Shown piece after piece: positions 1-64,000 of a DNA stretch of 64,000 nt (its first letter is position 1; each line of letters opens with the position of its first letter). The notes beneath the pieces were generated by a model, which had not been told where the DNA came from, did not search any database, and worked only from the letters and a program-made list of their open reading frames with translations. The position numbers were made by a program, and so were the translations under genes. The stretch spans positions 135,178 through 199,177 of the forward strand of contig CAOKAC010000004.1 in the NCBI GenBank assembly GCA_948466345.1. Reading direction: 5' to 3'. This DNA comes from an uncultured Clostridia bacterium. Lineage in GTDB: Bacteria; Bacillota; Clostridia; Oscillospirales; CAG-272.

Positions 1-1756
1 CTTCATCCTGTACCAGCCCCAAAACGATAACATTTTTATAGGGGGCCTTGTCAAACAGCAGAGTGGAGATGGCAAGCAGGGAATAGAACCAGCCACGGGT
101 CTGATCCACCGCCTCTGAAATAAAGTCGGCGGGGAATTGCGCCTCGAACAGTTCTTTATTTTCAAATGGATAATGGTGCTGGGCAAAAGGCATGGCGCCG
201 GAGTCAAACCAGCAGTCAATGACTTCTGGGACGCGGGACATTTCGCCGCCGCACTGAGGACATTTCAACTTTATCGCGTCAATATAGGGACGATGCAGCT
301 CGACTTCGTCCGGGCAGCTTACAGCCATGCTGCGCAGTTCTTCGATGCTGCCGATGCTGTGCCGGTGTCCGCAGGAGCATTCCCAGATGTTGAGGGGAGT
401 ACCCCAGTACCGGTTGCGGCTGATGCCCCAGTCCTGCACATTTTCCAGCCAGTCTCCAAAGCGGCCTTCCCCAATGGATTTTGGGATCCAGTTGACCGTT
501 TTATTGTTGGCTACGAGACGGTCTTTTACAGCGGTCATTTTGATGAACCAACTATCTCTTGCGTAGTAGATCAGCGGCGTATCGCAGCGCCAACAATGGG
601 GATAGCTATGCTCAAACAGGGGAGCGGCATAAAGCAGCCCAAGTTCCTCCAGTCGACGCAGTACCAACTTGTCTGCGTCTTTTACAAACACGCCGGGCCA
701 CTCTGTTTCGGCAGTCATTTCTCCTTTCGCATCTACCAACTGTACAAAGGGAAGTCCATAGGCGCGTCCGACTTTTGCGTCGTCTTCACCGAAAGCGGGG
801 GCGATATGAACAACACCGGTGCCATCCTCCATCGTTACGTAGTCGTCACAGGTGACGTACCAGCATTTTTCCTTAGGCGATACAAACCGGAACAGCGGTT
901 CGTATTCTTTGTGTTCCAGAGATTTTCCCGTCATGGTTTCTAAAACGACATATTCGCCCTCGCCCAGTACCTGATCCGCAAGTGCGTGGGCCAGTATAAA
1001 TACCTCGTCTCCTTTTTGTGCCCGGATATATTCTGCATCCGGATTGACGCACAGCGCTACGTTGGACGGTAATGTCCAAGGGGTGGTGGTCCACACTAAA
1101 AAGGCTGCATCCTCACCTATTATGGGCATTTTTACAATAGCGGAGCGCTCTTTTACATCCTTGTATCCCTGGGCTACCTCGTGGGAAGAGAGGGGCGTGC
1201 CACAGCGGGGGCAGTAGGGTACGATTTTAAAACCTTTGTACAGAAGCCCTTTGTCCCAAATTTGTTTCAGCGCCCACCATTCCGACTCAATATAAGTATT
1301 ATGATAGGTTACGTAAGGATCATCCATGTCGGCCCAAAAGCCTACGGTGCCGGAGAAATCTTCCCACATACCTTTGTATTTCCATACGGATTCTTTGCAT
1401 TTTTCGATAAAAGGTGCGATGCCGTATTCCTCGATTTGTTCTTTCCCGTTGATTCCAAGCAGCTTTTCTACTTCTAATTCTACAGGTAGTCCGTGGGTGT
1501 CCCATCCGGCTTTACGAGGGACATTGCATCCTTTCATGGTGTGATATCGCGGAATCATATCTTTGATAACCCGGGTGAGCACGTGGCCAATGTGCGGCTT
1601 CCCGTTAGCAGTGGGTGGCCCATCATAGAAGGTGTAGCTGGGACAGCTTTGCCGTTCCTTCATGCTTCTTTCAAAGATTTTGTTTTCTCTCCAGAAAGAG
1701 AGTGTTTCCCGCTCGCGGTCTGCGAAGCTGAGGTCTGTTGGCACTTTTTTGTACAT
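1..1756 (-). CDS. ileS: Isoleucyl-tRNA synthetase, N-terminal ~585 codons; the 3' end lies beyond the window start
   Basis: Absent from the ORF track because it runs off the window edge. My minus-strand translation from the ATG at 1756 reads [66 protein letters not shown] (HIGH motif PHIGH) and continues in frame to position 1. The long + strand ORFs here (137-943 and others) are antisense artefacts. Confidence 0.93.
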
Positions 1757-1804
1757 GATCATTCATGCCTTTCTATATATTTTTTTAGAAGATTTTTGTG
1801 CAGG

Positions 1805-2045
1805 AGAAAAAAGAAAATTCCCCTTGCCGCAAGACAAGGGGAAGCCCTTACAAACCACCTGCATACTGACATATGCGCCCAAGATAACGGATGGGCACCG
1901 GCGGGGGCTACTGATATTCGCCCTGCAGCTCAGGAGTGATGTTCACAAAAAAACAGACACCGGACTTTCACTGCCGCCGGCTCGCTATGGACTGCCAAAA
2001 ATTTTGCTACTGTCTCCGTCATGGCTTTTATATCTTTAAAATATA
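1805..2045 (-). promoter_or_regulatory. T-box leader (tRNA-Ile-responsive attenuator) of ileS
   Basis: The minus-strand leader has AGCGAG...GGCAGUGAAAG (Stem-I AG-bay/distal-loop-like). GAAUAUCA holds an AUC (Ile) codon followed by A in the specifier position. A T-box-like CAGGUGGU is followed by the terminator TTCCCCTTG-N8-CAAGGGGAA plus TTTTCTTTTTT (plus-strand coordinates 1805-1843). Confidence 0.7.
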
Positions 2046-2054
2046 GTAAATAGA

Positions 2055-2083
2055 AGTATAGCACGAAGCCTTTTTTTTGTCAA
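2055..2083 (-). promoter_or_regulatory. Sigma-A-type promoter of the ileS leader
   Basis: On the minus strand: TTGACA (2083-2078), a 17-nt spacer, then TATACT (2060-2055). Confidence 0.6.
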
Positions 2084-2196
2084 GAGGCAGAAGCATACTT
2101 TTTGTAGTCACCAAATACAAAATAGCCGAAAAAAGCTCTTTTTTCTATAAATTTTTTATAAAACGAATCCAAATTTCAGAATTTATGGAAAAGCTC

Positions 2197-2225
2197 TTGA
2201 TTTTGTACGTTTGATTTGCTATAAT
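2197..2225 (+). promoter_or_regulatory. Sigma-A-type promoter of ptsH
   Basis: TTGATT (2197-2202), a 17-nt spacer ending in TGc (extended -10), then TATAAT (2220-2225). Confidence 0.6.
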
Positions 2226-2287
2226 GAAGCGGTAAACAGCCGTATACCACCGTTTCGGCAATTTTTAAAAGTTCGGGAGTATGGACT

Positions 2288-2551
2288 ATGCTATCACGCG
2301 AAGTAACTATAAAGAACAATGTAGGCCTGCATGCAAGACCGGCTACCTTTTTCATCCAAAAAGCGAACTCCTATAAAAGCGCAATCTGGGTGGAAAGAGA
2401 AGATCGCAGAATCAATGCAAAGAGTCTGCTGGGTGTTTTGTCGTTGGGTATCGTTAAGGGGATGAATATTACAATCATTGCCGACGGTGCAGATGAGGCA
2501 GAAGCAGTAGAGGGCCTTGCTGCGTTGATTGACACAGGGTTCACAGAGTAA
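2288..2551 (+). CDS. ptsH: Phosphocarrier protein HPr
   Basis: The 87-aa protein has GLH15ARPA and AKS46LLGV at the canonical His15 and Ser46 positions. Confidence 0.92.
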   Translation: MLSREVTIKNNVGLHARPATFFIQKANSYKSAIWVEREDRRINAKSLLGVLSLGIVKGMNITIIADGADEAEAVEGLAALIDTGFTE

Positions 2552-2569
2552 GTTCAATAGATCATAGCG

Positions 2570-2594
2570 GCCGCCCGATTGGGGCGGCTTTTTG
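2570..2594 (+). terminator. Rho-independent terminator after ptsH
   Basis: GCCGCCC-gattg-GGGCGGC followed by TTTTT. Confidence 0.75.
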
Positions 2595-2635
2595 CATACG
2601 GCTAAATTGTCAATGTTTTAGAGAGGAGGGCGTGT

Positions 2636-4516
2636 ATGGAACAGAATATGCAGGTATTGGAATATTTGCAGAAAAAGGCCGCCCTGCTGCCAAGAACCCC
2701 TGGTGTTTATATAATGGAAAACAAAGAGGGAACGGTTATTTACGTGGGAAAATCCAGAGCGCTGAGAAACCGTGTCAGTCAGTATTTTCACGGATCCCAC
2801 GATATCAAAACCTCTCGTATGGTGTCTCATGTACGGGATTTCCGATATATCACTTGTGATACGGAAATGGAATCTTTGGTGCTGGAGAACAATCTCATCA
2901 AGCAATACACGCCTAAATATAATATTTTGTTAAAGGATGCCAAATCCTATCCATATATTAAGGTTACAACAGATGAGAAATATCCCCGGATTGTCATGAG
3001 CCGCAAGCGCGGGGAAAAGGGCCTGTATTTTGGCCCGTATTCCAATATTAAGGTGATTGGAAATATTATTTCCACAATAGAAAAGACGCTTGGAATTCCT
3101 TCCTGCAAAAAGAAGTTTCCCGAAGATATCGGGCGAGGAAGGCCGTGTATATACCGACAGATCGGGCGGTGCTGCGGTGTGTGTACAGGAGCGATCAGTG
3201 TACAGGAATACAATGAATTGATCCAATGCGCCATACAGATGCTTCGGGGAAATACCCGCGAGGTGGAGCGGGCTTTGGAAGAACGGATGGAACAAGCGGC
3301 ACAGCAGGAGCACTTTGAAGAGGCCGCTCGGTGCAGGGACGTCATTGCAGCTCTGCATCGGCTGGGAGATCGTCAGAAAACCCAGCTTTCTCCCGATACG
3401 GACTGTGACGTAATTGCGCTGTCCTCTCACGAGGGCTGCGATTGTGCGGCAGTATTGTATATCCGAGGCGGAGCTATCTGCGATAGTGAGTATTTTATGT
3501 TTGGAGCGGACGAGATTACCGGAGCCCAAGCATATAATGAAGAGGAAGGTCTGCCAGGGACTGCTGGAGAGGATTCTCCTTTTGCGGCCTTTATCGTCAA
3601 CCTATACCGATACAGAGAATATATTCCAAAAGAAATTTACCTTTCCTTTTCTCTTACGGAAAGTGATCGGCAAATTACAGAGTCCTATTTATCCCAGCGT
3701 GCAGGAAAAAAGATTCAAGTTCGTACACCAGTAAGAGGGATTCCGCGGGACTTGTGTAAAATGGCGCAGCGGGACGCCGTGCGGCACAGTATGACTCGCC
3801 GCAGACGGGACGATACCGATGAAAAGCTTCTTGCTAGTCTTGCTTCTTTGTTGCATTTAGAGGTGCTTCCGGAAAAAATTGAAGCATACGATATCTCCAA
3901 TATGGGCAGTGAAAACATTACGGCAGGAATGATTGTGATAGAAAACGGGAAATTTGCGAAAAAGCACTACCGTCATTTTAAGATTAAAGGCAACAACGGG
4001 CCAGATGATTATCAGGCAATGGAAGAAGCGCTGCGGCGCAGACTGTCTCATGCAGGAGGCGAGGACGAATCTTTTGGCACACTGCCGGATCTGATTTTGT
4101 TGGACGGAGGCGTGGGTCACGTGTCGGTAATCCGGCAGCTATTAAATACACTTCATATTTCTGTGCCGGTATTTGGGATGGTTAAGGACGATCATCATAA
4201 AACCAGAACCATTGTGTCGGAAGATGGAGAAGTGAGTATTGCGCGGGAGCCGGAGGTTTTTCGATTTATTTATCGGATACAGGAAGAAGTGCACCGTTAT
4301 ACCATTTCCCGAATGAGTGCGGCTAAAGGTAAGTCTATGAAGCAGTCTTCTCTAGAAAAAGTACCGGGGATCGGCCCTGCAAAGGCCAAAAAGTTGCTGC
4401 TGCATTTTAAGACACTGGCCGCGCTGCGCAGCGCTTCTGTAGAAGAAATTGCTGCTGTGCCGACGGTTACCCGTGAAAACGCCGCTGCGGTTCTGGAGTT
4501 TTTACAATCAAAATAG
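2636..4516 (+). CDS. uvrC: Excinuclease ABC subunit C
   Basis: 626 aa with a GIY-YIG N-terminus (GVYIMENKEGTVIYVGKS), a UVR-type helix region and a C-terminal HhH-like segment (LEKVPGIGPAKAKKLL). The RBS GAGAGGAGG lies upstream. Confidence 0.95.
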   Translation: MEQNMQVLEYLQKKAALLPRTPGVYIMENKEGTVIYVGKSRALRNRVSQYFHGSHDIKTSRMVSHVRDFRYITCDTEMESLVLENNLIKQYTPKYNILLKDAKSYPYIKVTTDEKYPRIVMSRKRGEKGLYFGPYSNIKVIGNIISTIEKTLGIPSCKKKFPEDIGRGRPCIYRQIGRCCGVCTGAISVQEYNELIQCAIQMLRGNTREVERALEERMEQAAQQEHFEEAARCRDVIAALHRLGDRQKTQLSPDTDCDVIALSSHEGCDCAAVLYIRGGAICDSEYFMFGADEITGAQAYNEEEGLPGTAGEDSPFAAFIVNLYRYREYIPKEIYLSFSLTESDRQITESYLSQRAGKKIQVRTPVRGIPRDLCKMAQRDAVRHSMTRRRRDDTDEKLLASLASLLHLEVLPEKIEAYDISNMGSENITAGMIVIENGKFAKKHYRHFKIKGNNGPDDYQAMEEALRRRLSHAGGEDESFGTLPDLILLDGGVGHVSVIRQLLNTLHISVPVFGMVKDDHHKTRTIVSEDGEVSIAREPEVFRFIYRIQEEVHRYTISRMSAAKGKSMKQSSLEKVPGIGPAKAKKLLLHFKTLAALRSASVEEIAAVPTVTRENAAAVLEFLQSK

Positions 4517-4546
4517 ACAAATGCAAAAGGAAGGATTTTTATTGCT

Positions 4547-5185
4547 ATGAGAATCATTACAGGCAGCGCCCGGGGAATTCCGCTGGAAACACTTCCGGGT
4601 GAAGATACAAGACCGACGTCAGATCGTGTAAAAGAAGCGCTTTTTTCCATGATTCAATTTGAAATTGAAGGCAGGAGGGTGCTGGATTTATTTGCAGGCA
4701 GCGGGCAGCTTGGGCTGGAGGCCCTTAGTCGCGGTGCACAGCATTGTGTATTTATTGATAGCGCCAGAGCGGCATGTGATACAATTATGGCAAATGCCAA
4801 AAAAGCAAAACTTTACGACAAGTGCCGGATTTCTACAGGGGATTATGCGTCCTTTCTGCGCTGCGCAGCTGGTCGGGAGCAATTTGATATTATTTTTTTG
4901 GATCCCCCTTATAATGCAGGCTATATGTCCATTGCTCTTGCGGCCATAGCAGAAGGATGCTTACTGGCGCCCGGCGGACGAATTGTCTGTGAGACGGATA
5001 ACGGTGCGCAGCCTGTGTCCAAGCGGCTTCTGAAAGATGATGGATATCACGATGAGCAGGTTTGGCGGCAGGTATTTGGTGAAAAAACGGTATTGCGGGA
5101 GCAGTTTGCGCTTTTGCGGACGGCATTGTACGGCAGAACACGAATTACTTTACTTGCGGAAGGGATGGAGGCGGCTGAAAAATGA
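4547..5185 (+). CDS. rsmD: 16S rRNA (guanine966-N2)-methyltransferase RsmD
   Basis: N-terminal MRIITGSARG...RPTSDRVKEALF, an FAGSGQLGLEALSRGA SAM motif and a DPPY motif. It overlaps coaD by ATGA. Confidence 0.88.
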   Translation: MRIITGSARGIPLETLPGEDTRPTSDRVKEALFSMIQFEIEGRRVLDLFAGSGQLGLEALSRGAQHCVFIDSARAACDTIMANAKKAKLYDKCRISTGDYASFLRCAAGREQFDIIFLDPPYNAGYMSIALAAIAEGCLLAPGGRIVCETDNGAQPVSKRLLKDDGYHDEQVWRQVFGEKTVLREQFALLRTALYGRTRITLLAEGMEAAEK

Positions 5186-5673
5186 GACGTGTTGCAATGG
5201 TGCCGGGCAGCTTTGATCCGGCGACGCTTGGGCATGTAGATATTATTCGCCGTGCAGCGGGGGCCTTTGATGAGGTATATGCTGTGGTGATGGTGAATGC
5301 GGAGAAGCGGGACGCTGGAATGTTCTCCCCTGCGCAGCGTCGGCGTATTTTGGAAAGTGCCTGCCGGGATATTCCCAATGTGCAGTGTCTGATTTGTGAA
5401 GAATTGGCCGCTGAATTTGCGGATAAGCTTGGAGTATCCTATGTGGTGAAGGGCCTTCGAAACGGAACGGACTTTGACTATGAATATACCTTGGCAGAAA
5501 TCATGCATCGATTTTCTTCTCGACTGGAAACGGTATTTCTGCCGGCTAGTCCTACTCTAGCTCATGTATCTTCCACGTATGCTAGGGAACGTCTGCGATA
5601 TGGAGCAGATTTGTCGGATATAGCGGATCCGGTTACGTCTGCGCTGATGCTGGAGCTTTTGGCAGAGAAATAA
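5182..5673 (+). CDS. coaD: Phosphopantetheine adenylyltransferase
   Basis: 163 aa. PGSFDPATLGHVDII is the CoaD nucleotidyltransferase (T/H)xGH motif. Confidence 0.93.
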   Translation: MRRVAMVPGSFDPATLGHVDIIRRAAGAFDEVYAVVMVNAEKRDAGMFSPAQRRRILESACRDIPNVQCLICEELAAEFADKLGVSYVVKGLRNGTDFDYEYTLAEIMHRFSSRLETVFLPASPTLAHVSSTYARERLRYGADLSDIADPVTSALMLELLAEK

Positions 5674-5680
5674 TCATAAG

Positions 5681-5714
5681 ATAAAGGCCTTGTGAATGAA
5701 AGGCCTTTATCTTA
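5681..5714 (+). terminator. Hairpin terminator after coaD
   Basis: Perfect 10-bp stem ATAAAGGCCT / AGGCCTTTAT with a 10-nt loop. The T-tract is weak. Confidence 0.55.
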
Positions 5715-5724
5715 TGGCCTTTTG

Positions 5725-5800
5725 TGAACAAAATGTGACAATTTAACATAGATTTAACAAAACTGCGATTATATATTTAACGTGTGAACGATATGATAAT
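5725..5800 (+). promoter_or_regulatory. Pho-box-like hexamer repeats plus a -10 element upstream of the Na/Pi cotransporter gene
   Basis: TGAACA (5725), GTGACA (5735), TTAACA (5743), TTAACA (5754, 11 bp from the previous one) and TTAACG (5777), followed by GATAAT (5795-5800). There is no -35 hexamer. This resembles PhoP TT(A/T/C)ACA-N5 repeats. Confidence 0.35.
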
Positions 5801-5872
5801 GGAGGTATACAGAAAAAATGACCTTATCTGCAAAATGAAGTATAAAATTAAAGAAAGGCAGAACAGCAAAAC

Positions 5873-7624
5873 ATGGATTTGTTTGACGTTCTCTCGTTAC
5901 TAGGTGGGCTGGCCTTATTTTTATTTGGCATGAATTTGATGGGGCAGGCTTTGGAAAAGCGCGCTGGAAGCAAGCTGAAAACCTTTCTGGCAAATATCAC
6001 ATCGAATCCCTTCAAAGGATTTTTACTTGGCCTTGGCGTAACGGCGGTTATGCAGTCTTCTTCCGCTACCACTGTTATGGTGGTGGGCTTTGTAAACTCG
6101 GGCATAATGACGCTCCGTCAAGCGGTAGGCGTCATTATGGGGGCCAATCTAGGAACGTCCATGACCTCGTGGATTCTAAGTCTTACGGGGATTCAGGGAG
6201 AAAATTTCCTCATTCAACTGCTCAAACCGTCGTCCTTTGTACCGATTTTGGCAATGATTGGAATTGTTCTATATATGTTCCAAAAAAGTGCCAAGCGCAG
6301 AGATACCGGCATGATTCTGATGGGTTTTGCCGTGCTTATGTTTGGCATGGAAGCAATGTCTGCCGCAGTAGGGGGACTCAAAGACGTACCGGAGTTTACC
6401 CGTGTGCTGGTGCTGTTTTCCAATCCTGTGCTGGGCGTGCTGGTGGGTACTATTTTTACAGCCATTATCCAGTCTTCCTCTGCTTCCGTCGGTATTCTTC
6501 AGGCTCTAACTGCTACGGGAAGCGTAACATATTCTACGGCAGTACCGATTATTATGGGACAAAATATAGGAACTTGCGTCTCCGCTATGATTTCTTCTGT
6601 GGGGGCGTCGAAAAATGCTAAGCGTGCTGCGGTAATTCATTTATCTTTCAATGTGATTGCCACGCTGATTATTCTGCCATTGTATTATCTGATTAGTTGG
6701 TTTTTGCAGGATCCGCTGGGAGCACAAATTGCCTCTCCGGTGGGAATAGCCATTGTACATACTGTGTTTAAGCTGATTGCATTGGCGCTTCTGATGCCGT
6801 TTACAAAACAGTTGGAGAAGCTGTCCTGCCTTATCATTTCCGAATCCAGAAAAAATGAGAAAACGGAATTACTGGACGAGCGTCTGTTTGTGACACCTTC
6901 TGTGGCTATCGCTCGCTGTAAAGAAGTGACTGTTTCTATGGCCCGGCTTGCAGTAGAATCTATTAAAGAATCTACCATGCTGCTTGGAGAGTATACCGAA
7001 AAAGCAGCCATGCGGGTACGTGCAAAGGAGGATGAGGTAGACGTATATGAAGACAAGCTGGGATCATACCTAGTCAAGCTGTCTGCGCACGATTTGTCAG
7101 AAGCGGATAATGCGGAGGCCAATAAGCTCCTTCACGTAATTGGTGATTTTGAACGTATATCCGACCATGCGATTAACGTGACGAATAGTGCGGAAGAGAT
7201 TCACGACAAGAAGCTGGAATTCTCAGGTCAAGCAAAAAAAGAACTGAGCGTGCTTATAAGTGCTGTGTTGGAAATTCTGGATCTTGCGCTTGCCTCCTTT
7301 GAAAAGCACGATTTAGACAGCGCGGTGATGGTGGAGCCTTTGGAACAGGTTGTGGATTATCTTCGGGATACACTGAAAAAGCAGCATATTCGCAGACTGC
7401 GCAAACAGGAATGTACAATTGAGTTAGGATTTGTGCTGACAGATCTTCTTACAAATCTGGAACGGGTTTCTGATCATTGTTCCAATATTGCGGCTTGTAT
7501 TCTGGAAATGGATCGGGACGAAATGGATGTGCACGAATATCTGCGAAGTGTTAAAGGCGGAGAGATGAAAGAATATAATGATTATTTCGAATATTTCAAG
7601 GTGAAATATTCATTGGATGCATAA
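5873..7624 (+). CDS. Na+/phosphate cotransporter family protein with C-terminal PhoU-like repeats
   Basis: 583 aa. The N-terminus LLGGLALFLFGMNLMGQALEK and the repeated QSSSA(T/S) segments are typical of the NptA/YjbB family. The C-terminal half is soluble and helical with two ERISDH/ERVSDH PhoU-like motifs. Confidence 0.88.
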   Translation: MDLFDVLSLLGGLALFLFGMNLMGQALEKRAGSKLKTFLANITSNPFKGFLLGLGVTAVMQSSSATTVMVVGFVNSGIMTLRQAVGVIMGANLGTSMTSWILSLTGIQGENFLIQLLKPSSFVPILAMIGIVLYMFQKSAKRRDTGMILMGFAVLMFGMEAMSAAVGGLKDVPEFTRVLVLFSNPVLGVLVGTIFTAIIQSSSASVGILQALTATGSVTYSTAVPIIMGQNIGTCVSAMISSVGASKNAKRAAVIHLSFNVIATLIILPLYYLISWFLQDPLGAQIASPVGIAIVHTVFKLIALALLMPFTKQLEKLSCLIISESRKNEKTELLDERLFVTPSVAIARCKEVTVSMARLAVESIKESTMLLGEYTEKAAMRVRAKEDEVDVYEDKLGSYLVKLSAHDLSEADNAEANKLLHVIGDFERISDHAINVTNSAEEIHDKKLEFSGQAKKELSVLISAVLEILDLALASFEKHDLDSAVMVEPLEQVVDYLRDTLKKQHIRRLRKQECTIELGFVLTDLLTNLERVSDHCSNIAACILEMDRDEMDVHEYLRSVKGGEMKEYNDYFEYFKVKYSLDA

Positions 7625-7630
7625 ACATTT

Positions 7631-7674
7631 GACAAATCCTTTGCAAATATTGCATTTGCAAAGGATTTGTTTTA
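7631..7674 (+). terminator. Rho-independent terminator
   Basis: Perfect 17-bp stem ACAAATCCTTTGCAAAT / ATTTGCAAAGGATTTGT with a 5-nt loop, followed by TTTT. Confidence 0.85.
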
Positions 7675-7706
7675 TCATAGTTTGTGAGGGAAAATAGGAG
7701 GAGTAT

Positions 7707-8585
7707 ATGAATAATATAGGCAAGAAGAAAGAGAAACGCGTTGGAAAGCGCGCTGCTCTGCACGCACATATAAAAGGGCATAAGGGGACTTTTGCTGTAT
7801 ACTTAGTACTGCGTCTGTTTGTAACCTTTTTGGCAATTTGGTCTCTGATTGGCGGCAATTATGAAAACTTTTTTCTATGTCTCCTGTCGCTTATATTGTT
7901 TTTGATCCCGTCCTTTGTTTCGCAAAATTTTGGAATACAGCTTCCAGAGACTTTGGAAATTATCGTTTTGCTGTTTATTTTTGCGGCGGAAATTTTGGGT
8001 GAAATATCCAGCTTTTATGTGCGCATTTCTTTTTGGGATACAATGCTACATACTATTAACGGGTTTTTATGTGCGGCTATCGGCTTTGCTTTGGTGGATA
8101 TTCTCAACCGTTCCACAAGATTCAGATTTCAACTATCTCCTTTGTTTTTGGTAGTTGTAGCATTTTGCTTTTCCATGACAGTCGGCGTTGTTTGGGAATT
8201 TTTTGAATTTTTTATGGATCAAGTATTCCTTTTGGATATGCAGAAGGATTTTGTTGTAAATACTGTTTCTTCCGCGATGCTTAGCCCCATAGACAGCGCT
8301 GCACCTGATATAATTCGGGATATTGTGGATACAGTCATTATCACTGCGGACGGAACGCAGTATCATTTGTCGGACTTTGGTATTCATGGATACTTGGATA
8401 TAGGCATCATTGATACGATGAAGGATCTTATTGTAAACTTTATCGGTGCTTTCGTATTTTCTGTAATCGGATTTTTCTATGTGAAATCCAGAGGCCGCGG
8501 CAGATTCGCACGGCGATTTATCCCTACACTGCGGGAAAAGAAGGTCGTGGCACAACAGCAGGAGAAAGAGGAAAAAGAGAATTGA
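7707..8585 (+). CDS. Polytopic membrane protein of unknown function
   Basis: 292 aa with a basic N-terminus, at least 5 hydrophobic segments, and a Lys/Glu-rich tail. I recognise no diagnostic motif. Confidence 0.75.
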   Translation: MNNIGKKKEKRVGKRAALHAHIKGHKGTFAVYLVLRLFVTFLAIWSLIGGNYENFFLCLLSLILFLIPSFVSQNFGIQLPETLEIIVLLFIFAAEILGEISSFYVRISFWDTMLHTINGFLCAAIGFALVDILNRSTRFRFQLSPLFLVVVAFCFSMTVGVVWEFFEFFMDQVFLLDMQKDFVVNTVSSAMLSPIDSAAPDIIRDIVDTVIITADGTQYHLSDFGIHGYLDIGIIDTMKDLIVNFIGAFVFSVIGFFYVKSRGRGRFARRFIPTLREKKVVAQQQEKEEKEN

Positions 8586-8721
8586 TGAAAAGCATGTGCG
8601 GCGCATGTTAAAACTTTTTGAACAACCAGTAAATATATGCAAATGAAATGGTTTTTTTGTTGACAAGTATAGTGGATTATGCTATATTTTATAATGAAAA
8701 TGATAGTTGGGAGCGGTGTCG

Positions 8722-9750
8722 ATGTTCGGAGTAAATGTCACAGATTATGACCGGAAGGTATACGAAGAAGAATTGGCAGATTTTTTGCCGGACAATATTT
8801 TGGATGCCCATGTACATATTTATAAAGAAGAAATGCAGCGTATCCGCCCAGAAAACCGGAAGGGCTGTGTAAACTGGCCCCATATGGTGGCGCCCGATTT
8901 GACTATCGAAGATATGGAACAGTCTTTTTTACAGATGTTTCCAGGAAAAACTGTAAAAGCGGTGATAATGGGTATGCCTACCTGCCGGCTGGACGAAGTA
9001 AACCCTTATGTACTTTCCTGCGCAAAGGATAAAAATTTGCCTGCTTTGTATTGTACCAATTGGGATACCAGTCCAGAGGAGATCCGCACAGCGATGAAAA
9101 GCGGATTTTGTGGAATTAAACCCTATTTGAATAATTCGCCTGCTTATATTCCTGCCGGAGAGGTGCGAATTTTTGACTTTTTACCCCATGCTCATTTGCA
9201 GGTGATGGATGAACTGGGGGGCGTAATAATGCTCCATATCCCGCGTTCTTTGCGTTTGCGAGATCCGGTAAATCTGGCGCAGATGATGGAAATTGAAGAA
9301 AAATATCCTGGCGCGCGGGTTATTATTGCTCATATCGGGCGGGCCTATGTGCCGGATGATATTGGTGACGCCTTTTCTATCTTGAAAAATACGAAAAATA
9401 TGCTGTTTGACTTTACAGCAAATACCCTGACTCTTGCGATGGTAAAATGCATCGAATCGGTGGGAACAAAACGAATTATGTTTGGTTCCGATATGCCCAT
9501 TACGAAAATGCGTATGTATCGTATCTGCAAGGAAGACCGGTATGTAAACGTGGTGCCGAGGGGAGCGTACGGGGATGTATCCGGAGATCCAAATATGCAG
9601 GAAACGGACGATACAGATCAAATGACCACTTTTATGTATGAAGAACTGCGTGCGTTCAAGCAATGTGCTCAGGAGATGGGACTAACGAGAACGGATGTGC
9701 AGGACATTCTGTGCGATAACGCAGCCAGATTGTTTCATGTTGACTTTTGA
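8722..9750 (+). CDS. Amidohydrolase-2 (TIM-barrel metal-dependent hydrolase) family protein
   Basis: The ORF-track frame starts at TTG 8707. I prefer ATG 8722, with GGGAG 7 nt upstream. The HVHIY metal-binding motif is near the N-terminus, followed by IAHIGRA and FGSDMP motifs typical of PF04909-like hydrolases. Confidence 0.75.
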   Translation: MFGVNVTDYDRKVYEEELADFLPDNILDAHVHIYKEEMQRIRPENRKGCVNWPHMVAPDLTIEDMEQSFLQMFPGKTVKAVIMGMPTCRLDEVNPYVLSCAKDKNLPALYCTNWDTSPEEIRTAMKSGFCGIKPYLNNSPAYIPAGEVRIFDFLPHAHLQVMDELGGVIMLHIPRSLRLRDPVNLAQMMEIEEKYPGARVIIAHIGRAYVPDDIGDAFSILKNTKNMLFDFTANTLTLAMVKCIESVGTKRIMFGSDMPITKMRMYRICKEDRYVNVVPRGAYGDVSGDPNMQETDDTDQMTTFMYEELRAFKQCAQEMGLTRTDVQDILCDNAARLFHVDF

Positions 9751-9772
9751 CAAAAGCAGAGCGGGGTTATAT

Positions 9773-11158
9773 ATGAATAAATGTAAAATTGGATTTCTTC
9801 CCTTATACATAAAGTTGTATGACGATTGCGGCCTTACAATACGGGAAAGGTTGGAACCTTTTTATGAAACCTTGGCAGCAGCGCTGGAACAGGACGGATT
9901 TACTGTACTGCGCACCTCTTTTTGCCGGGTAAAGGAAGAATTTGCTGCGGCAGTGGCTATGTTTGAAAAAGAGGGAGCAGATTGTATCGTTACATGGCAT
10001 GCTGCTTACTCTCCGTCACTGGAGTCTATCGATGTACTGGCTGGAACAAAATTGCCCATTGTAGTATTGGACACAACCGAAACCTATGATTTTAGTCCTG
10101 CTCAGTCCCCTGATGAGGTAAATATTAATCACGGAATTCACGGTGTGATGGATATGACCAGTATGCTCCGCAGAAGGGGAAAGGCATATGCCATTGCAGC
10201 GGGCCCCCATCCCCAGTCGGATGTTGTAAAGCGTGCAGGCCGGCTGGCCCGCATTGCAGCCGGCGCCAATAGCTTGGCCGGATCCAGAGTGGGAACCATC
10301 GGTGGAAGTTTTGATGGAATGGGAGATTTTCTGATTTCTGATGAAGAACTGCTTACACGCTTTGGTGTTACAGCAGTGTATTCTGAAGGGAAGACACTTT
10401 CTGCGCTTGCCGATTCTGTAACCCAGGACGAAATAAATGCGGAAATTTGTGCGGATTTGGATATGTGCCAGATACTAGAGCCGTTTTCTACGGAGACCCA
10501 TACAAAAACGGTGAAAAATTGTCTTGCGGTACGTAAATGGATCCAGCAAGAACGGCTGGACGCTTTTACGGTCAACTTTCGGGAAATTCGACCAGAAAAC
10601 GGACTTACTGTAATGCCGTTTATGGAGTCCTGTAAGGCTATGGCGCGCGGGATCGGATATGCTGGCGAAGGAGATGTACTTACAGCGGCACTTACCGGTG
10701 CTTTAATGCGTGGATTTGGAGAGGCTGCTTTTGTGGAAATCTTTTGTCCCGACTGGGAAGGCGGAACCTTGTTTCTCTCTCATATGGGCGAGTTTAATCT
10801 GGCTCTCTGCGCAGATAAGCCGGAGATCAAGGAGATTCCCTTTGTCTTTGGAGATGCGGAGGATCCAGTGGTGTGTTACGGCTGTTATCAACCGGGTGAC
10901 GCAGTCTTTGTAAACATATTTAAGGATGCGGAAAAATATAATTTGCTTATATCTCCTGTAAAAATGCTGGATCATTCAAATGATCGTTTTGCAGGAACCG
11001 TGCGTGGATGGATGCAGCCTAGTGTCCCGCTTCCAGAGTTTTTGGAGGCAATTAGTACCGCTGGCGTGACCCATCACTCATGCCTGGTTTATGATGCGGC
11101 TCTTTCGGAGTTGGAATACTTCGGTAATCTGTTAGGGCTGCATGTCATAAAAGTTTAG
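9773..11158 (+). CDS. L-arabinose isomerase (AraA)-family sugar isomerase, substrate unknown
   Basis: I prefer ATG 9773 (MNKCKIGFLPLYIKLYDD). GYAGEGDVLTAAL, FVE, LSHMGEF and GVTHHS align with the E. coli AraA motifs GFAGEGDWKTAAL, FMED, GSHMLEV and GAHHT (metal and catalytic residues). Confidence 0.78.
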   Translation: MNKCKIGFLPLYIKLYDDCGLTIRERLEPFYETLAAALEQDGFTVLRTSFCRVKEEFAAAVAMFEKEGADCIVTWHAAYSPSLESIDVLAGTKLPIVVLDTTETYDFSPAQSPDEVNINHGIHGVMDMTSMLRRRGKAYAIAAGPHPQSDVVKRAGRLARIAAGANSLAGSRVGTIGGSFDGMGDFLISDEELLTRFGVTAVYSEGKTLSALADSVTQDEINAEICADLDMCQILEPFSTETHTKTVKNCLAVRKWIQQERLDAFTVNFREIRPENGLTVMPFMESCKAMARGIGYAGEGDVLTAALTGALMRGFGEAAFVEIFCPDWEGGTLFLSHMGEFNLALCADKPEIKEIPFVFGDAEDPVVCYGCYQPGDAVFVNIFKDAEKYNLLISPVKMLDHSNDRFAGTVRGWMQPSVPLPEFLEAISTAGVTHHSCLVYDAALSELEYFGNLLGLHVIKV

Positions 11159-11190
11159 TAATAAAATTATTATAAAATGGAGAAGAAACG

Positions 11191-12711
11191 ATGAAAACAA
11201 AAAAGATTCTTGCAATGATTCTAGTTGTTTCCATGGTAGCTATTCTCTTTGCTGCATGCGCAGAGAGTGGTGGTAAGGGAGAATATACTCGCCCGAACAA
11301 TGAGGGAAACAACAGTCCCGATGATGACTATCCATCGGCAAACTATAACAAAGAGAAGTTTACCTTCCTTGTTATCAAACATTCCGACACTACTAAGGAT
11401 TACTACGGCGGCCCTTACATTGATGCGGAGGCATACAAGGGCACTTCCATTAATGACGCAGTGTATGAGAGAAACATGGTAGTGGAAGAGAAGTACAGCG
11501 TTGATATTGAAGAAAGAGTAGAAGTCAACGGTGAGCCTGCAGAAAAACTTAACAGTCTGTACATGGCTGGAGACTTTAACTATGATGTAATCTATGGTTG
11601 GGGATACAAGCTTGGAAAGTGTATCACAGAAAACTATTTTACTGACTTTAACAGCCTTGAAAATATTGATCTGACCAAAGAATATTGGAGCCCTACGGCG
11701 ATGGAAGACTTGACCATCAACGGTAAGCAGTATCTTAGTATCAACGACATTTCCATGAACAAGCTGGAATGGGCAGGCTTTTTGTTCTACAATAAGAAGA
11801 TGATGGAAGACTACAATGTTGAAGAGGACTTGGGTGCTTCTGTATACGATTTAGTGAGAGATGGTAAATGGACTCTGGACACCTACCTGAATATGTTAAG
11901 TTCTGTATCCAATGATGTAGATGGCGATGGCTCTATTACGAAAAACGACGTGTTTGGTTTGATAGACGGCGACGGGCTTGGAACATTTGCTTCTGGTGCA
12001 AGCGGTGTATTCAATACGATTAAAAACGACGATGGTACATATTCTCTGAGCATATACGATCAAAAAGTTTTGAATATTGCTGAAAAAGTACATGCAGTTT
12101 ACAGCAATAGCAAATATGTAAAGGACTATGAAGAAATCTGGCAAGGTGCAGATGCTTCCGGCTACAATGATATGTGGGAATATGCACGTTCTTTCTTTGC
12201 AACGGATCACGCACTTTTCTGCGGCGGCAGTGCATATCTGACCAGCGAGTTCAGAGAGATGACATCTCCTTATGGTATTCTTCCTTACCCCAAATATGAT
12301 GAAACACAGGCGGACTATTATAGTGAAGTATCCAGCCTTGCTTCTATTTTTGCAATTCCTTCTACATACAGAACAGATATGAGCACAGCAGGTCCTGCAA
12401 GAACAGGTATGATTTTGGAATATATGGCTGCAAAGTCCAATGAAATTCTGCTTCCTAAGTACTATGAAGAAGTGCTGCATAAACAGCGTCTGGATAGTGA
12501 GGACGACCGTGAAATGATGGATATCATTCGTAATTCTGTTCGGTATGAGTTTACCGATATGATCGGATTGGAATCTTTCCAGGAAACTAAAGCAAAAATT
12601 TATGAGAAACCAAATTCGGCGGCTTCTACTTACACACGTGCCGAAAAGAAAATGACCAAAGAACTGAATGATTTCTATACTAAAGTACTTACAATGGGTT
12701 CTGAAGGTTAA
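11191..12711 (+). CDS. Extracellular solute-binding lipoprotein (ABC-type sugar-binding family)
   Basis: 506 aa with a signal peptide and lipobox (LFAAC at Cys22). Size and composition are typical of large Firmicutes family-1 solute-binding proteins. No permease or ATPase gene is adjacent. Confidence 0.75.
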   Translation: MKTKKILAMILVVSMVAILFAACAESGGKGEYTRPNNEGNNSPDDDYPSANYNKEKFTFLVIKHSDTTKDYYGGPYIDAEAYKGTSINDAVYERNMVVEEKYSVDIEERVEVNGEPAEKLNSLYMAGDFNYDVIYGWGYKLGKCITENYFTDFNSLENIDLTKEYWSPTAMEDLTINGKQYLSINDISMNKLEWAGFLFYNKKMMEDYNVEEDLGASVYDLVRDGKWTLDTYLNMLSSVSNDVDGDGSITKNDVFGLIDGDGLGTFASGASGVFNTIKNDDGTYSLSIYDQKVLNIAEKVHAVYSNSKYVKDYEEIWQGADASGYNDMWEYARSFFATDHALFCGGSAYLTSEFREMTSPYGILPYPKYDETQADYYSEVSSLASIFAIPSTYRTDMSTAGPARTGMILEYMAAKSNEILLPKYYEEVLHKQRLDSEDDREMMDIIRNSVRYEFTDMIGLESFQETKAKIYEKPNSAASTYTRAEKKMTKELNDFYTKVLTMGSEG

Positions 12712-12713
12712 AT

Positions 12714-12745
12714 AAAAAGGATGGCGATATCGCCATCCTTTTTAT
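12714..12745. terminator. Bidirectional terminator between the convergent SBP and DUF3892 genes
   Basis: AAGGATGGCGA-TA-TCGCCATCCTT, flanked by an A-run and a T-run. Confidence 0.85.
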
Positions 12746-12753
12746 TTATCGCA

Positions 12754-13053
12754 TCATTCGCGTGTAACAGACGGTAAATTTCCTAGGTTATTGTTTTCTG
12801 TACTATCTGGCAAAGATTTCAAATATTCTGTACCTCGATTGGTAGCAATGCCTACACCTTGGATGTCTCCTTCTTTGGCAAGCTGTACCCCCTCTTCCCG
12901 GGAGACAATACGTCCATCAGAAAGCTTATATCCTGTCACGCGTCCTTCTTCCTTTACCAAAGCGACAATGGATTGAGCGTTGGATTTCGGTGAAGGAATT
13001 TCCTGAAAGGTATTCAGCGGCAGACTGGATAAACCGTGTTCGTTCTTTTCCAT
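12754..13053 (-). CDS. DUF3892-like small protein
   Basis: 99 aa. GYKLSDGRIVSREEGVQLAKEG...GTEYLKSLPDSTENNNLGNLP matches my recollection of the DUF3892 pattern (yLRt.pD....NL.nLP). Confidence 0.6.
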   Translation of the reverse strand: MEKNEHGLSSLPLNTFQEIPSPKSNAQSIVALVKEEGRVTGYKLSDGRIVSREEGVQLAKEGDIQGVGIATNRGTEYLKSLPDSTENNNLGNLPSVTRE

Positions 13054-13123
13054 AAAATTTCCTTTCTATAAAGCTATGCATAGCTTCTTTTGTAGTATTT
13101 GCAGAAGTCATATGCTTATTCTT

Positions 13124-14068
13124 TTATCCGACGGATCCCTCGCAGCGTTTTCCCCAACTATCCAAAAGTGTATCGCCCCGATAAAATTGAACAATTTCAC
13201 AATTATTGGTGCATCCACTGCAAATATGTGCCCTGGTTACATACTCCATCTGCAGCATAGAAAAGTCAAAAGGCTTTCTATGCGTTGTCTTTTTTTGAGA
13301 TAAAATTGCTGCGCCAAGCGCTCCCATTAAGTGGGAATCTGCATCTACATGGATTTTTTCTCCCAGTTCTTCTTGAAATGCGGCAAGAACGCCTTTGTTT
13401 TTGCTGACGCCGCCTTGAAATACAATAGGCGAAACTATCTGTTTCCCTTTGCCAACATTGTTTAAATAATTTGCAGCTACAGCCCGGCATAAGCCGGCTA
13501 CTAAATCCATCTTACTGTAACCGGCTTGCGCCTTGTGAATCATATCCGATTCGGCAAATACAGTGCATCGGGCAGCAATTTTCGCAGGAGACTGTGACTG
13601 CATTGCCATATCTCCCATAGCTTCAATTGGGATTTCCAATCGTTTTGCTTGAGAAGACAGAAATGCTCCTGTTCCGGCAGCGCATAGGGTATTCATAGCA
13701 TAATCTTTTACAATGCCGTCTTCTATCAAAATAATTTTTGAATCCTGACCGCCAATTTCAATAATGGTCCGCACGTCAGCGTGCCTGGACAAGGTACCTA
13801 CGGCATGAGCGGTAATCTCATTTTTTACTACATCTGCATGCAGCATGGCTCCAATTAGCTTTCGAGCAGATCCTGTTGTACCAATAGACCCAATTTCAGC
13901 ATCAGGTGCCTGCCGGCGCAGTATATTAAGAAGCCGTTTTACAGCACCGATGGGATCACCCTGCGTCCATATATAGGCGCTTGCCAAAATAGCTCCTGTA
14001 TTGTCAATGAACACGCCTTTTGTGGAGATGGAGCCGATATCCACGCCTAGACTGATTGTAGTTTTCAT
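13124..14068 (-). CDS. BcrAD/BadFG-type ATPase (2-hydroxyacyl-CoA dehydratase activase-like, HgdC/YjiL family)
   Basis: 314 aa. The N-terminal ISLGVDIGSISTKGV and the IIEIGGQDSK and CAAGTGAF motifs mark the ASKHA-fold activase family. The Cys-rich C-terminal tail reads CSGCTNNCEIV...GKRCEG. Confidence 0.85.
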   Translation of the reverse strand: MKTTISLGVDIGSISTKGVFIDNTGAILASAYIWTQGDPIGAVKRLLNILRRQAPDAEIGSIGTTGSARKLIGAMLHADVVKNEITAHAVGTLSRHADVRTIIEIGGQDSKIILIEDGIVKDYAMNTLCAAGTGAFLSSQAKRLEIPIEAMGDMAMQSQSPAKIAARCTVFAESDMIHKAQAGYSKMDLVAGLCRAVAANYLNNVGKGKQIVSPIVFQGGVSKNKGVLAAFQEELGEKIHVDADSHLMGALGAAILSQKKTTHRKPFDFSMLQMEYVTRAHICSGCTNNCEIVQFYRGDTLLDSWGKRCEGSVG

Positions 14069-15125
14069 GCTGCTGTTTCCTTTTCATTTCGATCATATCC
14101 ATAAAAGCTTCTATTCTGGTTTCCAGGCCTACTTCTCCAGTTTGCGTATCGAAGCTCAAATGTAGAATAGGGATATCGTAATCCCTGCTGATTTGATCCA
14201 GCGCTGGCTGTGCATTGAGTTCTGGTGTACATCCAAAGGATTTCATATGAATCAGTCCATCGTAACCATCTTTGGCGTACTGCCGACTTCCGACTACACT
14301 GTCTATGCCGTTGGCGCCGACAGTATATTGCAGATATCCCCTAGAGCTATGCAAAGAGCGTCTGTCTCTTTTTCCAAACAGCAAAAAACTAGCGCTCATT
14401 TTTCTGCTGACAACAATACCCCCTTCAGCCAACCGCTTTTCCAAAAAGTGATTGCTGTAAGGTTCCATGAGAGTGTAAAGCTCCCCTACAATGCCAACAC
14501 GCAGGGGATTTTGCGGCATTTGTGTTTCAATGGCATGATAACGGGCTCTATATTTATGGAAAATTCTATATAGCCCGAACATAGAATTTTCTGCTGTAAG
14601 TTCTTTTAAAAACAACTTTTTTGTTTTCGTAAAACAGTTTGTATTTTTTGCAAAGCCGATTTGTTCTCGCAGGAAATAGTCTAGCTGGTCCATAAAGTAT
14701 ATACGAGTGATAGCCTGTAAAACGGCCCTGGAAAAAATAGAAAAAGTTAAATTTGGGTTCAGCTTTTTACACGTTTCATATATCTTTTGTGGATGTGCCT
14801 TTTCCCGTGAAAAACAGAGAAAGGTGAAGTCATATCCCAAATCCCGCAGAATTTGTTCTTGAACCTCTCCATAATATCCATAGCGGCAGCCAAGCCCGGT
14901 TTGCAGCAATACGTTGGCACCTGCTTCCAGCATTTCAATATAGTTTCCCATATTATATTTAAATGGCGCGCAAACAAAATCCGGACTGTGCCGCCCTCCC
15001 AGTTCCACTGTTTTTTGTGTAAAGGGCGGTGGAGAAACGATTTCTGCCGTAGGAAATAAGTCCTGCAGCAGCCGGCGAATGGGGATATGATAATCACCCA
15101 AATGAGGGTAACCGATTTTAAGCAT
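14004..15125 (-). CDS. Activase-associated DUF2229 / dehydratase-component-like protein (paralogue B)
   Basis: I prefer ATG 15125 (MLKIGYPHLGDYHIP). The C-terminus GLETRIEAFMDMI is paralogous to that of the upstream gene. Its start overlaps the upstream stop (ATGCTTAA) and its 3' end overlaps the activase gene by 65 nt. Confidence 0.7.
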   Translation of the reverse strand: MLKIGYPHLGDYHIPIRRLLQDLFPTAEIVSPPPFTQKTVELGGRHSPDFVCAPFKYNMGNYIEMLEAGANVLLQTGLGCRYGYYGEVQEQILRDLGYDFTFLCFSREKAHPQKIYETCKKLNPNLTFSIFSRAVLQAITRIYFMDQLDYFLREQIGFAKNTNCFTKTKKLFLKELTAENSMFGLYRIFHKYRARYHAIETQMPQNPLRVGIVGELYTLMEPYSNHFLEKRLAEGGIVVSRKMSASFLLFGKRDRRSLHSSRGYLQYTVGANGIDSVVGSRQYAKDGYDGLIHMKSFGCTPELNAQPALDQISRDYDIPILHLSFDTQTGEVGLETRIEAFMDMIEMKRKQQHENYNQSRRGYRLHLHKRRVH

Positions 15126-16026
15126 AGGGCCTCCGTTTCGCGAGAATATCAACAAAGCTTTCGATTCGTGTTTCCAATCCTGCTGGCGCTGTATGCTCAT
15201 CCATCAAAATTTGAATGATGGGCACATTTTGCACTCGGCGTAGGACCAGTTCATTTACCAATGCATCGCTGCCGCAAGGAAATGCTGTAAGCAGGATAAT
15301 TCCATCAACCTGATTTTTGCATAACTCAATGGCACCAATCATTTCTTTGTTTAGCGACCAATACAGATCATTGGATATTTCTTTGGACAGAGCGCGGCAT
15401 AGCCGGCGGTTGCATCGATCTGAGAACACCGGTGTAACACCTTGCTGGGCGATCATTTTTTGCAGTTGGCCGCCTACGTAGGCATCGTGGATAAGATATG
15501 GCTGCGCCGCGATCAAAATTTTTTTGTCGGATTTGTGCAGCTGCGTACTTTGTACACGCATGTTTTGTTGTTCTAAGCGCTGTTGTGCGCGGCAGCCGGC
15601 GCGGTACGCTTGAAATGCCGCACTTTTGCTTTTACCAAGCGTGTGTCCTATTTTAATAAACGCGGCGGCTTCACTTCTGTGCAAGCCTATGTCCAGATTA
15701 TAGCTTATTATAGGGGCGTTTGGAAATGTATTTTGCACAACATCTGGAAGTCCCCAGAACCGAACGCAGTATTCTTCTGTTTTACTGGTTCTGGAAAAGC
15801 GGGGTACCAAAATCCGATCACATTGTCCAATCAACGATTTTACATGCCCCATAAATATTTTCAGCGGCAGACAGTTTTCGTCCAATGTAGTTTTTGTTCC
15901 TATTTCCAGCGTTTCTTTGCTGGTGTCGGCGCTGACTTCCACGTCAAATCCTAATTCGTGGAAAAAGGTTTCCCATAATACGCCGTAACGATAGTATAGC
16001 AGCGCCTTGGGCAGTCCGATTTTCAT
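15118..16026 (-). CDS. Activase-associated DUF2229-like protein (paralogue A)
   Basis: I prefer ATG 16026 (MKIGLPKALLYYRYGVLWETFF), with GGTGA 6 nt upstream. The track's longer N-terminus (to 16131) would read through the M23-gene terminator hairpin. The C-terminus is GLETRIESFVDIL. Confidence 0.7.
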   Translation of the reverse strand: MKIGLPKALLYYRYGVLWETFFHELGFDVEVSADTSKETLEIGTKTTLDENCLPLKIFMGHVKSLIGQCDRILVPRFSRTSKTEEYCVRFWGLPDVVQNTFPNAPIISYNLDIGLHRSEAAAFIKIGHTLGKSKSAAFQAYRAGCRAQQRLEQQNMRVQSTQLHKSDKKILIAAQPYLIHDAYVGGQLQKMIAQQGVTPVFSDRCNRRLCRALSKEISNDLYWSLNKEMIGAIELCKNQVDGIILLTAFPCGSDALVNELVLRRVQNVPIIQILMDEHTAPAGLETRIESFVDILAKRRPYA

Positions 16027-16094
16027 ATGCATCACCAAATGTAGTATGGCCAATTTTGTGCAGTTTATGTCACCCCTTTCAAAATTTTCCAGGC

Positions 16095-16128
16095 ATGAAA
16101 AAGACCGGATGGTTTCCATCCGGTCTTT
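16095..16128 (-). terminator. Rho-independent terminator of the M23 peptidase gene
   Basis: On the minus strand: AAAGACCGGATGG-AAA-CCATCCGGTCTTT followed by a T-run. Confidence 0.8.
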
Positions 16129-16165
16129 CATTGCTTACTTTCCTGTCGTACTTAAATAAATTATT

Positions 16166-18271
16166 TTACGTCTTTTCCCAAACGGCATAGAAGATAATAG
16201 TTTCTCCGGGATTTGTCGTCCATGCAATGGATTCCCCATTTAGATACACCATTTTAACCCAACCAGCAGGTTGCTTTCCTTCTATATACCAACCTGTTTC
16301 GTCTTCGTTTTGGGGATTATAGTACCGCCAGGTATTATCCGTTACATATTTTACATGCCAGCCATTAAAGGTATATCCTGGTCGAGTAAAGGTGTTTTTC
16401 TGGGTTGGTGTATATACACCATAAGGTATGATTGTATCCTTCATGGTTCCAGATCCGCCATTGGCGTCATATTGTACCCTGAACCCATATGTCCAAACAG
16501 CGTAGAATATGACCGTTTCGCCCGCAGGAACAGTCCATGCTACAGTGCCTGCATTGGTGTAAACGTCCTTGATCCATCCAGCAGGCTGCTTTCCTTCTAA
16601 GTACCAATCCGATTCGTCTTCATTTTTGGGATTGTAGTATTTCCATTTGCCAGTTGAGAGCCATTTAAGATTCCAACCTACAAACACATGGTTTGGATTT
16701 ACAAATGTGTTCGGCCGGGTTTGGGTATCAACTCCAGTTGTAACGTATGTATCTGCCATAGATCCGGATCCACCGTTGGCGTTATATTGTATCTTAAAAC
16801 CGTATCTCCAAACAGCGTATAGGGTGATAGTTTCCCCGGGTAAAGCGGTCCACCCCACCTCTCTGCCGTCTTCGTAAATCATTTTTTCCCAACCAGAGGG
16901 CTGTGCTCCTTCAACATACCATTCGGTTTCATCTTCATTTCTGGGATTTATGTAACGCCACTTTCCGGTGGTATTATTTTTTACATGCCATCCTTCAAAT
17001 ATACGATTGGAACAGGTAAATGTATTTTTACGGATGGGTATAGATACCCCATATGTAACAAGTGTGTCCGCCATAGACCCAGATCCGCCGTTTGCATTAT
17101 ATTTGACAACAAATCCATGATGCCAGACGGCATAGAATCCAACAACTTGTCCAGGATTTACAGTCCAAGCAATCGATTCACCATTTTCGTAAATCATTTT
17201 TTCCCATCCGGAGGGTTGGGATCCTTGCGCATACCATCCAGTTTGACTGGGACTGTTGGGGTTATAGTAGCGCCATGTACCCTCAGAAATATTTGTTATG
17301 TGCCAGCCTAAAAATACTCGGCTAGGATAGGTGAATGTATTTTTTCTGGTTGGTGTAGATACACCGTAAGGTACGATTGTATCTGCCATAGATCCAGAAC
17401 CGCCGTTCGGATAATATTTTACAGTAAAAGAATTAGACGATGGGGGAGAAAAAGTAGGCGCTCCGGTTAGGTAAGTAACAGGATTAACCAAGGCGCCATT
17501 CATTTGGATTTCCAGATGAAGGTGTGGGCCGGTGACATTTCCAGTACTGCCGACGTACCCAATGATCTCCCCTTGCTCGACCCATTGTCCCTTACTGACA
17601 AGCGGGGTAGCGTTCATATGTGCATACAGAGATTTTTGTCCGCTACCGTGATCGATGCGTACATGATTTCCATAGGACCAGTCAATATTTGTTGCGTCCA
17701 CAGTACCGCTTTTGATCGCCCGAATGGGGGTGCCTGTAATGCCGCTCCAGCTAAAGTCGGTTCCCCGGTGATTCGAATACCCAGTATTGGGGCCGCCAAA
17801 GTCGCTTCCAAAACCTGCAGTAACATGTGATGTAAGATTCATATTGTCCAGAGGCAAGGTGAAACCGTAAGAATTTGCCGCCGGCGCCCGCATTGGACCA
17901 TTTGCAGGGGGAACAATGGGATAGTAAGGTTCCAGCAGCTCTGCGATACGGTATTCTCCGTAAAGTGTATTCCCATGATGGATTTGAATAATCATTCCTT
18001 CCCGGAAAACGCCTTCTGTAACTGGAACGCCGTTTTCCAGAACAACAGCAGTATCTTTTTCATGAGAATAGAAGCGGACATCCTCGAAGAAGGCTTCAAT
18101 GCGATTCCCTTTGTATACTTCGTTTACCGTCATGGTTTCGTCATCGAAGTCGTATAACGTATTGTGCAGGCAGGGCTGCTTTTCGGAATATGCTTCTGGA
18201 TTGGATGCGAAAGCAGGGAAAATCAAACAACTTGCTAACATTACAGAGAATAGCTTGTATTTTGTTTTCAT
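16166..18271 (-). CDS. Secreted M23 (LytM-type) metallopeptidase with four C-terminal Listeria/Bacteroides-type repeats
   Basis: 701 aa. The signal peptide ends ...FPAFA/SN. The M23 motifs are HRGTDFS, GNHVRIDHG and GPHLHLEI. These are followed by 4 x 105-aa repeats with YNANGGSGSM...F.GW...YAVW. Confidence 0.88.
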   Translation of the reverse strand: MKTKYKLFSVMLASCLIFPAFASNPEAYSEKQPCLHNTLYDFDDETMTVNEVYKGNRIEAFFEDVRFYSHEKDTAVVLENGVPVTEGVFREGMIIQIHHGNTLYGEYRIAELLEPYYPIVPPANGPMRAPAANSYGFTLPLDNMNLTSHVTAGFGSDFGGPNTGYSNHRGTDFSWSGITGTPIRAIKSGTVDATNIDWSYGNHVRIDHGSGQKSLYAHMNATPLVSKGQWVEQGEIIGYVGSTGNVTGPHLHLEIQMNGALVNPVTYLTGAPTFSPPSSNSFTVKYYPNGGSGSMADTIVPYGVSTPTRKNTFTYPSRVFLGWHITNISEGTWRYYNPNSPSQTGWYAQGSQPSGWEKMIYENGESIAWTVNPGQVVGFYAVWHHGFVVKYNANGGSGSMADTLVTYGVSIPIRKNTFTCSNRIFEGWHVKNNTTGKWRYINPRNEDETEWYVEGAQPSGWEKMIYEDGREVGWTALPGETITLYAVWRYGFKIQYNANGGSGSMADTYVTTGVDTQTRPNTFVNPNHVFVGWNLKWLSTGKWKYYNPKNEDESDWYLEGKQPAGWIKDVYTNAGTVAWTVPAGETVIFYAVWTYGFRVQYDANGGSGTMKDTIIPYGVYTPTQKNTFTRPGYTFNGWHVKYVTDNTWRYYNPQNEDETGWYIEGKQPAGWVKMVYLNGESIAWTTNPGETIIFYAVWEKT
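16169..17428 (-). repeat. Four tandem in-frame 315-bp coding repeats (105 aa each)
   Basis: By hand count, aa 282-386, 387-491, 492-596 and 597-701 are all exactly 105 aa. The DNA copies have diverged (compare GCCATAGATCCGGATCCACCGTT at about 16755 with GCCATAGACCCAGATCCGCCGTT at about 17070). Confidence 0.9.
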
Positions 18272-18609
18272 AGCTTTACCGTCCTTTCAAATGCGGTATA
18301 AAATGTCTTCCGATTGCTTTCCTTTATGTTCATAAATACACTGTTTCTACCCTCCTTCCCATAGAAACAGAAAAATTGTATATATTTTACTATTTTTGTT
18401 TATATTATCAGTAAAATATAGAAAAAATGATAAAAATCTGTCGATAAAAACAATTTTAGTAACTTTTTTAATTTTACTAAAATTTTATAAATAAACGAAT
18501 ACTGTGGGAAACTGGGACAAATATAGATATCCTTTGTGGTGTGAATTGGATAAATTTTCTGTGTTCGGGAATACTATCTTTAGTGTATTGAAAAAATGGG
18601 GGATTTGAA

Positions 18610-19917
18610 ATGGAATCTGTTTGGAGTGCTAGTGCAAAAGAAATGCAGCGTAAAACGTGTCCTGCTTTGCAAGGCAATATTAAGACGGATGTACTGGTGA
18701 TTGGCGGTGGAATGGCGGGGATACTTACTGCGTATCGGATGCAGCAGGCAGGCGCGCGTTGTATTGTAGCCGAGGCGAAGGTGGTAGGGAGCGGGATTAC
18801 CCAAAATACCACTGCAAAAGTGACCGCACAGCATGGATTGATTTATGGAGATATTATAAAAAAACGCGGGCTGGATGCCGCCCAAATGTATCTTACGTCC
18901 AATCAACAGGCTGTTGCAGATTTTTGTACACTGGCAGAGCAGTATCCCTGTAATTTTGAAGCTCAAAACGCATATGTGTATACTACAGATAACCGAGATA
19001 AATTAGAACAAGAGGCGCAGGCATATCAGAATCTGGGGCTTGCAGCAGATATTGTAGAGTGTCCATCTTTGCCGATTCCTGTGGAGGGCGCCCTCTGTAT
19101 GCACAATCAAGGACAGTTTCATCCTTTACGGCTTCTTTTGGCATTAGCGGAGCAGTTAAATATATATGAACATACCTTTGTACAGCATGTTGAAGATGGA
19201 ATTGCTTATACAGAGGCAGGCAGAATTCACGCGGATCATATTGTGCTCGCCACTCATTACCCCATGATTAATATACCTGGATTGTATTTTATGAAGCTGT
19301 ACCAGCATCGTAGTTATGTAATTGCTCTGGACGGTACGCCACGTCTGGAAGGTATGTATGTGGATGCATACCCTGAGGGGTTTTCTTTTCGCCGTTATCA
19401 AAATTTGCTTTTGGTTGGCGGCGGCAGTCATAAAACAGGGAAGCAGGGCGGGGGATTTGCGTCGTTGCGTTCGCTTGCAAAGCAGGCGTGGCCCAATGCA
19501 TCAGAACGGTATATTTGGGCTACGCAGGACTGTATGAGTCTGGATAATATCCCATATATTGGGCGGCACCGTGCAGGAACAGGTCAGTTGTATGTGGCAA
19601 CCGGTATGAGCAAATGGGGAATGACGGGATCTATGGTGGCCAGCCGACTGCTTTGCGATTTGATTCTTTCCGGAAAAAGTACTTTGGAAGCGCTGTATTC
19701 TCCCCGTCGTCCTATGGCGGGAGGGCAGCTTGCATCTAATATTGGGTCTGCGGCGGCAGGTCTGCTCAGCATTGGCGGTCCCAGATGTACCCATATGGGG
19801 TGTAAGCTTCATAAAAATGGTGAGGAAGGCACTTGGGATTGTCCATGTCATGGCTCCCGCTTTGATGAAGAGGGACATGTGATAGACGGTCCGGCAAAAA
19901 AACAGGCACATGTATAA
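18610..19917 (+). CDS. FAD-dependent oxidoreductase fused to a C-terminal Rieske [2Fe-2S] domain
   Basis: 435 aa. DVLVIGGGMAGILTAY is a GxGxxG dinucleotide fold. The C-terminal CTHMGC...CPCHGSRF is a Rieske motif. Confidence 0.82.
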   Translation: MESVWSASAKEMQRKTCPALQGNIKTDVLVIGGGMAGILTAYRMQQAGARCIVAEAKVVGSGITQNTTAKVTAQHGLIYGDIIKKRGLDAAQMYLTSNQQAVADFCTLAEQYPCNFEAQNAYVYTTDNRDKLEQEAQAYQNLGLAADIVECPSLPIPVEGALCMHNQGQFHPLRLLLALAEQLNIYEHTFVQHVEDGIAYTEAGRIHADHIVLATHYPMINIPGLYFMKLYQHRSYVIALDGTPRLEGMYVDAYPEGFSFRRYQNLLLVGGGSHKTGKQGGGFASLRSLAKQAWPNASERYIWATQDCMSLDNIPYIGRHRAGTGQLYVATGMSKWGMTGSMVASRLLCDLILSGKSTLEALYSPRRPMAGGQLASNIGSAAAGLLSIGGPRCTHMGCKLHKNGEEGTWDCPCHGSRFDEEGHVIDGPAKKQAHV

Positions 19918-19950
19918 AGAAAGGCTCGCATTTTGCGGGCCTTTCTTTAT
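19914..19950. terminator. Strong hairpin terminator
   Basis: 12-bp stem ATAAAGAAAGGC / GCCTTTCTTTAT enclosing an inner CGCA-ttt-TGCG. The stop codon sits inside the stem. Confidence 0.7.
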
Positions 19951-20013
19951 ACATACTAATTTGACCTTTACTTAAAAATCTGTTACAATAAAGAAAAACA
20001 GGAAAGGAGTCGG

Positions 20014-20790
20014 ATGATGAAGGAACGGGAAAAATTTTTGCCCTCTAATTTATTTGAGGGAATGACGTCAATTCGTGCGATTTTACAGGCAGGGGAGCTT
20101 GGCATCAGCGACCGGCGGATCACAGAAATTTTGTATGACAAAAACCGTAGGGCATCCCGTGCCAAGGAACTCCATTATCTGGAGAAAATATCCGATTCAA
20201 AAGGCTTTGTGCTTACTCCTTGTGAAGAAGATGCAATTGATTCTATTACGATTGGAACGTCTCATGGAGGCATTGTTGCCCGTTGTACAGACAGGAGTCC
20301 TGTCTTTTTAGAATCGCAAATACTTTCGTCTGCCGGCTTTTATGTAATGTTGGATGGAATCGAGGACCCCTATAATTTCGGATATGCACTGCGCTCTATT
20401 TATGCTGCCGGCGCTGATGGGGTCATTTTGCCACAGCGTAACTGGATGACCGCTGCGGGGGTAGTATGCAGAGCGTCAGCAGGCGCATCGGAGCTGCTCC
20501 CCCTATATACGTCTGGGCCGGAAGAGGCGGTGGCCTTTTTTCGGGACAGGGGATATAAAATTGTTTGTGCGGATAAAAAGAATTCCTGCAGTGCTTATGA
20601 TGCGGACTTACGGCGACCGATTTTTTTGATTGTAGGGGGAGAAAAGCGGGGGATCCGTGCCTCTATATTGTCCCAGGCAGACTGTATCGTTCGGATTGAC
20701 TATGGTCGTGATTTTCCTGCCGCACTGTCTGCTGCATCTGCCGCCTCGATTCTTTCCTATGAGGTGTTTAGACAAAATCGGCAAACATAA
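20014..20790 (+). CDS. TrmH/SpoU-family RNA 2'-O-methyltransferase
   Basis: 258 aa. The C-terminal SPOUT motifs are IFLIVGGEKRGI and SLSAASAASI. The RBS AAGGAG lies upstream. Confidence 0.8.
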   Translation: MMKEREKFLPSNLFEGMTSIRAILQAGELGISDRRITEILYDKNRRASRAKELHYLEKISDSKGFVLTPCEEDAIDSITIGTSHGGIVARCTDRSPVFLESQILSSAGFYVMLDGIEDPYNFGYALRSIYAAGADGVILPQRNWMTAAGVVCRASAGASELLPLYTSGPEEAVAFFRDRGYKIVCADKKNSCSAYDADLRRPIFLIVGGEKRGIRASILSQADCIVRIDYGRDFPAALSAASAASILSYEVFRQNRQT

Positions 20791-20792
20791 AA

Positions 20793-20822
20793 AATCCCCG
20801 GATAGTCCGGGGATTTTCTTAT
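20793..20822. terminator. Bidirectional terminator between convergent genes
   Basis: AATCCCCGGA-tag-TCCGGGGATT, flanked by an A-run and a T-run. Confidence 0.85.
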
Positions 20823-20834
20823 TTGTAACCGAAA

Positions 20835-22208
20835 TTATTTAACCAACCGAATGAAGTCTACGCCACAGGCGGCAACGGTGCCTTCTGCTACAGGATCCAC
20901 GCGGATTCCCGTAATGGTGCCTGTCCATTTGGCGTTTGTCGACATATTTACGTTATGGGTGTACCATCCGCCGCCAGCGGTACAGGTAAAGGAAACAGAT
21001 TTGTCTTCACTGTAGAAGTTTTCTGCTGCTGTTTTAAAGTAGATTTTTCCCTGAGAATTTGTATTTTGATTGGCAATCCGTACGGAAACAGTGGAAAAAG
21101 CTGCCGCTGGTGCTTCCAGTGCGGGGGATGTCAGGGAAGGGTCTTTTTGATTGGTCACAAATATCCAAAATCCGTCCACTGGGCCTGTATCGTTGGCAAT
21201 ATTTGCGCTAGTCCATCCTTGACGGTTGCCGTTTATACTAAATTCCCAGCCTGTGGTGTAGATGGACCGGGCAATATCCCAGGTGGCGGTGGAAGCAGAA
21301 CCTGCGCCGTAATAAATATATTTATAGCCGGTACCGCTTTCAATATAAATATCTCCGCCAGGATACCGCATCCATCCCGGATTGTGATTCTTAACTTTTC
21401 CTGTTGTGGCTTTGGATATCGTGCCTGTCCATTCCCATGTGCCGGCTAGATTACTGTCTACAGATTCATAAATATAAATTTCTTCATCTGTCCCACTTTT
21501 TGTAGTTATATACCATTTGTTTTCTGTGGGAGAAAAGGCAATATCTCCGCTGTGTTCGTTTGTAAAATGACTTGGCAGCAGTTTTTTATTGGTAAAATTG
21601 ATTCCATCGGTAGAGGTCACCATATAATTTTTGTTTGTAGTAGAGTCGAAATACATCATTGTGATCAGCCCAGACGCGGATCTGTAAACAGACTGCATGC
21701 CTGCGCCATACTGCCGGGAAGCGTCTGCTCCGGGGCCTACCACGGGTTGGCCGTATTTTGTCCAGTGGATTCCGTCATTGGAGAAGGCCACGCCGATGTG
21801 GCTATCATATCCTATGGCGTCATAGGTGCCTGTATAATACATGGCGTAGGTGTAGGCCTGTCCATTTACTTGAAAGGCGCCTTTGATTACAGACGGGTCG
21901 CAGGTGTGATAGCTATCCCAGCCTGCCGCAGATTTTTCCAGAACTTTTACCGGTGTGCTCCAACCGGAAGATGTGGATGTTGCGTAGTAAATCGCATCTC
22001 CACTTCCTGTGCCGCCGCCCCACCATATTTTGGTCTGCGGGCCGTCTCCGTAGATGACAGCAGGGGCGTAATCAAAATCGTAGCGGGTGAAAGCAGTGCC
22101 CTGTGATATGGTGGCTGCACCGGAATGCCAGCTTCCTATAAAAGCGCCAAGCAGCAGTACCGCTGCTGTTCCTATGGGAACCAGCTTTTGCAGAAATTTT
22201 TTTGCCAT
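20835..22208 (-). CDS. Secreted beta-propeller (glycoside-hydrolase-like) protein with a C-terminal carbohydrate-binding-like domain
   Basis: I prefer ATG 22208 (MAKKFLQKLVPIGTAAVLLLGAF, a signal peptide). Repeated W/Y/G-rich blades (DPSVIKG, YAMYYTG, GVAFSNDGIHW) suggest a 5-bladed propeller. The GH family is not assignable by eye. Confidence 0.55.
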   Translation of the reverse strand: MAKKFLQKLVPIGTAAVLLLGAFIGSWHSGAATISQGTAFTRYDFDYAPAVIYGDGPQTKIWWGGGTGSGDAIYYATSTSSGWSTPVKVLEKSAAGWDSYHTCDPSVIKGAFQVNGQAYTYAMYYTGTYDAIGYDSHIGVAFSNDGIHWTKYGQPVVGPGADASRQYGAGMQSVYRSASGLITMMYFDSTTNKNYMVTSTDGINFTNKKLLPSHFTNEHSGDIAFSPTENKWYITTKSGTDEEIYIYESVDSNLAGTWEWTGTISKATTGKVKNHNPGWMRYPGGDIYIESGTGYKYIYYGAGSASTATWDIARSIYTTGWEFSINGNRQGWTSANIANDTGPVDGFWIFVTNQKDPSLTSPALEAPAAAFSTVSVRIANQNTNSQGKIYFKTAAENFYSEDKSVSFTCTAGGGWYTHNVNMSTNAKWTGTITGIRVDPVAEGTVAACGVDFIRLVK

Positions 22209-22419
22209 GTTTATAACCTTACCTTTCCATAAATTTGTGGCAGTTGTGTTGAATCCAAAATGCCGTCTTGCCACAATAGACTGCAAATTGGAGCTGAAAA
22301 AACATTTTTCAGCATTCCGTTTTTTTTGATATGTTTGTGCGGCGCCTGCACAATATGATAATAATACATGGAAATGGAAAAAAATGGCAAAAAATCTGAA
22401 AATAAAAAATAAAGTTTTA

Positions 22420-22456
22420 AAATAAAAGAAAAAGTCTCCACGATGGAAGACTTTTA
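22420..22456 (-). terminator. Terminator downstream of the TIGR00266-family gene
   Basis: On the minus strand: AAGTCTTCCATCGTGGAGACTT followed by TTTTTCTTTTATT. Confidence 0.65.
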
Positions 22457-22516
22457 TGTATCAAAAATTCGTGAGACAATATGTATGCTGTAGCGAGAGA
22501 GGCATGCATCGCGTAG

Positions 22517-23197
22517 TTATTTGCTGTCTCCAGGCAGGTGAGGGATAAGGGCCGCGGCCATGCCACTGATTGGCATAGTCTGTACGATGATTTTACCGGG
22601 ACCTGTAACGATTGTGTTAAAAAATCCTTCTCCCCCAAACAGTTTATTTTTTACGCCTTTAACGGTTTGAATATCCAGCGAACAGCTCGCGTCCATCATA
22701 GCAAGGTTGCCGCTGTCCACGATCATACTTTGCCCGGCCTGCAGCTCGTATTCCACTGCTGAGCCATCGATTTCCAGAAAGGCCATTCCATTTCCAGTCA
22801 GCTTCTGCATAATAAACCCTTCGCCGCCAAACAAACCGGCTCCTACTTTTTTCTGAAAAAATACCGACAGTTCCACTCCCTGCTCTGAAGCCAGAAAGCT
22901 GCTTTTCTGGGTGATCACCGGGTGCTCCGGCGTAATTTGCACTGCGCGGATTGAGCCAGGAAAGCTGGAGGCAAAAGCAATCATTCCATCACCGTTTTCC
23001 GCTGTATAAGTATTCTGAAATATGGACTCTCCCGAGAACATTCGTCCAAAGGTTTTTCCAATACCACCTGCGTTGGTACGCATGGACATATTGGGACTCA
23101 TCCAGCTCATGGAGCCTTTCTCCGTGATCATTGTTTCGCCATTTTCCAGTTCACATATTACGGCGGGCATAGGTTCTCCAACAATTTTGTATTGCAT
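22517..23197 (-). CDS. TIGR00266 / AIM24 (DUF124) family protein
   Basis: 226 aa. MQYKIVGEPMPAVICELENGETMITEKGSMSWM and the repeated LFGGEGF motifs are characteristic of this family. Confidence 0.8.
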   Translation of the reverse strand: MQYKIVGEPMPAVICELENGETMITEKGSMSWMSPNMSMRTNAGGIGKTFGRMFSGESIFQNTYTAENGDGMIAFASSFPGSIRAVQITPEHPVITQKSSFLASEQGVELSVFFQKKVGAGLFGGEGFIMQKLTGNGMAFLEIDGSAVEYELQAGQSMIVDSGNLAMMDASCSLDIQTVKGVKNKLFGGEGFFNTIVTGPGKIIVQTMPISGMAAALIPHLPGDSK

Positions 23198-23298
23198 ATA
23201 AATTCTCCTTAAATTAAAGTGTGCACGTCAATCCTGCTCAAATAAATTGACGACTGATTTTAATAATAACTCCCTGTTTTTTCATTATAACACTTTTT

Positions 23299-23326
23299 TT
23301 GACATTTTACAATAAAACATTATACT
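23299..23326 (+). promoter_or_regulatory. Candidate promoter of the two-component/ABC cassette
   Basis: TTGACA (23299-23304), a 16-nt spacer, then TATACT (23321-23326). A second TGaTATAAT lies at 23348-23356. Confidence 0.5.
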
Positions 23327-23397
23327 CTAGCATAGAGTTATAAAAAGTGATATAATTTTTATGGCAGAGCACATGTTTTTTGAGAAAGGATATACGG

Positions 23398-24078
23398 ATG
23401 CAAAAGAAACTTTTCATTATTGAAGACGATGCTTTATTGAACGATGGATTAAACGCGTTATTGAAAAAGCATGGTTATTTAACAGTGCAAGCGTATAGTG
23501 TGCAGGGAGCGTCTGAAATGCTAAATGAGACAATAGATTTGGCAATTGTCGATATAGGGCTACCGGATGGAACGGGGCTGGATTTTTCAAGGAAGATAAA
23601 ATCTCTCAATGTCCCTTTTTTGTTTTTTACAGCCAGGGATGATGAGGAACAGATGGTAAAAGCGTTTGACATTGGTGCAGACGACTATCTGGTAAAACCA
23701 TTTTCCTTGACGGTACTGTTAAAACATATAGAAGCGGTTCTGCGCCGTACAGAAAAAAGTAAAAACGCCGTTTTTTCATATAAGGGACTCACTATCGATT
23801 TTTCTAAGAAACAAGTGAAATGTGATAATAAAATGGTCCACTTGACTGCGAAAGAGTATAAAATATTAGAATTACTGGTCAAAAATCAAAATAAGATAAT
23901 CACCAAAACTATAATATTGGAAAAAGTTTGGGATCAATATGGCCTATTTGTAGAAGAAAATACGTTTCATGTCACTTTAAACAGACTGCGAAAGAAAATA
24001 GAACCCGATTCGCGCAAACCGATATACATAAAAAATGTTTTTGGATTGGGGTATATATTTGGAGATGAAACATGTTAA
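23398..24078 (+). CDS. OmpR-family response regulator
   Basis: I prefer ATG 23398 (MQKKLFIIEDD), with AAGGA 7 nt upstream. It has a receiver domain (DLAIVDIGLPDG, KPF) and a winged-helix C-terminus (LTAKEYKILELL...GLGYIF). Confidence 0.9.
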   Translation: MQKKLFIIEDDALLNDGLNALLKKHGYLTVQAYSVQGASEMLNETIDLAIVDIGLPDGTGLDFSRKIKSLNVPFLFFTARDDEEQMVKAFDIGADDYLVKPFSLTVLLKHIEAVLRRTEKSKNAVFSYKGLTIDFSKKQVKCDNKMVHLTAKEYKILELLVKNQNKIITKTIILEKVWDQYGLFVEENTFHVTLNRLRKKIEPDSRKPIYIKNVFGLGYIFGDETC

Positions 24079-24917
24079 GGAGAAATAAAGAATTAGAAGG
24101 GATATCCGCTGCCTTGGAGCGGGTATTTGGCGGTGAGAAAATAGAGCCTGCTATAGCGTTGAAGGATTCTTTGTCAGGCAAAATTTATCATCAAATAGAG
24201 AGAATATCCGATACATTTACTTACAGAGAAGAAGCATTGACGAGAGAAAGAGACGAAATAAAAGAGCTTGTTTCCGATATTGCTCATGAACTTAGAACGC
24301 CTTTGACAAATATTGAAACGTATGTGCAGCTATTAAAGGACACGGATTTGACAAGAGAGCAGCAAAAATATCTACAAGCCATTATGGAAGCGGAACAAAA
24401 CATTCAATTTCTCACAGAAAGCTTTATAAAAATGGCACGGTTTGAGATACAGCTTATTCAAATAAAAAAGGATTCTTGCGACATAGAAAGCACCATATTG
24501 AAAAGCATCCTTCAGGTAAAAAAGAAAGCCGAAGCGAAAAATATCACTATTGCATTGAAAATACAAAAAAACGATATTTTGCATGATAAAAACTGGCTGG
24601 GTGAGGTTATAGTTAATCTATTAGACAATAGCATAAAATATTCCGACTCTGACGCTGCTATTCAAATCAAGGCAATTGAAAACAATATGTTTTCTGAAAT
24701 TATCGTTGAAGACTGGGGGAGAGGAATCCTACCTGGAGAAGAAAACTTGATTTTTAAAAGATTTTACAGAGGAAAAAATACAAAGGATACACGTGGATAT
24801 GGTATCGGCTTGTATTTATCCAATAAAATCATACATCTGCATGATGGTTTTATGAAAGTTAAAAGAAAAAGCCGGGGAATGGAAATGTCCATTTTTTTAC
24901 CAAATAATAAAACCTGA
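24072..24917 (+). CDS. Histidine kinase (HisKA + HATPase_c) with no hydrophobic sensor segment
   Basis: 281 aa with the H-box SDIAHELRTPLTN, the N-box LLDNSIKYS and the G-boxes EDWGRGI and GYGIGL. The 70 aa before the H-box are polar and coiled-coil-like. It overlaps the response-regulator gene by 7 nt, so no room is left for a missing exon or frame. Confidence 0.85.
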   Translation: MLRRNKELEGISAALERVFGGEKIEPAIALKDSLSGKIYHQIERISDTFTYREEALTRERDEIKELVSDIAHELRTPLTNIETYVQLLKDTDLTREQQKYLQAIMEAEQNIQFLTESFIKMARFEIQLIQIKKDSCDIESTILKSILQVKKKAEAKNITIALKIQKNDILHDKNWLGEVIVNLLDNSIKYSDSDAAIQIKAIENNMFSEIIVEDWGRGILPGEENLIFKRFYRGKNTKDTRGYGIGLYLSNKIIHLHDGFMKVKRKSRGMEMSIFLPNNKT

Positions 24918-24975
24918 ATTTTTGTAAGTAAATTGTAATTTTCTTTTGCTAACATGTGATCATGGAGGTGAAAAT

Positions 24976-25659
24976 ATGAAAGTTATCGAGGCAAACCACT
25001 TAAAAAAAGAGTATAGTACCACATGTAATACGGTAAAGGCTTTGGACGATGTTTCCATCACAATTCAAGAAGGAGAATTTGTAGCAATTGTAGGTTCTTC
25101 CGGCAGCGGCAAAACAACGTTATTAAATATATTAGGCGGGTTAGATATACCGACATCGGGAGAAGTACGGGTCAGGGGAAAAGAGATTAATAAAATGAAC
25201 GAAGAGGAACTGACGATATTCCGCAGGAGAAATATTGGATTTGTCTTTCAGAATTACAATTTGGTTCCCATTCTGAATGTTTTAGAAAATGTGGTCTTAC
25301 CCTTAAATTTAGACGGGCGTCCTGTAGATAAAAAATTTATAGATAAAATAATTGAATCTTTGGGTCTGCAGTCTAGGCTGGATCACATGCCTAATATGCT
25401 ATCAGGCGGACAACAGCAGCGGGTTGCCATAGCGCGGGCACTCTCCACTAAGCCGGCAGTTATTTTGGCCGATGAGCCAACAGGAAATTTAGATTCCAAA
25501 ACGGGAATTGAGGTGATTGGTTTATTAAAAGCGAGCGCATCTTTGTTTCATCAAACCATTGTAATTATTACACATAACGAAGAGATTGCCCAAATGGCAG
25601 ATCGAATTATATGTATTGAAGACGGTCGAATCACAGGTGATCAGCATGAAAAACAATAA
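24976..25659 (+). CDS. ABC transporter ATP-binding protein (MacB/FtsE-like subfamily)
   Basis: ATG 24976 has GGAGGTG upstream. Walker A is GSSGSGKTT, the signature is [15 protein letters not shown] and Walker B is [11 protein letters not shown]. Confidence 0.92.
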
Positions 25660-28195
25660 CAAAGCAATTATAAAAAAGCTTGCTGATGAAAGCTTTAAAT
25701 TTAATAAAACACGCAATTATATTTTAACTGGTACGATTGTTTTCACGATAACGACGATTATTTGCATTTTTAGTTTAACAATAGGAAGGCTTGAAGCAAA
25801 CAGGATTTTATATGTGAGAAATGCCGGAACAGCTGCTTATACAACATTAGAACGAGCTACGCAGGAGCAGTATCAAACGATAAAGCAATTATCCTATATT
25901 AAGCAGGTTGGGAAGTTTATAAAATTTGGAAGTACAGAGCATTTTGATTGCATTGTCTTAGACCATACTGCCTGGGAGGATATGCAAAAGCCCGCTTATA
26001 CGGATATACATGGTGATTATCCTATCAAGAAGGATGAGATCATGCTGTCTGTTCGCTCGTTGGAGGATTTGGGAATCTCTCATCCTGCAATTGGGATGAC
26101 AGTCAGCGTCCAATTGCAGACTTTGCATGAAAGTGTAATTACAAAAGAATTTACCCTATCGGGCTTTTTCACAGAATATATCGACGATATGGTGGGTTTG
26201 CCAAGCGGCTACTTTTCATGGACGGCTTTAAGTGATTTTGAAGATGTGGAAATGACGCTTTTTATTAAACAAAATGATACGATTTCCAGAGAACGCATTG
26301 AAGAAATGCTGTATCGTGACGTTGCAATGATTGATGATACACAGCGGTTTATTGGTGGAAATACAATAACACAAGAGCAAATTTACAAATTGGTAGGCGG
26401 CTATGATATTGCGGTTGTATTCGTCGTGTTGATTCTTGTCGTTGCCTTCTTATTAATTTATAATATTTTGCGGATTTCCAGCAGTAAGGATATTCGGCAA
26501 TATGGGTTATTAAAAATTCTTGGTACAACGAAAAAGCAGATAAAACAAATTTTAGTGAGACAGGCTATAAAAATTACTGTGATAGGGTGCAGTATCGGCG
26601 CCTTTTTGGGTAGTATTATATCTATTTTAATCATTCCTAGTATTATTGCAAAAATGTATTTAATCGGATACGGCGGTCTTGAAAACTGTAATATCTTTTC
26701 TCCGTTTATTGTTGTTTTTGCAGCCGTGTTTTGCTTAATCATTGTCTATATAGGCGTAATAAGTGTCGCAGGAAAAATTGCTGGACGCGCTCCTATTAAA
26801 GCTATAAATGCTTTTGAAGAAAACAAGCAATATAAATATAGCAACCGTAGGCTTTCTTTAAGGAAAAACCGTTATTCTTTCCGTTTACTGAATATGGCAT
26901 GGCGGAACATAACGAAAAGAAGGACACAATTTTTTATTATAGTTACATCTGTGGCTTTGGGAATAATTGTTTCGATCACGTCAGTCGTAATTTTACGAGG
27001 GACAGATATGACAAATGAAATCGAATATAAATATCCGGATTTTCAAATCATGACGAATATGACGGCAAATACTGTAAATGCATATCAAGAAGGGTCCACA
27101 TTTTTTGACTTGGAATTAAAAAATCATATTTGTGAAATCTCCGATATAGAACATTTAAGTATTGCGGTTGGCGGTTACGGAATGCTGGGAGAGCAAGAAG
27201 ATACACTGGATTTTTATAGTGATAATAGGGGATCCAATTATTTTGTTGTTCAAATCCTGAACGAACAAAATCAAGAGGATTTAGAGCAGTTTATTAAAGA
27301 AAATGCATTACAGGTGGACATAGACAAAGTAAGAGAGGGCAGTGGGATAATTTTGCTACATTATCATGCGCTGTCAAAAATACAGGAAGACAAAGCTACT
27401 CAAAACATAGGGCGGCCTATAACAATTAGGAATATGGATGGGAGACCTACCACGGAAATGTCATTTTCAGGTGTAATAGATTTTACCTTGTCTGATTTCC
27501 CCGACTTGAAAACAACATGGAATAGCAGCAATATTGTATATTTTTTAGTGAGTGAAAAAGGATTCGAGAAAATGCAGCTAACGGAGCAGATATTTCGTAT
27601 GGATATAGATGTTGGCAGCGAATCAGAGCCGCTTATTAAGCAAAATATGGAACGCCTTATTGCACAATACAATAAAAAATATGTAAGAGAGACGCAGACA
27701 CCATTTGGAATTGCGGTGAACGATCTCCGTACAGTGTCCCTCACCAGTAAGTCGGATATTTTAGAAAGTGAGAAAAGTGACATAGAGGCAAATGCGGTGG
27801 TCATGGGAGCGTTCAGCTGCATCTTGATATCAATGGGCATTGTAAATTATATTAACGCGATTATCACAGGATTAACCATTAGAAAAAAGGAATTTGCAGT
27901 AATGGAAAGTGTGGGGCTAACAAAAAAGCAGCTACGGCAAATGCTGATTATGGAAGGGTGTCTGTACAGCTTCGCGATCTTTTTGCAAACCATATTTCTT
28001 GGGAATATTGTCTGGTATGTGCTTGTTAAAATTATAAAAAATAGAATAAATTATTTTAAATTCCAGTATCCAATAGCTCCTCTTATTATCAGCATTGCGC
28101 TCTTATTTATCATATGTATTGTGGTTCCTCTTATTATTGAAAGAAAAGCGCATAAGGAATTTCTAACAGATAGATTAAAGCTTTATACAGACTAG
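25646..28195 (+). CDS. Tandem FtsX/MacB-type ABC permease (two 4-TM modules, two large extracytoplasmic domains)
   Basis: I prefer ATG 25646 ([12 protein letters not shown]), which overlaps the ATPase gene. The protein is about 849 aa. There are two FtsX-type segments (DIRQYGLLKILGTTKKQI and KKEFAVMESVGLTKKQL), each preceded by a roughly 200-250-aa polar domain. Confidence 0.85.
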   Translation: MKNNNKAIIKKLADESFKFNKTRNYILTGTIVFTITTIICIFSLTIGRLEANRILYVRNAGTAAYTTLERATQEQYQTIKQLSYIKQVGKFIKFGSTEHFDCIVLDHTAWEDMQKPAYTDIHGDYPIKKDEIMLSVRSLEDLGISHPAIGMTVSVQLQTLHESVITKEFTLSGFFTEYIDDMVGLPSGYFSWTALSDFEDVEMTLFIKQNDTISRERIEEMLYRDVAMIDDTQRFIGGNTITQEQIYKLVGGYDIAVVFVVLILVVAFLLIYNILRISSSKDIRQYGLLKILGTTKKQIKQILVRQAIKITVIGCSIGAFLGSIISILIIPSIIAKMYLIGYGGLENCNIFSPFIVVFAAVFCLIIVYIGVISVAGKIAGRAPIKAINAFEENKQYKYSNRRLSLRKNRYSFRLLNMAWRNITKRRTQFFIIVTSVALGIIVSITSVVILRGTDMTNEIEYKYPDFQIMTNMTANTVNAYQEGSTFFDLELKNHICEISDIEHLSIAVGGYGMLGEQEDTLDFYSDNRGSNYFVVQILNEQNQEDLEQFIKENALQVDIDKVREGSGIILLHYHALSKIQEDKATQNIGRPITIRNMDGRPTTEMSFSGVIDFTLSDFPDLKTTWNSSNIVYFLVSEKGFEKMQLTEQIFRMDIDVGSESEPLIKQNMERLIAQYNKKYVRETQTPFGIAVNDLRTVSLTSKSDILESEKSDIEANAVVMGAFSCILISMGIVNYINAIITGLTIRKKEFAVMESVGLTKKQLRQMLIMEGCLYSFAIFLQTIFLGNIVWYVLVKIIKNRINYFKFQYPIAPLIISIALLFIICIVVPLIIERKAHKEFLTDRLKLYTD

Positions 28196-28208
28196 AAACC
28201 GGTCCGGG

Positions 28209-28246
28209 AAAAGGGGAATGTCATATAATGACATTCCCCTTTTTCT
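28209..28246. terminator. Bidirectional terminator
   Basis: AAAGGGGAATGTCAT-ata-ATGACATTCCCCTTT followed by TTT. Confidence 0.85.
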
Positions 28247-28348
28247 ATATACAAATAAAAAGCAAATTGCCCACTTCAAATCATCGGGGTATTCAAATTC
28301 CCAAAAGAAATGTTCAGAACGCATACCGTCGTTTCATTTTGTGCTATA

Positions 28349-30142
28349 TTATACTTTGGTGATATTCTTAATAAAATCCTGAAGACGGGCGAGATCAGAG
28401 GGCTTACAACCTGCAAGCCATGAGGCGCTGTACTCGGTAAGCCATGCATCAAAATCCGTCTGAAGCATGTGGCCGTCCAGGAACCTTTCGACTTTGTTGA
28501 CATAAAGATACATTCTGTTCATCAGTGCAACACCTCTTGCTGCCAAAATAAGATCGCTGATTCTTTTATCTGTTGTATCCAACATCCGCATTTCATCTAT
28601 GACCTGTCTGCACAGTTCCAGTCCATTTATGCCCTCCTGCGGATTATAGTCCGCATTGTCATGAGATGGAAGCTTTTCATTCTTTCCCTCCAGTGTATTT
28701 GCGCTGTGCCAGATAATAAAATTGCTCCATGAGCAGGCGGCGGAGGCTTTACTGAGCTTTCGTAACATGTCCGCTATATTATAATCTTTTATATCGTACA
28801 TGAGTAAGGTAGCAGCTTTTTCAAATTCCGTATCCGTTGGGGCATCCGTATTCCAGCTTTTCTGGGCGCCGAAAAGAGCGCCATACAAATTGCAGTTGAA
28901 GGAACAGATATGCCCAAAATCGCCCCAGTTGGTGTTGAGGATACCGAGAGCACCGTATTTTTTTGCATGCGCTGCAAACGCAGAGATATTGCCTGTAGAT
29001 ATGTCGATATCCTCGACAAAGTTATCCCAGCAGGCGGTGCCAGGGCATACAAGTTGTCTAAATCCCAGATCATAGTAAAATTTTGGTATCCATTCGTTGA
29101 CATGTTTGTGATAGCACCAGTTGAGGATAATTGTATCCTTGGGAACACGCTCCTTTGCTGCTTCAGGTCTTGCCATACATTCATCGCCCCATATCATGGG
29201 TGTTTTACCATGGGCTTTTACTATTGTGATCAGCTTGTCAAGGTGATGAAAGTATGCCTCACCCTTATCCTTCCCCTGATTTTTTTCATTGCACAGATCA
29301 ATCGTTTCATCGCAGCAGATATTAACATATTTGGATCGAAACAGTGGCATGTACTGTTCCAGCATACTTCCTATGACTTGTATGGTTTTGGGATTATATA
29401 CGTCCACTGTGTGATGCCATTGTCGCTCAAGCCAGTAGTTTCTTGTCATTTTATGGCGCCCTAATTCGGAAATATCACAGTACCTATCGCTTTGAAGCAG
29501 AGTGAAAAGGTGACCGAAGGTAGCGAGAGAGGGTACAAGATCTATAAATCGATTATAGCAGTATTCATCAAGCTCCAGAATTTCCTCCGGCGTAAGGGCA
29601 TTTTCTTCTGTTGCAATTCCTTCCAGTTCCTTAAAGATAAAGGCATCCTCGACATATAGCTGAAGAGAATTCATTTTGAAGTAGGCGAGCATATCCGCTA
29701 TTTTTTTTAGGGTTTCAAGCCGGCATACTCTGCCTCTGGAAATGTCATGAAAAAAGCCTCTGTAAGGAAAATCCGGAGAATCATTTATTTGGCAGCACGG
29801 AACAGAACAGCCGTGGACTTTTATAAGCTGCCGCAAAGTCTGTATGCCATAAAAGGCGCCGGCAGGTCCTTCTGCCGTAATCTGGATATATCGCTCGTCC
29901 ACACGGAGCATGTAGCCTTCACCGCTGCCGCCATGGGTGATCACTATGCCTCTGTTTTTTTCTTTTGACGAGGTAACAGGAACGTATGATCGGGTGAGCA
30001 CTTCAATTTCTCTGCAAAGGGTTCGGGCAGCAGTTACCACTCTTTTGTCAGTAGCGGAATCTAGATATACCGAAAGCTCCTGGACGAGAAAGCGGCCGCT
30101 GTATTCTTCTATGGTTCTGGGGGATGGAATGAGATGAATCAT
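28349..30142 (-). CDS. Glycoside hydrolase family 20-like (beta-N-acetylhexosaminidase-like), cytoplasmic
   Basis: 597 aa with no signal peptide. INDSPDFPYRGFFHDISRGRV matches the GH20 D.P.F.YRG..LD..R signature at the barrel start. VNICCDE sits at the position of the catalytic H.GGDE. Confidence 0.7.
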   Translation of the reverse strand: MIHLIPSPRTIEEYSGRFLVQELSVYLDSATDKRVVTAARTLCREIEVLTRSYVPVTSSKEKNRGIVITHGGSGEGYMLRVDERYIQITAEGPAGAFYGIQTLRQLIKVHGCSVPCCQINDSPDFPYRGFFHDISRGRVCRLETLKKIADMLAYFKMNSLQLYVEDAFIFKELEGIATEENALTPEEILELDEYCYNRFIDLVPSLATFGHLFTLLQSDRYCDISELGRHKMTRNYWLERQWHHTVDVYNPKTIQVIGSMLEQYMPLFRSKYVNICCDETIDLCNEKNQGKDKGEAYFHHLDKLITIVKAHGKTPMIWGDECMARPEAAKERVPKDTIILNWCYHKHVNEWIPKFYYDLGFRQLVCPGTACWDNFVEDIDISTGNISAFAAHAKKYGALGILNTNWGDFGHICSFNCNLYGALFGAQKSWNTDAPTDTEFEKAATLLMYDIKDYNIADMLRKLSKASAACSWSNFIIWHSANTLEGKNEKLPSHDNADYNPQEGINGLELCRQVIDEMRMLDTTDKRISDLILAARGVALMNRMYLYVNKVERFLDGHMLQTDFDAWLTEYSASWLAGCKPSDLARLQDFIKNITKV

Positions 30143-30308
30143 ACTGAATTATCCTTTGAACAGGTAATTTACTAAATTTTTTCTATCATATCATACCTGA
30201 AAATAGAAATACAAGTATTTAGAAAAATATTTGCAGTAAATTTTATGATGTCTTTCTGCGAAACGCCGGCATTTATAGAATATCTTGTGAATTTGGCATG
30301 TGAAAATA

Positions 30309-30339
30309 CAAAAAAGTCCGATTTTATCGGACTTTTTTG
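30309..30339. terminator. Symmetric hairpin at the edge of the AT-rich islet
   Basis: AAAAA-AGTCCGAT-ttt-ATCGGACT-TTTTT. It could terminate the minus-strand small ORFs. Confidence 0.6.
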
Positions 30340-30506
30340 TTATCCTCATTTTGGTGCCTGTGAAGAAGAAGTCGAATAACTTTTCTTACAAACATTAATA
30401 GGCAGTAATAATTACTAACTAATATAAATATAGCATGATTTTATAATTTTAGGAACAAAAACAGACTAATTTTTATAAATTAATCTGCTCGAAAAATTGT
30501 AATTTG

Positions 30507-30824
30507 TTATTTACTTTTTTTTATATCAATTAATTTGAATATATTTATGAATATTAAAACTAATGATATTATAAATAAAGCAAGTATTATCCAAGGTTCT
30601 ATCCTTTTATCAATAGTAGCAGTTTGTATCATAAATTCCCAATCTGTTCCTCCAAATACGAAATTATCTTTTTTCAAACACCATAATGAAGTTATGATAG
30701 GAACAATAATGGTCAATATCAATTGAATAATTCCTATCTTTTTATTTCCTTTTATAAGAGTAAGAACACCTGATACAAGACCTAGTCCTGTTATAAATCC
30801 AATTACCCAATCCATAATATTCAC
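30507..30824 (-). CDS. Small 3-TM membrane protein, no recognisable family
   Basis: 105 aa with three hydrophobic segments and a KKSK tail. It lies in very AT-rich DNA, so coding status rests on ORF length and TM periodicity only. Confidence 0.5.
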   Translation of the reverse strand: MNIMDWVIGFITGLGLVSGVLTLIKGNKKIGIIQLILTIIVPIITSLWCLKKDNFVFGGTDWEFMIQTATIDKRIEPWIILALFIISLVLIFINIFKLIDIKKSK

Positions 30825-30928
30825 CTCACTTTCAAATTACTATTTATATAATAGTTTTGATAACTTAATTATATCAACTTTTTCCAGTATAATCACCTAG
30901 TCTCTGTGATTATTAAATAATTAAAATT

Positions 30929-31176
30929 AGGATGAAATACTATAGAATTTGATAATATCTAAAAAAGCAGGATAAGAAACTTACACATTAATACTAAGCT
31001 TTTCCTTATTTCATAAGGGTTTAGTATTGTGTAAGACTGATTTTGCACTTGCAAAATTTATCCTACTTTATAGGTTGATATTAAGGATGAATGATTATTT
31101 TTCTCTTATAATTAAAGAGTTCTATATCTTATATTTTCATCCTATTTTGGTATTTTTGATAAATTTAGTAGGATGA
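30929..31176. repeat. Dispersed AGGATGA / AGGATAA motif array in the spacer between the two orphan ORFs
   Basis: AGGATGA runs direct at 30929, 31084 and 31170, and inverted (TCATCCT) at 31137. AGGATAA runs direct at 30969 and inverted at 31059. The 8-bp arms TCATCCTA (31137-31144) and TAGGATGA (31169-31176) form an inverted pair. Confidence 0.6.
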
Positions 31177-31217
31177 TTAGACAAAATCATCTTCCTTATA
31201 AATATTTCTTATTTTTC

Positions 31218-31487
31218 CTAATAATTCTTTAAATATTCTTCTAAATCTCTAAGTTTAATTCTTTTGTTATAACCATTTACAAATATGTCATTACACTCAT
31301 CAAATAGCAAATAGTCATTACCATTAACTTTTAAAATATGTGGTTTTGTATAGGCAATATTAGTAGATTTAATATTGATAATACTTCCATTAATTAGTTC
31401 ATACTTAACACAAGCAAATCTACATACCATATCTACTTTCTTTCTTAATTCCTCACTTATTATAAGTTTTTTAGTTTTTATTGTCAT
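31218..31487 (-). CDS. Hypothetical 89-aa protein, no recognisable family
   Basis: An ORF in AT-rich DNA with a GAGAGTGA RBS-like element upstream. I recognise no motifs. Confidence 0.45.
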   Translation of the reverse strand: MTIKTKKLIISEELRKKVDMVCRFACVKYELINGSIINIKSTNIAYTKPHILKVNGNDYLLFDECNDIFVNGYNKRIKLRDLEEYLKNY

Positions 31488-31516
31488 ATATAATCACTCT
31501 CACTTTCTTTGAAACA

Positions 31517-31542
31517 ATAAAAAACTAACTATCTCTAGTTAG
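31517..31542 (-). terminator. Terminator of tRNA-Leu
   Basis: On the minus strand: CTAACTA-gaga-TAGTTAG followed by TTTTTT. Confidence 0.7.
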
Positions 31543-31584
31543 TAATTTATTACTTACTCGAAAAGTTCGAGTTTCCTATCTATA

Positions 31585-31668
<84 letters not shown>

Positions 31669-31687
31669 ATATAAGCTTTACTATATT

Positions 31688-31716
31688 ATTTTATCATTTT
31701 ATTAGAGAAATGTCAA
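31688..31716 (-). promoter_or_regulatory. Promoter of tRNA-Leu
   Basis: On the minus strand: TTGACA (31716-31711), a 17-nt spacer ending in TGa, then TAAAAT (31693-31688). Confidence 0.6.
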
Positions 31717-31746
31717 GCTCTCATAGTTTTCTTTTTCATTTATAGA

Positions 31747-31775
31747 TTGACAAAAACTGCGGTTCTCGCTATAAT
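31747..31775 (+). promoter_or_regulatory. Consensus sigma-A promoter of the folT-folC operon
   Basis: TTGACA (31747-31752), a 17-nt spacer, then TATAAT (31770-31775). Confidence 0.75.
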
Positions 31776-31815
31776 AAATATGGCCTGTCTAAGAGAGACT
31801 GTAACAATTTCATTT

Positions 31816-31911
31816 GAAGAGTAAGAAACAGCGCGTGAAGTGCCGTGCGTACGGGGAGTTGACACACGGACGAAAAGCTATGCTTGCGGTGGTGTTTCTG
31901 CATCCCGCTTC
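31816..31911 (+). promoter_or_regulatory. THF (tetrahydrofolate) riboswitch
   Basis: GAAGAGUAAGAAACAGCGCGUGAAGUGCCGUGCGUACGGGGAGUUGACACACGGACGAAAAGCUAUGCUUGCGGUGGUGUUUCUGCAUCCCGCUUC. It shares the conserved blocks AGAGUA, GCGUnAAGUG, ACGAA, GCGGUG and UGCAUCC and the P1/P2/P3 pairings with the Eubacterium siraeum THF aptamer as I remember it. It lies upstream of a folate ECF S-component. Confidence 0.88.
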
Positions 31912-31987
31912 AAACGGCTTAGTCAGAATGGGCATATTTGCGCCTTCTTTCCCTGCCGCGTGAACGTCGGGGTAAAGGAGGTTTTTT

Positions 31988-32542
31988 ATGTCTAAAAGTA
32001 AAAGGTCTTTATTTGGTAATATTCGTGTGTTATGTGCTGTTGCATTGTTGACAGCTTGCGCCGCGGTTATTGCCCTCTTTTGCAAATCCTTCACCTTAAC
32101 GCCCTATCTTCGGATTACCTTTGAAAATTTGCCCATTATTCTAACCGGGTATCTTTTCGGGCCATGGGCCGGACTTGCCGCCGGGCTTGCATCGGATATT
32201 TTGAATACACTAGTGACATATGGTCCTGGCCAGTTGAATCCAATTTTAACACTGGGCGCCGGAATTGTCGGCTTTTCTGCTGGTGCGGTTGGCCGGTGGA
32301 TTTTTCCGAAAAGGGGAGTGCTGCAGCTATCGCTCAGCGTAGCGGCGGCGCATATAGCGGGGAATATGATTGTAAAGTCCGTCGGGTTAATGATTTATTT
32401 TGGCTATTCACTTCCATTGGTTTTACCTCGCGTTCCCTTATATATCTGTATTGGAATAATTGAATTCATCTTCCTATACTTACTGCTGTGCAGCAAAGGA
32501 ATCAATAAAATAGTTGGAGCGATTTGTGATCATGACGTATAA
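31988..32542 (+). CDS. folT: Folate-family ECF transporter S component
   Basis: 184 aa with about 6 TM segments and the motif ITFENLPIILTGYLFGPWAGL. It follows a THF riboswitch and precedes folC. Confidence 0.8.
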   Translation: MSKSKRSLFGNIRVLCAVALLTACAAVIALFCKSFTLTPYLRITFENLPIILTGYLFGPWAGLAAGLASDILNTLVTYGPGQLNPILTLGAGIVGFSAGAVGRWIFPKRGVLQLSLSVAAAHIAGNMIVKSVGLMIYFGYSLPLVLPRVPLYICIGIIEFIFLYLLLCSKGINKIVGAICDHDV

Positions 32543-33809
32543 TGAGGCAATTGCATACATTCATTCAATCTGCTGGCGGGGAAGCCGGCCTGGACTGGAG
32601 CGTATCGGCGTACTTTGCGATTTGTTGGGAAATCCACAAGACGCCTTATCATTCATACATGTAGCGGGAACAAATGGAAAAGGTTCAGTCTGCGCTATGC
32701 TGGCAGAAATTTGTCAGCATGCCGGATATCGCACCGGAATGTTCACTTCTCCCTATGTACGCCAGTTTAATGAGCGCATATCTGTAGACGGGACTCCAAT
32801 TTCCAACAGTCGTCTTGCGGAGATTATTGCTCGGGTCCGTCCTGTGGCGGAGAGTATGGAGGATCCTCCTACCGAATTTGAACTGATCACAGCGGCTGCC
32901 TTTTTGTATTTTTGCGAGGAACATTGTCAGCTCGTAATTCTGGAAACAGGTCTGGGTGGACGTCTGGACTCTACCAACATTATTAAAACGCCTGTTGCGA
33001 CTGTAATTACCGGCATCGGACTGGATCATACGGCGCAGCTTGGATCGACGATTGCAGAAATTGCAGAAGAAAAGGCCGGTATTATTAAGCCAGGCTGTCC
33101 GGTAATTCTTGGGAGCAGTGAGGATGAGGTGCAGCGGGTTGTGGGAGAGAAGGCGAATTTGGAAAGCGCTCCCATTCATTTTGTGCATTTTGATAAGCTG
33201 CATATAGACGAGATTTCTCTGGAAGGAACTCGATTTTTCATTACAGGAGAACGACAGCCATATCATATGCAGCTGCTTGGAAAGTATCAGCCTAGAAATG
33301 CGATTATTGCCATAGAGACTGCACGCGTGTTGGGCTTTTCGGAGAAAAGTATTCGTGTTGGAATAGAAAACGCCCGCTGGCCGGCTCGATTTGAAATATT
33401 ACAGCAGGATCCTCTTGTTATTTTTGATGGAGGACATAATCCATTGGGAGTCGACGCTGTGGTGGATACGGTAAAGGTACTATTTTCCGGTAAAGTGCAT
33501 GTGCTAACTGGAGTAATGGCGGACAAAGAGTATATTTCCATGGCTATGCAGCTGCAGGAAATAGCTGCAAGCGTATTTTGTGTTACACCTGACAATCCGC
33601 GTGCGCTGGATGCGGAGGAATATGCAGTTGTTTTTGCAAAAGCGGGTATGCCTGCCAGACCTGTTAAAAATATGGAAGATGGACTGGAAGCAGCGATGCA
33701 GAAGGCCAGAAGCGATGGCCGCCCGCTGCTGATCGTTGGCAGTCTTTATATGTATAAGGATGTGAGGGAATCCTTGGAGTATTTGGAACAGAAGAGAAAA
33801 ATGCAGTAA
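32532..33809 (+). CDS. folC: Folylpolyglutamate synthase / dihydrofolate synthase
   Basis: I prefer ATG 32532 (MTYNEAIAYIHS). The P-loop HVAGTNGKGS, the LETGLGGRLDSTN motif and the Mur-ligase-type C-terminal domain are present. Confidence 0.92.
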   Translation: MTYNEAIAYIHSICWRGSRPGLERIGVLCDLLGNPQDALSFIHVAGTNGKGSVCAMLAEICQHAGYRTGMFTSPYVRQFNERISVDGTPISNSRLAEIIARVRPVAESMEDPPTEFELITAAAFLYFCEEHCQLVILETGLGGRLDSTNIIKTPVATVITGIGLDHTAQLGSTIAEIAEEKAGIIKPGCPVILGSSEDEVQRVVGEKANLESAPIHFVHFDKLHIDEISLEGTRFFITGERQPYHMQLLGKYQPRNAIIAIETARVLGFSEKSIRVGIENARWPARFEILQQDPLVIFDGGHNPLGVDAVVDTVKVLFSGKVHVLTGVMADKEYISMAMQLQEIAASVFCVTPDNPRALDAEEYAVVFAKAGMPARPVKNMEDGLEAAMQKARSDGRPLLIVGSLYMYKDVRESLEYLEQKRKMQ

Positions 33810-33840
33810 TAAAAAAGCCTTCTAACGGAAGGCTTTTTTA
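33810..33840. terminator. Bidirectional terminator between convergent folC and the FGGY kinase gene
   Basis: AAAAAA-GCCTTC-taacg-GAAGGC-TTTTTT. Confidence 0.85.
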
Positions 33841-33860
33841 TTTAACATAAAAGTTATTTT

Positions 33861-35321
33861 TTATAACAGTTTTTGTATCAACGCACGATAGTGCATTCCT
33901 TTTTCATGATAAAAATCATACATATTAGGATCCGACAGTTCAAGCTTGTGGCTTTTCACCATAGCGCTGCGGCAGGCATTGAAATTGTTATATACGCCAA
34001 GTCCTACAAAGGCAATCATGGCGGCACCAAGACAACAGGTTTCCGGTTCGCAGGGCCGGTATATTTCGCATCCGGTAACATATCCAACGATTTCGCTCCA
34101 AACATCGCTGCGAGCGGCGCCGCCCGTCATCATCAGCTTGCCGATATGCATGCCTTGATTGGCAAACTGTTCTAATACGATTGAGGCCTCAAACGCTACC
34201 CCCTCCATTACTGCGCGGGCAATGTGATACCGATCATGACCTGCATCCAGACCGAACATGGCACCTCGTAGATCTGTTCGATTATGGGGAAAGCCAGCTC
34301 CCAGTACATAGGGAAGTACAAAAAGCTCTTTTGCATCCAGTGCGCGGGTAGCGGCTTCCTTGTCCATTGCCTGAAAATCCGCGTTTACGATATCTTTATA
34401 CCAGTTAAGTGCGCTGCCAGCGCTGACCAGAGAAGCCATAGCTCCATATTTGCCCTGCACAGGATGAATACCGGGACAGATGTGATTGTCGGTATACAAG
34501 AGGCGCTCTGTTATGCCCAGCACTACCCATGTAGTGCCTGTAGCCAGAAGCATGTCGCCAGTGTCAGCAGCGCCGGATCCAATAGAGGCACAGTACTGAT
34601 CATGCGCGCCGTTGTATACGGTTACTTTGGGGGAAAGACCCAGTGCTGCAGCTGCTTCTTTAGTAAGCGTACCTACTATACTGCCGACCGGCAGCACCTT
34701 TGGCAGACGCGCAGAGGAAATGCCCAACAAATTTAGAATTTCGTTGTCCCATGTACCGCTTTCCATATTGAACAGCTGGCGGATAGCTGCGTTTGTAGGG
34801 TCAATGCAGTTGTTGCCGGTCAGCTTTAAATTGATATATTCCAGTGTGGAGATAAAAGTATCAGCCGCTGCAAAAGTCGTTGGATCATGTTTTTGCATCC
34901 ATAGGATTTTTGCAGCATCTAGAGAAGGATTGGGAAGCCACCCGCATTTGCGGTAAACAGCTTCCTTCCCGATAGTTTCTGAAAGAACAGCGGCTTCCTT
35001 TTTTGCCCGGGTATCCATCCAGGTGATGACCGAGGACAGGGGTGTTCCGTCTCTGCGGGCCGCCAGCATACTGGCGCCTTGGGTAGAAATGCCGATAGCG
35101 CGCACATCCGATGCATTTACGGATTGAAGAGCTGTGCGTATAGCACATACGGCAGCGTCCCACCAATCTTCTGCATTCTGCGTCACGCATCCTTCTCGGC
35201 TGATGAGAGCATATCCCTGATAGCCGGAGGATAAAACGGTTCCTTTTTCATCAACAACAATGGCCTTTGTTCCTGTAGTTCCTACGTCAAGTCCAATTAC
35301 AAGCATATGATTGTGTCCCAA
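33861..35321 (-). CDS. FGGY-family carbohydrate kinase (xylulokinase/glycerol-kinase-like), substrate unknown
   Basis: 486 aa. The N-terminal LVIGLDVGTTGTKAIVVDEKG and the C-terminal GGAARSDVW motif are typical of FGGY kinases. The start could instead be the Met at 35306. Confidence 0.85.
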   Translation of the reverse strand: MGHNHMLVIGLDVGTTGTKAIVVDEKGTVLSSGYQGYALISREGCVTQNAEDWWDAAVCAIRTALQSVNASDVRAIGISTQGASMLAARRDGTPLSSVITWMDTRAKKEAAVLSETIGKEAVYRKCGWLPNPSLDAAKILWMQKHDPTTFAAADTFISTLEYINLKLTGNNCIDPTNAAIRQLFNMESGTWDNEILNLLGISSARLPKVLPVGSIVGTLTKEAAAALGLSPKVTVYNGAHDQYCASIGSGAADTGDMLLATGTTWVVLGITERLLYTDNHICPGIHPVQGKYGAMASLVSAGSALNWYKDIVNADFQAMDKEAATRALDAKELFVLPYVLGAGFPHNRTDLRGAMFGLDAGHDRYHIARAVMEGVAFEASIVLEQFANQGMHIGKLMMTGGAARSDVWSEIVGYVTGCEIYRPCEPETCCLGAAMIAFVGLGVYNNFNACRSAMVKSHKLELSDPNMYDFYHEKGMHYRALIQKLL

Positions 35322-35326
35322 TTTTT

Positions 35327-36865
35327 TTATTTGGAGAGAAGTGTATCAATGGTGTCTACGATATAATCCATAGTTGCCTCGCTGGCGATGATCGGCGGCT
35401 TCATAAGCATAGCAGGCAGGCAGTTTGCCTTATAAATCTGCGCGGAAGCATCAATGCAAGCGATTTTCATTTTTTCTGCAAAGGCGGCAGCATCATCTAC
35501 GGTATGGAAGTGCAGGGCGACCAGATGGGCTTCTCCTTCTACATCCAAAATGATATTGCTGTGTTTTTCCATAACTTTCCGCAAGCCAACTTCAAACCGA
35601 CTGCCAATTCGTTCAATCTCTGCTCCGTTGGCTTGCATGAAGATCATCGTAATAAGATAAGCCAGAGACGCCAGCTCTTCCTGGCCGTTGGTTACCAGAG
35701 CTCCAAACTGGTTCAAAGTATCCATGGGTGCGGTGGTAATAATTTTGGATGCAGGATATTCGCCTCCGGGGAAGCCTTTGCCGACAATGGAAAAGTCCGG
35801 CTGCAATCCATACAGGCGGAACAGGAATGCCCCTTTATACCACATACAGGACTGAATTTCATCGCACATAGTGGGAGTATCATATTCCTGGCAGAGCGCG
35901 TATGCGCCCTGAAGAAATTCTTTAGTCAGCCGAATCCCGCCATAGTTCATCAAGATAATTTCATGAGCGAATCCAGCGGTTTTGTAGTTGCCGGTATTGT
36001 ATTTTTTCATTTTGGCTTCAAAATCGGCCAGATCATTGATGGTTACTGGAACCACCTTGTATAATTCGGCCTCACCTGCTTTGCCTCGGAACTCGGGCCA
36101 AAGCCCACGCAGCGATTGGGCAAGGATGGATGTTCCGTGATAGTTGCCCTCTACTCCGCCGTTTTTGTCGCCGATGATAAAGAATACAGGGGTTTTCCCG
36201 GCGTATTTGGGCGTGTCGAAAGTGTTGTCTAATTTGTAAAACCGGGTCAGCATCATTTTTAGTCCGGCCTCGCAGGCAACCGAACCGGTTTCCAGATTGA
36301 TAACACGGTTGAGCACGTGTTCTTCTTTAGAATCCAAAACTTTTTTTGTAGCAGCGTCATCGTCCCAAGAAATACCGTTGGCCATCTGGACGATGCGTTT
36401 TTCCATCAGACGGGTAATATACCCGCGAGTGTTATTGTGAGTCGCGTTCAAAATACCGATTTTACGAGCGTTGTCAATCAGCTTATAGCCGTCAAACCGA
36501 TGTCCCAGAGGTGTGTGATAGTGCTCGCTTTTGCCTAGCAGATACAGTTTGCCGTCCTCGCCTATTCGGTAGTTGCAGAATCCGGTAACGGGGGACATTT
36601 TTGTGTTGGTTGCCTTCATAAAGGAGTCGGTTCCGGCACCTAGCTCGCCGCTGTCATAGGCAGGCATGATCTGCGTTCCTACTTTGGCAAGCATTTGATC
36701 ATTTTTTAGCTGCTTTTCCTGGGGATAAAAGTCAATTTTTTCGTTTGCTACGGCCATAGTATCATCGTAGGACATTATACCGAGAGCGTCATTGGCACGT
36801 GCAACTGCAGTGGTGTAGTCCTTTCCTAGAATATCGGAAAGGGAAAGCTTGGGTGAATGGAACAT
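35327..36865 (-). CDS. Atypical class-III aminotransferase-fold PLP enzyme with a roughly 100-aa N-terminal extension
   Basis: 512 aa. ETGSVACEAGLKM, NYHGTS, CDEIQSC and SIVGKGFPGGEYPAS align with the class-III motifs SGSEA, YHG.T, DEVQTG and the PLP-Lys segment .AK.l.gG.P. Confidence 0.6.
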   Translation of the reverse strand: MFHSPKLSLSDILGKDYTTAVARANDALGIMSYDDTMAVANEKIDFYPQEKQLKNDQMLAKVGTQIMPAYDSGELGAGTDSFMKATNTKMSPVTGFCNYRIGEDGKLYLLGKSEHYHTPLGHRFDGYKLIDNARKIGILNATHNNTRGYITRLMEKRIVQMANGISWDDDAATKKVLDSKEEHVLNRVINLETGSVACEAGLKMMLTRFYKLDNTFDTPKYAGKTPVFFIIGDKNGGVEGNYHGTSILAQSLRGLWPEFRGKAGEAELYKVVPVTINDLADFEAKMKKYNTGNYKTAGFAHEIILMNYGGIRLTKEFLQGAYALCQEYDTPTMCDEIQSCMWYKGAFLFRLYGLQPDFSIVGKGFPGGEYPASKIITTAPMDTLNQFGALVTNGQEELASLAYLITMIFMQANGAEIERIGSRFEVGLRKVMEKHSNIILDVEGEAHLVALHFHTVDDAAAFAEKMKIACIDASAQIYKANCLPAMLMKPPIIASEATMDYIVDTIDTLLSK

Positions 36866-36896
36866 AATATGTATACCTCCGTGGTAAATAGATTAT

Positions 36897-37961
36897 TTAT
36901 TCTTCTATAGAAATTTGATTTGGAGAAGTATCGCTGTCCGGCCGGTACGGAATCCCCAAATGCTCGTATGCCAGCTTTGTTACGCAGCGTCCCCGGGGCG
37001 TTCTGGAAATAAAGCCAATCTGCATCAGATAAGGTTCGTACACATCTTCAATGGTGATCGCTTCCTCTCCGATGGTGGCGGATAAGGTTTCCAGGCCGAC
37101 CGGCCCGCCGTTATAAAAGTGGATAATGGTTTCCAACATTCTCCGGTCCGTGTTATCCAAACCTAGTTCGTCAATTTCCAACATCCGCAGCGCTGCAGAT
37201 GCGCTTTCCAGCGTGATATGTCCGTCGCCTTTGACCTGAGCATAATCCCGTACCCGTTTAAGCAGCCGGTTGGCAATACGAGGGGTGCCTCTGGAACGGG
37301 ATGCAATCTCCAACGCACCATCTTCGGTAATAGGAATTTCTAAAATACCTGCGCTGCGGGTTACGATTTGTGCAAGCTCCCGTGGAGAATAAAGCTCCAG
37401 TCGCAACAGCACGCCGAACCGGTCACGCAGAGGAGTAGTCAGCTGACCTGCCCGTGTAGTCGCACCAATCAGGGTGAAGCGTTGGAGCGGCAGCCGGATA
37501 CTTCTGGCGGCTGGTCCTTTGCCGATGATGATATCCAAAGCAAAGTCTTCCATAGCGGGATAAAGAATCTCTTCCACATTTCGATTCAGTCGGTGGATTT
37601 CATCAATGAACAACACATCTCCCTGCCCTAGGTTGGTGAGCAGGGCGGCAAGGTCTCCTTGTTTTTCAATTGCGGGACCGCTGGTGACTCGAAAGTTTAC
37701 GCCAAGCTCTGCCGCAATAATCGCGGAGAGGGTAGTTTTGCCCAGCCCTGGCGGACCGTACAACAGAACGTGGTCTAAGGTATCTCCCCGCATTTTGACT
37801 GCATCAATATAAATCTTCAGAATTTCTTTTGCCTTTTCCTGTCCGATATATTCATCTAGGGTTCGGGGACGCAGACTGAACTCGGTTTCCGAATCTTCCG
37901 CGGTATAAGTGGTTTCCAGAATCCGGTCTTCATAATTCATTTCATTTTCGTAATCGTTCAT
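36897..37961 (-). CDS. ruvB: Holliday junction branch-migration helicase RuvB
   Basis: 354 aa. Walker A is GPPGLGKTT, Walker B is [10 protein letters not shown], and RTPRGR lies near the C-terminus. Confidence 0.96.
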
Positions 37962-37971
37962 GTGCGCCTCG

Positions 37972-38589
37972 TTACTTCATTAGCTTGGCTAGGGCCATGC
38001 GGATTATTTCTTCCGTATCTTTAGCAGGTTCAATCCCTTGCAGCGCTGTAGTAATTTCGTTCCGGGAATATCCCAGCACCAGCAGCGCGTCTCGGGCATC
38101 GGACAAATGCCCTTTGCCGGCTGTGGCAGGTACGGATGGAGCGACAGGGGTATCTACAAAGAGTTTTTTTGCAAACTTGTCTTTAAGCTCCAACACGATA
38201 CGTGCGGCTGTTTTGCCGCCTACTCCCTGCGCTTTGGACAGTGCCTTTGCATCCTCCGCTTGGATTGCTGCCGACAGAGTGGCGGGGGTCATAATAGACA
38301 AAATGGCGACTGCCGCTTTGGGACCAACGCCGGATACGCTGATCAGCATGCGAAAGGTATCCATCTCTTCGGTGGTATAGAAACCATACAATTCTACAGC
38401 ATCTTCACGAACAGCCATGTAGGTATACAAACGTGTTTTTTCTTTTGCAGCGACAGCGGCAGGCTGACTGAGCTTGGTCAGCGTATTGCCGGTGATAGCA
38501 ACCTTGTATCCTACGCCGCAGCAATCGATAACTGCTGTCATCGCCAATGCATCTAGTTCTATCAATTCTCCGGTAAGACAGTAAATCAT
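37972..38589 (-). CDS. ruvA: Holliday junction DNA-binding protein RuvA
   Basis: 205 aa. MIYCLTGEL...GVGYKV is the OB domain. The HhH repeats are [10 protein letters not shown] and [10 protein letters not shown]. Confidence 0.93.
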
Positions 38590-41486
38590 GGCTGATCCTC
38601 CTCATGACCTGGCAGCGGGGGCATAGCTTCTTCCATTTCCAATTGAATTTGGTAGAATACTTCCTCCTGTGGGGCTTCTCCGGGACAGGCTTCGTCATTT
38701 GGATTATGGGCAACATATATGGGACATCCTGCGGCAAGCTTTCTTTTTCTATACTGCTCGCTTAGGATCCAGGCAGCGGCAAAGGCGCACAGCCCTGCTG
38801 CAGAGCCGATGAGTCCTACAGTAAGACAGGAAGGCCAGTACTTCAACTCCAGCGTATATTCGCCTGGCTCTAAATAGAAGCCAATAACACCGTCCAACAG
38901 CTTTACAGGTGTAATTTTTTCTCCATTTGCATAGATGTTCCAGCCTGTATCGTATGGGATAGAGGTAAACACTAAATTTTTGTTTTCTGTTACAGTAATA
39001 GTGCCGGTAAAAGAATCTTCTCGATATGCTTCGATCTGGTATCGATTTTCGGCCAGCAACGGCATTACTTTCTTTAAAACGTTACTATCTAAATAATAGA
39101 AGTAATTCTCGCCTTCCTTAATATACAGTTCATCATTCAAAAGGGTTAAAGACACCGTTACCTTGTCGCCCGGTTCAAAGGCGCCAAGCTCTACAATACG
39201 AAAGGTCTCATTTCCGAAGAACGTCCCTTTTTTTACACCGTTGACATAGAGGTCCGCCTCTCTGGCATAATTGCTGGGGAAATAGCAGTACAGGGTATCA
39301 GACGAGGTAATGTTCACAGTATATGTGACGGCGCACTCGCCGGATTTCCCATTTTTTGTGTATTTGGTATGCCCGGACACAGTAGATGCAGAAAGAGTGG
39401 GCGAGACTTCTACCGTAAGACCTTGCGCTTTAAATATAGAATCGTCTGCATTGTCTCCAAGCATACTATTCACAATTGCATTCAGCCGCTGGAAGGGAGA
39501 GGCATAAAGCTCGTCATTTATATCTAAAGTCTCCAAGCTTTTGTTTACGGCAAAGGCTAAGGAGAGTGCGTAAGGATTTCTATAGACGGTAAGATCATCG
39601 GTTTCTGTATCTTTGTTTTGACTGGTATATACCGCTTCATAAAATGTTGGTACAGAATCATCTCCTGCTTCTGCGATTAGATATTTGATACCAAGCAGGG
39701 AATCTACCACAGGTGTAGAGCCTAGGTATTTGCTCCAGTGGGATTTGGAGGAAAGCCCAAGATTATTTAAAAGCTTGATGGTTTCCTGGTTCAGAGTAGA
39801 GGTTGAATTGGATAGTCCGTACATATGCAATGCATAAGGGTCATTGGTTTTTCTGTGGAGCGTTTTCTCCATTCGATAAAAACTTTTATCCTGCTTTTGT
39901 ATCTCCTCCGTCACAGGCCGGAACCGATCGATAAAAGACCGATAGGACGTTCTGCTTGAGTAGACTACGTCCTTGTCCAAATCAATTAAATTGGCGATTC
40001 CCGCACCGAAAAGTTCCACGCCTACCAAAATTGCCAGAACCAGCGCAGCCGTGCTACGCAAGTAAGTTCGGGGGTGCGTGGCGGCACGCAGTACAAGCAT
40101 ATACACACCGATAATAAGCAGGGACAGCCAAATGGTAGCCAAGTCATCTACATGCTTGTATTCCAACTTTTGCAGGATCATTAAAATCAGCGCTAGAGAG
40201 CTGCACACGACTAACACTTTGCGATATCCGATTTCCCGAATGCGTTCAAAGGCTTTATAGGCTAGCAATACCATGATAAAGCACAGCATAAAACTGTAAC
40301 GGTAGTTGAGCCAGTTGGGCCGCTGCATGCCGTGCCAAAACAGGTCCAGCGTGGTAATATTGAAGGATAACAGGAAAAAGGCGATCAGTAAGCTTGAGGC
40401 AACCTTTTCTCTGGTTTTGATGTGCGGGGCAAAAAAGTACAGCGGCAGAAGGATCAGCGTCAAAGTGCCACAGTAAACGAAGGGGAGCCCTTCGGGACGA
40501 ACTGTGTCGTAAGAACCGATAAACAGTTTGGACGCCAGATCCATCCAGTCGAATTTTTGGTCGAACGCGAAGTTAGGATTGGAAAATTCTGTTTTTCCAA
40601 AGCCTAGGGAATAGTAGGTACATAGGAGCAAGGCTGCGCATATCGCTGCTGCAATAAAAGAAAACAGGGCAAATCTTCCTGCGCTTTTCGCGAAATGATG
40701 CCGCATTCCAAGAGGATTGCGCTCTCCTGGTTCTCTGGAAAAGTAAGCATAAAAGAAATATGCGGCGGAAAAGATGCACATCATATAGCCGATATAGAAA
40801 TTGCTGAAGATTGCTAGTGCCAGGCTGATTACATACAGTTTAAACTTGCCGTATTTGATCAGGTTTTCGATACCCAGCATGACTAGGGGCAGCAGGATCA
40901 TATTATCGATCCACATGGTGTTATGCTGCATTACCACGGCGTATGCGCATAGAGCATACATACAGGAGAACATTACCGTTGCGGTTTTGCTTCTCTTTCG
41001 TGTGGCTTCAATATAGATACCGAACGTAAGACCGCAGCTGCCTACCTTCAAAAGAAACATGAGAAGCAGGGCTTCTGTGATTATGGACTTTGGAAACAGA
41101 AGCACAAGAAAAGAAAAGGGACTGGAGAGATAGTAGGCGAAGATTCCAAAAAATTCACCGCCCAGAGCACGGCTGAAAGAATAAATTGGGCTGCTTTCTC
41201 CCAGCAGAATGTCGCGCAGACCCTCAAAGAAGTATACATATTGTCCATTGAGATCCAGCACAAGAACAGATTCTTCTCCAAAGGGGAAGGTCTGCAGGCA
41301 GATATAAATCAGCCACATGATTAGCGCGGGAATCAAAAAGCAAAGGCCCAGATAGCGCCACTGGCCAACTACGGATTTCCAAAAAGACTGTCGTCCAAGG
41401 CGGGGGGCCAAGAGCACTGGCGGCTTGTCCGCTGTTTTGAAATCAGGCGTTTCTGATAGGATAATATCCTTTGGCATGTCGTTCAT
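38586..41486 (-). CDS. YfhO-family polytopic membrane protein (putative glycosyltransferase)
   Basis: I prefer ATG 41486 (MNDMPKDIIL), just after the DUF951 stop. The protein is about 966 aa. The N-terminal two-thirds has at least 12 hydrophobic segments, followed by a large extracytoplasmic domain and a final TM. It overlaps ruvA by 4 nt. Confidence 0.72.
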   Translation of the reverse strand: MNDMPKDIILSETPDFKTADKPPVLLAPRLGRQSFWKSVVGQWRYLGLCFLIPALIMWLIYICLQTFPFGEESVLVLDLNGQYVYFFEGLRDILLGESSPIYSFSRALGGEFFGIFAYYLSSPFSFLVLLFPKSIITEALLLMFLLKVGSCGLTFGIYIEATRKRSKTATVMFSCMYALCAYAVVMQHNTMWIDNMILLPLVMLGIENLIKYGKFKLYVISLALAIFSNFYIGYMMCIFSAAYFFYAYFSREPGERNPLGMRHHFAKSAGRFALFSFIAAAICAALLLCTYYSLGFGKTEFSNPNFAFDQKFDWMDLASKLFIGSYDTVRPEGLPFVYCGTLTLILLPLYFFAPHIKTREKVASSLLIAFFLLSFNITTLDLFWHGMQRPNWLNYRYSFMLCFIMVLLAYKAFERIREIGYRKVLVVCSSLALILMILQKLEYKHVDDLATIWLSLLIIGVYMLVLRAATHPRTYLRSTAALVLAILVGVELFGAGIANLIDLDKDVVYSSRTSYRSFIDRFRPVTEEIQKQDKSFYRMEKTLHRKTNDPYALHMYGLSNSTSTLNQETIKLLNNLGLSSKSHWSKYLGSTPVVDSLLGIKYLIAEAGDDSVPTFYEAVYTSQNKDTETDDLTVYRNPYALSLAFAVNKSLETLDINDELYASPFQRLNAIVNSMLGDNADDSIFKAQGLTVEVSPTLSASTVSGHTKYTKNGKSGECAVTYTVNITSSDTLYCYFPSNYAREADLYVNGVKKGTFFGNETFRIVELGAFEPGDKVTVSLTLLNDELYIKEGENYFYYLDSNVLKKVMPLLAENRYQIEAYREDSFTGTITVTENKNLVFTSIPYDTGWNIYANGEKITPVKLLDGVIGFYLEPGEYTLELKYWPSCLTVGLIGSAAGLCAFAAAWILSEQYRKRKLAAGCPIYVAHNPNDEACPGEAPQEEVFYQIQLEMEEAMPPLPGHEEDQP

Positions 41487-41493
41487 ATTTACG

Positions 41494-41721
41494 TTATCCT
41501 TTCCTGGCGAAATCTGTCTGTGTGTCTGCGTCTGCATGGTAAATCTTTTTTACGGCTTTTTCCAGCTTGATTCGGGGAAGGGTCATATCCCGTCCGCAGC
41601 CTTTACAGACAATACGTATATCGCTGCCAATACGCAATACGGTAAAACATTTTTCTCCGCATGGATGGGGCTTTTTTAATTCCAGCACATCGCCTATTCG
41701 AATTTTTAATATTTCTGGCAT
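41494..41721 (-). CDS. DUF951-family small protein
   Basis: 75 aa. GDVLELKKPHPCGEKCFTVLRIGSDIRIVCKGCGRDMTLPR is a CxxxxC...CxxC zinc-ribbon-like pattern typical of DUF951. Confidence 0.75.
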   Translation of the reverse strand: MPEILKIRIGDVLELKKPHPCGEKCFTVLRIGSDIRIVCKGCGRDMTLPRIKLEKAVKKIYHADADTQTDFARKG

Positions 41722-41908
41722 GATTTGCCCCCTATCCTGCTTATATTAATAACACATATAAAACAAAACAATACCTAAATAGTATAACACAACCCCTTTT
41801 CGATGTAAAGGAAAAAAAGGAAATTTTGCGCAGGAGAGGTTGGCATTGAGGCAGCGCTTCGGCAAATGTAATAAATTTGTAAAATCCCATTTTTTTGCGC
41901 TGCTTCCT

Positions 41909-41937
41909 TTGACTGGAAGGAGAAAGTATGGTATAAT
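41909..41937 (+). promoter_or_regulatory. Promoter of ruvC
   Basis: TTGACT (41909-41914), a 17-nt spacer ending in TGg, then TATAAT (41932-41937). Confidence 0.65.
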
Positions 41938-42005
41938 AATAAAATCTTTAGAATACTACAAAATGGCTTTGTAGATTAGAATGCATAGAGAAAGCGGGGT
42001 CAAAA

Positions 42006-42503
42006 ATGATTATACTTGGGATAGACCCTGGAATCGCTATTGTGGGATGGGGCGTACTGCGCTATGATGGAAGAAGCTTTGCTCCTCTGGCGTACGGCTC
42101 TATTCAAACGAAAGCCGGTGAGAAGACAGAAGAGCGACTGCTGCAGATCCATGAGGCGTTGGGACAGATTCTGGACAAATACCATCCGGACGCCATGTGT
42201 GTGGAGGAGCTGTTTTGGAATACCAACCAGAAGACAGGCATTATTGTGTCCGAAGCCAGAGGTGTGATTTTAATGACGGCACATCAGCGGGGGGTACCTA
42301 TTTCAGAGTACACACCCTTGCAGGTAAAGCAGTCTGTAGTAGGCTACGGACGAGCGGATAAAAAGCAGGTAATCACTATGGTGACATCTTTTCTGGGTCT
42401 ACAGCAGCCGCCTAAACCGGATGATACAGCGGATGCGCTGGCGATTGCTATCTGTCACGGGCACAGCGCCTTTTCACGAATCGGGCAGTTTTATAATAAT
42501 TAA
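42006..42503 (+). CDS. ruvC: Crossover junction endodeoxyribonuclease RuvC
   Basis: 165 aa. MIILGIDPGIAIVGWGVL holds the catalytic Asp7. The VEELF and DTADALAIAICH motifs are present. Confidence 0.93.
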   Translation: MIILGIDPGIAIVGWGVLRYDGRSFAPLAYGSIQTKAGEKTEERLLQIHEALGQILDKYHPDAMCVEELFWNTNQKTGIIVSEARGVILMTAHQRGVPISEYTPLQVKQSVVGYGRADKKQVITMVTSFLGLQQPPKPDDTADALAIAICHGHSAFSRIGQFYNN

Positions 42504-42527
42504 CATAGAAATTTGGTGGGATATACA

Positions 42528-43424
42528 ATGTGGGCAAATGATACATGGAAGGATTATGCGCTACTGGATGCTTCGTCCGGTGAACGGCTGGAACGGTGGG
42601 GGAAGTATATTCTTATCCGTCCCGACCCTCAGGTGATTTGGCATACCGAACGAAACAATCCCCTTTGGAGGGCGGCGGACGCCGTATATAAAAGAAGCAG
42701 ATCCGGAGGCGGTTCCTGGGCGGTATGCAATATTCCCGAAAGCTGGAATATTTCCTATGGTGCGCTGACCTTTCAGCTCCGTCCAATGGGGTTTAAGCAT
42801 ACTGGGCTGTTCCCGGAGCAGGCGGTGAATTGGGATTGGTTTTCTGATATCATCAAGGATGCCGTGGCGCAGGGGCGCAGTCCATCGGTGCTGAACTTGT
42901 TTGCGTATACCGGCGGCGCTACGGCAGTATCTGCCGCGGCGGGCGCTTCCGTATGTCACGTGGATGCGGCAAAGGGGATGGTGCAGGCAGCAAAAGAGAA
43001 TCTGCGGCTGTCTGGGCTTGGAGATGCGCCGGTGCGATATATTGTAGACGATTGTAAAAAGTTTGTAGAGCGAGAGATTCGCCGCGGCAGAAAATATGAC
43101 GCGGTGATTATGGATCCCCCTTCCTATGGACGAGGACCGAGCGGAGAGATTTGGAAGCTGGAGGACTGTGCACATGAGCTGATTTCTCTTGCAGCGTCTC
43201 TTATGACAGATTCCCCTCTGTTCTTTCTTGTAAATTCTTATACCACCGGTCTGTCTCCGGCTGCAATGGGATATATGGTAATGCAGGCTATGGGAAATCG
43301 CGGTCATATTGATACAGGTGAACTTGGCTTGCGGGCGGAGGAGACGGGACTTCTTCTTCCGGCAGGGGCCAGCGCTCGGTGGACACCAAAAACAGTACAG
43401 CAAAAGAATCGGAGAAGCAAATGA
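42528..43424 (+). CDS. Class I SAM-dependent (RlmI/RlmK-like) RNA methyltransferase
   Basis: I prefer ATG 42528, with GGTGGG 7 nt upstream. The NLFAYTGGAT and IMDPPSYGRGP motifs are present. Confidence 0.75.
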   Translation: MWANDTWKDYALLDASSGERLERWGKYILIRPDPQVIWHTERNNPLWRAADAVYKRSRSGGGSWAVCNIPESWNISYGALTFQLRPMGFKHTGLFPEQAVNWDWFSDIIKDAVAQGRSPSVLNLFAYTGGATAVSAAAGASVCHVDAAKGMVQAAKENLRLSGLGDAPVRYIVDDCKKFVEREIRRGRKYDAVIMDPPSYGRGPSGEIWKLEDCAHELISLAASLMTDSPLFFLVNSYTTGLSPAAMGYMVMQAMGNRGHIDTGELGLRAEETGLLLPAGASARWTPKTVQQKNRRSK

Positions 43425-44305
43425 GTGTAATAATCAACGCGGAGCATATATCCTATTCTTATCCGGCCGATGAGGCAGAACGGCCGGTAGAGGCTCTGCG
43501 AGACGTGAGTTTTTCTGTTGCGGAAGGAGAATTTGTGGCAATTCTCGGCCACAACGGATGCGGCAAATCCACCTTGGCAAAGATCCTTTGCATGATTCTC
43601 CAACCGGGAGAGGGAACGCTTTCCATCGATGGGAAGGATATGACGGCAGACGATATAACGGAAGAAGATATAAATCAGGGACGCCGTAAGGTAGGTATGG
43701 TGTTTCAGAATCCGGACAACCAGCTTGTAGCGACCATTGTAGAGGAAGATGTAGCCTTTGGACCGGAAAATCTAGGTTATCCGCCAGAAAAAATCCGCCG
43801 CCGTGTCGATTGGGCTCTGGAGACGGTAGGCATGACCAAATATGCCCGACACGCTACCCATCGTCTGTCAGGTGGGCAAAAGCAACGCGTTGCTATTGCG
43901 GGAGCAATTGCCATGCATCGCAAGTGTATTATATTTGACGAAAGCACCGCAATGCTGGATCCTCATGGGAGAAAAGAAGTGATGGATACTATCACCCGAC
44001 TGAACCGAGAAGAGGGAATTACCGTAATTCATATTACCCACTACATGAACGAGGCGACCATGGCGGATCGGGTTTTGGTAATGCAGAAGGGCGGCATTAT
44101 TATGGAAGGAAAGCCGGCAGAGGTTTTCAGCCGGACAGAGGAGCTGTGGGCTGCCGGATTGGATGTGCCTCAGACTACGGAACTGCTATGGCATGTCCGC
44201 CGCGCCGGTTATGACGTAGCGTTGGATATTTTTGATCCGGAGAAATGCGCGGCTGAAATTGCAAGAGCCTTGAAAGGGACGGCACATGGCAGAGATAACA
44301 CTTGA
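43421..44305 (+). CDS. ecfA1: ECF transporter ATPase component A1
   Basis: I prefer ATG 43421 (MSVIINAEHISYSY). Walker A is GHNGCGKST, the signature is LSGGQKQRVAIAGA and Walker B is IIFDESTAMLD. Confidence 0.9.
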   Translation: MSVIINAEHISYSYPADEAERPVEALRDVSFSVAEGEFVAILGHNGCGKSTLAKILCMILQPGEGTLSIDGKDMTADDITEEDINQGRRKVGMVFQNPDNQLVATIVEEDVAFGPENLGYPPEKIRRRVDWALETVGMTKYARHATHRLSGGQKQRVAIAGAIAMHRKCIIFDESTAMLDPHGRKEVMDTITRLNREEGITVIHITHYMNEATMADRVLVMQKGGIIMEGKPAEVFSRTEELWAAGLDVPQTTELLWHVRRAGYDVALDIFDPEKCAAEIARALKGTAHGRDNT

Positions 44306-45146
44306 AAATGTAACCTATATATATGGCAAAGGGGCACCATATGAAATGCGTGCGCTGGACGATGTGAGCCTAACTTTTCGGAGTGGGGAAGTCACCGGCT
44401 TGATTGGGCACACCGGCAGCGGAAAATCTACACTTGTACAGATGCTCAATGGCCTGTTAAGGCCGGATAGCGGCAAAGTGCTGCTGGACGGAAAAGACAT
44501 TTGGGAGGATCCAAAGAAGATTCAGCAAATCCGGTTTCAGGTGGGACTGGTTATGCAGTATCCGGAATATCAGTTGTTTGACGAGACGGTAGAGGCGGAT
44601 ATCAGCTTTGGCCCCAAAAATATGGGCCTAGCTCCGGAAAAGATTAAGGAGGCTGTGGCGCGCGCGGCGCAGTTTGCAGGACTGGCCCCGGAGCTTTTGA
44701 AAAAGTCTCCTTTCGATTTGTCCGGAGGGCAAAAGCGGCGGGCGGCTCTCGCGGGGATCATGGCTATGGAACCGGCAGTGCTTGTGCTGGACGAACCGGC
44801 GGCAGGTCTGGATCCAGGTGGACGCCGGGAAATTCTGGGCCGCATTCGGGAATATCAGCGGGAAAGCGGCGCGAATGTAATTATCGTCTCACATAGTATG
44901 GAAGATATGGCCTTATATTGTGACCGGGTATTGGTTATGGAAAACGGACGGCTTGTAATGAGCGGAACACCCGCGCAGGTTTTCAGTCAGGCCGATGCAT
45001 TGATCGCCGTAGGGCTGGATGTGCCTCAGATTACCCGGGTAGCTCGTGCTCTGCAGGATGTAGGCGTAGATATCGGATTGGATATTTACACAGTGAAGTT
45101 TGCAGCCCAGCGGCTGCTGTCCGGGAGGGAAGCGCATGAAGGCTGA
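44286..45146 (+). CDS. ecfA2: ECF transporter ATPase component A2
   Basis: Walker A is GHTGSGKST, the signature is LSGGQKRRAALAG and Walker B is LVLDEPAAGLD. It follows ecfA1 and precedes ecfT. Confidence 0.9.
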   Translation: MAEITLENVTYIYGKGAPYEMRALDDVSLTFRSGEVTGLIGHTGSGKSTLVQMLNGLLRPDSGKVLLDGKDIWEDPKKIQQIRFQVGLVMQYPEYQLFDETVEADISFGPKNMGLAPEKIKEAVARAAQFAGLAPELLKKSPFDLSGGQKRRAALAGIMAMEPAVLVLDEPAAGLDPGGRREILGRIREYQRESGANVIIVSHSMEDMALYCDRVLVMENGRLVMSGTPAQVFSQADALIAVGLDVPQITRVARALQDVGVDIGLDIYTVKFAAQRLLSGREAHEG

Positions 45147-45963
45147 TATCGCATTCGGTCAGTATTACGAGGGAAATTCTTTTTTGCATAAGCTGGATCC
45201 CCGGTGGAAGATTCTTTTTGTAATTTTTTACATTGTGGTTATTTTTCTTGCAAAAAATGTATTTGCTTTCGCATTGCTGATTTTGTCCGCAGTATTTTTA
45301 ATCCTGATTAGTCAAATCCGACTGCGCACGATTTTGCGGGGATTGCGACCGCTTATCTTTATCATTTCGTTTACAGCGCTCATTAATATTTTTTGGTTAA
45401 AGGGCGAGACGCTTTTGATAGACTGGTGGATATTTCACATCTATCTGGAGGGGCTGATCAACGCACTGCTGATTGTAGTGCGTGTGGTAATCTTGGTAGT
45501 GGGCACCAGTATCCTGCTTACCTATACAACGACACCGATTGCCCTCACGGACGGATTGGAGCGTTTGTTGTCCCCTCTGGCAAAAATTCATTTGCCTGTT
45601 CATGAGTTTTCTATGATGATGACGATTGCTTTGCGTTTTATTCCCACCTTAGTGGAAGAAACGGAAAAAATTATGAATGCCCAAAAAGCCAGAGGTGCAG
45701 ATTTTTCCACAGGGTCTCTGGTGCACCGTGCTAAAGCACTGATTCCTATTTTAATTCCATTGTTTATATCTGCGTTTCGGCGGGCGGAGGAACTTGCTAC
45801 CGCTATGGAATGCCGCTGCTATACAGGTGGAGAAGGGCGGACGCGTATGAATGTACTGCATTCCGGATGGCGGGATTTAGCAGCACTGCTCGCTTTATGC
45901 GCCTTGTGCGCTGGAGTGATTTTACTCAATATTTTTGCGTCGGGATATACCCTGGCCTTGTAA
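45136..45963 (+). CDS. ecfT: ECF transporter transmembrane component T
   Basis: I prefer ATG 45136 (MKADIAFGQYY...LHKLDPR). The conserved ARG motifs are AQKARGADF and AMECRCY. Confidence 0.88.
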   Translation: MKADIAFGQYYEGNSFLHKLDPRWKILFVIFYIVVIFLAKNVFAFALLILSAVFLILISQIRLRTILRGLRPLIFIISFTALINIFWLKGETLLIDWWIFHIYLEGLINALLIVVRVVILVVGTSILLTYTTTPIALTDGLERLLSPLAKIHLPVHEFSMMMTIALRFIPTLVEETEKIMNAQKARGADFSTGSLVHRAKALIPILIPLFISAFRRAEELATAMECRCYTGGEGRTRMNVLHSGWRDLAALLALCALCAGVILLNIFASGYTLAL

Positions 45964-45972
45964 ACAGCGTTT

Positions 45973-46764
45973 ATGAAAATACTTTTGAAAGTACAGTATA
46001 TTGGCACGGCATACTGTGGATTCCAGTGCCAGAAAAACGGATCCAGTATTCAAGAAGTGCTGACCTGTGCGGCAGAACGAGTATTCGGCAGGCCATGCAG
46101 CGTCACCGGCTGCAGCCGTACGGATGCGGGCGTGCATGCGCTTGGATATGTATGCGCCGTGTCTCCTACTAATGGAGAGACGGTGAATTGGTGCAAAATT
46201 CCTGTGCCTAAAATTCACCGGGCATTCGCCCCACATCTGCCGCCGGACATCTCCGTTTGCGCGGCGGCAGATGTGGAGGATGCATTGCACCCGCGGTATG
46301 ATGCGGTGGAAAAAGAATATATTTATCGGATTTGGGACGCTCCCTTTACCAATCCCTTCCTAAAAGACAGAAGTTATCATAGTATTCGGCGGATCACGCC
46401 AGATGGGCTGGCCCGTATGCAGGCCGCAGCTGCGGCTTATGTAGGAAGGCATGACTTTCGTGCCTTTATGACGGGAGATTCGGCAGATAAGGACACGGTG
46501 CGCATAGTTGTGCGTGCTGGAGTCGAGCGGCAGCCAGATGGGATGATTCAATACTCTGTAGCTGCCAACGGATTTTTATATAACATGGTGCGTATTATGA
46601 CAGGAACATTGCTGGAAGTGGCTGCAGGCAGAATTTTGGAAAAAGATATTCCAAAAATTTTATCCTGTGGGGACAGAACCCGTGCAGGATTTACCGCGCC
46701 GCCTGCAGGTTTGTATCTGCGAGAGGTATGGTATCCGTCACAGATTTTATGGCAATGTGAATAA
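45973..46764 (+). CDS. truA: tRNA pseudouridine(38-40) synthase
   Basis: 263 aa. GCSRTDAGVHALG holds the catalytic Asp, and the FLYNMVRIM motif is present. Confidence 0.92.
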   Translation: MKILLKVQYIGTAYCGFQCQKNGSSIQEVLTCAAERVFGRPCSVTGCSRTDAGVHALGYVCAVSPTNGETVNWCKIPVPKIHRAFAPHLPPDISVCAAADVEDALHPRYDAVEKEYIYRIWDAPFTNPFLKDRSYHSIRRITPDGLARMQAAAAAYVGRHDFRAFMTGDSADKDTVRIVVRAGVERQPDGMIQYSVAANGFLYNMVRIMTGTLLEVAAGRILEKDIPKILSCGDRTRAGFTAPPAGLYLREVWYPSQILWQCE

Positions 46765-46791
46765 GTGATTTTTTCAGAAAAGAGGGCGCAT

Positions 46792-48114
46792 ATGGCTGGC
46801 AAAAAAGATGCCTGGGAAAGGGATGAGCTGATCCGTACGGGGAGCCGCCGAAAGAAGGCGACTCCAAGGCGGACCAGCAAAAGACACGCACCGGATGATC
46901 CGACGAAACGAAAAATGAGACGTCCACCACATGTGGCTATAAAGTTGGATGAGCGACAGCCTGCTGTTAACGGTTATTATATCGCTATTGCAGATCGGTA
47001 CAGGTGGGCACGCCTGCTGTCTGTAATTCTTTTAGTGGCCTTTTTGCTGATAATGCTCCTTTTTTATCGGGAAAATATCACTTATGGAAATCTGATGTAT
47101 TTGATTCGGGATCTGGATGCCGGTGTGGTGTCCGCAGTAGGAAGATATGCTGATATCAGCTATGAGCGGCAGTATGCCCCGTCCTTTGCTCTGTTTCGTG
47201 ATCGTATCGCTGTGGCGGGAGCGGCAGGATTCCGTTTGTACAACGCTTCCGGTTCTAAAGAATTGGACTATGAAAGCGTTTATGGAGATCCACGGTTGAC
47301 GGTAGGAAAAAAATATGCTTTGCTTTATGACGCAGATGGAAAGTCTTATTCTATATATACTACGATTGCCCGCGTGCTTAGTGGTCAGGCCGAGGCAGTG
47401 ATTGAAGACGCGGCTGTTGCGGACGATGGTACACATGCTTTGCTTACCAGTTCGGATGAGTCAAAATACTTGATTACCGTTTATAGCCCGGATTTTAAAC
47501 CTCGTGTAAAATACTATAAGGATAAGTATGTGGTCGATATGGCGCTGGACCCGCAAGGCGATCACATGGCGGTTGTTTCTGCGGGCGCCGCCGGAGCGGG
47601 AGCATATTGTGAAATTATGTTCTGTAAAGTTGGCAGTGAAGAGACTGCTTCTGTGAGGTTGGAAGGCACCATGCCGCTGGCGGTTCGATATATGGATAAT
47701 GGCAGACTGGTGGTCGTGTGCGACAATAAAATTTTGTTTTATGATGGGGAAAAACAGTGCGGGCGATATGATTTAACTGGCGCTATGCCTGCTGCATTTG
47801 ATGCGAATGGAGATTTTTTTGCACTGGCTGTGTCGAAAAACGCGGTTGGGTCGGAAAATGAAATAATTCTATTTGACACAGACGGGAATATCATATATAA
47901 TAATATAATCAATGAAAAAATTCGAACAGTCGCCGCGGATGGAGACCGGGCCGTATATGTTCTTTGTGAGGACAAGGCTGTTCAGTATCTGCTGTCCGGT
48001 GAAGAGCCTAGAGAAGAGCGTCTACGCGGCGAAGCATTGGAGTTGCTGCCCGCCAGAGGGGGAGCCGTGATTTGCGAAAGCAGTGGAACATATTCTCTCT
48101 TTTTTGGTGAATGA
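46792..48114 (+). CDS. Membrane-anchored protein of unknown function (very basic cytoplasmic tail, one TM, repeat-like extracytoplasmic domain)
   Basis: I prefer ATG 46792, with AGAGGG upstream. The N-terminal 45 aa are rich in R/K/P (RRKKATPRRTSKRHAPDDPTKRKMRRPP). A single TM (LLSVILLVAFLLIMLLF) is followed by about 350 aa with recurring hydrophobic-D-G patterns suggesting beta blades. Confidence 0.6.
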   Translation: MAGKKDAWERDELIRTGSRRKKATPRRTSKRHAPDDPTKRKMRRPPHVAIKLDERQPAVNGYYIAIADRYRWARLLSVILLVAFLLIMLLFYRENITYGNLMYLIRDLDAGVVSAVGRYADISYERQYAPSFALFRDRIAVAGAAGFRLYNASGSKELDYESVYGDPRLTVGKKYALLYDADGKSYSIYTTIARVLSGQAEAVIEDAAVADDGTHALLTSSDESKYLITVYSPDFKPRVKYYKDKYVVDMALDPQGDHMAVVSAGAAGAGAYCEIMFCKVGSEETASVRLEGTMPLAVRYMDNGRLVVVCDNKILFYDGEKQCGRYDLTGAMPAAFDANGDFFALAVSKNAVGSENEIILFDTDGNIIYNNIINEKIRTVAADGDRAVYVLCEDKAVQYLLSGEEPREERLRGEALELLPARGGAVICESSGTYSLFFGE

Positions 48115-48179
48115 GCAGGGAAAACCTGCAATACAATATATAGAAACGTGCTTGCTGTAAAAGAAAGGCATGGTTATTT

Positions 48180-48920
48180 ATGCATTTTGTGTTGGATATT
48201 GTCATTTTAGCGCTGTGCGCTCTGACAATTTTTATTAGCTACAAGCGGGGATTTTTCAAATCGGTGATGGGCCTTTGCTCCGGAATCGGTGCGCTTCTTA
48301 TCGCGTATACTTTTACGCCAAAGCTGGCCCTCCTTGTAAAAGAGAAATTCTTACTGGACAAAATCGCGAGCGGTGTGACCGATACACTGGCCTCTATGGC
48401 GAAGACCGGAGCGGAGGGAGCGCAAAACGTCGTATATGATTTGTCAAAGCTTTTGGAAAATTCCCAGTTTCTTTCTATTTTAAATCAGTATGGCGCTGAT
48501 TCTCAGGCGATAACAGATTTGATTAACAGCGCAAACGATGGCAGTCATGCGGCGGTTGAACAGGTATCTTATGCGGTGGCAGATCCCATAGCAGGAACGA
48601 TTGCAAGCATTATTGTGTTTATCGGACTGTTTCTGGCAGCAATTCTCGTGCTGCGGCTGCTTACATGGGCGATTGGTGCCATCTTTACCCTGCCGGTGCT
48701 GCGTGGAGTCGACAAAACATTGGGGCTGGCATTTGGCGTAGTCAGCGCTTTGTTATTTGTATGGATTTTCGCAATGGTTGCTGCTGCCGCACTGGACGCT
48801 ATTGCCTCTGTTGCTCCAGGAACCGTTGATCGTGAAATTTTGGATGATTCCATTCTGCTTAAGTTTTTTGCTAAATATAATCCTGTGGAGGATATTTCAA
48901 AGGCAATTGCTGGCCATTGA
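48180..48920 (+). CDS. cvpA: CvpA-family membrane protein
   Basis: 246 aa. The N-terminus MHFVLDIVILALCALTIFISYKRGFFKSV and a 4-TM layout are typical of CvpA. Confidence 0.75.
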   Translation: MHFVLDIVILALCALTIFISYKRGFFKSVMGLCSGIGALLIAYTFTPKLALLVKEKFLLDKIASGVTDTLASMAKTGAEGAQNVVYDLSKLLENSQFLSILNQYGADSQAITDLINSANDGSHAAVEQVSYAVADPIAGTIASIIVFIGLFLAAILVLRLLTWAIGAIFTLPVLRGVDKTLGLAFGVVSALLFVWIFAMVAAAALDAIASVAPGTVDREILDDSILLKFFAKYNPVEDISKAIAGH

Positions 48921-48963
48921 TTCCGGTAATTTGTTTAAACATTTTTAGAAAGGTTTCGTTTTT

Positions 48964-49554
48964 ATGAAGGCAAAGTATATTCCGAACATTTTGTCGATTA
49001 TGCGGCTCTTTATGTCTTTTGCATTTGCGGCCATCTTTATTTGGGGATATCCGGAATATGTAATGCTGGCGGCTATTATATTTATTCTGTCTGGCGTAAC
49101 AGACGTAGTTGACGGAATCCTTGCCAGAAAATTTGGCTGGGTTACGGATGCGGGAAAAATTTTGGATCCCTTAGCCGATAAGCTGATGCAGTGTACGGCT
49201 TTGCTCTGCCTGATGTTTCGTGGAATTGTTCCTTGGTGGATCCTGATTTTGATTGTGATTAAAGAAATGCTAATGGGCTGCGGCGCTATTGTTCTCTTTA
49301 AGAAAAGCCGTGAGATTGGTGTGTCAAAGTATTTTGGTAAAGCATATACAGTGATGTTTTATGCTGTAGTCATGCTATTTTTGCTGTTCCAGGATTGGCT
49401 GGGAGTAAATATGTGGGCAACATATGCGCTCTGTGTCTTTACAGCAGTGATTGCATTTGGCGTGCTTGTCTTGTATTATATCAGTTATTTAAAGAACAAA
49501 ATCAAGAAGCAGAGAAAGGCGACGACGGATGGTAATGTGTGCAAGATGCCATAA
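48964..49554 (+). CDS. pgsA: CDP-alcohol phosphatidyltransferase (phosphatidylglycerophosphate synthase-like)
   Basis: 196 aa. DGILARKFGWVTDAGKILDPLADK matches D-G-x2-A-R-x8-G-x3-D-x3-D. Confidence 0.85.
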   Translation: MKAKYIPNILSIMRLFMSFAFAAIFIWGYPEYVMLAAIIFILSGVTDVVDGILARKFGWVTDAGKILDPLADKLMQCTALLCLMFRGIVPWWILILIVIKEMLMGCGAIVLFKKSREIGVSKYFGKAYTVMFYAVVMLFLLFQDWLGVNMWATYALCVFTAVIAFGVLVLYYISYLKNKIKKQRKATTDGNVCKMP

Positions 49555-51880
49555 ACGGATGGCAGTCGTGTTCATTACAAGAATGGATGACGGCGAGTCA
49601 AAACAGGAAGGCATTTGTATAAAGTGTGCAAAAGAATTGGGCATCAAACCGGTAAACGATATCATATCAAAAATGGGACTTAGCGACGAGGATGTAGACC
49701 GTATGTCTGAGGAAATGCAGGATATTATGGACGGCATTGCAAACGGTGAAGACCCTTTAGGAATCGGTGGTGGAGAAGGCCTTGTGCAAGCCGGGGAGGA
49801 TGAGTCGCGCGCTCCGGCTGTGGATTTTGGAAAGCTGATGCGTGAGGGACTTGCTGCTGCCTCCGGTCTTCCCCAGGAACATAAGCCTGCAAAGGCAAAG
49901 GAAAAAGGCCGCGGGAGCGAAAAGGGAGAAGTTCGCAAAAAAAAGGAACGCAAATTTCTTACAACCTATTGCCAGAATATTACAGAAAAAGCCTCTATGG
50001 GCGGACTGGACCGGGTTGTTGGCAGAGAGCGGGAACTGGATCGCGTGATTCAGATATTGTGCCGGAGACAGAAAAATAATCCTTGTTTGATTGGAGAACC
50101 CGGTGTAGGAAAGACAGCAATTGCGGAGGCACTTGCCCAAAAGATCATTGCGGGCGATGTACCGTATAAGCTGCGGGGGAAAGAACTGTTTTTAATGGAT
50201 CTTACCGCTTTGGTAGCAGGAACCCAATTCCGAGGGCAGTTTGAATCCAGAGTACTGGGCCTGCTGAACGAAGTGAAGGCTGCGGGAAACATTATACTTG
50301 TAATTGATGAGGTTCATAATATTGTAGGTACTGGAGATGCGGAAGGTTCCATGAATGCCGCTAATATTATGAAACCCGCGCTGTCTCGTGGAGAAATTCA
50401 AGTTGTAGGCGCTACAACAATGACGGAATACCGGAAATATATCGAAAAGGATTCTGCCTTGGAACGGCGCTTCCAGCCTGTTACGGTAGAGGAACCTGGC
50501 CTTGCGGATAGTGAAAATGTTTTGCGGGGCATCAAGCATTATTATGAAGCATATCATGGGATCCGCATTCCTGAAAGCGTGCTGCGCGCTGCGGTGGTCA
50601 TGAGCGAACGGTATATTACAGACCGATATTTGCCCGATAAAGCCATTGATCTTATTGATGAAGCGGCTGCCCATATTTCTTTGTCAAACCCTGCTATTAA
50701 CGAGCGATATGAATTGGGAGACCGGCTCGTGGCTATTGAAAAAGAACAGACAGAACTGGAATCCGCTGCTGAGGCCGGAGAGGACGGAGATGAGGATACG
50801 TACCGTCGTTTGGCAGATATAAAAGTGGAGCAGCTGCGCATTCAAAATCGGATTGAAGAATTAAAAGCAGTGTGCGATGCGGTAGAGATGAAGGAATCTG
50901 ATTTGGCAGACGTAATCGAGATTTGGACAGGGATTCCTGCGTCCTCTATTACAGAAGACGAATATGCACGCTTGGAGGGACTTGGTGAGCGCCTGCGAGA
51001 ACGAATCGTAGGGCAGGATGAAGCGGTAAATGCGGTAGTACGCGCCGTCCGGCGTTCCAGAACCGGGGTGTCTCCCAAGAGAAAGCCGGTGTCCTTTATT
51101 TTTGCCGGTCCTACCGGAGTGGGCAAAACAGAGCTGGTAAAAGTTTTAGCTGCGGATTTGTTTTCATCGCCAGAAACACTGATCCGACTGGATATGAGTG
51201 AATTTATGGATAAATTTTCCGTTTCCAGAATTGTTGGAGCCCCTCCAGGATATGTAGGATATGACGATGGCGGACAGCTAACGGAAAAAATTCGCCGGCG
51301 ACCTTATTCTGTGGTGCTTTTTGATGAAATTGAAAAGGCGCATCCTGATGTGATGAATATCCTTTTGCAAATTTTGGATGATGGGCGCATCACCGATGCA
51401 CATGGCAAAACGGTCAGTTTTGAAAATACTGTAATTGTAATGACTACTAACGCCGGAAGCAGTGGCGGTATGGCGCTGGCGGGCTTTACGGATCAGGGAG
51501 ACATGCGTACGAAGGAAAAGACCCAAAAGGCTCTTTCAGATTTTCTGCGTCCGGAATTTCTCAACCGAGTGGATGAAGTGATTACGTTCCGTTCTTTGGA
51601 TAAAGAAGATTTCAAACGAATTGCATCTATTATGTTGGAGGACCTTAAAAAGGCCTTGGCGGAAAAATATATCCGATTCCACTATACGGATGCTGCAGCA
51701 GCATACATTGCAAAGCAGTCTTTTTCTGTGAAATATGGTGCGCGGAACATGCGTCGGTATATTCAGACAGCTGTGGAAGATCAGGCGGCGGAAAAGATAG
51801 TAGCTCTGCGTGGACAGCTTTCAGGGATCTGCTTGGATGTGGGAATGGACCAGGACAGTCTTTCTGTAACAGCTATTTAA
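49529..51880 (+). CDS. ClpC/ClpB-type double-AAA+ chaperone with an N-terminal 4-Cys zinc ribbon in place of the Clp_N domain
   Basis: 783 aa. NBD1 has GEPGVGKTA and NBD2 has GPTGVGKTE. A short coiled-coil M-region is present. LAGF sits at the position of the ClpC VGF ClpP-docking loop. The N-terminus reads MVMCARCHKR...GICIKCAKELG. Confidence 0.85.
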   Translation: MVMCARCHKRMAVVFITRMDDGESKQEGICIKCAKELGIKPVNDIISKMGLSDEDVDRMSEEMQDIMDGIANGEDPLGIGGGEGLVQAGEDESRAPAVDFGKLMREGLAAASGLPQEHKPAKAKEKGRGSEKGEVRKKKERKFLTTYCQNITEKASMGGLDRVVGRERELDRVIQILCRRQKNNPCLIGEPGVGKTAIAEALAQKIIAGDVPYKLRGKELFLMDLTALVAGTQFRGQFESRVLGLLNEVKAAGNIILVIDEVHNIVGTGDAEGSMNAANIMKPALSRGEIQVVGATTMTEYRKYIEKDSALERRFQPVTVEEPGLADSENVLRGIKHYYEAYHGIRIPESVLRAAVVMSERYITDRYLPDKAIDLIDEAAAHISLSNPAINERYELGDRLVAIEKEQTELESAAEAGEDGDEDTYRRLADIKVEQLRIQNRIEELKAVCDAVEMKESDLADVIEIWTGIPASSITEDEYARLEGLGERLRERIVGQDEAVNAVVRAVRRSRTGVSPKRKPVSFIFAGPTGVGKTELVKVLAADLFSSPETLIRLDMSEFMDKFSVSRIVGAPPGYVGYDDGGQLTEKIRRRPYSVVLFDEIEKAHPDVMNILLQILDDGRITDAHGKTVSFENTVIVMTTNAGSSGGMALAGFTDQGDMRTKEKTQKALSDFLRPEFLNRVDEVITFRSLDKEDFKRIASIMLEDLKKALAEKYIRFHYTDAAAAYIAKQSFSVKYGARNMRRYIQTAVEDQAAEKIVALRGQLSGICLDVGMDQDSLSVTAI

Positions 51881-51910
51881 TTTGTACGGAAGATAAAATT
51901 TGGAGCATAT

Positions 51911-54700
51911 ATGAAACAGGATAAAAATTGGCATCACCTGACGGTCGATACGCTTTCTGCGTTTTTTAAAACGGACAGCGTGACGGGATTGACAGAGCGG
52001 GAAGCCGCAAGGCGGCTGCGCAGGGGGACCAATAAAATATGGGCTGTGCGGAGCATATCGCTGCAGCGATATGCCGGCAGGTCCTTGGCTGACTTTTCCA
52101 CAGTGCTTCTTGTCATTACGGCGCTTCTTGCGGCGGTTTTCGGTAATGCGGCCGAAACCGCCGCTGTTTGCATAATGCTTGCGGCAGCTCGGTGTGGGCG
52201 CATTCTTACATATGTATGTGCCCAGCGGGTTTTTGAGAAAAATGCTGCTTCTGCGCTCCCGCGGGCAAGAGTTGTCCGTGCTGGTACGGTTAGAACCATT
52301 CCTGCGGACCGTGTGGTTCCCGGGGATGTAATTGTTTTAGACACAGGGGATACGGTACCTTGTGACGTACGCTTGACTGCGGCAGATAATGTATTGGTAT
52401 CCGAGGGGATGGTTACAGGCCACGAGGGAATCGTTTCAAAAAATGCCCAGGACATCCCGGGAGAAGAAAATACGCCTATCTCTATGCGCACCAATATGTT
52501 GTATGCATCTTCGGCGGTAATCCGAGGATTTTGTATGGGAATGGCAGTAGCTACGGGGGAACATACGCTGATTTACGCTAGGGAAGGGCAAATTGAACTG
52601 TCGGGTGGAGAGGATTTGCCAATTTTTGGCAAATTGTCCGATTTGGGACGTCAGTGCAGTTTGGGGTTGATTCTGATTGCACTGGTGACTTGCATCGTTG
52701 GCACGGTAATTGGGAATTTGGATCTCTTTACCGTTTTTTTGCCTTCCATTGCTATGGCCGCTGCTTGCCTCAATGAATACATAAGCGCCGCAGGCGCAGC
52801 TGCGTGGGCGGCTTCTCTGCATCGAAAGCAAAAGGGCGGGCAGGTATTTCATAATGCCGCATGTGCTGAACGAGCAGCCGAAATACAGGTGTTGTATCTG
52901 CGTTCTTCAGCTGCTTTAAAAAGTGAAAAGATATCTTTCCATGCCTATTATGAAGGAAATACTTATGAAACGGTTTCGAAGGAAACGGAACATTTACCCC
53001 GCCGGCTTTTATATTTAGCGCATTGCGCGACGGGCGTCGCTCCTGATGGTGCAGTCACTGCCGGACAGGCTGCGCAGTTTCAGGAAGATGAAGGGGTGCT
53101 GGCGTATTCCGTTGTTCGCTCTTTGTGGCAGGAGCAGAAAAATGAAAAGATACCAAAGCAGGAGCGTTATATGGTTGTACAGCACGTTCCGGCTGCACAA
53201 GAAGATGCCGGCGGCATGGACTGCGCGCTGCTGGCTAGAGAGGGTTCCTTTTATTTTACATGTCTTGGCCGAGTAGAGGATGTATTATCTCAGTGCACTA
53301 CACAGCGAGTTGGAGAGGAGTCTGTACCCCTTGTACCGCAAGAACGGGATAAAATTTTGTCCCTTGCCACTTCTCTTACAATGCAGGGAATCGTGGTAGC
53401 TGCAGTAGGCTTTCGCAGTTCCCATTACAACAGCCTGCGCCGGATTTCCGTGCTCCAGTCAAGCTTATGCTTTGAAGGATTTGTTGCTGTGTCGCAGCGG
53501 CCGCAGGCGGATACTTTGGTTGCACTGCAGAACTTTCGAAAAGAAGGCGGACGTATTGTTCTGTTCTCTGACGGATCGAAGGCGGACCATTATTTTACGC
53601 AGGCACAAGGAATTTTTGAGCAGAATGATATTTATATGACCCAGCAGGAATGTGTGGCTGCACATACGCTTCCCTTAGAACCTGGAACATTGGTTATGGT
53701 TAGTACACCCAGCGGCATGGATGGGATTCGGGAAAGAGTGCGGTTTATGGGCATGAGTAAGGAGAGTGGACTTTGCCGAGGCTATCTTGGCTGGGGCATG
53801 GAAGATATATGGATCATGCGGCAGGCCGATGTCGCATTTGCTGCTCCCGTCCCAGGCAGATATGGAGCAGATATTCCCCAGGCGCTTCGGGTTGCCGCTA
53901 ATGGAATGGTGAGCTTGGGAGAAGGCGGATTTTTGCCAGTGATGGGTATGATCATGCGCTGCCGCGCCGCTGTACGCAACATATACAACATGTTTTCCTA
54001 TTTGGTTGTATCTCATATGACCCGGGTGGTGCTGCTTCTGATTTGCGCTGCCGCCGGACTGCCGCTTCTTTCCGCGTCCCAAATGGTATTTTGGGGTATG
54101 TTGCTGGACTTTTCTGTGACCGCCGCCGCAGCGCTGACCCCTTCAGGAAATTATGTGCCTCCTATTAATAAGGATGATACGGGAGCGAAAAAACATGAAA
54201 ACGGGAAAGAAAATTTGAAATTCAACCTGCAAAAAGTTAACTTTTTGCACACAGAGGCGGGCAGTACGCTGGTGCTGGCACTTTACGGCACTCTGCTGGC
54301 GGTATTGACGGTGCTTTCTCCTTATTTGGGCCGCTCCTTAATTGATATGCTAGGGCCGTCCTGCAATCTAAGTGCGGGCATACAGCAAAGTTGCATGTTT
54401 TTATCGTGCATATGTGCAATGCCTTTTATTGCCTCGGAATTTTGCGGAGGACATGGACTTTTCAACAAAAAATCCCAGTATGGCCGTTTTTTCTGGATGC
54501 CTTATGCTGTCGCAGCTTTGGGAATTGTATGGGTCGTTGCTGTAGGCGGACTTGTCAAGACAGAGACGGCAACATTGGATACGATGGCGCCAGGCTGGCT
54601 GTTGTTCATTTTTGCATTGCTGCCAGTGCTTGTGTCTGTGGCGGTAATGTCCATTACGCGGGCATTGACTACCCGACAGAAGCCCCGCAAATGTAAATAA
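51911..54700 (+). CDS. P-type (P2-like) cation ATPase homologue with degenerate catalytic motifs (probable pseudoenzyme)
   Basis: 929 aa. It has a Cation_ATPase_N-like start (LTEREAARRLRRGTNKI), PGDVIVLDTGDTVPCDVRL, and N- and C-terminal TM bundles. There is no DKTGT anywhere. RSSAALK (52901-52921) occupies the DKTGTLT position and GWGMED (53789-53806) occupies the GDGxND position. Confidence 0.75.
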   Translation: MKQDKNWHHLTVDTLSAFFKTDSVTGLTEREAARRLRRGTNKIWAVRSISLQRYAGRSLADFSTVLLVITALLAAVFGNAAETAAVCIMLAAARCGRILTYVCAQRVFEKNAASALPRARVVRAGTVRTIPADRVVPGDVIVLDTGDTVPCDVRLTAADNVLVSEGMVTGHEGIVSKNAQDIPGEENTPISMRTNMLYASSAVIRGFCMGMAVATGEHTLIYAREGQIELSGGEDLPIFGKLSDLGRQCSLGLILIALVTCIVGTVIGNLDLFTVFLPSIAMAAACLNEYISAAGAAAWAASLHRKQKGGQVFHNAACAERAAEIQVLYLRSSAALKSEKISFHAYYEGNTYETVSKETEHLPRRLLYLAHCATGVAPDGAVTAGQAAQFQEDEGVLAYSVVRSLWQEQKNEKIPKQERYMVVQHVPAAQEDAGGMDCALLAREGSFYFTCLGRVEDVLSQCTTQRVGEESVPLVPQERDKILSLATSLTMQGIVVAAVGFRSSHYNSLRRISVLQSSLCFEGFVAVSQRPQADTLVALQNFRKEGGRIVLFSDGSKADHYFTQAQGIFEQNDIYMTQQECVAAHTLPLEPGTLVMVSTPSGMDGIRERVRFMGMSKESGLCRGYLGWGMEDIWIMRQADVAFAAPVPGRYGADIPQALRVAANGMVSLGEGGFLPVMGMIMRCRAAVRNIYNMFSYLVVSHMTRVVLLLICAAAGLPLLSASQMVFWGMLLDFSVTAAAALTPSGNYVPPINKDDTGAKKHENGKENLKFNLQKVNFLHTEAGSTLVLALYGTLLAVLTVLSPYLGRSLIDMLGPSCNLSAGIQQSCMFLSCICAMPFIASEFCGGHGLFNKKSQYGRFFWMPYAVAALGIVWVVAVGGLVKTETATLDTMAPGWLLFIFALLPVLVSVAVMSITRALTTRQKPRKCK

Positions 54701-54809
54701 TTATCTAATCCATCCAAAAGTGTTGTATTATCATTTATTTTGTTATAAAATAAATGATGTGGATTGCTTATGTCCTCATATAACAGAAGAAGATCGGAGT
54801 TTGATAATA

Positions 54810-55643
54810 ATGGAAGAACAAAATACATGTACCCATGATTGTTCCAGTTGCGGCGCTGATTGCGCTTCTCGGGGCAATACAGAAATACAAAAGGAACCCT
54901 TGAATCCTGCCTCATCCGTGAAGCACGTAATTGGAGTTGTTTCTGGAAAGGGCGGTGTTGGCAAGTCTTTAGTAACTTCCATGCTGGCTACGGAGATGCG
55001 TCGACGTTCTTGGGGTGTTGCTGTGTTGGATGCAGATATTACCGGTCCATCTGTGCCAAAAGCGTTTGGCGTGTCCGGAGGTGTGGAGGTTAGTGGTGAA
55101 ACAATGCTTCCCGCCTATACAAAAACAGGCATTCAATTGATGAGCGTCAATTTGCTGCTGGAAGACGCTCGAAGCCCGGTCGTTTGGCGTGGGCCCGTTA
55201 TTGCAGGCGCTGTAAAGCAGTTTTGGACGGATGTAGTTTGGACGGATGTAGATTATATGTTTGTGGATATGCCTCCTGGAACAGGAGACGTGCCGCTTAC
55301 TGTATTTCAGTCTCTCCCCCTGGACGGAATCATTATTGTGACGACGCCTCAGGAGCTGGTTTCCATGATTGTGGAAAAAGCGGTGAATATGGCAAAGCTT
55401 ATGAATATCCCCATTTTGGGCATGGTGGAAAACATGTCTTATGCGGTATGTCCGGACTGTGGCAAGGAAATCCCTTTGTTTGGCGAGAGTCGGGCAGAGG
55501 CAGTTGCAGGTGAATACGGCATTCCTCTTCTTGCAAGGATTCCTTTGGATACAAAGCTGACAGGACTGGTAGACAAAGGTGTGATTGAACTGATGGAAAA
55601 CGAATACATCGTACCTGCGGCGGATGCCGTGGAAGGTCTGTAA
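54810..55643 (+). CDS. Mrp/NBP35/ApbC-family Fe-S cluster carrier ATPase
   Basis: I prefer ATG 54810 (MEEQNTCTHDCSSCGADC). The deviant Walker A is SGKGGVGKS and the CPDCG CxxC motif is present. Confidence 0.88.
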   Translation: MEEQNTCTHDCSSCGADCASRGNTEIQKEPLNPASSVKHVIGVVSGKGGVGKSLVTSMLATEMRRRSWGVAVLDADITGPSVPKAFGVSGGVEVSGETMLPAYTKTGIQLMSVNLLLEDARSPVVWRGPVIAGAVKQFWTDVVWTDVDYMFVDMPPGTGDVPLTVFQSLPLDGIIIVTTPQELVSMIVEKAVNMAKLMNIPILGMVENMSYAVCPDCGKEIPLFGESRAEAVAGEYGIPLLARIPLDTKLTGLVDKGVIELMENEYIVPAADAVEGL

Positions 55644-55667
55644 GTACTTTAGCAAGCTGCTGATAAT

Positions 55668-56912
55668 ATGGAAAACAAAAACATGACAAAAGAGCAAAAA
55701 CGGCAGGAAAGCGTTTCGATCGCTTTCCTGCCGAAACCTAAGAAACAGTTGTCGGAAAAGGACAAACAGCTGAATCTGACAGGTATGCACAAAAAGAGAG
55801 ACGCTGTGTCGGACCGCAAAAAGCGCAGGCGCTTTTACATTGGCATCGGTATTCCTGTGGGGCTGATTCTGCTTCTTACTGTATGCTATGTGATATTTGT
55901 TTACTCATCCAATCCTTTTATTGCTCATTGGAGAGGGATCTGGATTGAAACAGCGATGACCACCGGCCGACATCACTGGCTGGCAGAAAGCTTTTTTCCC
56001 CAAGATATCATAGATGAGGTTATGTCAAATTTGGCCACGGACGAGGATGTTCTTGGCGGGGGAGACGGCTTATCTACAGGAGATCCAGTGCAGACGGATG
56101 AGCCGGAAGATGAGCCGCCGGTGCAGGCTGATATATTGGGTCAGAAAAACCTGACGGTAGGCGGCAAGGATTATGCCGGGAATACGGTGCTCATTAATGA
56201 CATTGAACAGGGACTGGTGGTTTCTGAAATCATAGGCTCCGGATTTAAAGGGAAAATTATGCTGGTAGACGATCCTTCCAGAGTGTATTTAGGGTCTACG
56301 GCATATAAAAATCAAACAGGCATGCGTATCCTGGATATGATGGAGCAATACGGCGCTATTGCCGGAATTAACGCAAGCGGCTTTCGGGATCCAGGCGGTG
56401 AAGGAAACGGTGGAGTTGTTGTAGGTATTAGCTGTTCAAGGGGTCAATACTGGGGCGAATTTGTAAATTACTATGGCAGTATTGTTTTGACTACGGACAA
56501 TAAGCTGGTTGTTGGCAATATCTCTCTTTGGAGTACATATACAAATATACGAGATGGAATCCAATTCAGCCCGGTGCTGATCGCAGATGGCGTCAAACAG
56601 GTATCCGGCTCTGCGGGATACGGACTGCAGCCCCGGACCGCAATCGGACAGCGCGAAGACGGTGTGATTGTCATGCTGATCATTGATGGGCGTGATGTTT
56701 CCCATTCAATTGGATGTACGGTTGGAGATATGGCGGACATTCTCATGTCCTATAATGTGATTAATGCATCCAGCTGTGATGGCGGCGCTTCCAGTGTACT
56801 TGCCTATAAGGGAGAAGTGATTACAAAAAATTGTTCGGCAAATCCTTCTCTGGGGCGCATTTTGCCAAATGCGTTTTTGGTAGCACCTAAAGAAAATATA
56901 AGCGCAGAATGA
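55668..56912 (+). CDS. Phosphodiester glycosidase (DUF2233/NAGPA) family protein, membrane-anchored
   Basis: 414 aa with an N-terminal TM (FYIGIGIPVGLILLLTVCYVIFVY). The motifs PRTAIGQREDGVIVMLIIDGR and SCDGGASS are typical of this family. Confidence 0.75.
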   Translation: MENKNMTKEQKRQESVSIAFLPKPKKQLSEKDKQLNLTGMHKKRDAVSDRKKRRRFYIGIGIPVGLILLLTVCYVIFVYSSNPFIAHWRGIWIETAMTTGRHHWLAESFFPQDIIDEVMSNLATDEDVLGGGDGLSTGDPVQTDEPEDEPPVQADILGQKNLTVGGKDYAGNTVLINDIEQGLVVSEIIGSGFKGKIMLVDDPSRVYLGSTAYKNQTGMRILDMMEQYGAIAGINASGFRDPGGEGNGGVVVGISCSRGQYWGEFVNYYGSIVLTTDNKLVVGNISLWSTYTNIRDGIQFSPVLIADGVKQVSGSAGYGLQPRTAIGQREDGVIVMLIIDGRDVSHSIGCTVGDMADILMSYNVINASSCDGGASSVLAYKGEVITKNCSANPSLGRILPNAFLVAPKENISAE

Positions 56913-56940
56913 GGGACGTATACGTCTCTCATTTTATTTT
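56909..56940 (+). terminator. Terminator before the hydrogenase operon
   Basis: ATGAGGGACGT-ata-ACGTCTCTCAT (one G-T pair) followed by TTTTATTTT. Confidence 0.7.
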
Positions 56941-57097
56941 TATAGAATATTTTTTTACTGTATTAATATAATGAGGATAAAATGAGAGATAATAGCACGA
57001 AAAAAATCTATAAAATTGCTATAAACTATGGAAATCGATAATATTTTATTGTATAATACTATAGATAACATACTTGTTCAGGAGGACAGGAAAATAT

Positions 57098-57595
57098 ATG
57101 AAAAAGAAACTGACGTCAGTAGAATTTACTGACAATCCCCAACTGCATGCTCGCCTTGATGAAATTATTGAGCAGCATAAGGATGAAGATGGCGCTCTGA
57201 TGCCTATTATGCAAAAGGCGCAGGAGATTTACGGCTATCTCCCGCCGGAGGTACAAAAGCATATTGCAGTAAAAATGGGAATCCCTGTTTCTGAGGTGTA
57301 CGGTGTTGCTACATTTTATTCCCAGTTCTTACTCAATCCCAAGGGACAGTATCCTGTGAGTGTTTGCCTGGGAACTGCTTGCTATGTAAAGGGTAGCGGT
57401 CTTCTGATGGAAAAACTGGAATCTGAGCTTGGAATCAGCAACGGCGGCGTGACAGACGATGGGAAATTCAGCTTAGAGGCTACCCGTTGCATCGGTGCGT
57501 GCGGATTGGCGCCTGTACTTACGGTAGGAGAGGACGTTTACGGAAGACTTGTACCGGACGATATTACAGGAATTATTGCAAAATATCAGGGTTAA
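57098..57595 (+). CDS. hydC: NuoE-like [2Fe-2S] subunit of a bifurcating-type [FeFe] hydrogenase
   Basis: ATG 57098 has AGGAGGA upstream. The CLGTAC...CIGACGLAP thioredoxin-like 2Fe-2S motif is present. Confidence 0.88.
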   Translation: MKKKLTSVEFTDNPQLHARLDEIIEQHKDEDGALMPIMQKAQEIYGYLPPEVQKHIAVKMGIPVSEVYGVATFYSQFLLNPKGQYPVSVCLGTACYVKGSGLLMEKLESELGISNGGVTDDGKFSLEATRCIGACGLAPVLTVGEDVYGRLVPDDITGIIAKYQG

Positions 57596-57647
57596 TCAAA
57601 AACCTTCCTGCAGAAAATATCTATTATTGATATGAAATCGGAAAGGC

Positions 57648-58016
57648 ATGGACAGAAATTTGAAAATTAGAAAAATCAGAGAACTTCTGGACGCTGAACT
57701 TCTGTGTGGAGAAGACCAATTGGACAGAGAAGTATACTCTGCTTGCAGCAGCGACATGATGAGCGATGTGCTTGCTTTTGTAAAGGATCAGGCCGTGCTG
57801 CTTACAGGACTGGTCAATCCACAAGTAATGCGTACTGCGGAAATGATGGATATGCACTGCGTTGTTTTTGTGCGTGGAAAGAATCCTACACCGGAAATGG
57901 TGGAACTGGCCCAAAGCAGTGGAATCGTTGTGATGCATTCTGCGCTGCGAATGTATGAAGCATGCGGCACACTTTACAGCGCCGGCTTGAATGGAACGAA
58001 AGTGGCGGCAGAATGA
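57648..58016 (+). CDS. DRTGG-domain protein (1)
   Basis: 122 aa. SDMMSDVLAFVKDQAVLLTGLVNPQVMRTAEMMDMHCVVFVRGK fits the DRTGG-domain pattern as I recall it. Its stop overlaps the next start (ATGA). Confidence 0.65.
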   Translation: MDRNLKIRKIRELLDAELLCGEDQLDREVYSACSSDMMSDVLAFVKDQAVLLTGLVNPQVMRTAEMMDMHCVVFVRGKNPTPEMVELAQSSGIVVMHSALRMYEACGTLYSAGLNGTKVAAE

Positions 58017-58438
58017 CAGACGCAGGAATTAATTTTCATTTTGATGTAGATGGGGAAGATTTTTCTTCTGCCGGCGCTGCGTCGGTAGAGGTCAAAAAGA
58101 ATCTTCGTCAGCTTGGATTCCCGCCGGATGTAATTCGCAAGGTGGCTATTGCCATGTATGAGGGAGAGATCAATATGGTGATCCATGCAAATGGCGGCAC
58201 TGCAGATGTATTTGTGCTTCCCGATGAAATTACCATGGTACTGCGGGATCAGGGACCGGGCATTGCAGATGTTTCGCTTGCAATGCAGGAGGGCTTTTCA
58301 ACAGCTAGGGATAATATTCGTTCCCTTGGGTTTGGAGCCGGTATGGGTCTGCCAAATATGAAGAAATATACAGACGCCATGGAGATTGAGACCGAACTTG
58401 GCAAGGGCACAAAAATTGTGATGCGGGTAAAGGTGTAG
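58013..58438 (+). CDS. GHKL (HATPase_c) ATP-binding protein, RsbW/SpoIIAB-like, no DHp domain (1)
   Basis: I prefer ATG 58013 (MTDAGINFHF). The N-box-like motif is YEGEINMVIHA, G1 is RDQGPGI and G2 is GFGAGMGLPN. Confidence 0.75.
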   Translation: MTDAGINFHFDVDGEDFSSAGAASVEVKKNLRQLGFPPDVIRKVAIAMYEGEINMVIHANGGTADVFVLPDEITMVLRDQGPGIADVSLAMQEGFSTARDNIRSLGFGAGMGLPNMKKYTDAMEIETELGKGTKIVMRVKV

Positions 58439-58512
58439 CTGCCTTTTCCGGTGGATGCGGTGCGTATTTTGTTGGACGAAACCACCACAAATTTAAAGAA
58501 AGACATGGCCGT

Positions 58513-59856
58513 ATGATGGAATATAAGCATTCAGTGTCCCTTGATGTGGATAAATGCAAGGGATGTACACACTGCTTGAAGCGCTGTCCAACGGAGGCGA
58601 TCCGCATCCGAGAAGGCAAAGCAAGGATTCATTCCCAGCGGTGTATTGACTGTGGCGAGTGCATTCGTGTTTGTCCGTATAAGGCAAAGAAAGCGACCCA
58701 TGATTCCTTAGAGGCGATGGAGCAGTTTCGGTATAAGGTTGCACTTCCCGCTCCTTCCTTATATGGACAGTTTGATCATCTTTCTGATATAGACTTTGTA
58801 CTGCAGGGCCTTCTGGATATGGGCTTTGACGAAGTATATGAGGTCTCTAAGGCGGCGGAATTGGTTTCTGGTTATACCAGACAGTATTTGCGTAGAGAGG
58901 GGCTGAAAAAGCCTGTCATCAGTTCAGCCTGCCCGGTAATTGTTCGGCTAATCAGTATGCGGTTCCCATATTTATGTGAGAATGTGCTTCCGATTCTGCC
59001 ACCCATTGAAATTGCCGGCAAGCTGGCAAAAGAAAAAGCATTATCGGAGCATCCCGAGCTTGCAGCGGAGGAAATTGGTATTTGCTTTATTTCTCCTTGC
59101 CCGGCAAAAGTCAGTTATGTGAAAAATTCCTTTGCAGGGCAAAAAAGCAACATAGATTTGGTGCTTTCTATATCCGACGTATACTTTCCCCTGGTTTCTC
59201 ATATGAACAAAATCATTGTTCCAGAAGTTTCTACAGATTCCGGAATGGTGGGTGTCAGCTGGGCAGTAGCCGGCGGAGAGTCTACCGCAGTATTTAACGA
59301 CCGATATCTAGCGGCGGATGGAATAGAAAACGTCATTCGTGTGCTGGACCAAATAGAAAACGCCGATTTTCCGGAATTGGAGTTTGTGGAACTCAATGCT
59401 TGTGATGGCGGCTGCGTCGGCGGAGTAATGACTGTAGCAAACCCGTACATAGCAAAGGCGCGCATTCAATCTTTGAAGCGATATTTGCCCGTATCTCCCA
59501 ATCTGCATCCTGGAGATGGGGATATACCAGGCGAGGCAGCTATGCCGCCTGTAGAATATGCGCCGGCATCTCCTCTATCCAAAGACAGAAAAGAAGCCAT
59601 GCGCATGATGGCAGACATACAGGATATTCGAAAGGAGCTTCCCGATTTAGACTGTGGATCCTGCGGGGCCCCTACTTGTGCGGCTTTTGCTGAGGATATC
59701 GTTCGAGGAGAGGCATGTGCAGACGAGTGTGTTGTATTTATGCGGATGATTTTTCACGATTATATCGAGAAGAGAAAGGACGCCGCACAGGTTAAGGAAG
59801 CACTGCGTACACAGCCTCACAGCAAGGATATACGGCCGAAATGTGAGGATGGATAA
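58513..59856 (+). CDS. [FeFe]-hydrogenase-like Fe-S protein (H-domain homologue with variant H-cluster motifs; putative sensor)
   Basis: 447 aa. Two CxxCxxCxxxCP ferredoxin motifs are present. The H-domain motifs are SSAC140P (versus TSCCP), SPC196PAK (versus MPCxxK) and ELNAC297DGGC301VGG (versus ExMxCxxGCxxGG). The extra C-terminal Cys cluster reads CGSCGAPTC...CADEC. Confidence 0.8.
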   Translation: MMEYKHSVSLDVDKCKGCTHCLKRCPTEAIRIREGKARIHSQRCIDCGECIRVCPYKAKKATHDSLEAMEQFRYKVALPAPSLYGQFDHLSDIDFVLQGLLDMGFDEVYEVSKAAELVSGYTRQYLRREGLKKPVISSACPVIVRLISMRFPYLCENVLPILPPIEIAGKLAKEKALSEHPELAAEEIGICFISPCPAKVSYVKNSFAGQKSNIDLVLSISDVYFPLVSHMNKIIVPEVSTDSGMVGVSWAVAGGESTAVFNDRYLAADGIENVIRVLDQIENADFPELEFVELNACDGGCVGGVMTVANPYIAKARIQSLKRYLPVSPNLHPGDGDIPGEAAMPPVEYAPASPLSKDRKEAMRMMADIQDIRKELPDLDCGSCGAPTCAAFAEDIVRGEACADECVVFMRMIFHDYIEKRKDAAQVKEALRTQPHSKDIRPKCEDG

Positions 59857-60197
59857 TGATGCCTATGAAACTGAATGTATTGGCGGACAGACTTGCCCTG
59901 ACACATATTTGCGGCGAACTGGATAAGGAAGCGTCCGGCGTTTATACAGGGGATTTGCTCAGCTGGGTCATGAGCCATGTAGAGGCGGGCGATGTTTGGA
60001 TAACAATTATGTCCAATGTAAATGTGGCGGCAGTTGCCAGCCTCACGGAGGCGGCATGCGTGATTCTGGCTGAAAGTGTGCAGCCTGACGAGGAGACGAT
60101 GCAGGCGGCAAAGGAAAAGAATGTAACGATTTTTTCCGATTCCCGGTCCGCATATCAATTGTGCTGCTGCCTTGGAGCTATTTTATCTGATGGGTAA
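59856..60197 (+). CDS. DRTGG-domain protein (2)
   Basis: 113 aa, paralogous in pattern to 57648-58016 (GDLLSWVMSHVEAGDVWITIMSNVNVAAVASLTEAACVILAE). Its start overlaps the upstream stop (TAATG). Confidence 0.6.
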   Translation: MMPMKLNVLADRLALTHICGELDKEASGVYTGDLLSWVMSHVEAGDVWITIMSNVNVAAVASLTEAACVILAESVQPDEETMQAAKEKNVTIFSDSRSAYQLCCCLGAILSDG

Positions 60198-60924
60198 ATA
60201 TTATTATGACCTGCATATCCACTCCTGCCTGTCTCCATGCGGGGATACGGATATGACGCCTGCAAACATTGCTGGTATGGCGGCGGTGGCCGGACTGCAG
60301 ATTGCAGCACTCACCGATCACAATACAACAGACAATTGTCCTGCTTTTTGGCAGGCGTGTAAGGCGCAGGGGATCATTCCCGTACCTGGTGTGGAGCTGA
60401 CTACAGCAGAAGAGATTCATCTACTATGCCTATTTCGGGAGCTAGATGGAGCAATGGCTTTTGGAGAACGTATCGCAGCAGCAAGGCTTCCTGTGAAGAA
60501 TCGACCTGATATTTTTGGGCACCAGCTTGTAATGGACTGCACAGACCAGGTGCTGCGAGAGGAAGAAACGTTGCTGCTTAGCGCTACATCGCTTACTTTA
60601 GAAGAAGGAACGCGGATGTGTCGAACGCTTGGGGGGGTGTGCATGCCTGCCCACATTGATCGCGAGTCCAATGGTATAATTTCCGTGCTTGGTACTTTCC
60701 CGGCGGAGCCTGGGTATACCAGCTTTGAACTGAGCCCGACAGGGGAACGACGGGAATTGGAGACTGCGTATCCAATTCTGCAGGGTATGGGCTGTGTCAC
60801 CAGTTCGGATGCGCATTATTTGTGGGACATATCCGGAGCGGAACACAGCATGGAAATCCAGGATGAGCCGTACAGCAGTGCTTTGGTGCGGGAAAACCTT
60901 CTGGCGATTTTGGAGAATAAATAA
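60190..60924 (+). CDS. PHP-domain phosphoesterase
   Basis: I prefer ATG 60190 (MGKYYYDLHIHSCLSPCGD). DLHIHS and ALTDHN are PHP metal-binding motifs, with PAHIDR and SSDAH further on. Confidence 0.8.
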   Translation: MGKYYYDLHIHSCLSPCGDTDMTPANIAGMAAVAGLQIAALTDHNTTDNCPAFWQACKAQGIIPVPGVELTTAEEIHLLCLFRELDGAMAFGERIAAARLPVKNRPDIFGHQLVMDCTDQVLREEETLLLSATSLTLEEGTRMCRTLGGVCMPAHIDRESNGIISVLGTFPAEPGYTSFELSPTGERRELETAYPILQGMGCVTSSDAHYLWDISGAEHSMEIQDEPYSSALVRENLLAILENK

Positions 60925-60926
60925 AA

Positions 60927-61475
60927 ATGAAGGATTTATCTCTCTACATATTGGATATTGCTATGAATTCTGTCCGGGCTGGTGCAAAGCATATTGCAAT
61001 TCGGCTGGAGGAACAGAACGCTGTATTGACCCTAACCATTCAGGATGACGGGTGCGGTATGACGCCGGAGCAGGTGAAGCGCTTGTTTGACCCTTTTTAT
61101 ACTACTAGAAAGACCCGAAGCGTTGGATTGGGCGTTCCTTTTTTGCGAATGCTGGCACAGCAGACTGGAGGCGGCGTTTCCATTTCTTCCAAAAGCGAGA
61201 CGGAATACGCAGATCATGGCACATTGGTAACGGCTGTATTTCACACGGACCATATAGATTTTATCCCTTTGGGGAATCTTACAGAAACGATTGTAACTTT
61301 GATTCAGGGAAGTCCAAATGTGGATTTTATTTACTGCCACAGTATGTCATGCGGCAGTGTTGCAATGGATACAGCCCAGATGCGCAGCATACTGGGGGAG
61401 GGCATTCCTTTGGACAATTATGAAGTGCTGAGCTTCATAAAATCGTATTTACAAGAACAGTATCAACAATTATAA
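60927..61475 (+). CDS. GHKL (HATPase_c) ATP-binding protein without DHp domain (2)
   Basis: 182 aa. The N-box-like motif is LDIAMNSVRAG, G1 is DDGCGM and G2-like is GLGVPF. Confidence 0.75.
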   Translation: MKDLSLYILDIAMNSVRAGAKHIAIRLEEQNAVLTLTIQDDGCGMTPEQVKRLFDPFYTTRKTRSVGLGVPFLRMLAQQTGGGVSISSKSETEYADHGTLVTAVFHTDHIDFIPLGNLTETIVTLIQGSPNVDFIYCHSMSCGSVAMDTAQMRSILGEGIPLDNYEVLSFIKSYLQEQYQQL

Positions 61476-61509
61476 TTTATATATTGAAATATCGGAAAGG
61501 AAGTATCAT

Positions 61510-61881
61510 ATGAAATCGTTATCAGAACTTGCAGCGATCAGAGAGCAAATGAAGGACAAGGTCGCTATTCGGACAGGATCCGGAGACATTCGTGTCGTAG
61601 TAGGCATGGCAACCTGCGGGATATCGGCAGGCGCCAGACCTGTGCTCAATACCTTTGTTGAGGAAGTAGCTGCGGCAAATCTCACTGAAAAGGTGATGGT
61701 AACCCAGACGGGGTGTATTGGCATTTGCCAGTATGAACCTGTAGTTGAAATTTTTGAGGATGGAAAAGAAAAGACTACATATGTTAAAATGACACCTGAG
61801 AAAGTCAAACGGGTTGTTGAAGAGCATCTGAAGGGCGGGAAGCCCGTTTCAGAATATTTAATTGGCAATACAAAGCTTTAA
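61510..61881 (+). CDS. Thioredoxin-like [2Fe-2S] ferredoxin-domain protein
   Basis: 123 aa with the GMATCGISAGA...TGCIGICQYEP Cys pattern. It sits immediately upstream of the NuoF-like gene, as in other hyd operons. Confidence 0.8.
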   Translation: MKSLSELAAIREQMKDKVAIRTGSGDIRVVVGMATCGISAGARPVLNTFVEEVAAANLTEKVMVTQTGCIGICQYEPVVEIFEDGKEKTTYVKMTPEKVKRVVEEHLKGGKPVSEYLIGNTKL

Positions 61882-61900
61882 TCTGGAGGGACAAAAAAGA

Positions 61901-63700
61901 ATGGTACGTTCACATGTTTTAATTTGCGGAGGCACAGGCTGTACATCCTCCGGCAGTACTGCGTTAAGGGAGGCACTTGCAAAGGAACTGGAAGCCAATA
62001 ACCTTAGCGAGGAAATAAAAATCGTCCAGACCGGATGCTTTGGTTTATGCGCGCTAGGACCGATTATGATTGTATATCCGGAGGGAACATTTTACTCCAG
62101 AGTTGCGACAGACGACATTCCGGAAATCGTGTCTGAGCATCTGCTCAAAGGGCGTATCGTAGATCGCCTGGTTTACAATAAAACCGCTGATGTAGAAGCA
62201 GATTCTCACGAATTGCATGCTTCTTTGTCCGATACAGATTTCTATAAAAAACAGAAGCGGGTTGCGCTGCGTAACTGTGGTGTAATCAACCCAGAAAAAA
62301 TTGATGAATACATAGCAATGGACGGCTATTTTGCCCTTGCAAAAGTCCTTACGGAAATGAGTAGGGAAGATGTTGTGCAAACACTGCTGGATTCCGGCCT
62401 GCGCGGCCGTGGCGGCGCAGGATTTCCTACCGGCTTGAAATGGAAGTTTGCGATGGGCAGCGAGGGTAAGAAGTATGTTTGCTGTAACGCAGACGAAGGC
62501 GACCCGGGCGCATTTATGGACCGTTCTGTTTTGGAAGGCGACCCGCATGCCGTACTGGAGGCTATGGCTATTGCAGGCTATGCTATCGGTGCAGATCAGG
62601 GATATATTTATGTGCGTGCAGAGTATCCTATTGCTGTAAATCGCTTGGAAATCGCTCTGCAGCAGGCAAGAGAATACGGTCTGCTGGGAGAAAATATTCT
62701 GGACACCGGATTCAATTTTGATATTCAGCTTCGTCTTGGCGCAGGCGCTTTTGTGTGCGGAGAAGAGACAGCGCTGATGACCTCTATAGAAGGCAAGCGG
62801 GGTGAACCTCGTCCGCGTCCTCCGTTCCCGGCTGTGAAGGGCCTTTTTGAGCGTCCCACAATTTTGAACAACGTAGAGACTTATGCGAACATTCCCCAAA
62901 TTATTTTGAATGGTCCTGCATGGTTTGCCTCTATGGGTACAGAAAAGTCTAAAGGCACAAAAGTATTTGCTCTAGGCGGAAAAATCACCAATACGGGTCT
63001 TGTTGAAGTACCTATGGGCACAACGCTGCGGGAAATCGTAGAAGAAATCGGTGGCGGCATCCCTAACGGCAAAAAGTTCAAAGCAGCGCAGACGGGAGGT
63101 CCATCCGGTGGATGTATTCCCGCATCTCTTATTGATACGCCTATCGATTATGACAACCTGCTGGAAATCGGATCAATGATGGGATCCGGCGGTCTCATTG
63201 TTATGGATGAAGACACCTGTATGGTAGACCTTGCTAAATTCTTCCTGGAGTTTACGGTAGACGAGTCTTGTGGTAAATGTGCTCCCTGCCGAATCGGCAC
63301 TGTTCGTATGTTGGAAATTCTAAACAGAATTTCTGAGGGAAATGGTGAGATGGAAGATTTGGATAAGCTGGAGGAACTGGCAAATTATATCAAGTCTGCC
63401 TCCCTTTGCGGTTTGGGACAGACGGCGCCTAATCCAGTGCTGTCTACGCTCCGGTATTTCCGGGATGAATATGAAGCCCATATTAAAGAAAAAAGATGTC
63501 CTGCCGGCGTGTGCAAAAAACTTCTTTCTTACAACATCGATTCTGACAAGTGTAAAGGCTGTACGCTTTGCGCCCGGGTATGTCCTGCAAATGCAATTTC
63601 CGGTACAGTCAAGAATCCGCATGTCATCGATCCGGAAAAATGTCTGAAGTGCGGCGCTTGCATTGAAAAATGTAAATTTGGCGCAATTTACAAGAAGTAA
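61901..63700 (+). CDS. hydB: NuoF-like FMN/NAD(H)-binding subunit of [FeFe] hydrogenase
   Basis: I prefer ATG 61901, with GGAGGG upstream. It has an N-terminal 2Fe-2S domain (CGGTGC...GCFGLC). GLRGRGGAGFPTGLKW is the FMN site, ESCGKCAPCR is the N3-type cluster, and two CxxCxxCxxxCP motifs lie at the C-terminus. Confidence 0.93.
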   Translation: MVRSHVLICGGTGCTSSGSTALREALAKELEANNLSEEIKIVQTGCFGLCALGPIMIVYPEGTFYSRVATDDIPEIVSEHLLKGRIVDRLVYNKTADVEADSHELHASLSDTDFYKKQKRVALRNCGVINPEKIDEYIAMDGYFALAKVLTEMSREDVVQTLLDSGLRGRGGAGFPTGLKWKFAMGSEGKKYVCCNADEGDPGAFMDRSVLEGDPHAVLEAMAIAGYAIGADQGYIYVRAEYPIAVNRLEIALQQAREYGLLGENILDTGFNFDIQLRLGAGAFVCGEETALMTSIEGKRGEPRPRPPFPAVKGLFERPTILNNVETYANIPQIILNGPAWFASMGTEKSKGTKVFALGGKITNTGLVEVPMGTTLREIVEEIGGGIPNGKKFKAAQTGGPSGGCIPASLIDTPIDYDNLLEIGSMMGSGGLIVMDEDTCMVDLAKFFLEFTVDESCGKCAPCRIGTVRMLEILNRISEGNGEMEDLDKLEELANYIKSASLCGLGQTAPNPVLSTLRYFRDEYEAHIKEKRCPAGVCKKLLSYNIDSDKCKGCTLCARVCPANAISGTVKNPHVIDPEKCLKCGACIEKCKFGAIYKK

Positions 63701-63720
63701 GGAAGGAGTACATTCAATAA

Positions 63721-64000
63721 ATGGAAACCAAAATGGTCAATATAAAAATCAATGGCGCAGAGTATTCTGTGCCCTACGGAACAACAGTTCTGGAGGCGTG
63801 CAGACAAGCTGGTATCGACATCCCCACACTATGCTATTTAAAGGATGTCAACGAAATCGGCGCTTGTCGTCTGTGCTTAGTAGAGGTAGTGGGCGCAAGA
63901 GGACTGGTGACTTCCTGTGTATATCCCATTGAGCGAGACGGCACAGAAATTCTTACAAATACAGCTAAGGTACAGGCTGCGCGGAAAATGAACATTCAGC
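63721..64000 (+). CDS. hydA: [FeFe] hydrogenase catalytic subunit, N-terminal 2Fe-2S domain only; continues beyond the window end
   Basis: Absent from the ORF track because there is no stop in the window. My translation reads METKMVNIKINGAEYSVPYGTTVLEACRQAGIDIPTLCYLKDVNEIGACRLCLVEVVGARGLVTSC, a plant-type/NuoG-like 2Fe-2S pattern. AAGGAAGGAG lies upstream. Confidence 0.85.
   Translation, partial: METKMVNIKINGAEYSVPYGTTVLEACRQAGIDIPTLCYLKDVNEIGACRLCLVEVVGARGLVTSCVYPIERDGTEILTNTAKVQAARKMNIQ

Follow-up and report, generated by a model that had tools for sequence, protein, structure and literature searches.

We analysed a 64,000-nt stretch of DNA from an uncultured Clostridia bacterium, referred to here as the window, in which an ATG-initiated open reading frame, uninterrupted over 2.8 kb, encodes a P-type ATPase homologue that we call the pseudo-pump. 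The gene lies directly downstream of a gene for a Clp/Hsp100 AAA+ unfoldase. The 30-nt gap between the TAA of the AAA+ gene (51878-51880) and the ATG of the pseudo-pump holds a GGAG sequence, and a scan of this gap for terminators found none.

49529..51880, plus strand: Clp/Hsp100 AAA+ unfoldase gene, two-ring, 783 aa (Pfam), directly upstream of the pseudo-pump
51902..51905, plus strand: Shine-Dalgarno sequence GGAG, 5 nt before the ATG (read from the sequence)
51911..54700, plus strand: pseudo-P-type ATPase gene, 929 aa, P2A-derived, all catalytic motifs gone
54810..55643, plus strand: Mrp/NUBPL-type Fe-S carrier ATPase, downstream, its adjacency conserved only in the window's clade

Predicted fold and family assignment

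The AF2 model of the pseudo-pump has a full-length P-type fold (pLDDT 80.3, pTM 0.77), and AF2, Foldseek and Pfam together recovered A, N and P domains and M1-M10, with 10 transmembrane helices predicted. An earlier note on this DNA had described a retained P2-type layout, and this description held. In the hmmscan comparison that it proposed, PF00122 and PF00690 (Cation_ATPase_N) scored above cutoff and neither Hydrolase PF00702 nor Cation_ATPase_C PF00689 matched the window protein. The top Foldseek matches were E1 states of SPCA1, LMCA1 and SERCA (E down to 7e-37, TM 0.72-0.80), with a TM of 0.80 to the E1-Ca structure of LMCA1 (9evc). HMMER aligned pseudo-pump residues 25-733 with LMCA1 (9euq/6zhf) at E 7e-35. 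The bacterial P2A Ca2+-ATPases (LMCA1 of Listeria, YloB type), SERCA and SPCA are the closest proteins in sequence and structure, and with LMCA1, SERCA and SPCA the pseudo-pump shares the domain order, the 10 transmembrane helices, core residues of the A-domain, the M4 Glu and the M6 Asp. Its scores fell far under the cutoff of every NCBIfam P-type model (for example TIGR01494, 33 bits vs 62.3), including the Ca-ATPase equivalogs (at most 105 bits against cutoffs of 507-798). The open frame, the transmembrane helices and the confident P-type fold far exceed what would be expected by chance.

51929..52129, plus strand: Cation_ATPase_N-like start, residues 7-73 (Pfam PF00690, E 1.6e-7)
52259..52825, plus strand: A-domain with M3-M4, E1-E2_ATPase, residues 117-305 (Pfam PF00122, E 1e-23)
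52946..53470, plus strand: N-domain-like fold, residues ~346-520 (AF2 confident for ~440-520; omega 0.07-0.13)
53420..53458, plus strand: family-specific motif S-(H/P)-Y-N-x-L-R-R-x-S-V-L-Q at the N/P hinge, conserved across the family
54146..54265, plus strand: subclade-specific insert after M6, residues 746-785 (pLDDT 35-42; omega 0.5-0.8)
54266..54697, plus strand: M7-M10 helix bundle (AF2 helices 783-814, 822-845, 859-881 and 896-927)

The N-terminal region carries conserved NWH and GL(S/T)xxEAxxR motifs. The hinge motif is without counterpart in canonical pumps, where the corresponding loop is variable or gapped. The insert after M6 is missing from most relatives and evolves almost neutrally.

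Loss of the catalytic residues

Motif positions were assigned by HMMER alignment to LMCA1, with which two MAFFT alignments agreed, and residues were counted family-wide over 152 aligned members.

52415-52426, plus strand: TGES loop, now TGHE (HMMER/MAFFT alignment)
52892..52921, plus strand: former phosphorylation site, LYLRSSAALK for ICTDKTGTLT, residues 328-337 (HMMER vs LMCA1)
53789..53818, plus strand: former Mg-site motif, GWGMEDIWIM for GDGVNDAPAL (HMMER and MAFFT)

The position of the phosphorylated Asp is Arg331 (nt 52901) in the window protein. Family-wide it is P in 49 members, R in 35, S in 15, C in 14 and some other residue, including A and T, in the rest; a few members have an Asp there by happenstance. 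A regular-expression search of the whole protein for DKTG gave no match and the HMMER and both MAFFT alignments were concordant, which ruled out a misalignment concealing a DKTGT-like Asp. The catalytic Glu of TGES is also missing, its position being taken family-wide by N, V, K, S, D or H. KGAPE reads LGRVE, with Leu in place of the Lys (R, C, S, M or L family-wide), and the N-domain, in which this Lys and an adenine-stacking Phe would bind ATP, has lost its ATP-binding residues. DPPR reads QRPQ and (I)TGD reads (L)FSD in the same HMMER alignment. At the final Asp of GDGVND an acidic residue (Asp or Glu) is still present in 132 of the 152 members. Among the best 150 representatives (50% identity clusters), about 125, and in total at least 125, have no DKTGT, TGES, GDGxND or DPPR.

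This alignment independently reproduced the assignments that the earlier note had made for DKTGT, TGES, KGAPE, DPPR, TGD and GDGVND, matching exactly the start of GWGMEDIWIM at nt 53789. LYLRSSAALK likewise stood at the DKTGT position, but the interval given for it, nt 52901-52921, covers only RSSAALK, the whole motif occupying 52892-52921. The finding that was said to overturn the reading, a phosphorylatable Asp under a correct alignment, did not emerge from HMMER or MAFFT, the position being P, R, S, C, A or T in the 152-member alignment apart from the chance occurrences mentioned above.

Because the residues with which a P-type ATPase binds ATP and forms and dephosphorylates the aspartyl-phosphate are all lost, and their positions are freely variable, a Post-Albers cycle would be impossible. 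The nucleophile position varies between subgroups (P, R, S, C, A), so no alternative chemistry appears to be conserved. We rejected a conserved substitute active site on similar grounds, as the former catalytic positions in general differ between subgroups.

Residues of the former ion site

52775..52777, plus strand: M4 Glu289, equivalent of SERCA Glu309, kept in 128 of 152 members
53999..54025, plus strand: M5 segment YLVVSHMTR, with His702 at the Asn768 and Arg705 at the Glu771 position
54080..54109, plus strand: M6 segment QMVFWGMLLD, with Gly729 at the Asn796 and Asp733 at the Asp800 position

The former Ca2+ site is reshaped: an M5 Arg or Lys and the M6 Asp are invariant, the M4 Glu is mostly kept and Asn796 has become Gly. 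The Arg705 position is basic in all 152 members (R in 140, K in 12), Asp733 is present in every one and Gly729 in 150, and Leu stands at the Thr799 position of the pseudo-pump. The ligand set of P2A site II is incomplete, since Glu289 and Asp733 are kept but Asn796 is replaced by Gly729 and the PEGL proline beside Glu289 by Ser or Asn. In contrast to LMCA1, SERCA and SPCA, the pseudo-pump combines Arg for Glu771, Gly for Asn796 and loss of the PEGL proline with the absence of DKTGT, TGES, DPPR, TGD, GDGVND and KGAPE.

An M6 Asp (D733) with a built-in M5 basic residue (R/K705), both present in 152 of 152 members, is the ion-site arrangement of P3A pumps, a likeness by analogy and not a homology-based membership; the score against the P3A model TIGR01647 was 66 bits, with a cutoff of 615. 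In the proton site of the P3A pump AHA2, a plant plasma-membrane H+-ATPase, Arg655 occupies the SERCA Glu771 position and Asp684 the Asp800 position, and a built-in counter-ion model has been proposed (PMC5387105); the invariant pair of the pseudo-pump lies at these same positions. Asp714 and Lys693 of ZntA provide a related built-in basic residue. Site I of LMCA1 is also occupied by an arginine, Arg795 (PMC11468904), which comes from M8, whereas that of the pseudo-pump comes from M5. AHA2, ZntA and LMCA1 are active pumps with complete catalytic motifs, unlike the pseudo-pump.

Selection and distribution

Comparison of the pseudo-pump with three orthologues gave dN/dS values of 0.113, 0.090 and 0.097, and orthologues were intact and full length at every complete locus examined. 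The earlier note's claim that the gene is maintained and not decaying was thus borne out (dN/dS 0.09-0.11), and the frameshifts or stops that would have indicated decay were found at none of the complete loci. The A-domain is the most constrained region (omega about 0.01) despite its degenerate TGES loop, with G138, D139, G146, D152, R154, K177 and G206 invariant family-wide. The transmembrane domain is likewise under purifying selection (omega 0.04-0.14).

The family spans about 24-100% identity and comprises hundreds of 90% clusters, none with PF00702. All named carriers are metagenome-assembled genomes of uncultured gut Clostridia. We looked for extra informative domains in the members of 1040-1290 aa and found none, their C-terminal extensions being acidic low-complexity tails. 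An apparent ParB fusion in one family protein (P0034) was set aside as a chimera of assembly or gene calling.

The protein is clearly homologous to an enzyme family, has lost the catalytic residues and has long been retained under purifying selection, and on this sequence evidence the status of pseudoenzyme is well supported. Family-wide motif loss together with purifying selection agrees with the earlier proposal of a pseudoenzyme that would not run a Post-Albers cycle. That the gene encodes a maintained but catalytically dead pump is very probable.

Gene neighbourhood

The upstream AAA+ protein carries an N-terminal CxxC...CxxC zinc ribbon in place of Clp_N, as does ClpE. With ClpE and ClpC of Firmicutes it has in common a double AAA+ ring and an (A/L/I)GF loop for docking to ClpP; it differs from them in falling below all NCBIfam equivalog cutoffs. 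To our knowledge, no adaptor is known for an AAA+ protein of this type.

The AAA+ gene lies directly upstream, at 4-102 nt, at every pump-bearing locus with upstream sequence, in subgroups down to about 24% identity, and the smallest gaps are 4-8 nt. No other genomic site for the pseudo-pump was seen among more than 45 loci (about 24-100% identity). An obligate two-way coupling was ruled out, as most metagenome loci with the zinc-ribbon AAA+ gene are without a pump, only about 10 of ~32 evaluable loci having one. In the AAA+ tree the pump carriers fall in a single clade in which at least two sublineages have seemingly lost the pump, a pattern that indicates, as far as gene trees allow, one ancient gain and few losses. 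The evolutionary rate of the pump is 3-5 times that of the AAA+ gene.

Over roughly 10-20 kb the gene order ecfA-ecfA-ecfT-truA-DUF5711-CvpA-AAA+ is conserved in the lineage whether or not the pump is present. The neighbouring genes CvpA, PgsA and DUF5711 encode proteins of the membrane or envelope; some loci lack PgsA and CvpA between DUF5711 and the AAA+ gene. The downstream Mrp/NUBPL gene was rejected as a conserved partner, as it is not adjacent at loci L009-L011 and L040. At L009 a canonical, PF00702-containing P-type ATPase is directly adjacent in convergent orientation. The earlier suggestion that the protein might be a partner of another ATPase gained partial, if unexpected, support from the conserved AAA+ ATPase neighbour, but this neighbour is a Clp/Hsp100 protein and not another P-type pump.

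Discussion

The reading that we favour is a tentative one, standing as a whole at somewhat less than an even chance: the pseudo-pump would be a non-catalytic P2A descendant with a self-neutralised ion site and possibly a membrane partner of Clp. Its very probable part is that an LMCA1/SERCA-like P2A Ca2+-ATPase gave rise to a non-catalytic protein in which the whole chassis was kept under purifying selection. The M5 basic residue would pair with the M6 Asp, and perhaps with the M4 Glu, contacts that we infer from homologous positions. Such pairing would balance the charges buried in the membrane with no need for a transported ion and leave the membrane domain locked or biased; the protein would then serve the membrane as a structural or regulatory module and do no pumping.

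That it might be co-expressed with the Clp unfoldase as its membrane partner, whether as tether, adaptor or regulator, is possible but doubtful. We nevertheless regard this as the most likely role, since the 4-102 nt linkage would date from a single acquisition, no terminator lies between the genes and the A-domain is so strongly constrained. Against it, the link to the AAA+ gene rests on gene context, and because the whole upstream block is syntenic the adjacency might reflect inheritance of a gene order. Many loci have the AAA+ subtype but no pump, and sublineages have apparently lost the pump, so the unfoldase does not seem to require it. An evolutionary rate several times that of the AAA+ gene would be unusual for a tight obligate partner, and the Glu and Asp that are kept may still suffice to bind H+ or a cation.

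A more specific form of the Clp partnership, which we think unlikely, would make the pseudo-pump the membrane receptor or adaptor of a co-transcribed, zinc-ribbon ClpC/ClpE-like unfoldase, giving a membrane-docked Clp machine. The docking surface would be the conserved A-domain or the SxYNxLRRxSVLQ hinge motif, and through the Arg-Asp-Glu site docking might respond to pH or cations. In the extreme, the AAA+ motor might drive the conformational switch of the pump in trans, replacing phosphorylation.

With its reshaped ion site the protein might also be a channel, leak or uniporter that passes ions or protons independently of ATP, or a cation or pH sensor, acting through the M4 Glu, M6 Asp and M5 Arg with the head as a regulatory cap. 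The family-specific invariant residues lie only in the former ion-binding site, Asp/Arg is the proton-handling pair of P3A pumps (PMC5387105), and purifying selection acts on the transmembrane domain. A permanent salt bridge between the Arg and the Asp, however, would be more likely to block the site than to pass ions, the helix-unwinding M4 proline and Asn796 are both lost, and the strongest constraint falls on the cytosolic A-domain and not on the pore region; we give this reading a low probability.

The conserved block, present with or without the pump, raises a different prospect, a Clp-independent role with frozen synteny, in which the protein would have a structural task in the membrane or be a lipid/envelope homeostasis factor acting with CvpA, PgsA and DUF5711. 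The membrane or envelope nature of these three proteins and the commonly pump-less state of the AAA+ gene would fit. The absence of the pump from any other site, the 4-8 nt gaps, which suggest translational coupling, and the inconstant placement of PgsA and CvpA tell against such a role, and we consider it rather improbable.

Pseudokinases that regulate kinases offer an analogy for a regulatory pseudo-subunit heterodimerising with a canonical Ca2+ or Mg2+ P-type pump. MgtA, among the nearest solved structures, was deposited as a dimer, and a canonical pump is adjacent at L009. This is one locus of more than 40, however, and the pairing is not conserved, which leaves this reading quite improbable. 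Still less credible is an active ATPase with unconventional catalytic residues: the intact fold, the acidic residue retained at the last GDGVND Asp position in most members and the Asp at the 331-equivalent in a few of them stand against the loss of HAD motifs I, II and III/IV, the TGES Glu and the N-domain Lys, the differences between subgroups at the lost positions and the lack of a PF00702 match. A decaying pseudogene that looks intact only in this genome, for which a dN/dS of 0.10 against 0.02 in neighbour genes might speak, has a negligible probability and is effectively refuted by a dN/dS of about 0.1 with a full-length, intact gene at every complete locus, retention down to about 24% identity and invariant transmembrane residues.

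Few membrane machines are as well understood as P-type ATPases, whose defining trait is aspartyl-phosphate chemistry. We found no description of a large, selected bacterial family with the entire P-type chassis minus its chemistry. In agreement with the earlier note, which knew of no such family in Firmicutes, our search returned neither a bacterial DKTGT-less P-type family nor a Clp unfoldase with a P-type-ATPase-like membrane partner in the literature that it covered (subscription-only papers lay outside). If our reading is right, the P-type scaffold would be capable of a second, non-catalytic life, as are the ABC and kinase folds.

A published parallel is eukaryotic. Some alveolate and stramenopile lineages carry changes at the DKTGT Asp and at the Glu of the A-domain in P4GC (P4GC-beta, Cryptosporidium), and the authors suggest that the ATPase activity of the P4-ATPase-like module of these guanylate cyclases may have been modified or lost while the module was kept (PMC13466520). 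Both cases retain a P-type ATPase chassis with altered catalytic residues. P4GC is derived from P4 ATPases (flippases) and fused to a cyclase, and its loss is partial and lineage-dependent, whereas the pseudo-pump family is bacterial, P2A-derived and stand-alone, with complete motif loss.

In the pseudo-pump nature offers a test of the roles that the A-domain and transmembrane core fill without phosphorylation, and its invariant Arg/Asp pair is a directly testable handle. The linkage to Clp suggests a possible new membrane-associated proteostasis module in abundant uncultured gut Clostridia. NCBI and JGI label proteins of the family 'cation-transporting P-type ATPase' or 'Ca2+-transporting ATPase'. 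Judged by its residues, annotation of the family as an active cation pump is wrong, and such labels would lead to overstated ion-transport capacity in metagenome-based metabolic models.

A P-type ATPase homologue without catalytic motifs

The 929-aa window protein (the pseudo-pump) is encoded directly 3' of the gene for an AAA+ unfoldase.

51911-54700, + strand: pseudo-pump ORF, 929 aa, ATG start
5 nt 5' of this ATG, + strand: Shine-Dalgarno GGAG, inside the 30-nt gap after the TAA of the AAA+ gene

An earlier note, made from the sequence alone, had described this ORF as a P-type ATPase homologue devoid of catalytic motifs, and Pfam and phmmer confirmed that description of a real ORF. Pfam placed Cation_ATPase_N at residues 7-73 and E1-E2_ATPase at residues 117-305 (E 1e-23) and found no match to the HAD Hydrolase domain or to Cation_ATPase_C; the protein fell far under the cutoff of every NCBIfam P-type model. 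The closest PDB sequence was the Listeria Ca2+-ATPase LMCA1 (phmmer, E 7e-35, residues 25-733). In that alignment LRSSA stands at DKTGT, which puts Arg331 at the phospho-Asp position, while TGHE stands at TGES, LGRVE at KGAPE, QRPQ at DPPR, FSD at TGD and GWGMEDIWIM at GDGVNDAPAL. The hand alignment of these six motifs in the earlier note was reproduced residue by residue, and its motif coordinates were right to within a few codons. On every catalytic criterion the window protein falls outside the P-type ATPases, to which it belongs in architecture only.

The AlphaFold2 model of the protein (29-sequence alignment) had a complete P-type architecture, with a pLDDT of 80.3 and a pTM of 0.77. Foldseek searches of the PDB with this model retrieved P2/P3 pumps only, the top matches being E1 states of SPCA1, SERCA and LMCA1 (TM-scores 0.72-0.80).

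The pseudo-pump gene is under purifying selection. Its dN/dS values (Nei-Gojobori, three orthologues) were 0.113, 0.090 and 0.097, a weaker constraint than in the neighbouring genes (0.02 and 0.015). Constraint was uneven along the protein, with omega ~0.01 in the A-domain, 0.07-0.13 in the N- and P-like domains, 0.08-0.11 in M5-M6 and a near-neutral 0.5-0.8 in a subclade-specific insert after M6 (residues 746-785, pLDDT < 45). Since the gene was also intact in all complete orthologous loci, we rejected the alternative of a decaying pseudogene, for which the earlier note had expected stops or frameshifts in orthologues.

A large family in uncultured Clostridia

The pseudo-pump is one of a large family restricted to Clostridia. 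Its close clade, defined by a word-indexed search of 5.8 billion proteins, was sharply set apart (35-100% identity, 880-930 aa, 255-2087 bits); canonical Ca-ATPases ranked next, at no more than 145 bits, and no clade member carried PF00702 or PF00689. Replacements common to the aligned clade were (V/L)LRSxxxLKSGK, SHYNSLRRxSVLQSxLCFEGF, GxGVEDMW, IPQxLR and YLIVSHVAR. A run of the clade profile over 1.84 billion 50%-identity representatives gave a continuous series of scores from 1415 to ~270 bits. DKTGT, TGES, GDGxND and DPPR were all absent from ~125 of the top 150 representatives, and the first canonical pumps with all four motifs appeared at ~290 bits.

The family contained ~23 subgroups, mutually less than 30% identical, and two more searches seeded from subgroups yielded hundreds of extra 90% clusters. 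All members found in those searches came from MAGs or metagenomes, with no cultured organism and no UniRef entry among them, and were labelled "cation-transporting P-type ATPase" (Ruminococcaceae, Clostridia, Lachnospiraceae or Eubacteriales bacteria) or "Ca2+-transporting ATPase". Clade-specific patterns, run over the species genomes of GTDB, picked out 27 carrier species, all MAGs and many of them "Candidatus Avispirillum" (NCBI placement Clostridia incertae sedis), from bird, rabbit, ruminant and human guts.

One protein from the profile search, P0256 (878 aa), clusters with canonical DKTGT-bearing pumps by overall identity, yet lacks DKTGT, TGES and GDGxND, and may represent an independent, more recent loss of catalysis. 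In P0193, P0203, P0211 and some other members, all of them sampled from subgroup 18, M10 is followed by a C-terminal tail of 100-350 aa; these tails are cytosolic, acidic, Pro/Glu/Ser-rich and low-complexity, with no Pfam domain.

Lost catalytic positions and a conserved former ion site

In a 152-member family alignment the ex-catalytic positions were both lost and variable. The nucleophile position was Pro in 49 members, Arg in 35, Ser in 15, Cys in 14 and other residues in the rest; the Glu of TGES was replaced by N, V, K, S or others, and the position of the first Asp of GDGVND held S, R, Y, D or W. With such variability no alternative chemistry has been fixed in the family, which argues against the suggestion that the pseudo-pump keeps a residual, unconventional catalysis.

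The core of the A-domain (G138, D139, G146, D152, R154, K177 and G206) was invariant and identical in real pumps, and family-specific invariants were confined to the old ion site. There, Arg705 in M5 was R in 140 members and K in 12, Gly729 in M6 was present in 150, Asp733 in M6 in all 152 and Glu289 in M4 in 128; by alignment these are Glu771, Asn796, Asp800 and Glu309 of SERCA, respectively. The unwinding proline of PEGL is lost. The alignment shows an ion site remodelled into an invariant basic/acidic cluster. In the proton pump AHA2, Arg655 (TM5) corresponds to SERCA Glu771, Asp684 overlaps Asp800, and the Arg is a built-in counter-ion for the proton-carrying Asp, a role taken in ZntA by Lys693 with Asp714 (PMC5387105). 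Site I of LMCA1 is filled by Arg795 (PMC11468904). These precedents therefore point to an Asp/Arg core of the H+-ATPase kind in the dead pump, one that would neutralise itself. The TM signature is like the P3A proton site, although the pseudo-pump itself is no P3A member.

Linkage to a Clp unfoldase gene

49529-51880, + strand: AAA+ gene, 783 aa
56906-56935, + strand: first strong terminator of the run, predicted, after NAGPA

The pseudo-pump gene has a fixed place 3' of a gene for a ClpC/E-like unfoldase. In the window the two lie in the co-directional run ecfA-ecfA'-ecfT-truA-DUF5711-CvpA-PgsA-AAA+-pseudo-pump-Mrp/NUBPL-NAGPA, with a hydrogenase-associated cluster 3' of it and no terminator predicted between them. 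Every pump-bearing locus with upstream sequence had the AAA+ gene directly 5' of the pump and in the same orientation, across nine separately sampled subgroups and down to ~24% identity to the window protein. Gaps between the two genes were 4-102 nt, mostly 20-34, the shortest being 4, 6 and 8 nt (loci L040, L041 and L005, respectively). Mrp adjoins the pump in the window's clade only.

With its two rings the AAA+ protein is of the Clp/Hsp100 type, and it falls under all NCBIfam equivalog cutoffs. Its N-terminus bears, in place of Clp_N, a CxxC...CxxC zinc ribbon with strong conservation (MCxRCxKRxAVVFI...EGxCxKCAKELGIKPV) and a variable acidic/basic linker, and the ClpP-docking (A/L/I)GF loop is kept. 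Within the clade its identity was 75-97%, versus 35-92% for the pump, and between subgroups ~60% versus ~25%.

We also ran the reverse test, scanning metagenome contigs with the zinc-ribbon motif, and kept the best 80 of 540 relatives. Among these, ~32 loci had the whole AAA+ gene and sufficient sequence 3' of it; only 10 of them had a pump, in each case without DKTGT. The pump-less loci kept truA-DUF5711-CvpA-AAA+ followed by unrelated genes, and in one of them Mrp came directly after the AAA+ gene. The dependence was one-way: no pump turned up without the AAA+ gene, which itself often occurred without a pump. In a neighbour-joining AAA+ tree the pump-bearing loci all fell in one of two major clades, with two small pump-less groups nested inside it. 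This distribution fits a history in which a P2A paralogue was inserted once, long ago, directly behind the Clp gene and was then passed on vertically, with at least two losses.

The zinc-ribbon AAA+ subtype, with its 540 relatives, is widespread in gut metagenomes and seems uncharacterised. In the window the first 26 nt of its gene are shared with the end of pgsA. The DUF5711 gene (46765-48114, + strand; ~400-450 aa in the lineage, no NCBIfam match) always lies between truA and CvpA/AAA+, in the window and at the same position in loci L001-L041, with or without a pseudo-pump. Inside its 3' part, ~280 nt before CvpA, is a perfect sigma-70 consensus (47873-47901, + strand; TTGACA, 17 nt, TATAAT); this consensus match could be an internal promoter of a CvpA-PgsA-AAA+-pump-Mrp-NAGPA unit ending at the 56906-56935 terminator.

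Possible role of the pseudo-pump

On this evidence the pseudo-pump is a P2A-derived membrane protein, catalytically dead but under selection and with its structure preserved. The M5 Arg/Lys would pair with the Asp, possibly also with the Glu, and this pairing would keep the membrane domain stable without a transported ion, leaving a non-enzymatic membrane module. The head would offer an interaction surface, above all through its A-domain and the hinge motif SxYNxLRRxSVLQ that is specific to the family. The Clp unfoldase, presumably co-expressed, is a more speculative, rather doubtful candidate for the partner. Clp activity close to the membrane is plausible biology: ClpXP of Clostridium thermocellum is reported to degrade membrane-released anti-sigma fragments (PMC12203970).

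Frozen synteny is a serious alternative explanation for the adjacency of pump and AAA+ gene. As to function, the rivals to a non-enzymatic module are an ATP-independent H+/cation pathway or sensor and a regulatory subunit of a real pump. The regulatory subunit finds support in one locus, L009 of a distant relative, where a canonical P-type ATPase (9945-12587, - strand; 880 aa, PF00702 and PF00689) lies directly 3' of the pseudo-pump and convergent to it, so that real and dead paralogues coexist in one genome.

Among published cases of a degenerate P-type module the closest is the P4-ATPase-like part of alveolate guanylate cyclases, where some lineages have an altered DKTGT Asp and LDGET Glu (PMC13466520). 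That module is eukaryotic, part of a fusion protein and only partially stripped of its motifs, whereas the pseudo-pump is bacterial and fails on every catalytic criterion. Literature searches found no bacterial equivalent, in line with the earlier note, whose author knew of no such family in Firmicutes. Function is inferred here for proteins of uncultured carriers; what should surprise a specialist is the completeness and age of the catalytic loss, the invariant Arg/Asp core and the Clp linkage.

Other features of the window

57074-63700, + strand: genes for a NuoE-like 2Fe-2S protein, a histidine-kinase-like ATPase, an Fe-hydrogenase-like plus PAS-less FeS protein, a PHP protein and a NuoF-like protein
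31815-31912, + strand: THF riboswitch (Rfam RF01831, 86 bits), 5' of ORF 31988-32542
31588-31668, - strand: tRNA gene

The 57074-63700 cluster is syntenic 3' of Mrp in many relatives (L001, L039-L041) and has the gene content usual for a [FeFe]-hydrogenase locus of the electron-bifurcating or sensory kind. The riboswitch and the tRNA gene, on opposite strands, lie inside a low-GC (0.30), ORF-poor stretch at 30.1-32.0 kb.

Follow-up and report, generated by a model that had tools for sequence, protein, structure and literature searches.

A Group D (M2e) [FeFe] hydrogenase, HydS, in a conserved gene cassette of an uncultured gut Clostridia lineage, with a putative role as H2-reporting regulator

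Results

Assignment of HydS to Group D

The gene hydS (58513..59856, forward strand; an open reading frame of 447 amino acids), located in a 64,000-nucleotide stretch of DNA (the window) from an uncultured Clostridia bacterium, almost certainly encodes a [FeFe] hydrogenase of Group D (M2e subclass), and the best overall explanation of the gene and its surroundings is that HydS is probably an H2-reporting regulator of the bifurcating hydrogenase HydABC, working within a conserved cassette. Its motif pattern is already known as the defining signature of the Group D (M2e) putative sensory [FeFe] hydrogenases, for which we used the definition given by Land 2020 (PMC8163306) and Carere 2012. The model enzyme of this group is TamHydS from Thermoanaerobacter mathranii (Land 2020 PMC8163306; Cabotaje 2023 PMC10407848; Schumann 2026 PMC13104023), whose sequence we rebuilt from the supplementary information of PMC13104023, with the published residue numbers matching at 19 of 19 positions. 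HydS aligns to TamHydS over its full length with 49% identity over 426 residues (E = 3e-142), compared with about 20% identity to Group A enzymes. A residue map between the two proteins located in HydS the equivalents of TamHydS A137, S191, E252, D265, E289 and C379/382/387/404, as well as those of R30, R32, K35, K58, E392 and D393.

The family is large and sparsely annotated. At E ≤ 1e-30, 431 clusters at 50% identity match the HydS query; the M2e architecture is common to the 150 cluster representatives closest to HydS, and those of them longer than 500 residues showed no PAS domain. No NCBIfam model captures HydS. Among the models for Groups A and B (TIGR02512, TIGR04105, NF040762/3), the best match was the monomeric B1 model, which at 126 bits is far below its cut-off of 450 bits, and the group A score was 86 bits against a cut-off of 406 bits. 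The exact sequence of HydS is already in public databases, and the records of its cluster are named '4Fe-4S dicluster domain-containing protein', '4Fe-4S binding protein' or 'RnfB'.

Domain layout and iron-sulfur cluster motifs

Pfam assigned to the hydS product two Fer4 domains, Fe_hyd_lg_C (residues 76-304, E = 1.7e-26) and PF04060 'FeS' (residues 376-407); in agreement with the first-pass annotation, which had seen no PAS domain, none was detected at E ≤ 0.01. The N-terminal F-domain contains two ferredoxin-type [4Fe-4S] motifs (58555..58674, forward strand), as had also been proposed, each of the form CxxCxxCxxxCP and together matching Fer4 twice. Their eight cysteines (15/18/21/25 and 44/47/50/54) are invariant among 144 relatives drawn from three clades, the sample on which all conservation counts for HydS positions are based. 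The remaining cysteines are residues 140, 196, 297 and 301 and a C-terminal set, 381/384/389/402/406.

The C-terminal cysteine block had been described as CGSCGAPTC-x13-CADEC. The block is present, but 12 residues rather than 13 separate C389 from C402, and C402 is a cysteine in only 12 of the 144 relatives; because it is not conserved, we consider it incidental and rejected it as a cluster ligand. C381, C384 and C389 are invariant and C406 is a cysteine in all but one of the relatives (143/144). The predicted fourth ligand is C406, giving a canonical Cx2Cx4Cx16C [4Fe-4S] motif (59653..59730, forward strand; identified by regular expression and PF04060), after which 41 residues precede the stop at 447 amino acids, a length typical of TamHydS-type proteins. 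RnfB and the large subunit of CFeSP (AcsC; PDB 4djd_C/2h9a_A) carry the same PF04060 [4Fe-4S] domain at their N-termini, and the HydS block LPDLDCGSCGAPTCAAFAEDIVRGEACADEC pairs residue for residue with LPKKNCGECGTPTCLAFAMNLASGKASLDSC, all four cysteines included. In CFeSP and RnfB, however, this N-terminal domain supplies a corrinoid or the Rnf complex with electrons, whereas in HydS it follows the H-domain.

An AF2 model of HydS built from the alignment of 144 sequences from the three clades reached a pLDDT of 92.9; a shallow alignment of 26 sequences had given a pLDDT of 65 and was discarded in its favor. The top PDB fold matches of the model are all [FeFe] hydrogenases (Foldseek E about 1e-17 to 1e-20 and TM 0.58-0.64 for the H-domain fold shared with Group A). 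From its sequence, HydS is predicted to bind an H-cluster together with [4Fe-4S] clusters, two of them N-terminal and one C-terminal.

H-cluster motifs and proton path

The registers of the H-cluster motifs were set by HMMER alignments to the solved hydrogenase of D. desulfuricans (DdH). In L1 (SSAC140P; 58921..58935, forward strand; TamHydS A137/C138), the segment PVISSAC140P pairs with PQFTSCCP of DdH, which places A139 on the relay cysteine (DdH C178, CpI C299) and C140 on the [4Fe-4S]H ligand. The proposal that alanine replaces the proton-relay cysteine is thereby borne out, and none of the 144 relatives has a cysteine at this position (A81/F56/S4/Y2/T1). In L2 (S194-P-C196-P-A-K199; 59092..59109, forward strand), ISPC196PAK pairs with IMPCIAK of DdH, and the CpI matches stop at HydS residue 199, equivalent to CpI 358, i.e. 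Lys358. The Cys355 and Lys358 equivalents are retained and serine occupies the Met353 position, also as proposed; position 194 is always serine or threonine (T85/S59), and K199 is present in 144 of 144 relatives. In L3 (E293-L-N295-A-C297-DGG-C301; 59389..59415, forward strand), FVELNAC297DGGC301VGG pairs with FIEYMACPGGCVCGG of DdH, retaining the Cys499 and Cys503 equivalents. Asparagine stands at the Met497 position and no GGGQ follows the motif, both in line with the first-pass annotation; position 295 is variable (R56/L54/N25), and E293, C297 and C301 occur in every relative (144/144).

All four H-cluster cysteines, C140/C196/C297/C301 (CpI C300/C355/C499/C503), align with their counterparts in DdH, CpI and TamHydS and are invariant in the 144 relatives, so the claim that they are retained stands. 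By the DdH and CpI alignments, the residue numbers and registers given originally were right, with no mis-registration against solved hydrogenases. The motifs typical of Groups A and B (TSCCP, MPCxxK and ExMxCxxGCxxGGGQ) are all altered in HydS.

The alterations extend to the proton-transfer residues. CpI C299/E279/S319/E282 correspond to A139/Y121/L159/Q124 in HydS, and only the R286 position is still an arginine (R128). Judged by sequence, HydS is missing the Group A proton-transfer chain as well as both methionines framing the diiron site, and carries a predicted Glu/Asp path specific to Group D, E256-E293-D269. Two residues of this path, E256 and D269 (59278..59319, forward strand), were assigned by the residue map as equivalents of TamHydS E252 and D265, and are present in 144/144 and 140/144 relatives, respectively. 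A role in proton transfer was assigned to TamHydS E252 and E289 (PMC10407848), where E252, E289 and D265 are described as highly conserved in the Group D path and S249 as moderately so; E252 and D265 are not conserved in Groups A, B and C (PMC10407848, PMC8163306). The equivalent of S249 in HydS is A253, a minority state found in 16 of the 144 relatives.

The hydS operon

The window and contigs identical to it have the gene order hydC-DRTGG-HATPase_c_2-hydS-DRTGG-PHP-HATPase_c-fdx-hydB-hydA, all on the forward strand. The operon boundary is suggested, from a consensus scan only, by a putative terminator of the upstream gene with a 13-bp stem (56906-56935) and two promoter-like sites (56954-56983 and 57029-57057). 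No support for control by Rex was found: with up to three mismatches, the Rex operator TTGTTAANNNNTTAACAA had three matches in the window, fewer than expected by chance and none near the operon.

The first gene, hydC (57098..57595; PF01257, E = 1e-50; gene call in identical contigs), encodes a NuoE-like [2Fe-2S] subunit of the bifurcating hydrogenase. It is followed by a gene for a DRTGG-domain protein of 122 residues (57648..58016; PF07085), a conserved upstream partner in 79 loci, four of them distant, whose stop is overlapped by 4 nt by the start of a gene for a SpoIIAB/RsbW-like GHKL Ser-kinase-type ATPase (HATPase_c_2, 141 residues; 58013..58438; PF13581 and gene call). The best named match of this kinase-like protein is TIGR01925, anti-sigma F factor, at 53 bits against a cut-off of 135, and its N, G1 and G2 boxes do not vary among cassette relatives. 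Downstream, overlapping the hydS stop by 1 nt, lies the gene for a second DRTGG-domain protein (113 residues; 59856..60197; PF07085), conserved in 81 loci. Next come genes for a PHP-family phosphoesterase of 244 residues (60190..60924; PF02811 and gene call), with conserved HxH and further metal-ligand motifs, and for an ATPase of 182 residues consisting of an orphan histidine-kinase catalytic (CA) domain (60927..61475; PF02518, E = 4e-17), which has conserved N, G1 and G2 boxes and no DHp/His domain.

The remaining genes are those of a bifurcating hydrogenase. They encode a small thioredoxin-like [2Fe-2S] ferredoxin of the HydD type (61510..61881; PF01257, NF041612); HydB, a NuoF-like FMN/NADH subunit (61862..63700, with the start at 61901 in the gene call of identical contigs; Complex1_51K, NADH_4Fe-4S and Fer4; TIGR01959, 505 bits); and HydA, a group-A trimeric-type catalytic [FeFe] hydrogenase whose gene is cut by the window end after its 5' portion (63721..64000). 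The full HydA has 582 residues (locus L001) and scores 688 bits to HydA1 of a solved HydABC complex. It retains the relay cysteine and EIMACPGGCVNGGGQP, and has isoleucine at the Met353 position. For the motif 'TSCSP' of PDB 7q4v/7q4w, a full-text literature search returned no hydrogenase paper.

Conservation of the cassette

Around hydS, the genes for DRTGG, SpoIIAB-like kinase, HydS, DRTGG, PHP phosphoesterase and orphan GHKL ATPase form a six-gene cassette, and the whole gene order from hydC to hydA recurs in essentially all of 80 species-level Oscillospirales genomes; in one of them (L076), HydS stands without the downstream cassette or hydBA. The cassette also occurs in Thermoanaerobacter, in C. 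bescii (Caldicellulosiruptor), in the Cthe_0335 region of Acetivibrio thermocellus, in one Bacteroidales MAG and in one Acidobacteriota MAG, so that in Bacillota, Bacteroidota and Acidobacteriota alike it accompanies the genes of a bifurcating hydrogenase. The arrangement in the window is that of C. bescii Athe_1292 and Thermoanaerobacter, and the union of hydS, bifurcating hydrogenase genes (hydC, hydB, hydA) and kinase-like genes in one operon is as described for Group D, whose members are encoded upstream of a trimeric bifurcating Group A hydrogenase. Across phyla, the ATP-binding and metal-binding motifs of the cassette partners are kept. Natural fusions among HydS relatives take the forms HydS-DRTGG, DRTGG-HydS and HATPase_c_2-HydS, with DRTGG fused in several, although some of these may have arisen only from the way overlapping genes were called. 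Full-text literature searches for DRTGG with hydrogenase gave only unrelated papers, and a search for a PHP domain with bifurcating hydrogenase and kinase gave only an unrelated table entry.

Discussion

Comparison with known systems

HydS and TamHydS share two N-terminal [4Fe-4S] motifs, an H-domain, the Cx2Cx4Cx16C motif and the lack of PAS; alanine at the Cys299 position, serine at the Met353 position and the E252/E289/D265 path; the interdomain residues R30/R32/K35/K58 and E392/D393, with D378 beside the first C-terminal cysteine; and the same operon cassette with the same downstream bifurcating hydrogenase. The differences are few. HydS has asparagine for leucine at the Met497 position, which is a known variable site, alanine for S249, arginine for K126, glutamine for E122 and glutamate for the aspartate before the last cysteine, and it has the additional, non-conserved Cys402. 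In the window hydC heads the operon, whereas in the TamHydS locus it follows the PHP gene, and the host here belongs to a mesophilic gut Clostridia MAG lineage.

TmHydS of Thermotoga maritima (Group C/M2f) resembles HydS in its N-terminal clusters, the replacement of the relay cysteine by alanine and its C-terminal four-cysteine motif, and it too has low activity and adjoins a bifurcating hydrogenase (PMC10407848, PMC8163306, PMC3561251). Unlike HydS, it has a C-terminal PAS domain, glycine at the Met353 position and serine at the Met497 position, and it is without the Group D Glu/Asp proton path. The Group A enzymes (CpI, DdHydAB and the HydA of the same operon) have in common with HydS, besides the fold, the four H-cluster cysteines and the Lys358 equivalent; in contrast to them, HydS is without the relay cysteine, Met353, Met497, the GGGQ after L3 and an Fe_hyd_SSU domain, and carries the extra C-terminal cluster motif.

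A putative role in H2 sensing

TamHydS is slow, has a high affinity for H2 and tolerates CO, and a sensory role was proposed for it (Land 2020, PMC8163306). That role is still termed putative even for TamHydS (PMC8924675) and is hypothetical in vivo for Group D as a whole. The enzyme spontaneously takes up [2Fe]adt and turns over H2, and it catalyzes H+/H2 interconversion reversibly and close to the thermodynamic potential (PMC8163306), with a specific activity of about 0.1 umol H2 mg-1 min-1 as against Group A turnover of 10^4-10^5 s-1 (PMC10407848). By analogy, we infer that HydS binds [2Fe]H, and it would turn over H2 slowly with high affinity and stabilize reduced H-cluster states. The earlier reading of HydS as an H2- or redox-sensing protein rather than a turnover enzyme matches the literature view of Group D/M2e in its first part; its second part is true only in a relative sense, not an absolute one, because TamHydS does catalyze the reversible reaction.

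That HydS acts as a sensor or regulator is, on balance, likely. The gene context suggests that it may report either the partial pressure of H2 or a combination of H2 and redox state, and that its signal would control the co-transcribed electron-bifurcating HydABC. With no PAS domain, the signal would most likely pass through the five small flanking proteins co-conserved with HydS, namely the two DRTGG-domain proteins, the SpoIIAB-like GHKL Ser kinase, the PHP phosphoesterase and the orphan histidine-kinase ATPase domain, all of which are concrete candidates for signal-transduction partners. A redox relay to the HydS C-terminus is undermined by the finding that in TamHydS H2 does not reduce the C-terminal cluster, though stronger reductants do, and that its disruption barely alters activity (PMC13104023). 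A histidine phospho-acceptor in the C-terminal helix was also considered, and was dropped because TamHydS has no histidine there.

The cassette could function as a partner-switching-like module of phosphorylation and dephosphorylation. As in SpoIIAB/SpoIIAA and RsbW/RsbV, the gene for a small GHKL Ser-kinase-type ATPase lies beside those for single-domain partners and a phosphoesterase; unlike those modules, the cassette has no STAS-domain antagonist, sigma factor or PP2C phosphatase, and its partners are DRTGG proteins and a PHP enzyme. A specific phospho-relay through the cassette proteins is only a tentative proposal. Equally speculative is the fuller picture of a fixed cassette of six proteins with HydS as its H2-sensing core, in which the phospho-switch, with an invariant threonine of the DRTGG proteins, within LLTGL in the first and WITIM in the second, as candidate acceptor (our own suggestion) and the PHP enzyme as eraser, would tune HydABC in response to H2, possibly post-translationally. 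Group D HydS would then perhaps not be a stand-alone sensor addressing a transcription factor. In function, the regulatory [NiFe] hydrogenase HoxBC-HoxJ offers a parallel, a slow hydrogenase governing a productive one (analogy in PMC8163306).

Alternative explanations

Two alternatives concern what HydS is. It might be a Group C (M2f) protein with its PAS domain lost or truncated, or a monomeric, ferredoxin-dependent Group A/B hydrogenase with drifted motifs; Groups C and D do indeed have in common their N-terminal clusters, a missing Cys299 and the Cx2Cx4Cx16C motif (PMC8163306), and the monomeric B1 model is the best NCBIfam match. We nevertheless consider this very unlikely, given that the protein stops at the TamHydS-type length with a DRTGG rather than a PAS gene next, that serine at the Met353 position (glycine in Group C) and E256/D269 are Group D traits, that the >500-residue members among the nearest 150 representatives have no PAS, and that the B1 and A scores are so low. 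Just as improbable is a degenerate paralogue, an iron-sulfur protein with a relic hydrogenase fold that does not bind the diiron subcluster, as might be read from the replacement of Cys299, Met353 and Met497 and from public names such as '4Fe-4S binding protein' or 'RnfB'. TamHydS has the same replacements yet binds [2Fe]adt and turns over H2 (PMC8163306), and the invariance of the four cysteines, K199, E256 and E293 across three clades points to purifying selection on the H-cluster site.

Two further alternatives accept a Group D protein and question what it does, and we regard each as unlikely. HydS could be a slow but working module, an auxiliary catalytic or electron-entry subunit of HydABC that serves, for example, as a safety valve or in low-H2 uptake. 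Reversible catalysis by TamHydS near the thermodynamic potential (PMC8163306), the two N-terminal clusters as a normal electron-transfer relay, and the translational coupling of hydS inside a structural operon would all suit such a subunit; the very low TamHydS rate (PMC10407848) would not. Moreover, the matched solved HydABC complexes list hydrogenase subunits only, with no HydS-like chain among the PDB sequence and fold matches, the obligatory neighbors (kinase, phosphoesterase, ATPase) are not redox proteins, and the partners fused to HydS are DRTGG and kinase domains rather than HydA, HydB or HydC. The other possibility is that HydS senses the cellular redox state (the ferredoxin/NADH pool) through its FeS clusters, not H2, with the H-cluster merely setting a reference potential. 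The PF04060 domain, found in RnfB and CFeSP, which use low-potential ferredoxin, agrees with this, as does the reduction of the TamHydS C-terminal cluster by reductants stronger than H2 (PMC13104023), and with no Rex operator preceding the operon, another redox input would be useful. Irrelevance of H2 chemistry is, however, hard to square with the strict conservation of the H-cluster site, the Lys358 equivalent and the dedicated proton path, and in TamHydS it is H2 that reduces the H-cluster and shifts secondary structure (PMC13104023).

Implications

By itself, this HydS matters very little, being typical of the Group D [FeFe] hydrogenases and coming from an uncultured gut Clostridia lineage, and both its class and the sensing hypothesis are already in the literature; what the analysis adds is the naming of the cassette neighbors as candidate partners. 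The family, with its hundreds of clusters at 50% identity, goes unrecognized because record names are generic and no NCBIfam model reaches its cut-off, an annotation gap that touches metagenomes of the gut and rumen, in which the partial pressure of H2 governs the fermentation balance. The cross-phylum cassette and the HydS fusions name specific, testable candidate partners for signaling by PAS-less Group D enzymes.

Assignment of HydS to Group D of the [FeFe] hydrogenases

The ORF at 58513-59856 (+) encodes a 447-residue protein, HydS, that contains two CxxCxxCxxxCP ferredoxin motifs (Cys 15/18/21/25 and 44/47/50/54), cysteines at 140, 196, 297, and 301, a C-terminal block (Cys 381/384/389/402/406), and three scattered cysteines. 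Pfam assigned 4Fe-4S dicluster families to residues 8-58, in agreement with the two N-terminal ferredoxin motifs of the first-pass annotation, Fe_hyd_lg_C to residues 76-304 (E=1.7e-26), and PF04060 ("putative Fe-S cluster") to residues 376-407; the scan found no PAS domain in HydS, as had been stated. HMMER alignments to solved chains of the Desulfovibrio desulfuricans hydrogenase (DdH) placed PVISSACP of HydS on PQFTSCCP, ISPCPAK on IMPCIAK, and FVELNACDGGCVGG on FIEYMACPGGCVCGG, with the Ala of a deposited DdH C178A mutant in the same column as A139. These alignments and those to CpI, which stop at HydS residue 199 (CpI 358), agree with the registers originally proposed for the H-cluster motifs L1, L2, and L3, and bear out each substitution read from them: A139 occupies the proton-relay position (CpI C299), C140, C196, C297, and C301 occupy the four H-cluster ligand positions, S194 and N295 replace Met353 and Met497, and K199 corresponds to Lys358. 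The Group A proton-path positions of CpI, E279/E282/R286/S319, are Y121/Q124/R128/L159 in HydS. The C-terminal Cys block is also present, although the C389-C402 spacer is 12 rather than the reported 13 residues and C402 is not conserved; the real motif thus runs C381-x2-C384-x4-C389-x16-C406. This block, including all four cysteines, matches residue for residue the [4Fe-4S] domain found at the N terminus of RnfB and of the large subunit (4djd_C, 2h9a_A) of the corrinoid/FeS protein. An AlphaFold2 model built from a deep alignment had a pLDDT of 92.9, and its top PDB matches by Foldseek were all [FeFe] hydrogenases at ~20% identity (DdH, CbA5H, HydA of HydABC complexes, and CpI), with no Group C or D enzyme among them.

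Judged by sequence, these features together match how the M2e subclass, or Group D, is defined in the literature: its members have two [4Fe-4S] motifs at the N terminus and Cx2Cx4Cx16C at the C terminus, lack C299 along with the entire proton pathway of Group A, carry Ser or Thr for Met353 as a well-conserved exchange, are poorly conserved at the Met497 position, and have no PAS domain (Land et al. 2020, PMC8163306). Several "D M2e" genes had already been catalogued (Athe_1292, TTE0887, Cthe_0335, Teth39_1463, and Cphy_3798; Carere et al. 2012, PMC3561251). For direct comparison, the 435-residue protein of the Thermoanaerobacter mathranii member, TamHydS, was reconstructed from a coding sequence, damaged by OCR, that PMC13104023 gives in its SI; all 19 of 19 residue numbers quoted in papers fell on the correct amino acid, and one database protein is 99% identical to the reconstruction. 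HydS shares 49% identity with it over 426 residues (E=3e-142), with TamHydS A137, S191, E252, D265, E289, and L291 corresponding to A139, S194, E256, D269, E293, and N295, C379/C382/C387/C404 to C381/C384/C389/C406, R30/R32/K35/K58 to R31/R33/K36/K59, and E392/D393 to E394/D395. The sole Group D marker unmatched in HydS is the moderately conserved TamHydS S249, which is A253. HydS is therefore a new, unremarkable example of an already defined class, for which the H2- or redox-sensing role put forward in the first-pass annotation is the standing hypothesis.

Conservation and annotation of the family

In 144 relatives that share 29-79% identity with HydS and come from clades of the Oscillospirales, Thermoanaerobacter/Caldicellulosiruptor, and Bacteroidales, no substitution occurs at the four H-cluster cysteines, K199, E256, E293, C381, C384, or C389; 143 keep C406 and 140 keep D269. 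Position 139 is Ala in 81, Phe in 56, and otherwise Ser, Tyr, or Thr, never Cys; position 194 is Thr in 85 and Ser in 59, and Arg, Leu, or Asn occupies position 295. A second alignment of 127 full-length representatives gave the same picture. A search of 1.84 billion cluster representatives returned 431 clusters matching HydS at E<=1e-30. Public records name its exact 90% cluster "4Fe-4S dicluster domain-containing protein", "4Fe-4S binding protein", or "RnfB", and no NCBIfam model reaches its cut-off for HydS (126 vs 450 bits for B1, 86 vs 406 bits for group A), which together amount to an annotation gap for the entire Group D family.

A conserved cassette surrounds hydS

A terminator with a 13-bp stem (56906-56935) closes the upstream gene and is followed by promoter-like sites, after which ten genes run in one direction past the window end, with overlapping start and stop codons at several junctions. 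hydC, for a NuoE-like subunit (57098-57595), precedes a DRTGG protein (57648-58016), a SpoIIAB-like HATPase_c_2 protein (58013-58438), and hydS; downstream lie a second DRTGG protein (59856-60197), a PHP phosphoesterase (60190-60924), a HATPase_c domain protein that lacks a DHp/His domain (60927-61475), a small [2Fe-2S] ferredoxin (61510-61881), hydB for a NuoF-like subunit (ending at 63700), and hydA for the catalytic subunit (from 63721, interrupted by the window end). On contigs with an identical HydS, the full HydA has 582 residues and is the last gene of the operon (L001:15209-16957). In contrast to HydS, this HydA keeps the relay Cys and a canonical L3, EIMACPGGCVNGGGQP.

The L1 motif of HydA reads TSCSP rather than TSCCP, which in a straight alignment puts Ser at the [4Fe-4S]H ligand Cys300 and keeps the relay Cys299; in its L2, Ile replaces Met353. 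Of 51 HydA genes linked to a Group D HydS, 50 encode TSCSP, which is also present in the solved HydABC chain 7q4v_A; a full-text search found no paper on this motif in the hydrogenase literature. No Rex box was found ahead of the operon. The weak Rex-like matches of the window fall only within a G+C dip at 24001-32000 (0.30-0.37 vs about 0.45-0.50 elsewhere; minimum 0.302 at 30001-32000), which may be a foreign or AT-rich island.

Sampling one genome per species gave 80 loci, all in Oscillospirales-type MAGs, with HydS at 56-77% identity, the closest (77%) from Candidatus Avispirillum. A phmmer survey of their ORFs showed that essentially all complete loci keep this ten-gene order; hydC is relocated behind the PHP gene in four, and the downstream genes are missing from one (L076). 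There, HydS (L076:57-1382; 59% identity) is followed by an unassigned 133-residue ORF and unrelated opposite-strand genes (DUF4867, fumarase), with no PHP, HATPase, or hydBA genes downstream, and the contig ends on the upstream side. A second hydC-hydB-hydA set, in divergent orientation, lies directly upstream of the HydS operon in L050, and L035 has an extra HydS-like ORF upstream of hydC. A six-gene core (DRTGG, HATPase_c_2, HydS, DRTGG, PHP, HATPase_c), with NuoF-like and HydA-like genes next in line, also occurs in four distant lineages: on a contig from Thermoanaerobacter that encodes a HydS 96% identical to TamHydS, in the Athe_1292 region of C. bescii (CP001393), and in one Bacteroidales and one Acidobacteriota MAG. 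In the last, the NuoF-like gene is fused to a Pyr_redox_2/Fer4_20 (GltD-like) module (L088:11814-14897; 1027 aa), which suggests another nucleotide partner for that hydrogenase.

Apparent fusions of HydS to cassette domains in relatives

Nine of the 150 nearest cluster representatives exceed 500 residues, and eight of these are natural fusions of HydS (P0139, P0142, P0239, P0245, P0265, P0164, P0198, and P0162); none of the nine has a PAS domain. DRTGG is C-terminal in five and N-terminal in two, and HATPase_c_2 is N-terminal in one. Gene-calling artefacts may be among them; taken at face value, the fusions are Rosetta-stone evidence that the DRTGG and HATPase_c_2 neighbors work with HydS. In alignments of the partners across phyla, the N, G1, and G2 ATP-binding boxes are invariant in both GHKL proteins, HxH and further metal-ligand motifs are conserved in the PHP protein, and the DRTGG-motif position of both DRTGG proteins is always Thr ("LLTGL", "WITIM"); this Thr, speculatively, could be a phospho-acceptor. 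A conserved (S/G)D(M/L)(M/L)S stretch is likewise common to the two DRTGG proteins.

Discussion

In sequence, HydS has every feature required for binding an H-cluster plus three accessory clusters; the fast Group A proton path is missing, and the Glu/Asp path of Group D is present. The Ser194, E256, and D269 markers, like the family cut-offs, contradict a reading of HydS as a Group C enzyme without PAS or as a Group A/B enzyme that has drifted; the strict conservation and the biochemistry of TamHydS contradict a relic FeS protein. A slow auxiliary catalytic subunit is disfavored, as rates would be very low, the neighbors are a kinase and a phosphatase, and no HydS-like chain appeared among the PDB sequence or fold matches. 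HydS might sense the redox state of ferredoxin or NADH, possibly alongside H2.

By analogy to TamHydS, HydS would interconvert H2 and H+ slowly and with high affinity and stabilize reduced states. Synteny and the fusions suggest that it forms a complex with the SpoIIAB-like kinase and both DRTGG proteins and that, jointly with the orphan ATPase and the PHP phosphoesterase, it would tune the bifurcating hydrogenase according to H2 or redox conditions; a phospho-switch resembling partner switching is a speculative candidate. Since the C-terminal cluster of TamHydS did not respond to H2 (PMC13104023), coupling more likely proceeds through conformation than by relaying electrons to that cluster. 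The searchable open-access literature, which does not extend to the original M2e paper, mentions only kinase-like genes among the flanking genes. The wide distribution and rigid make-up of the six-gene cassette, together with the fusions, may be new, and they name candidate partners for the signal-transduction step of HydS.
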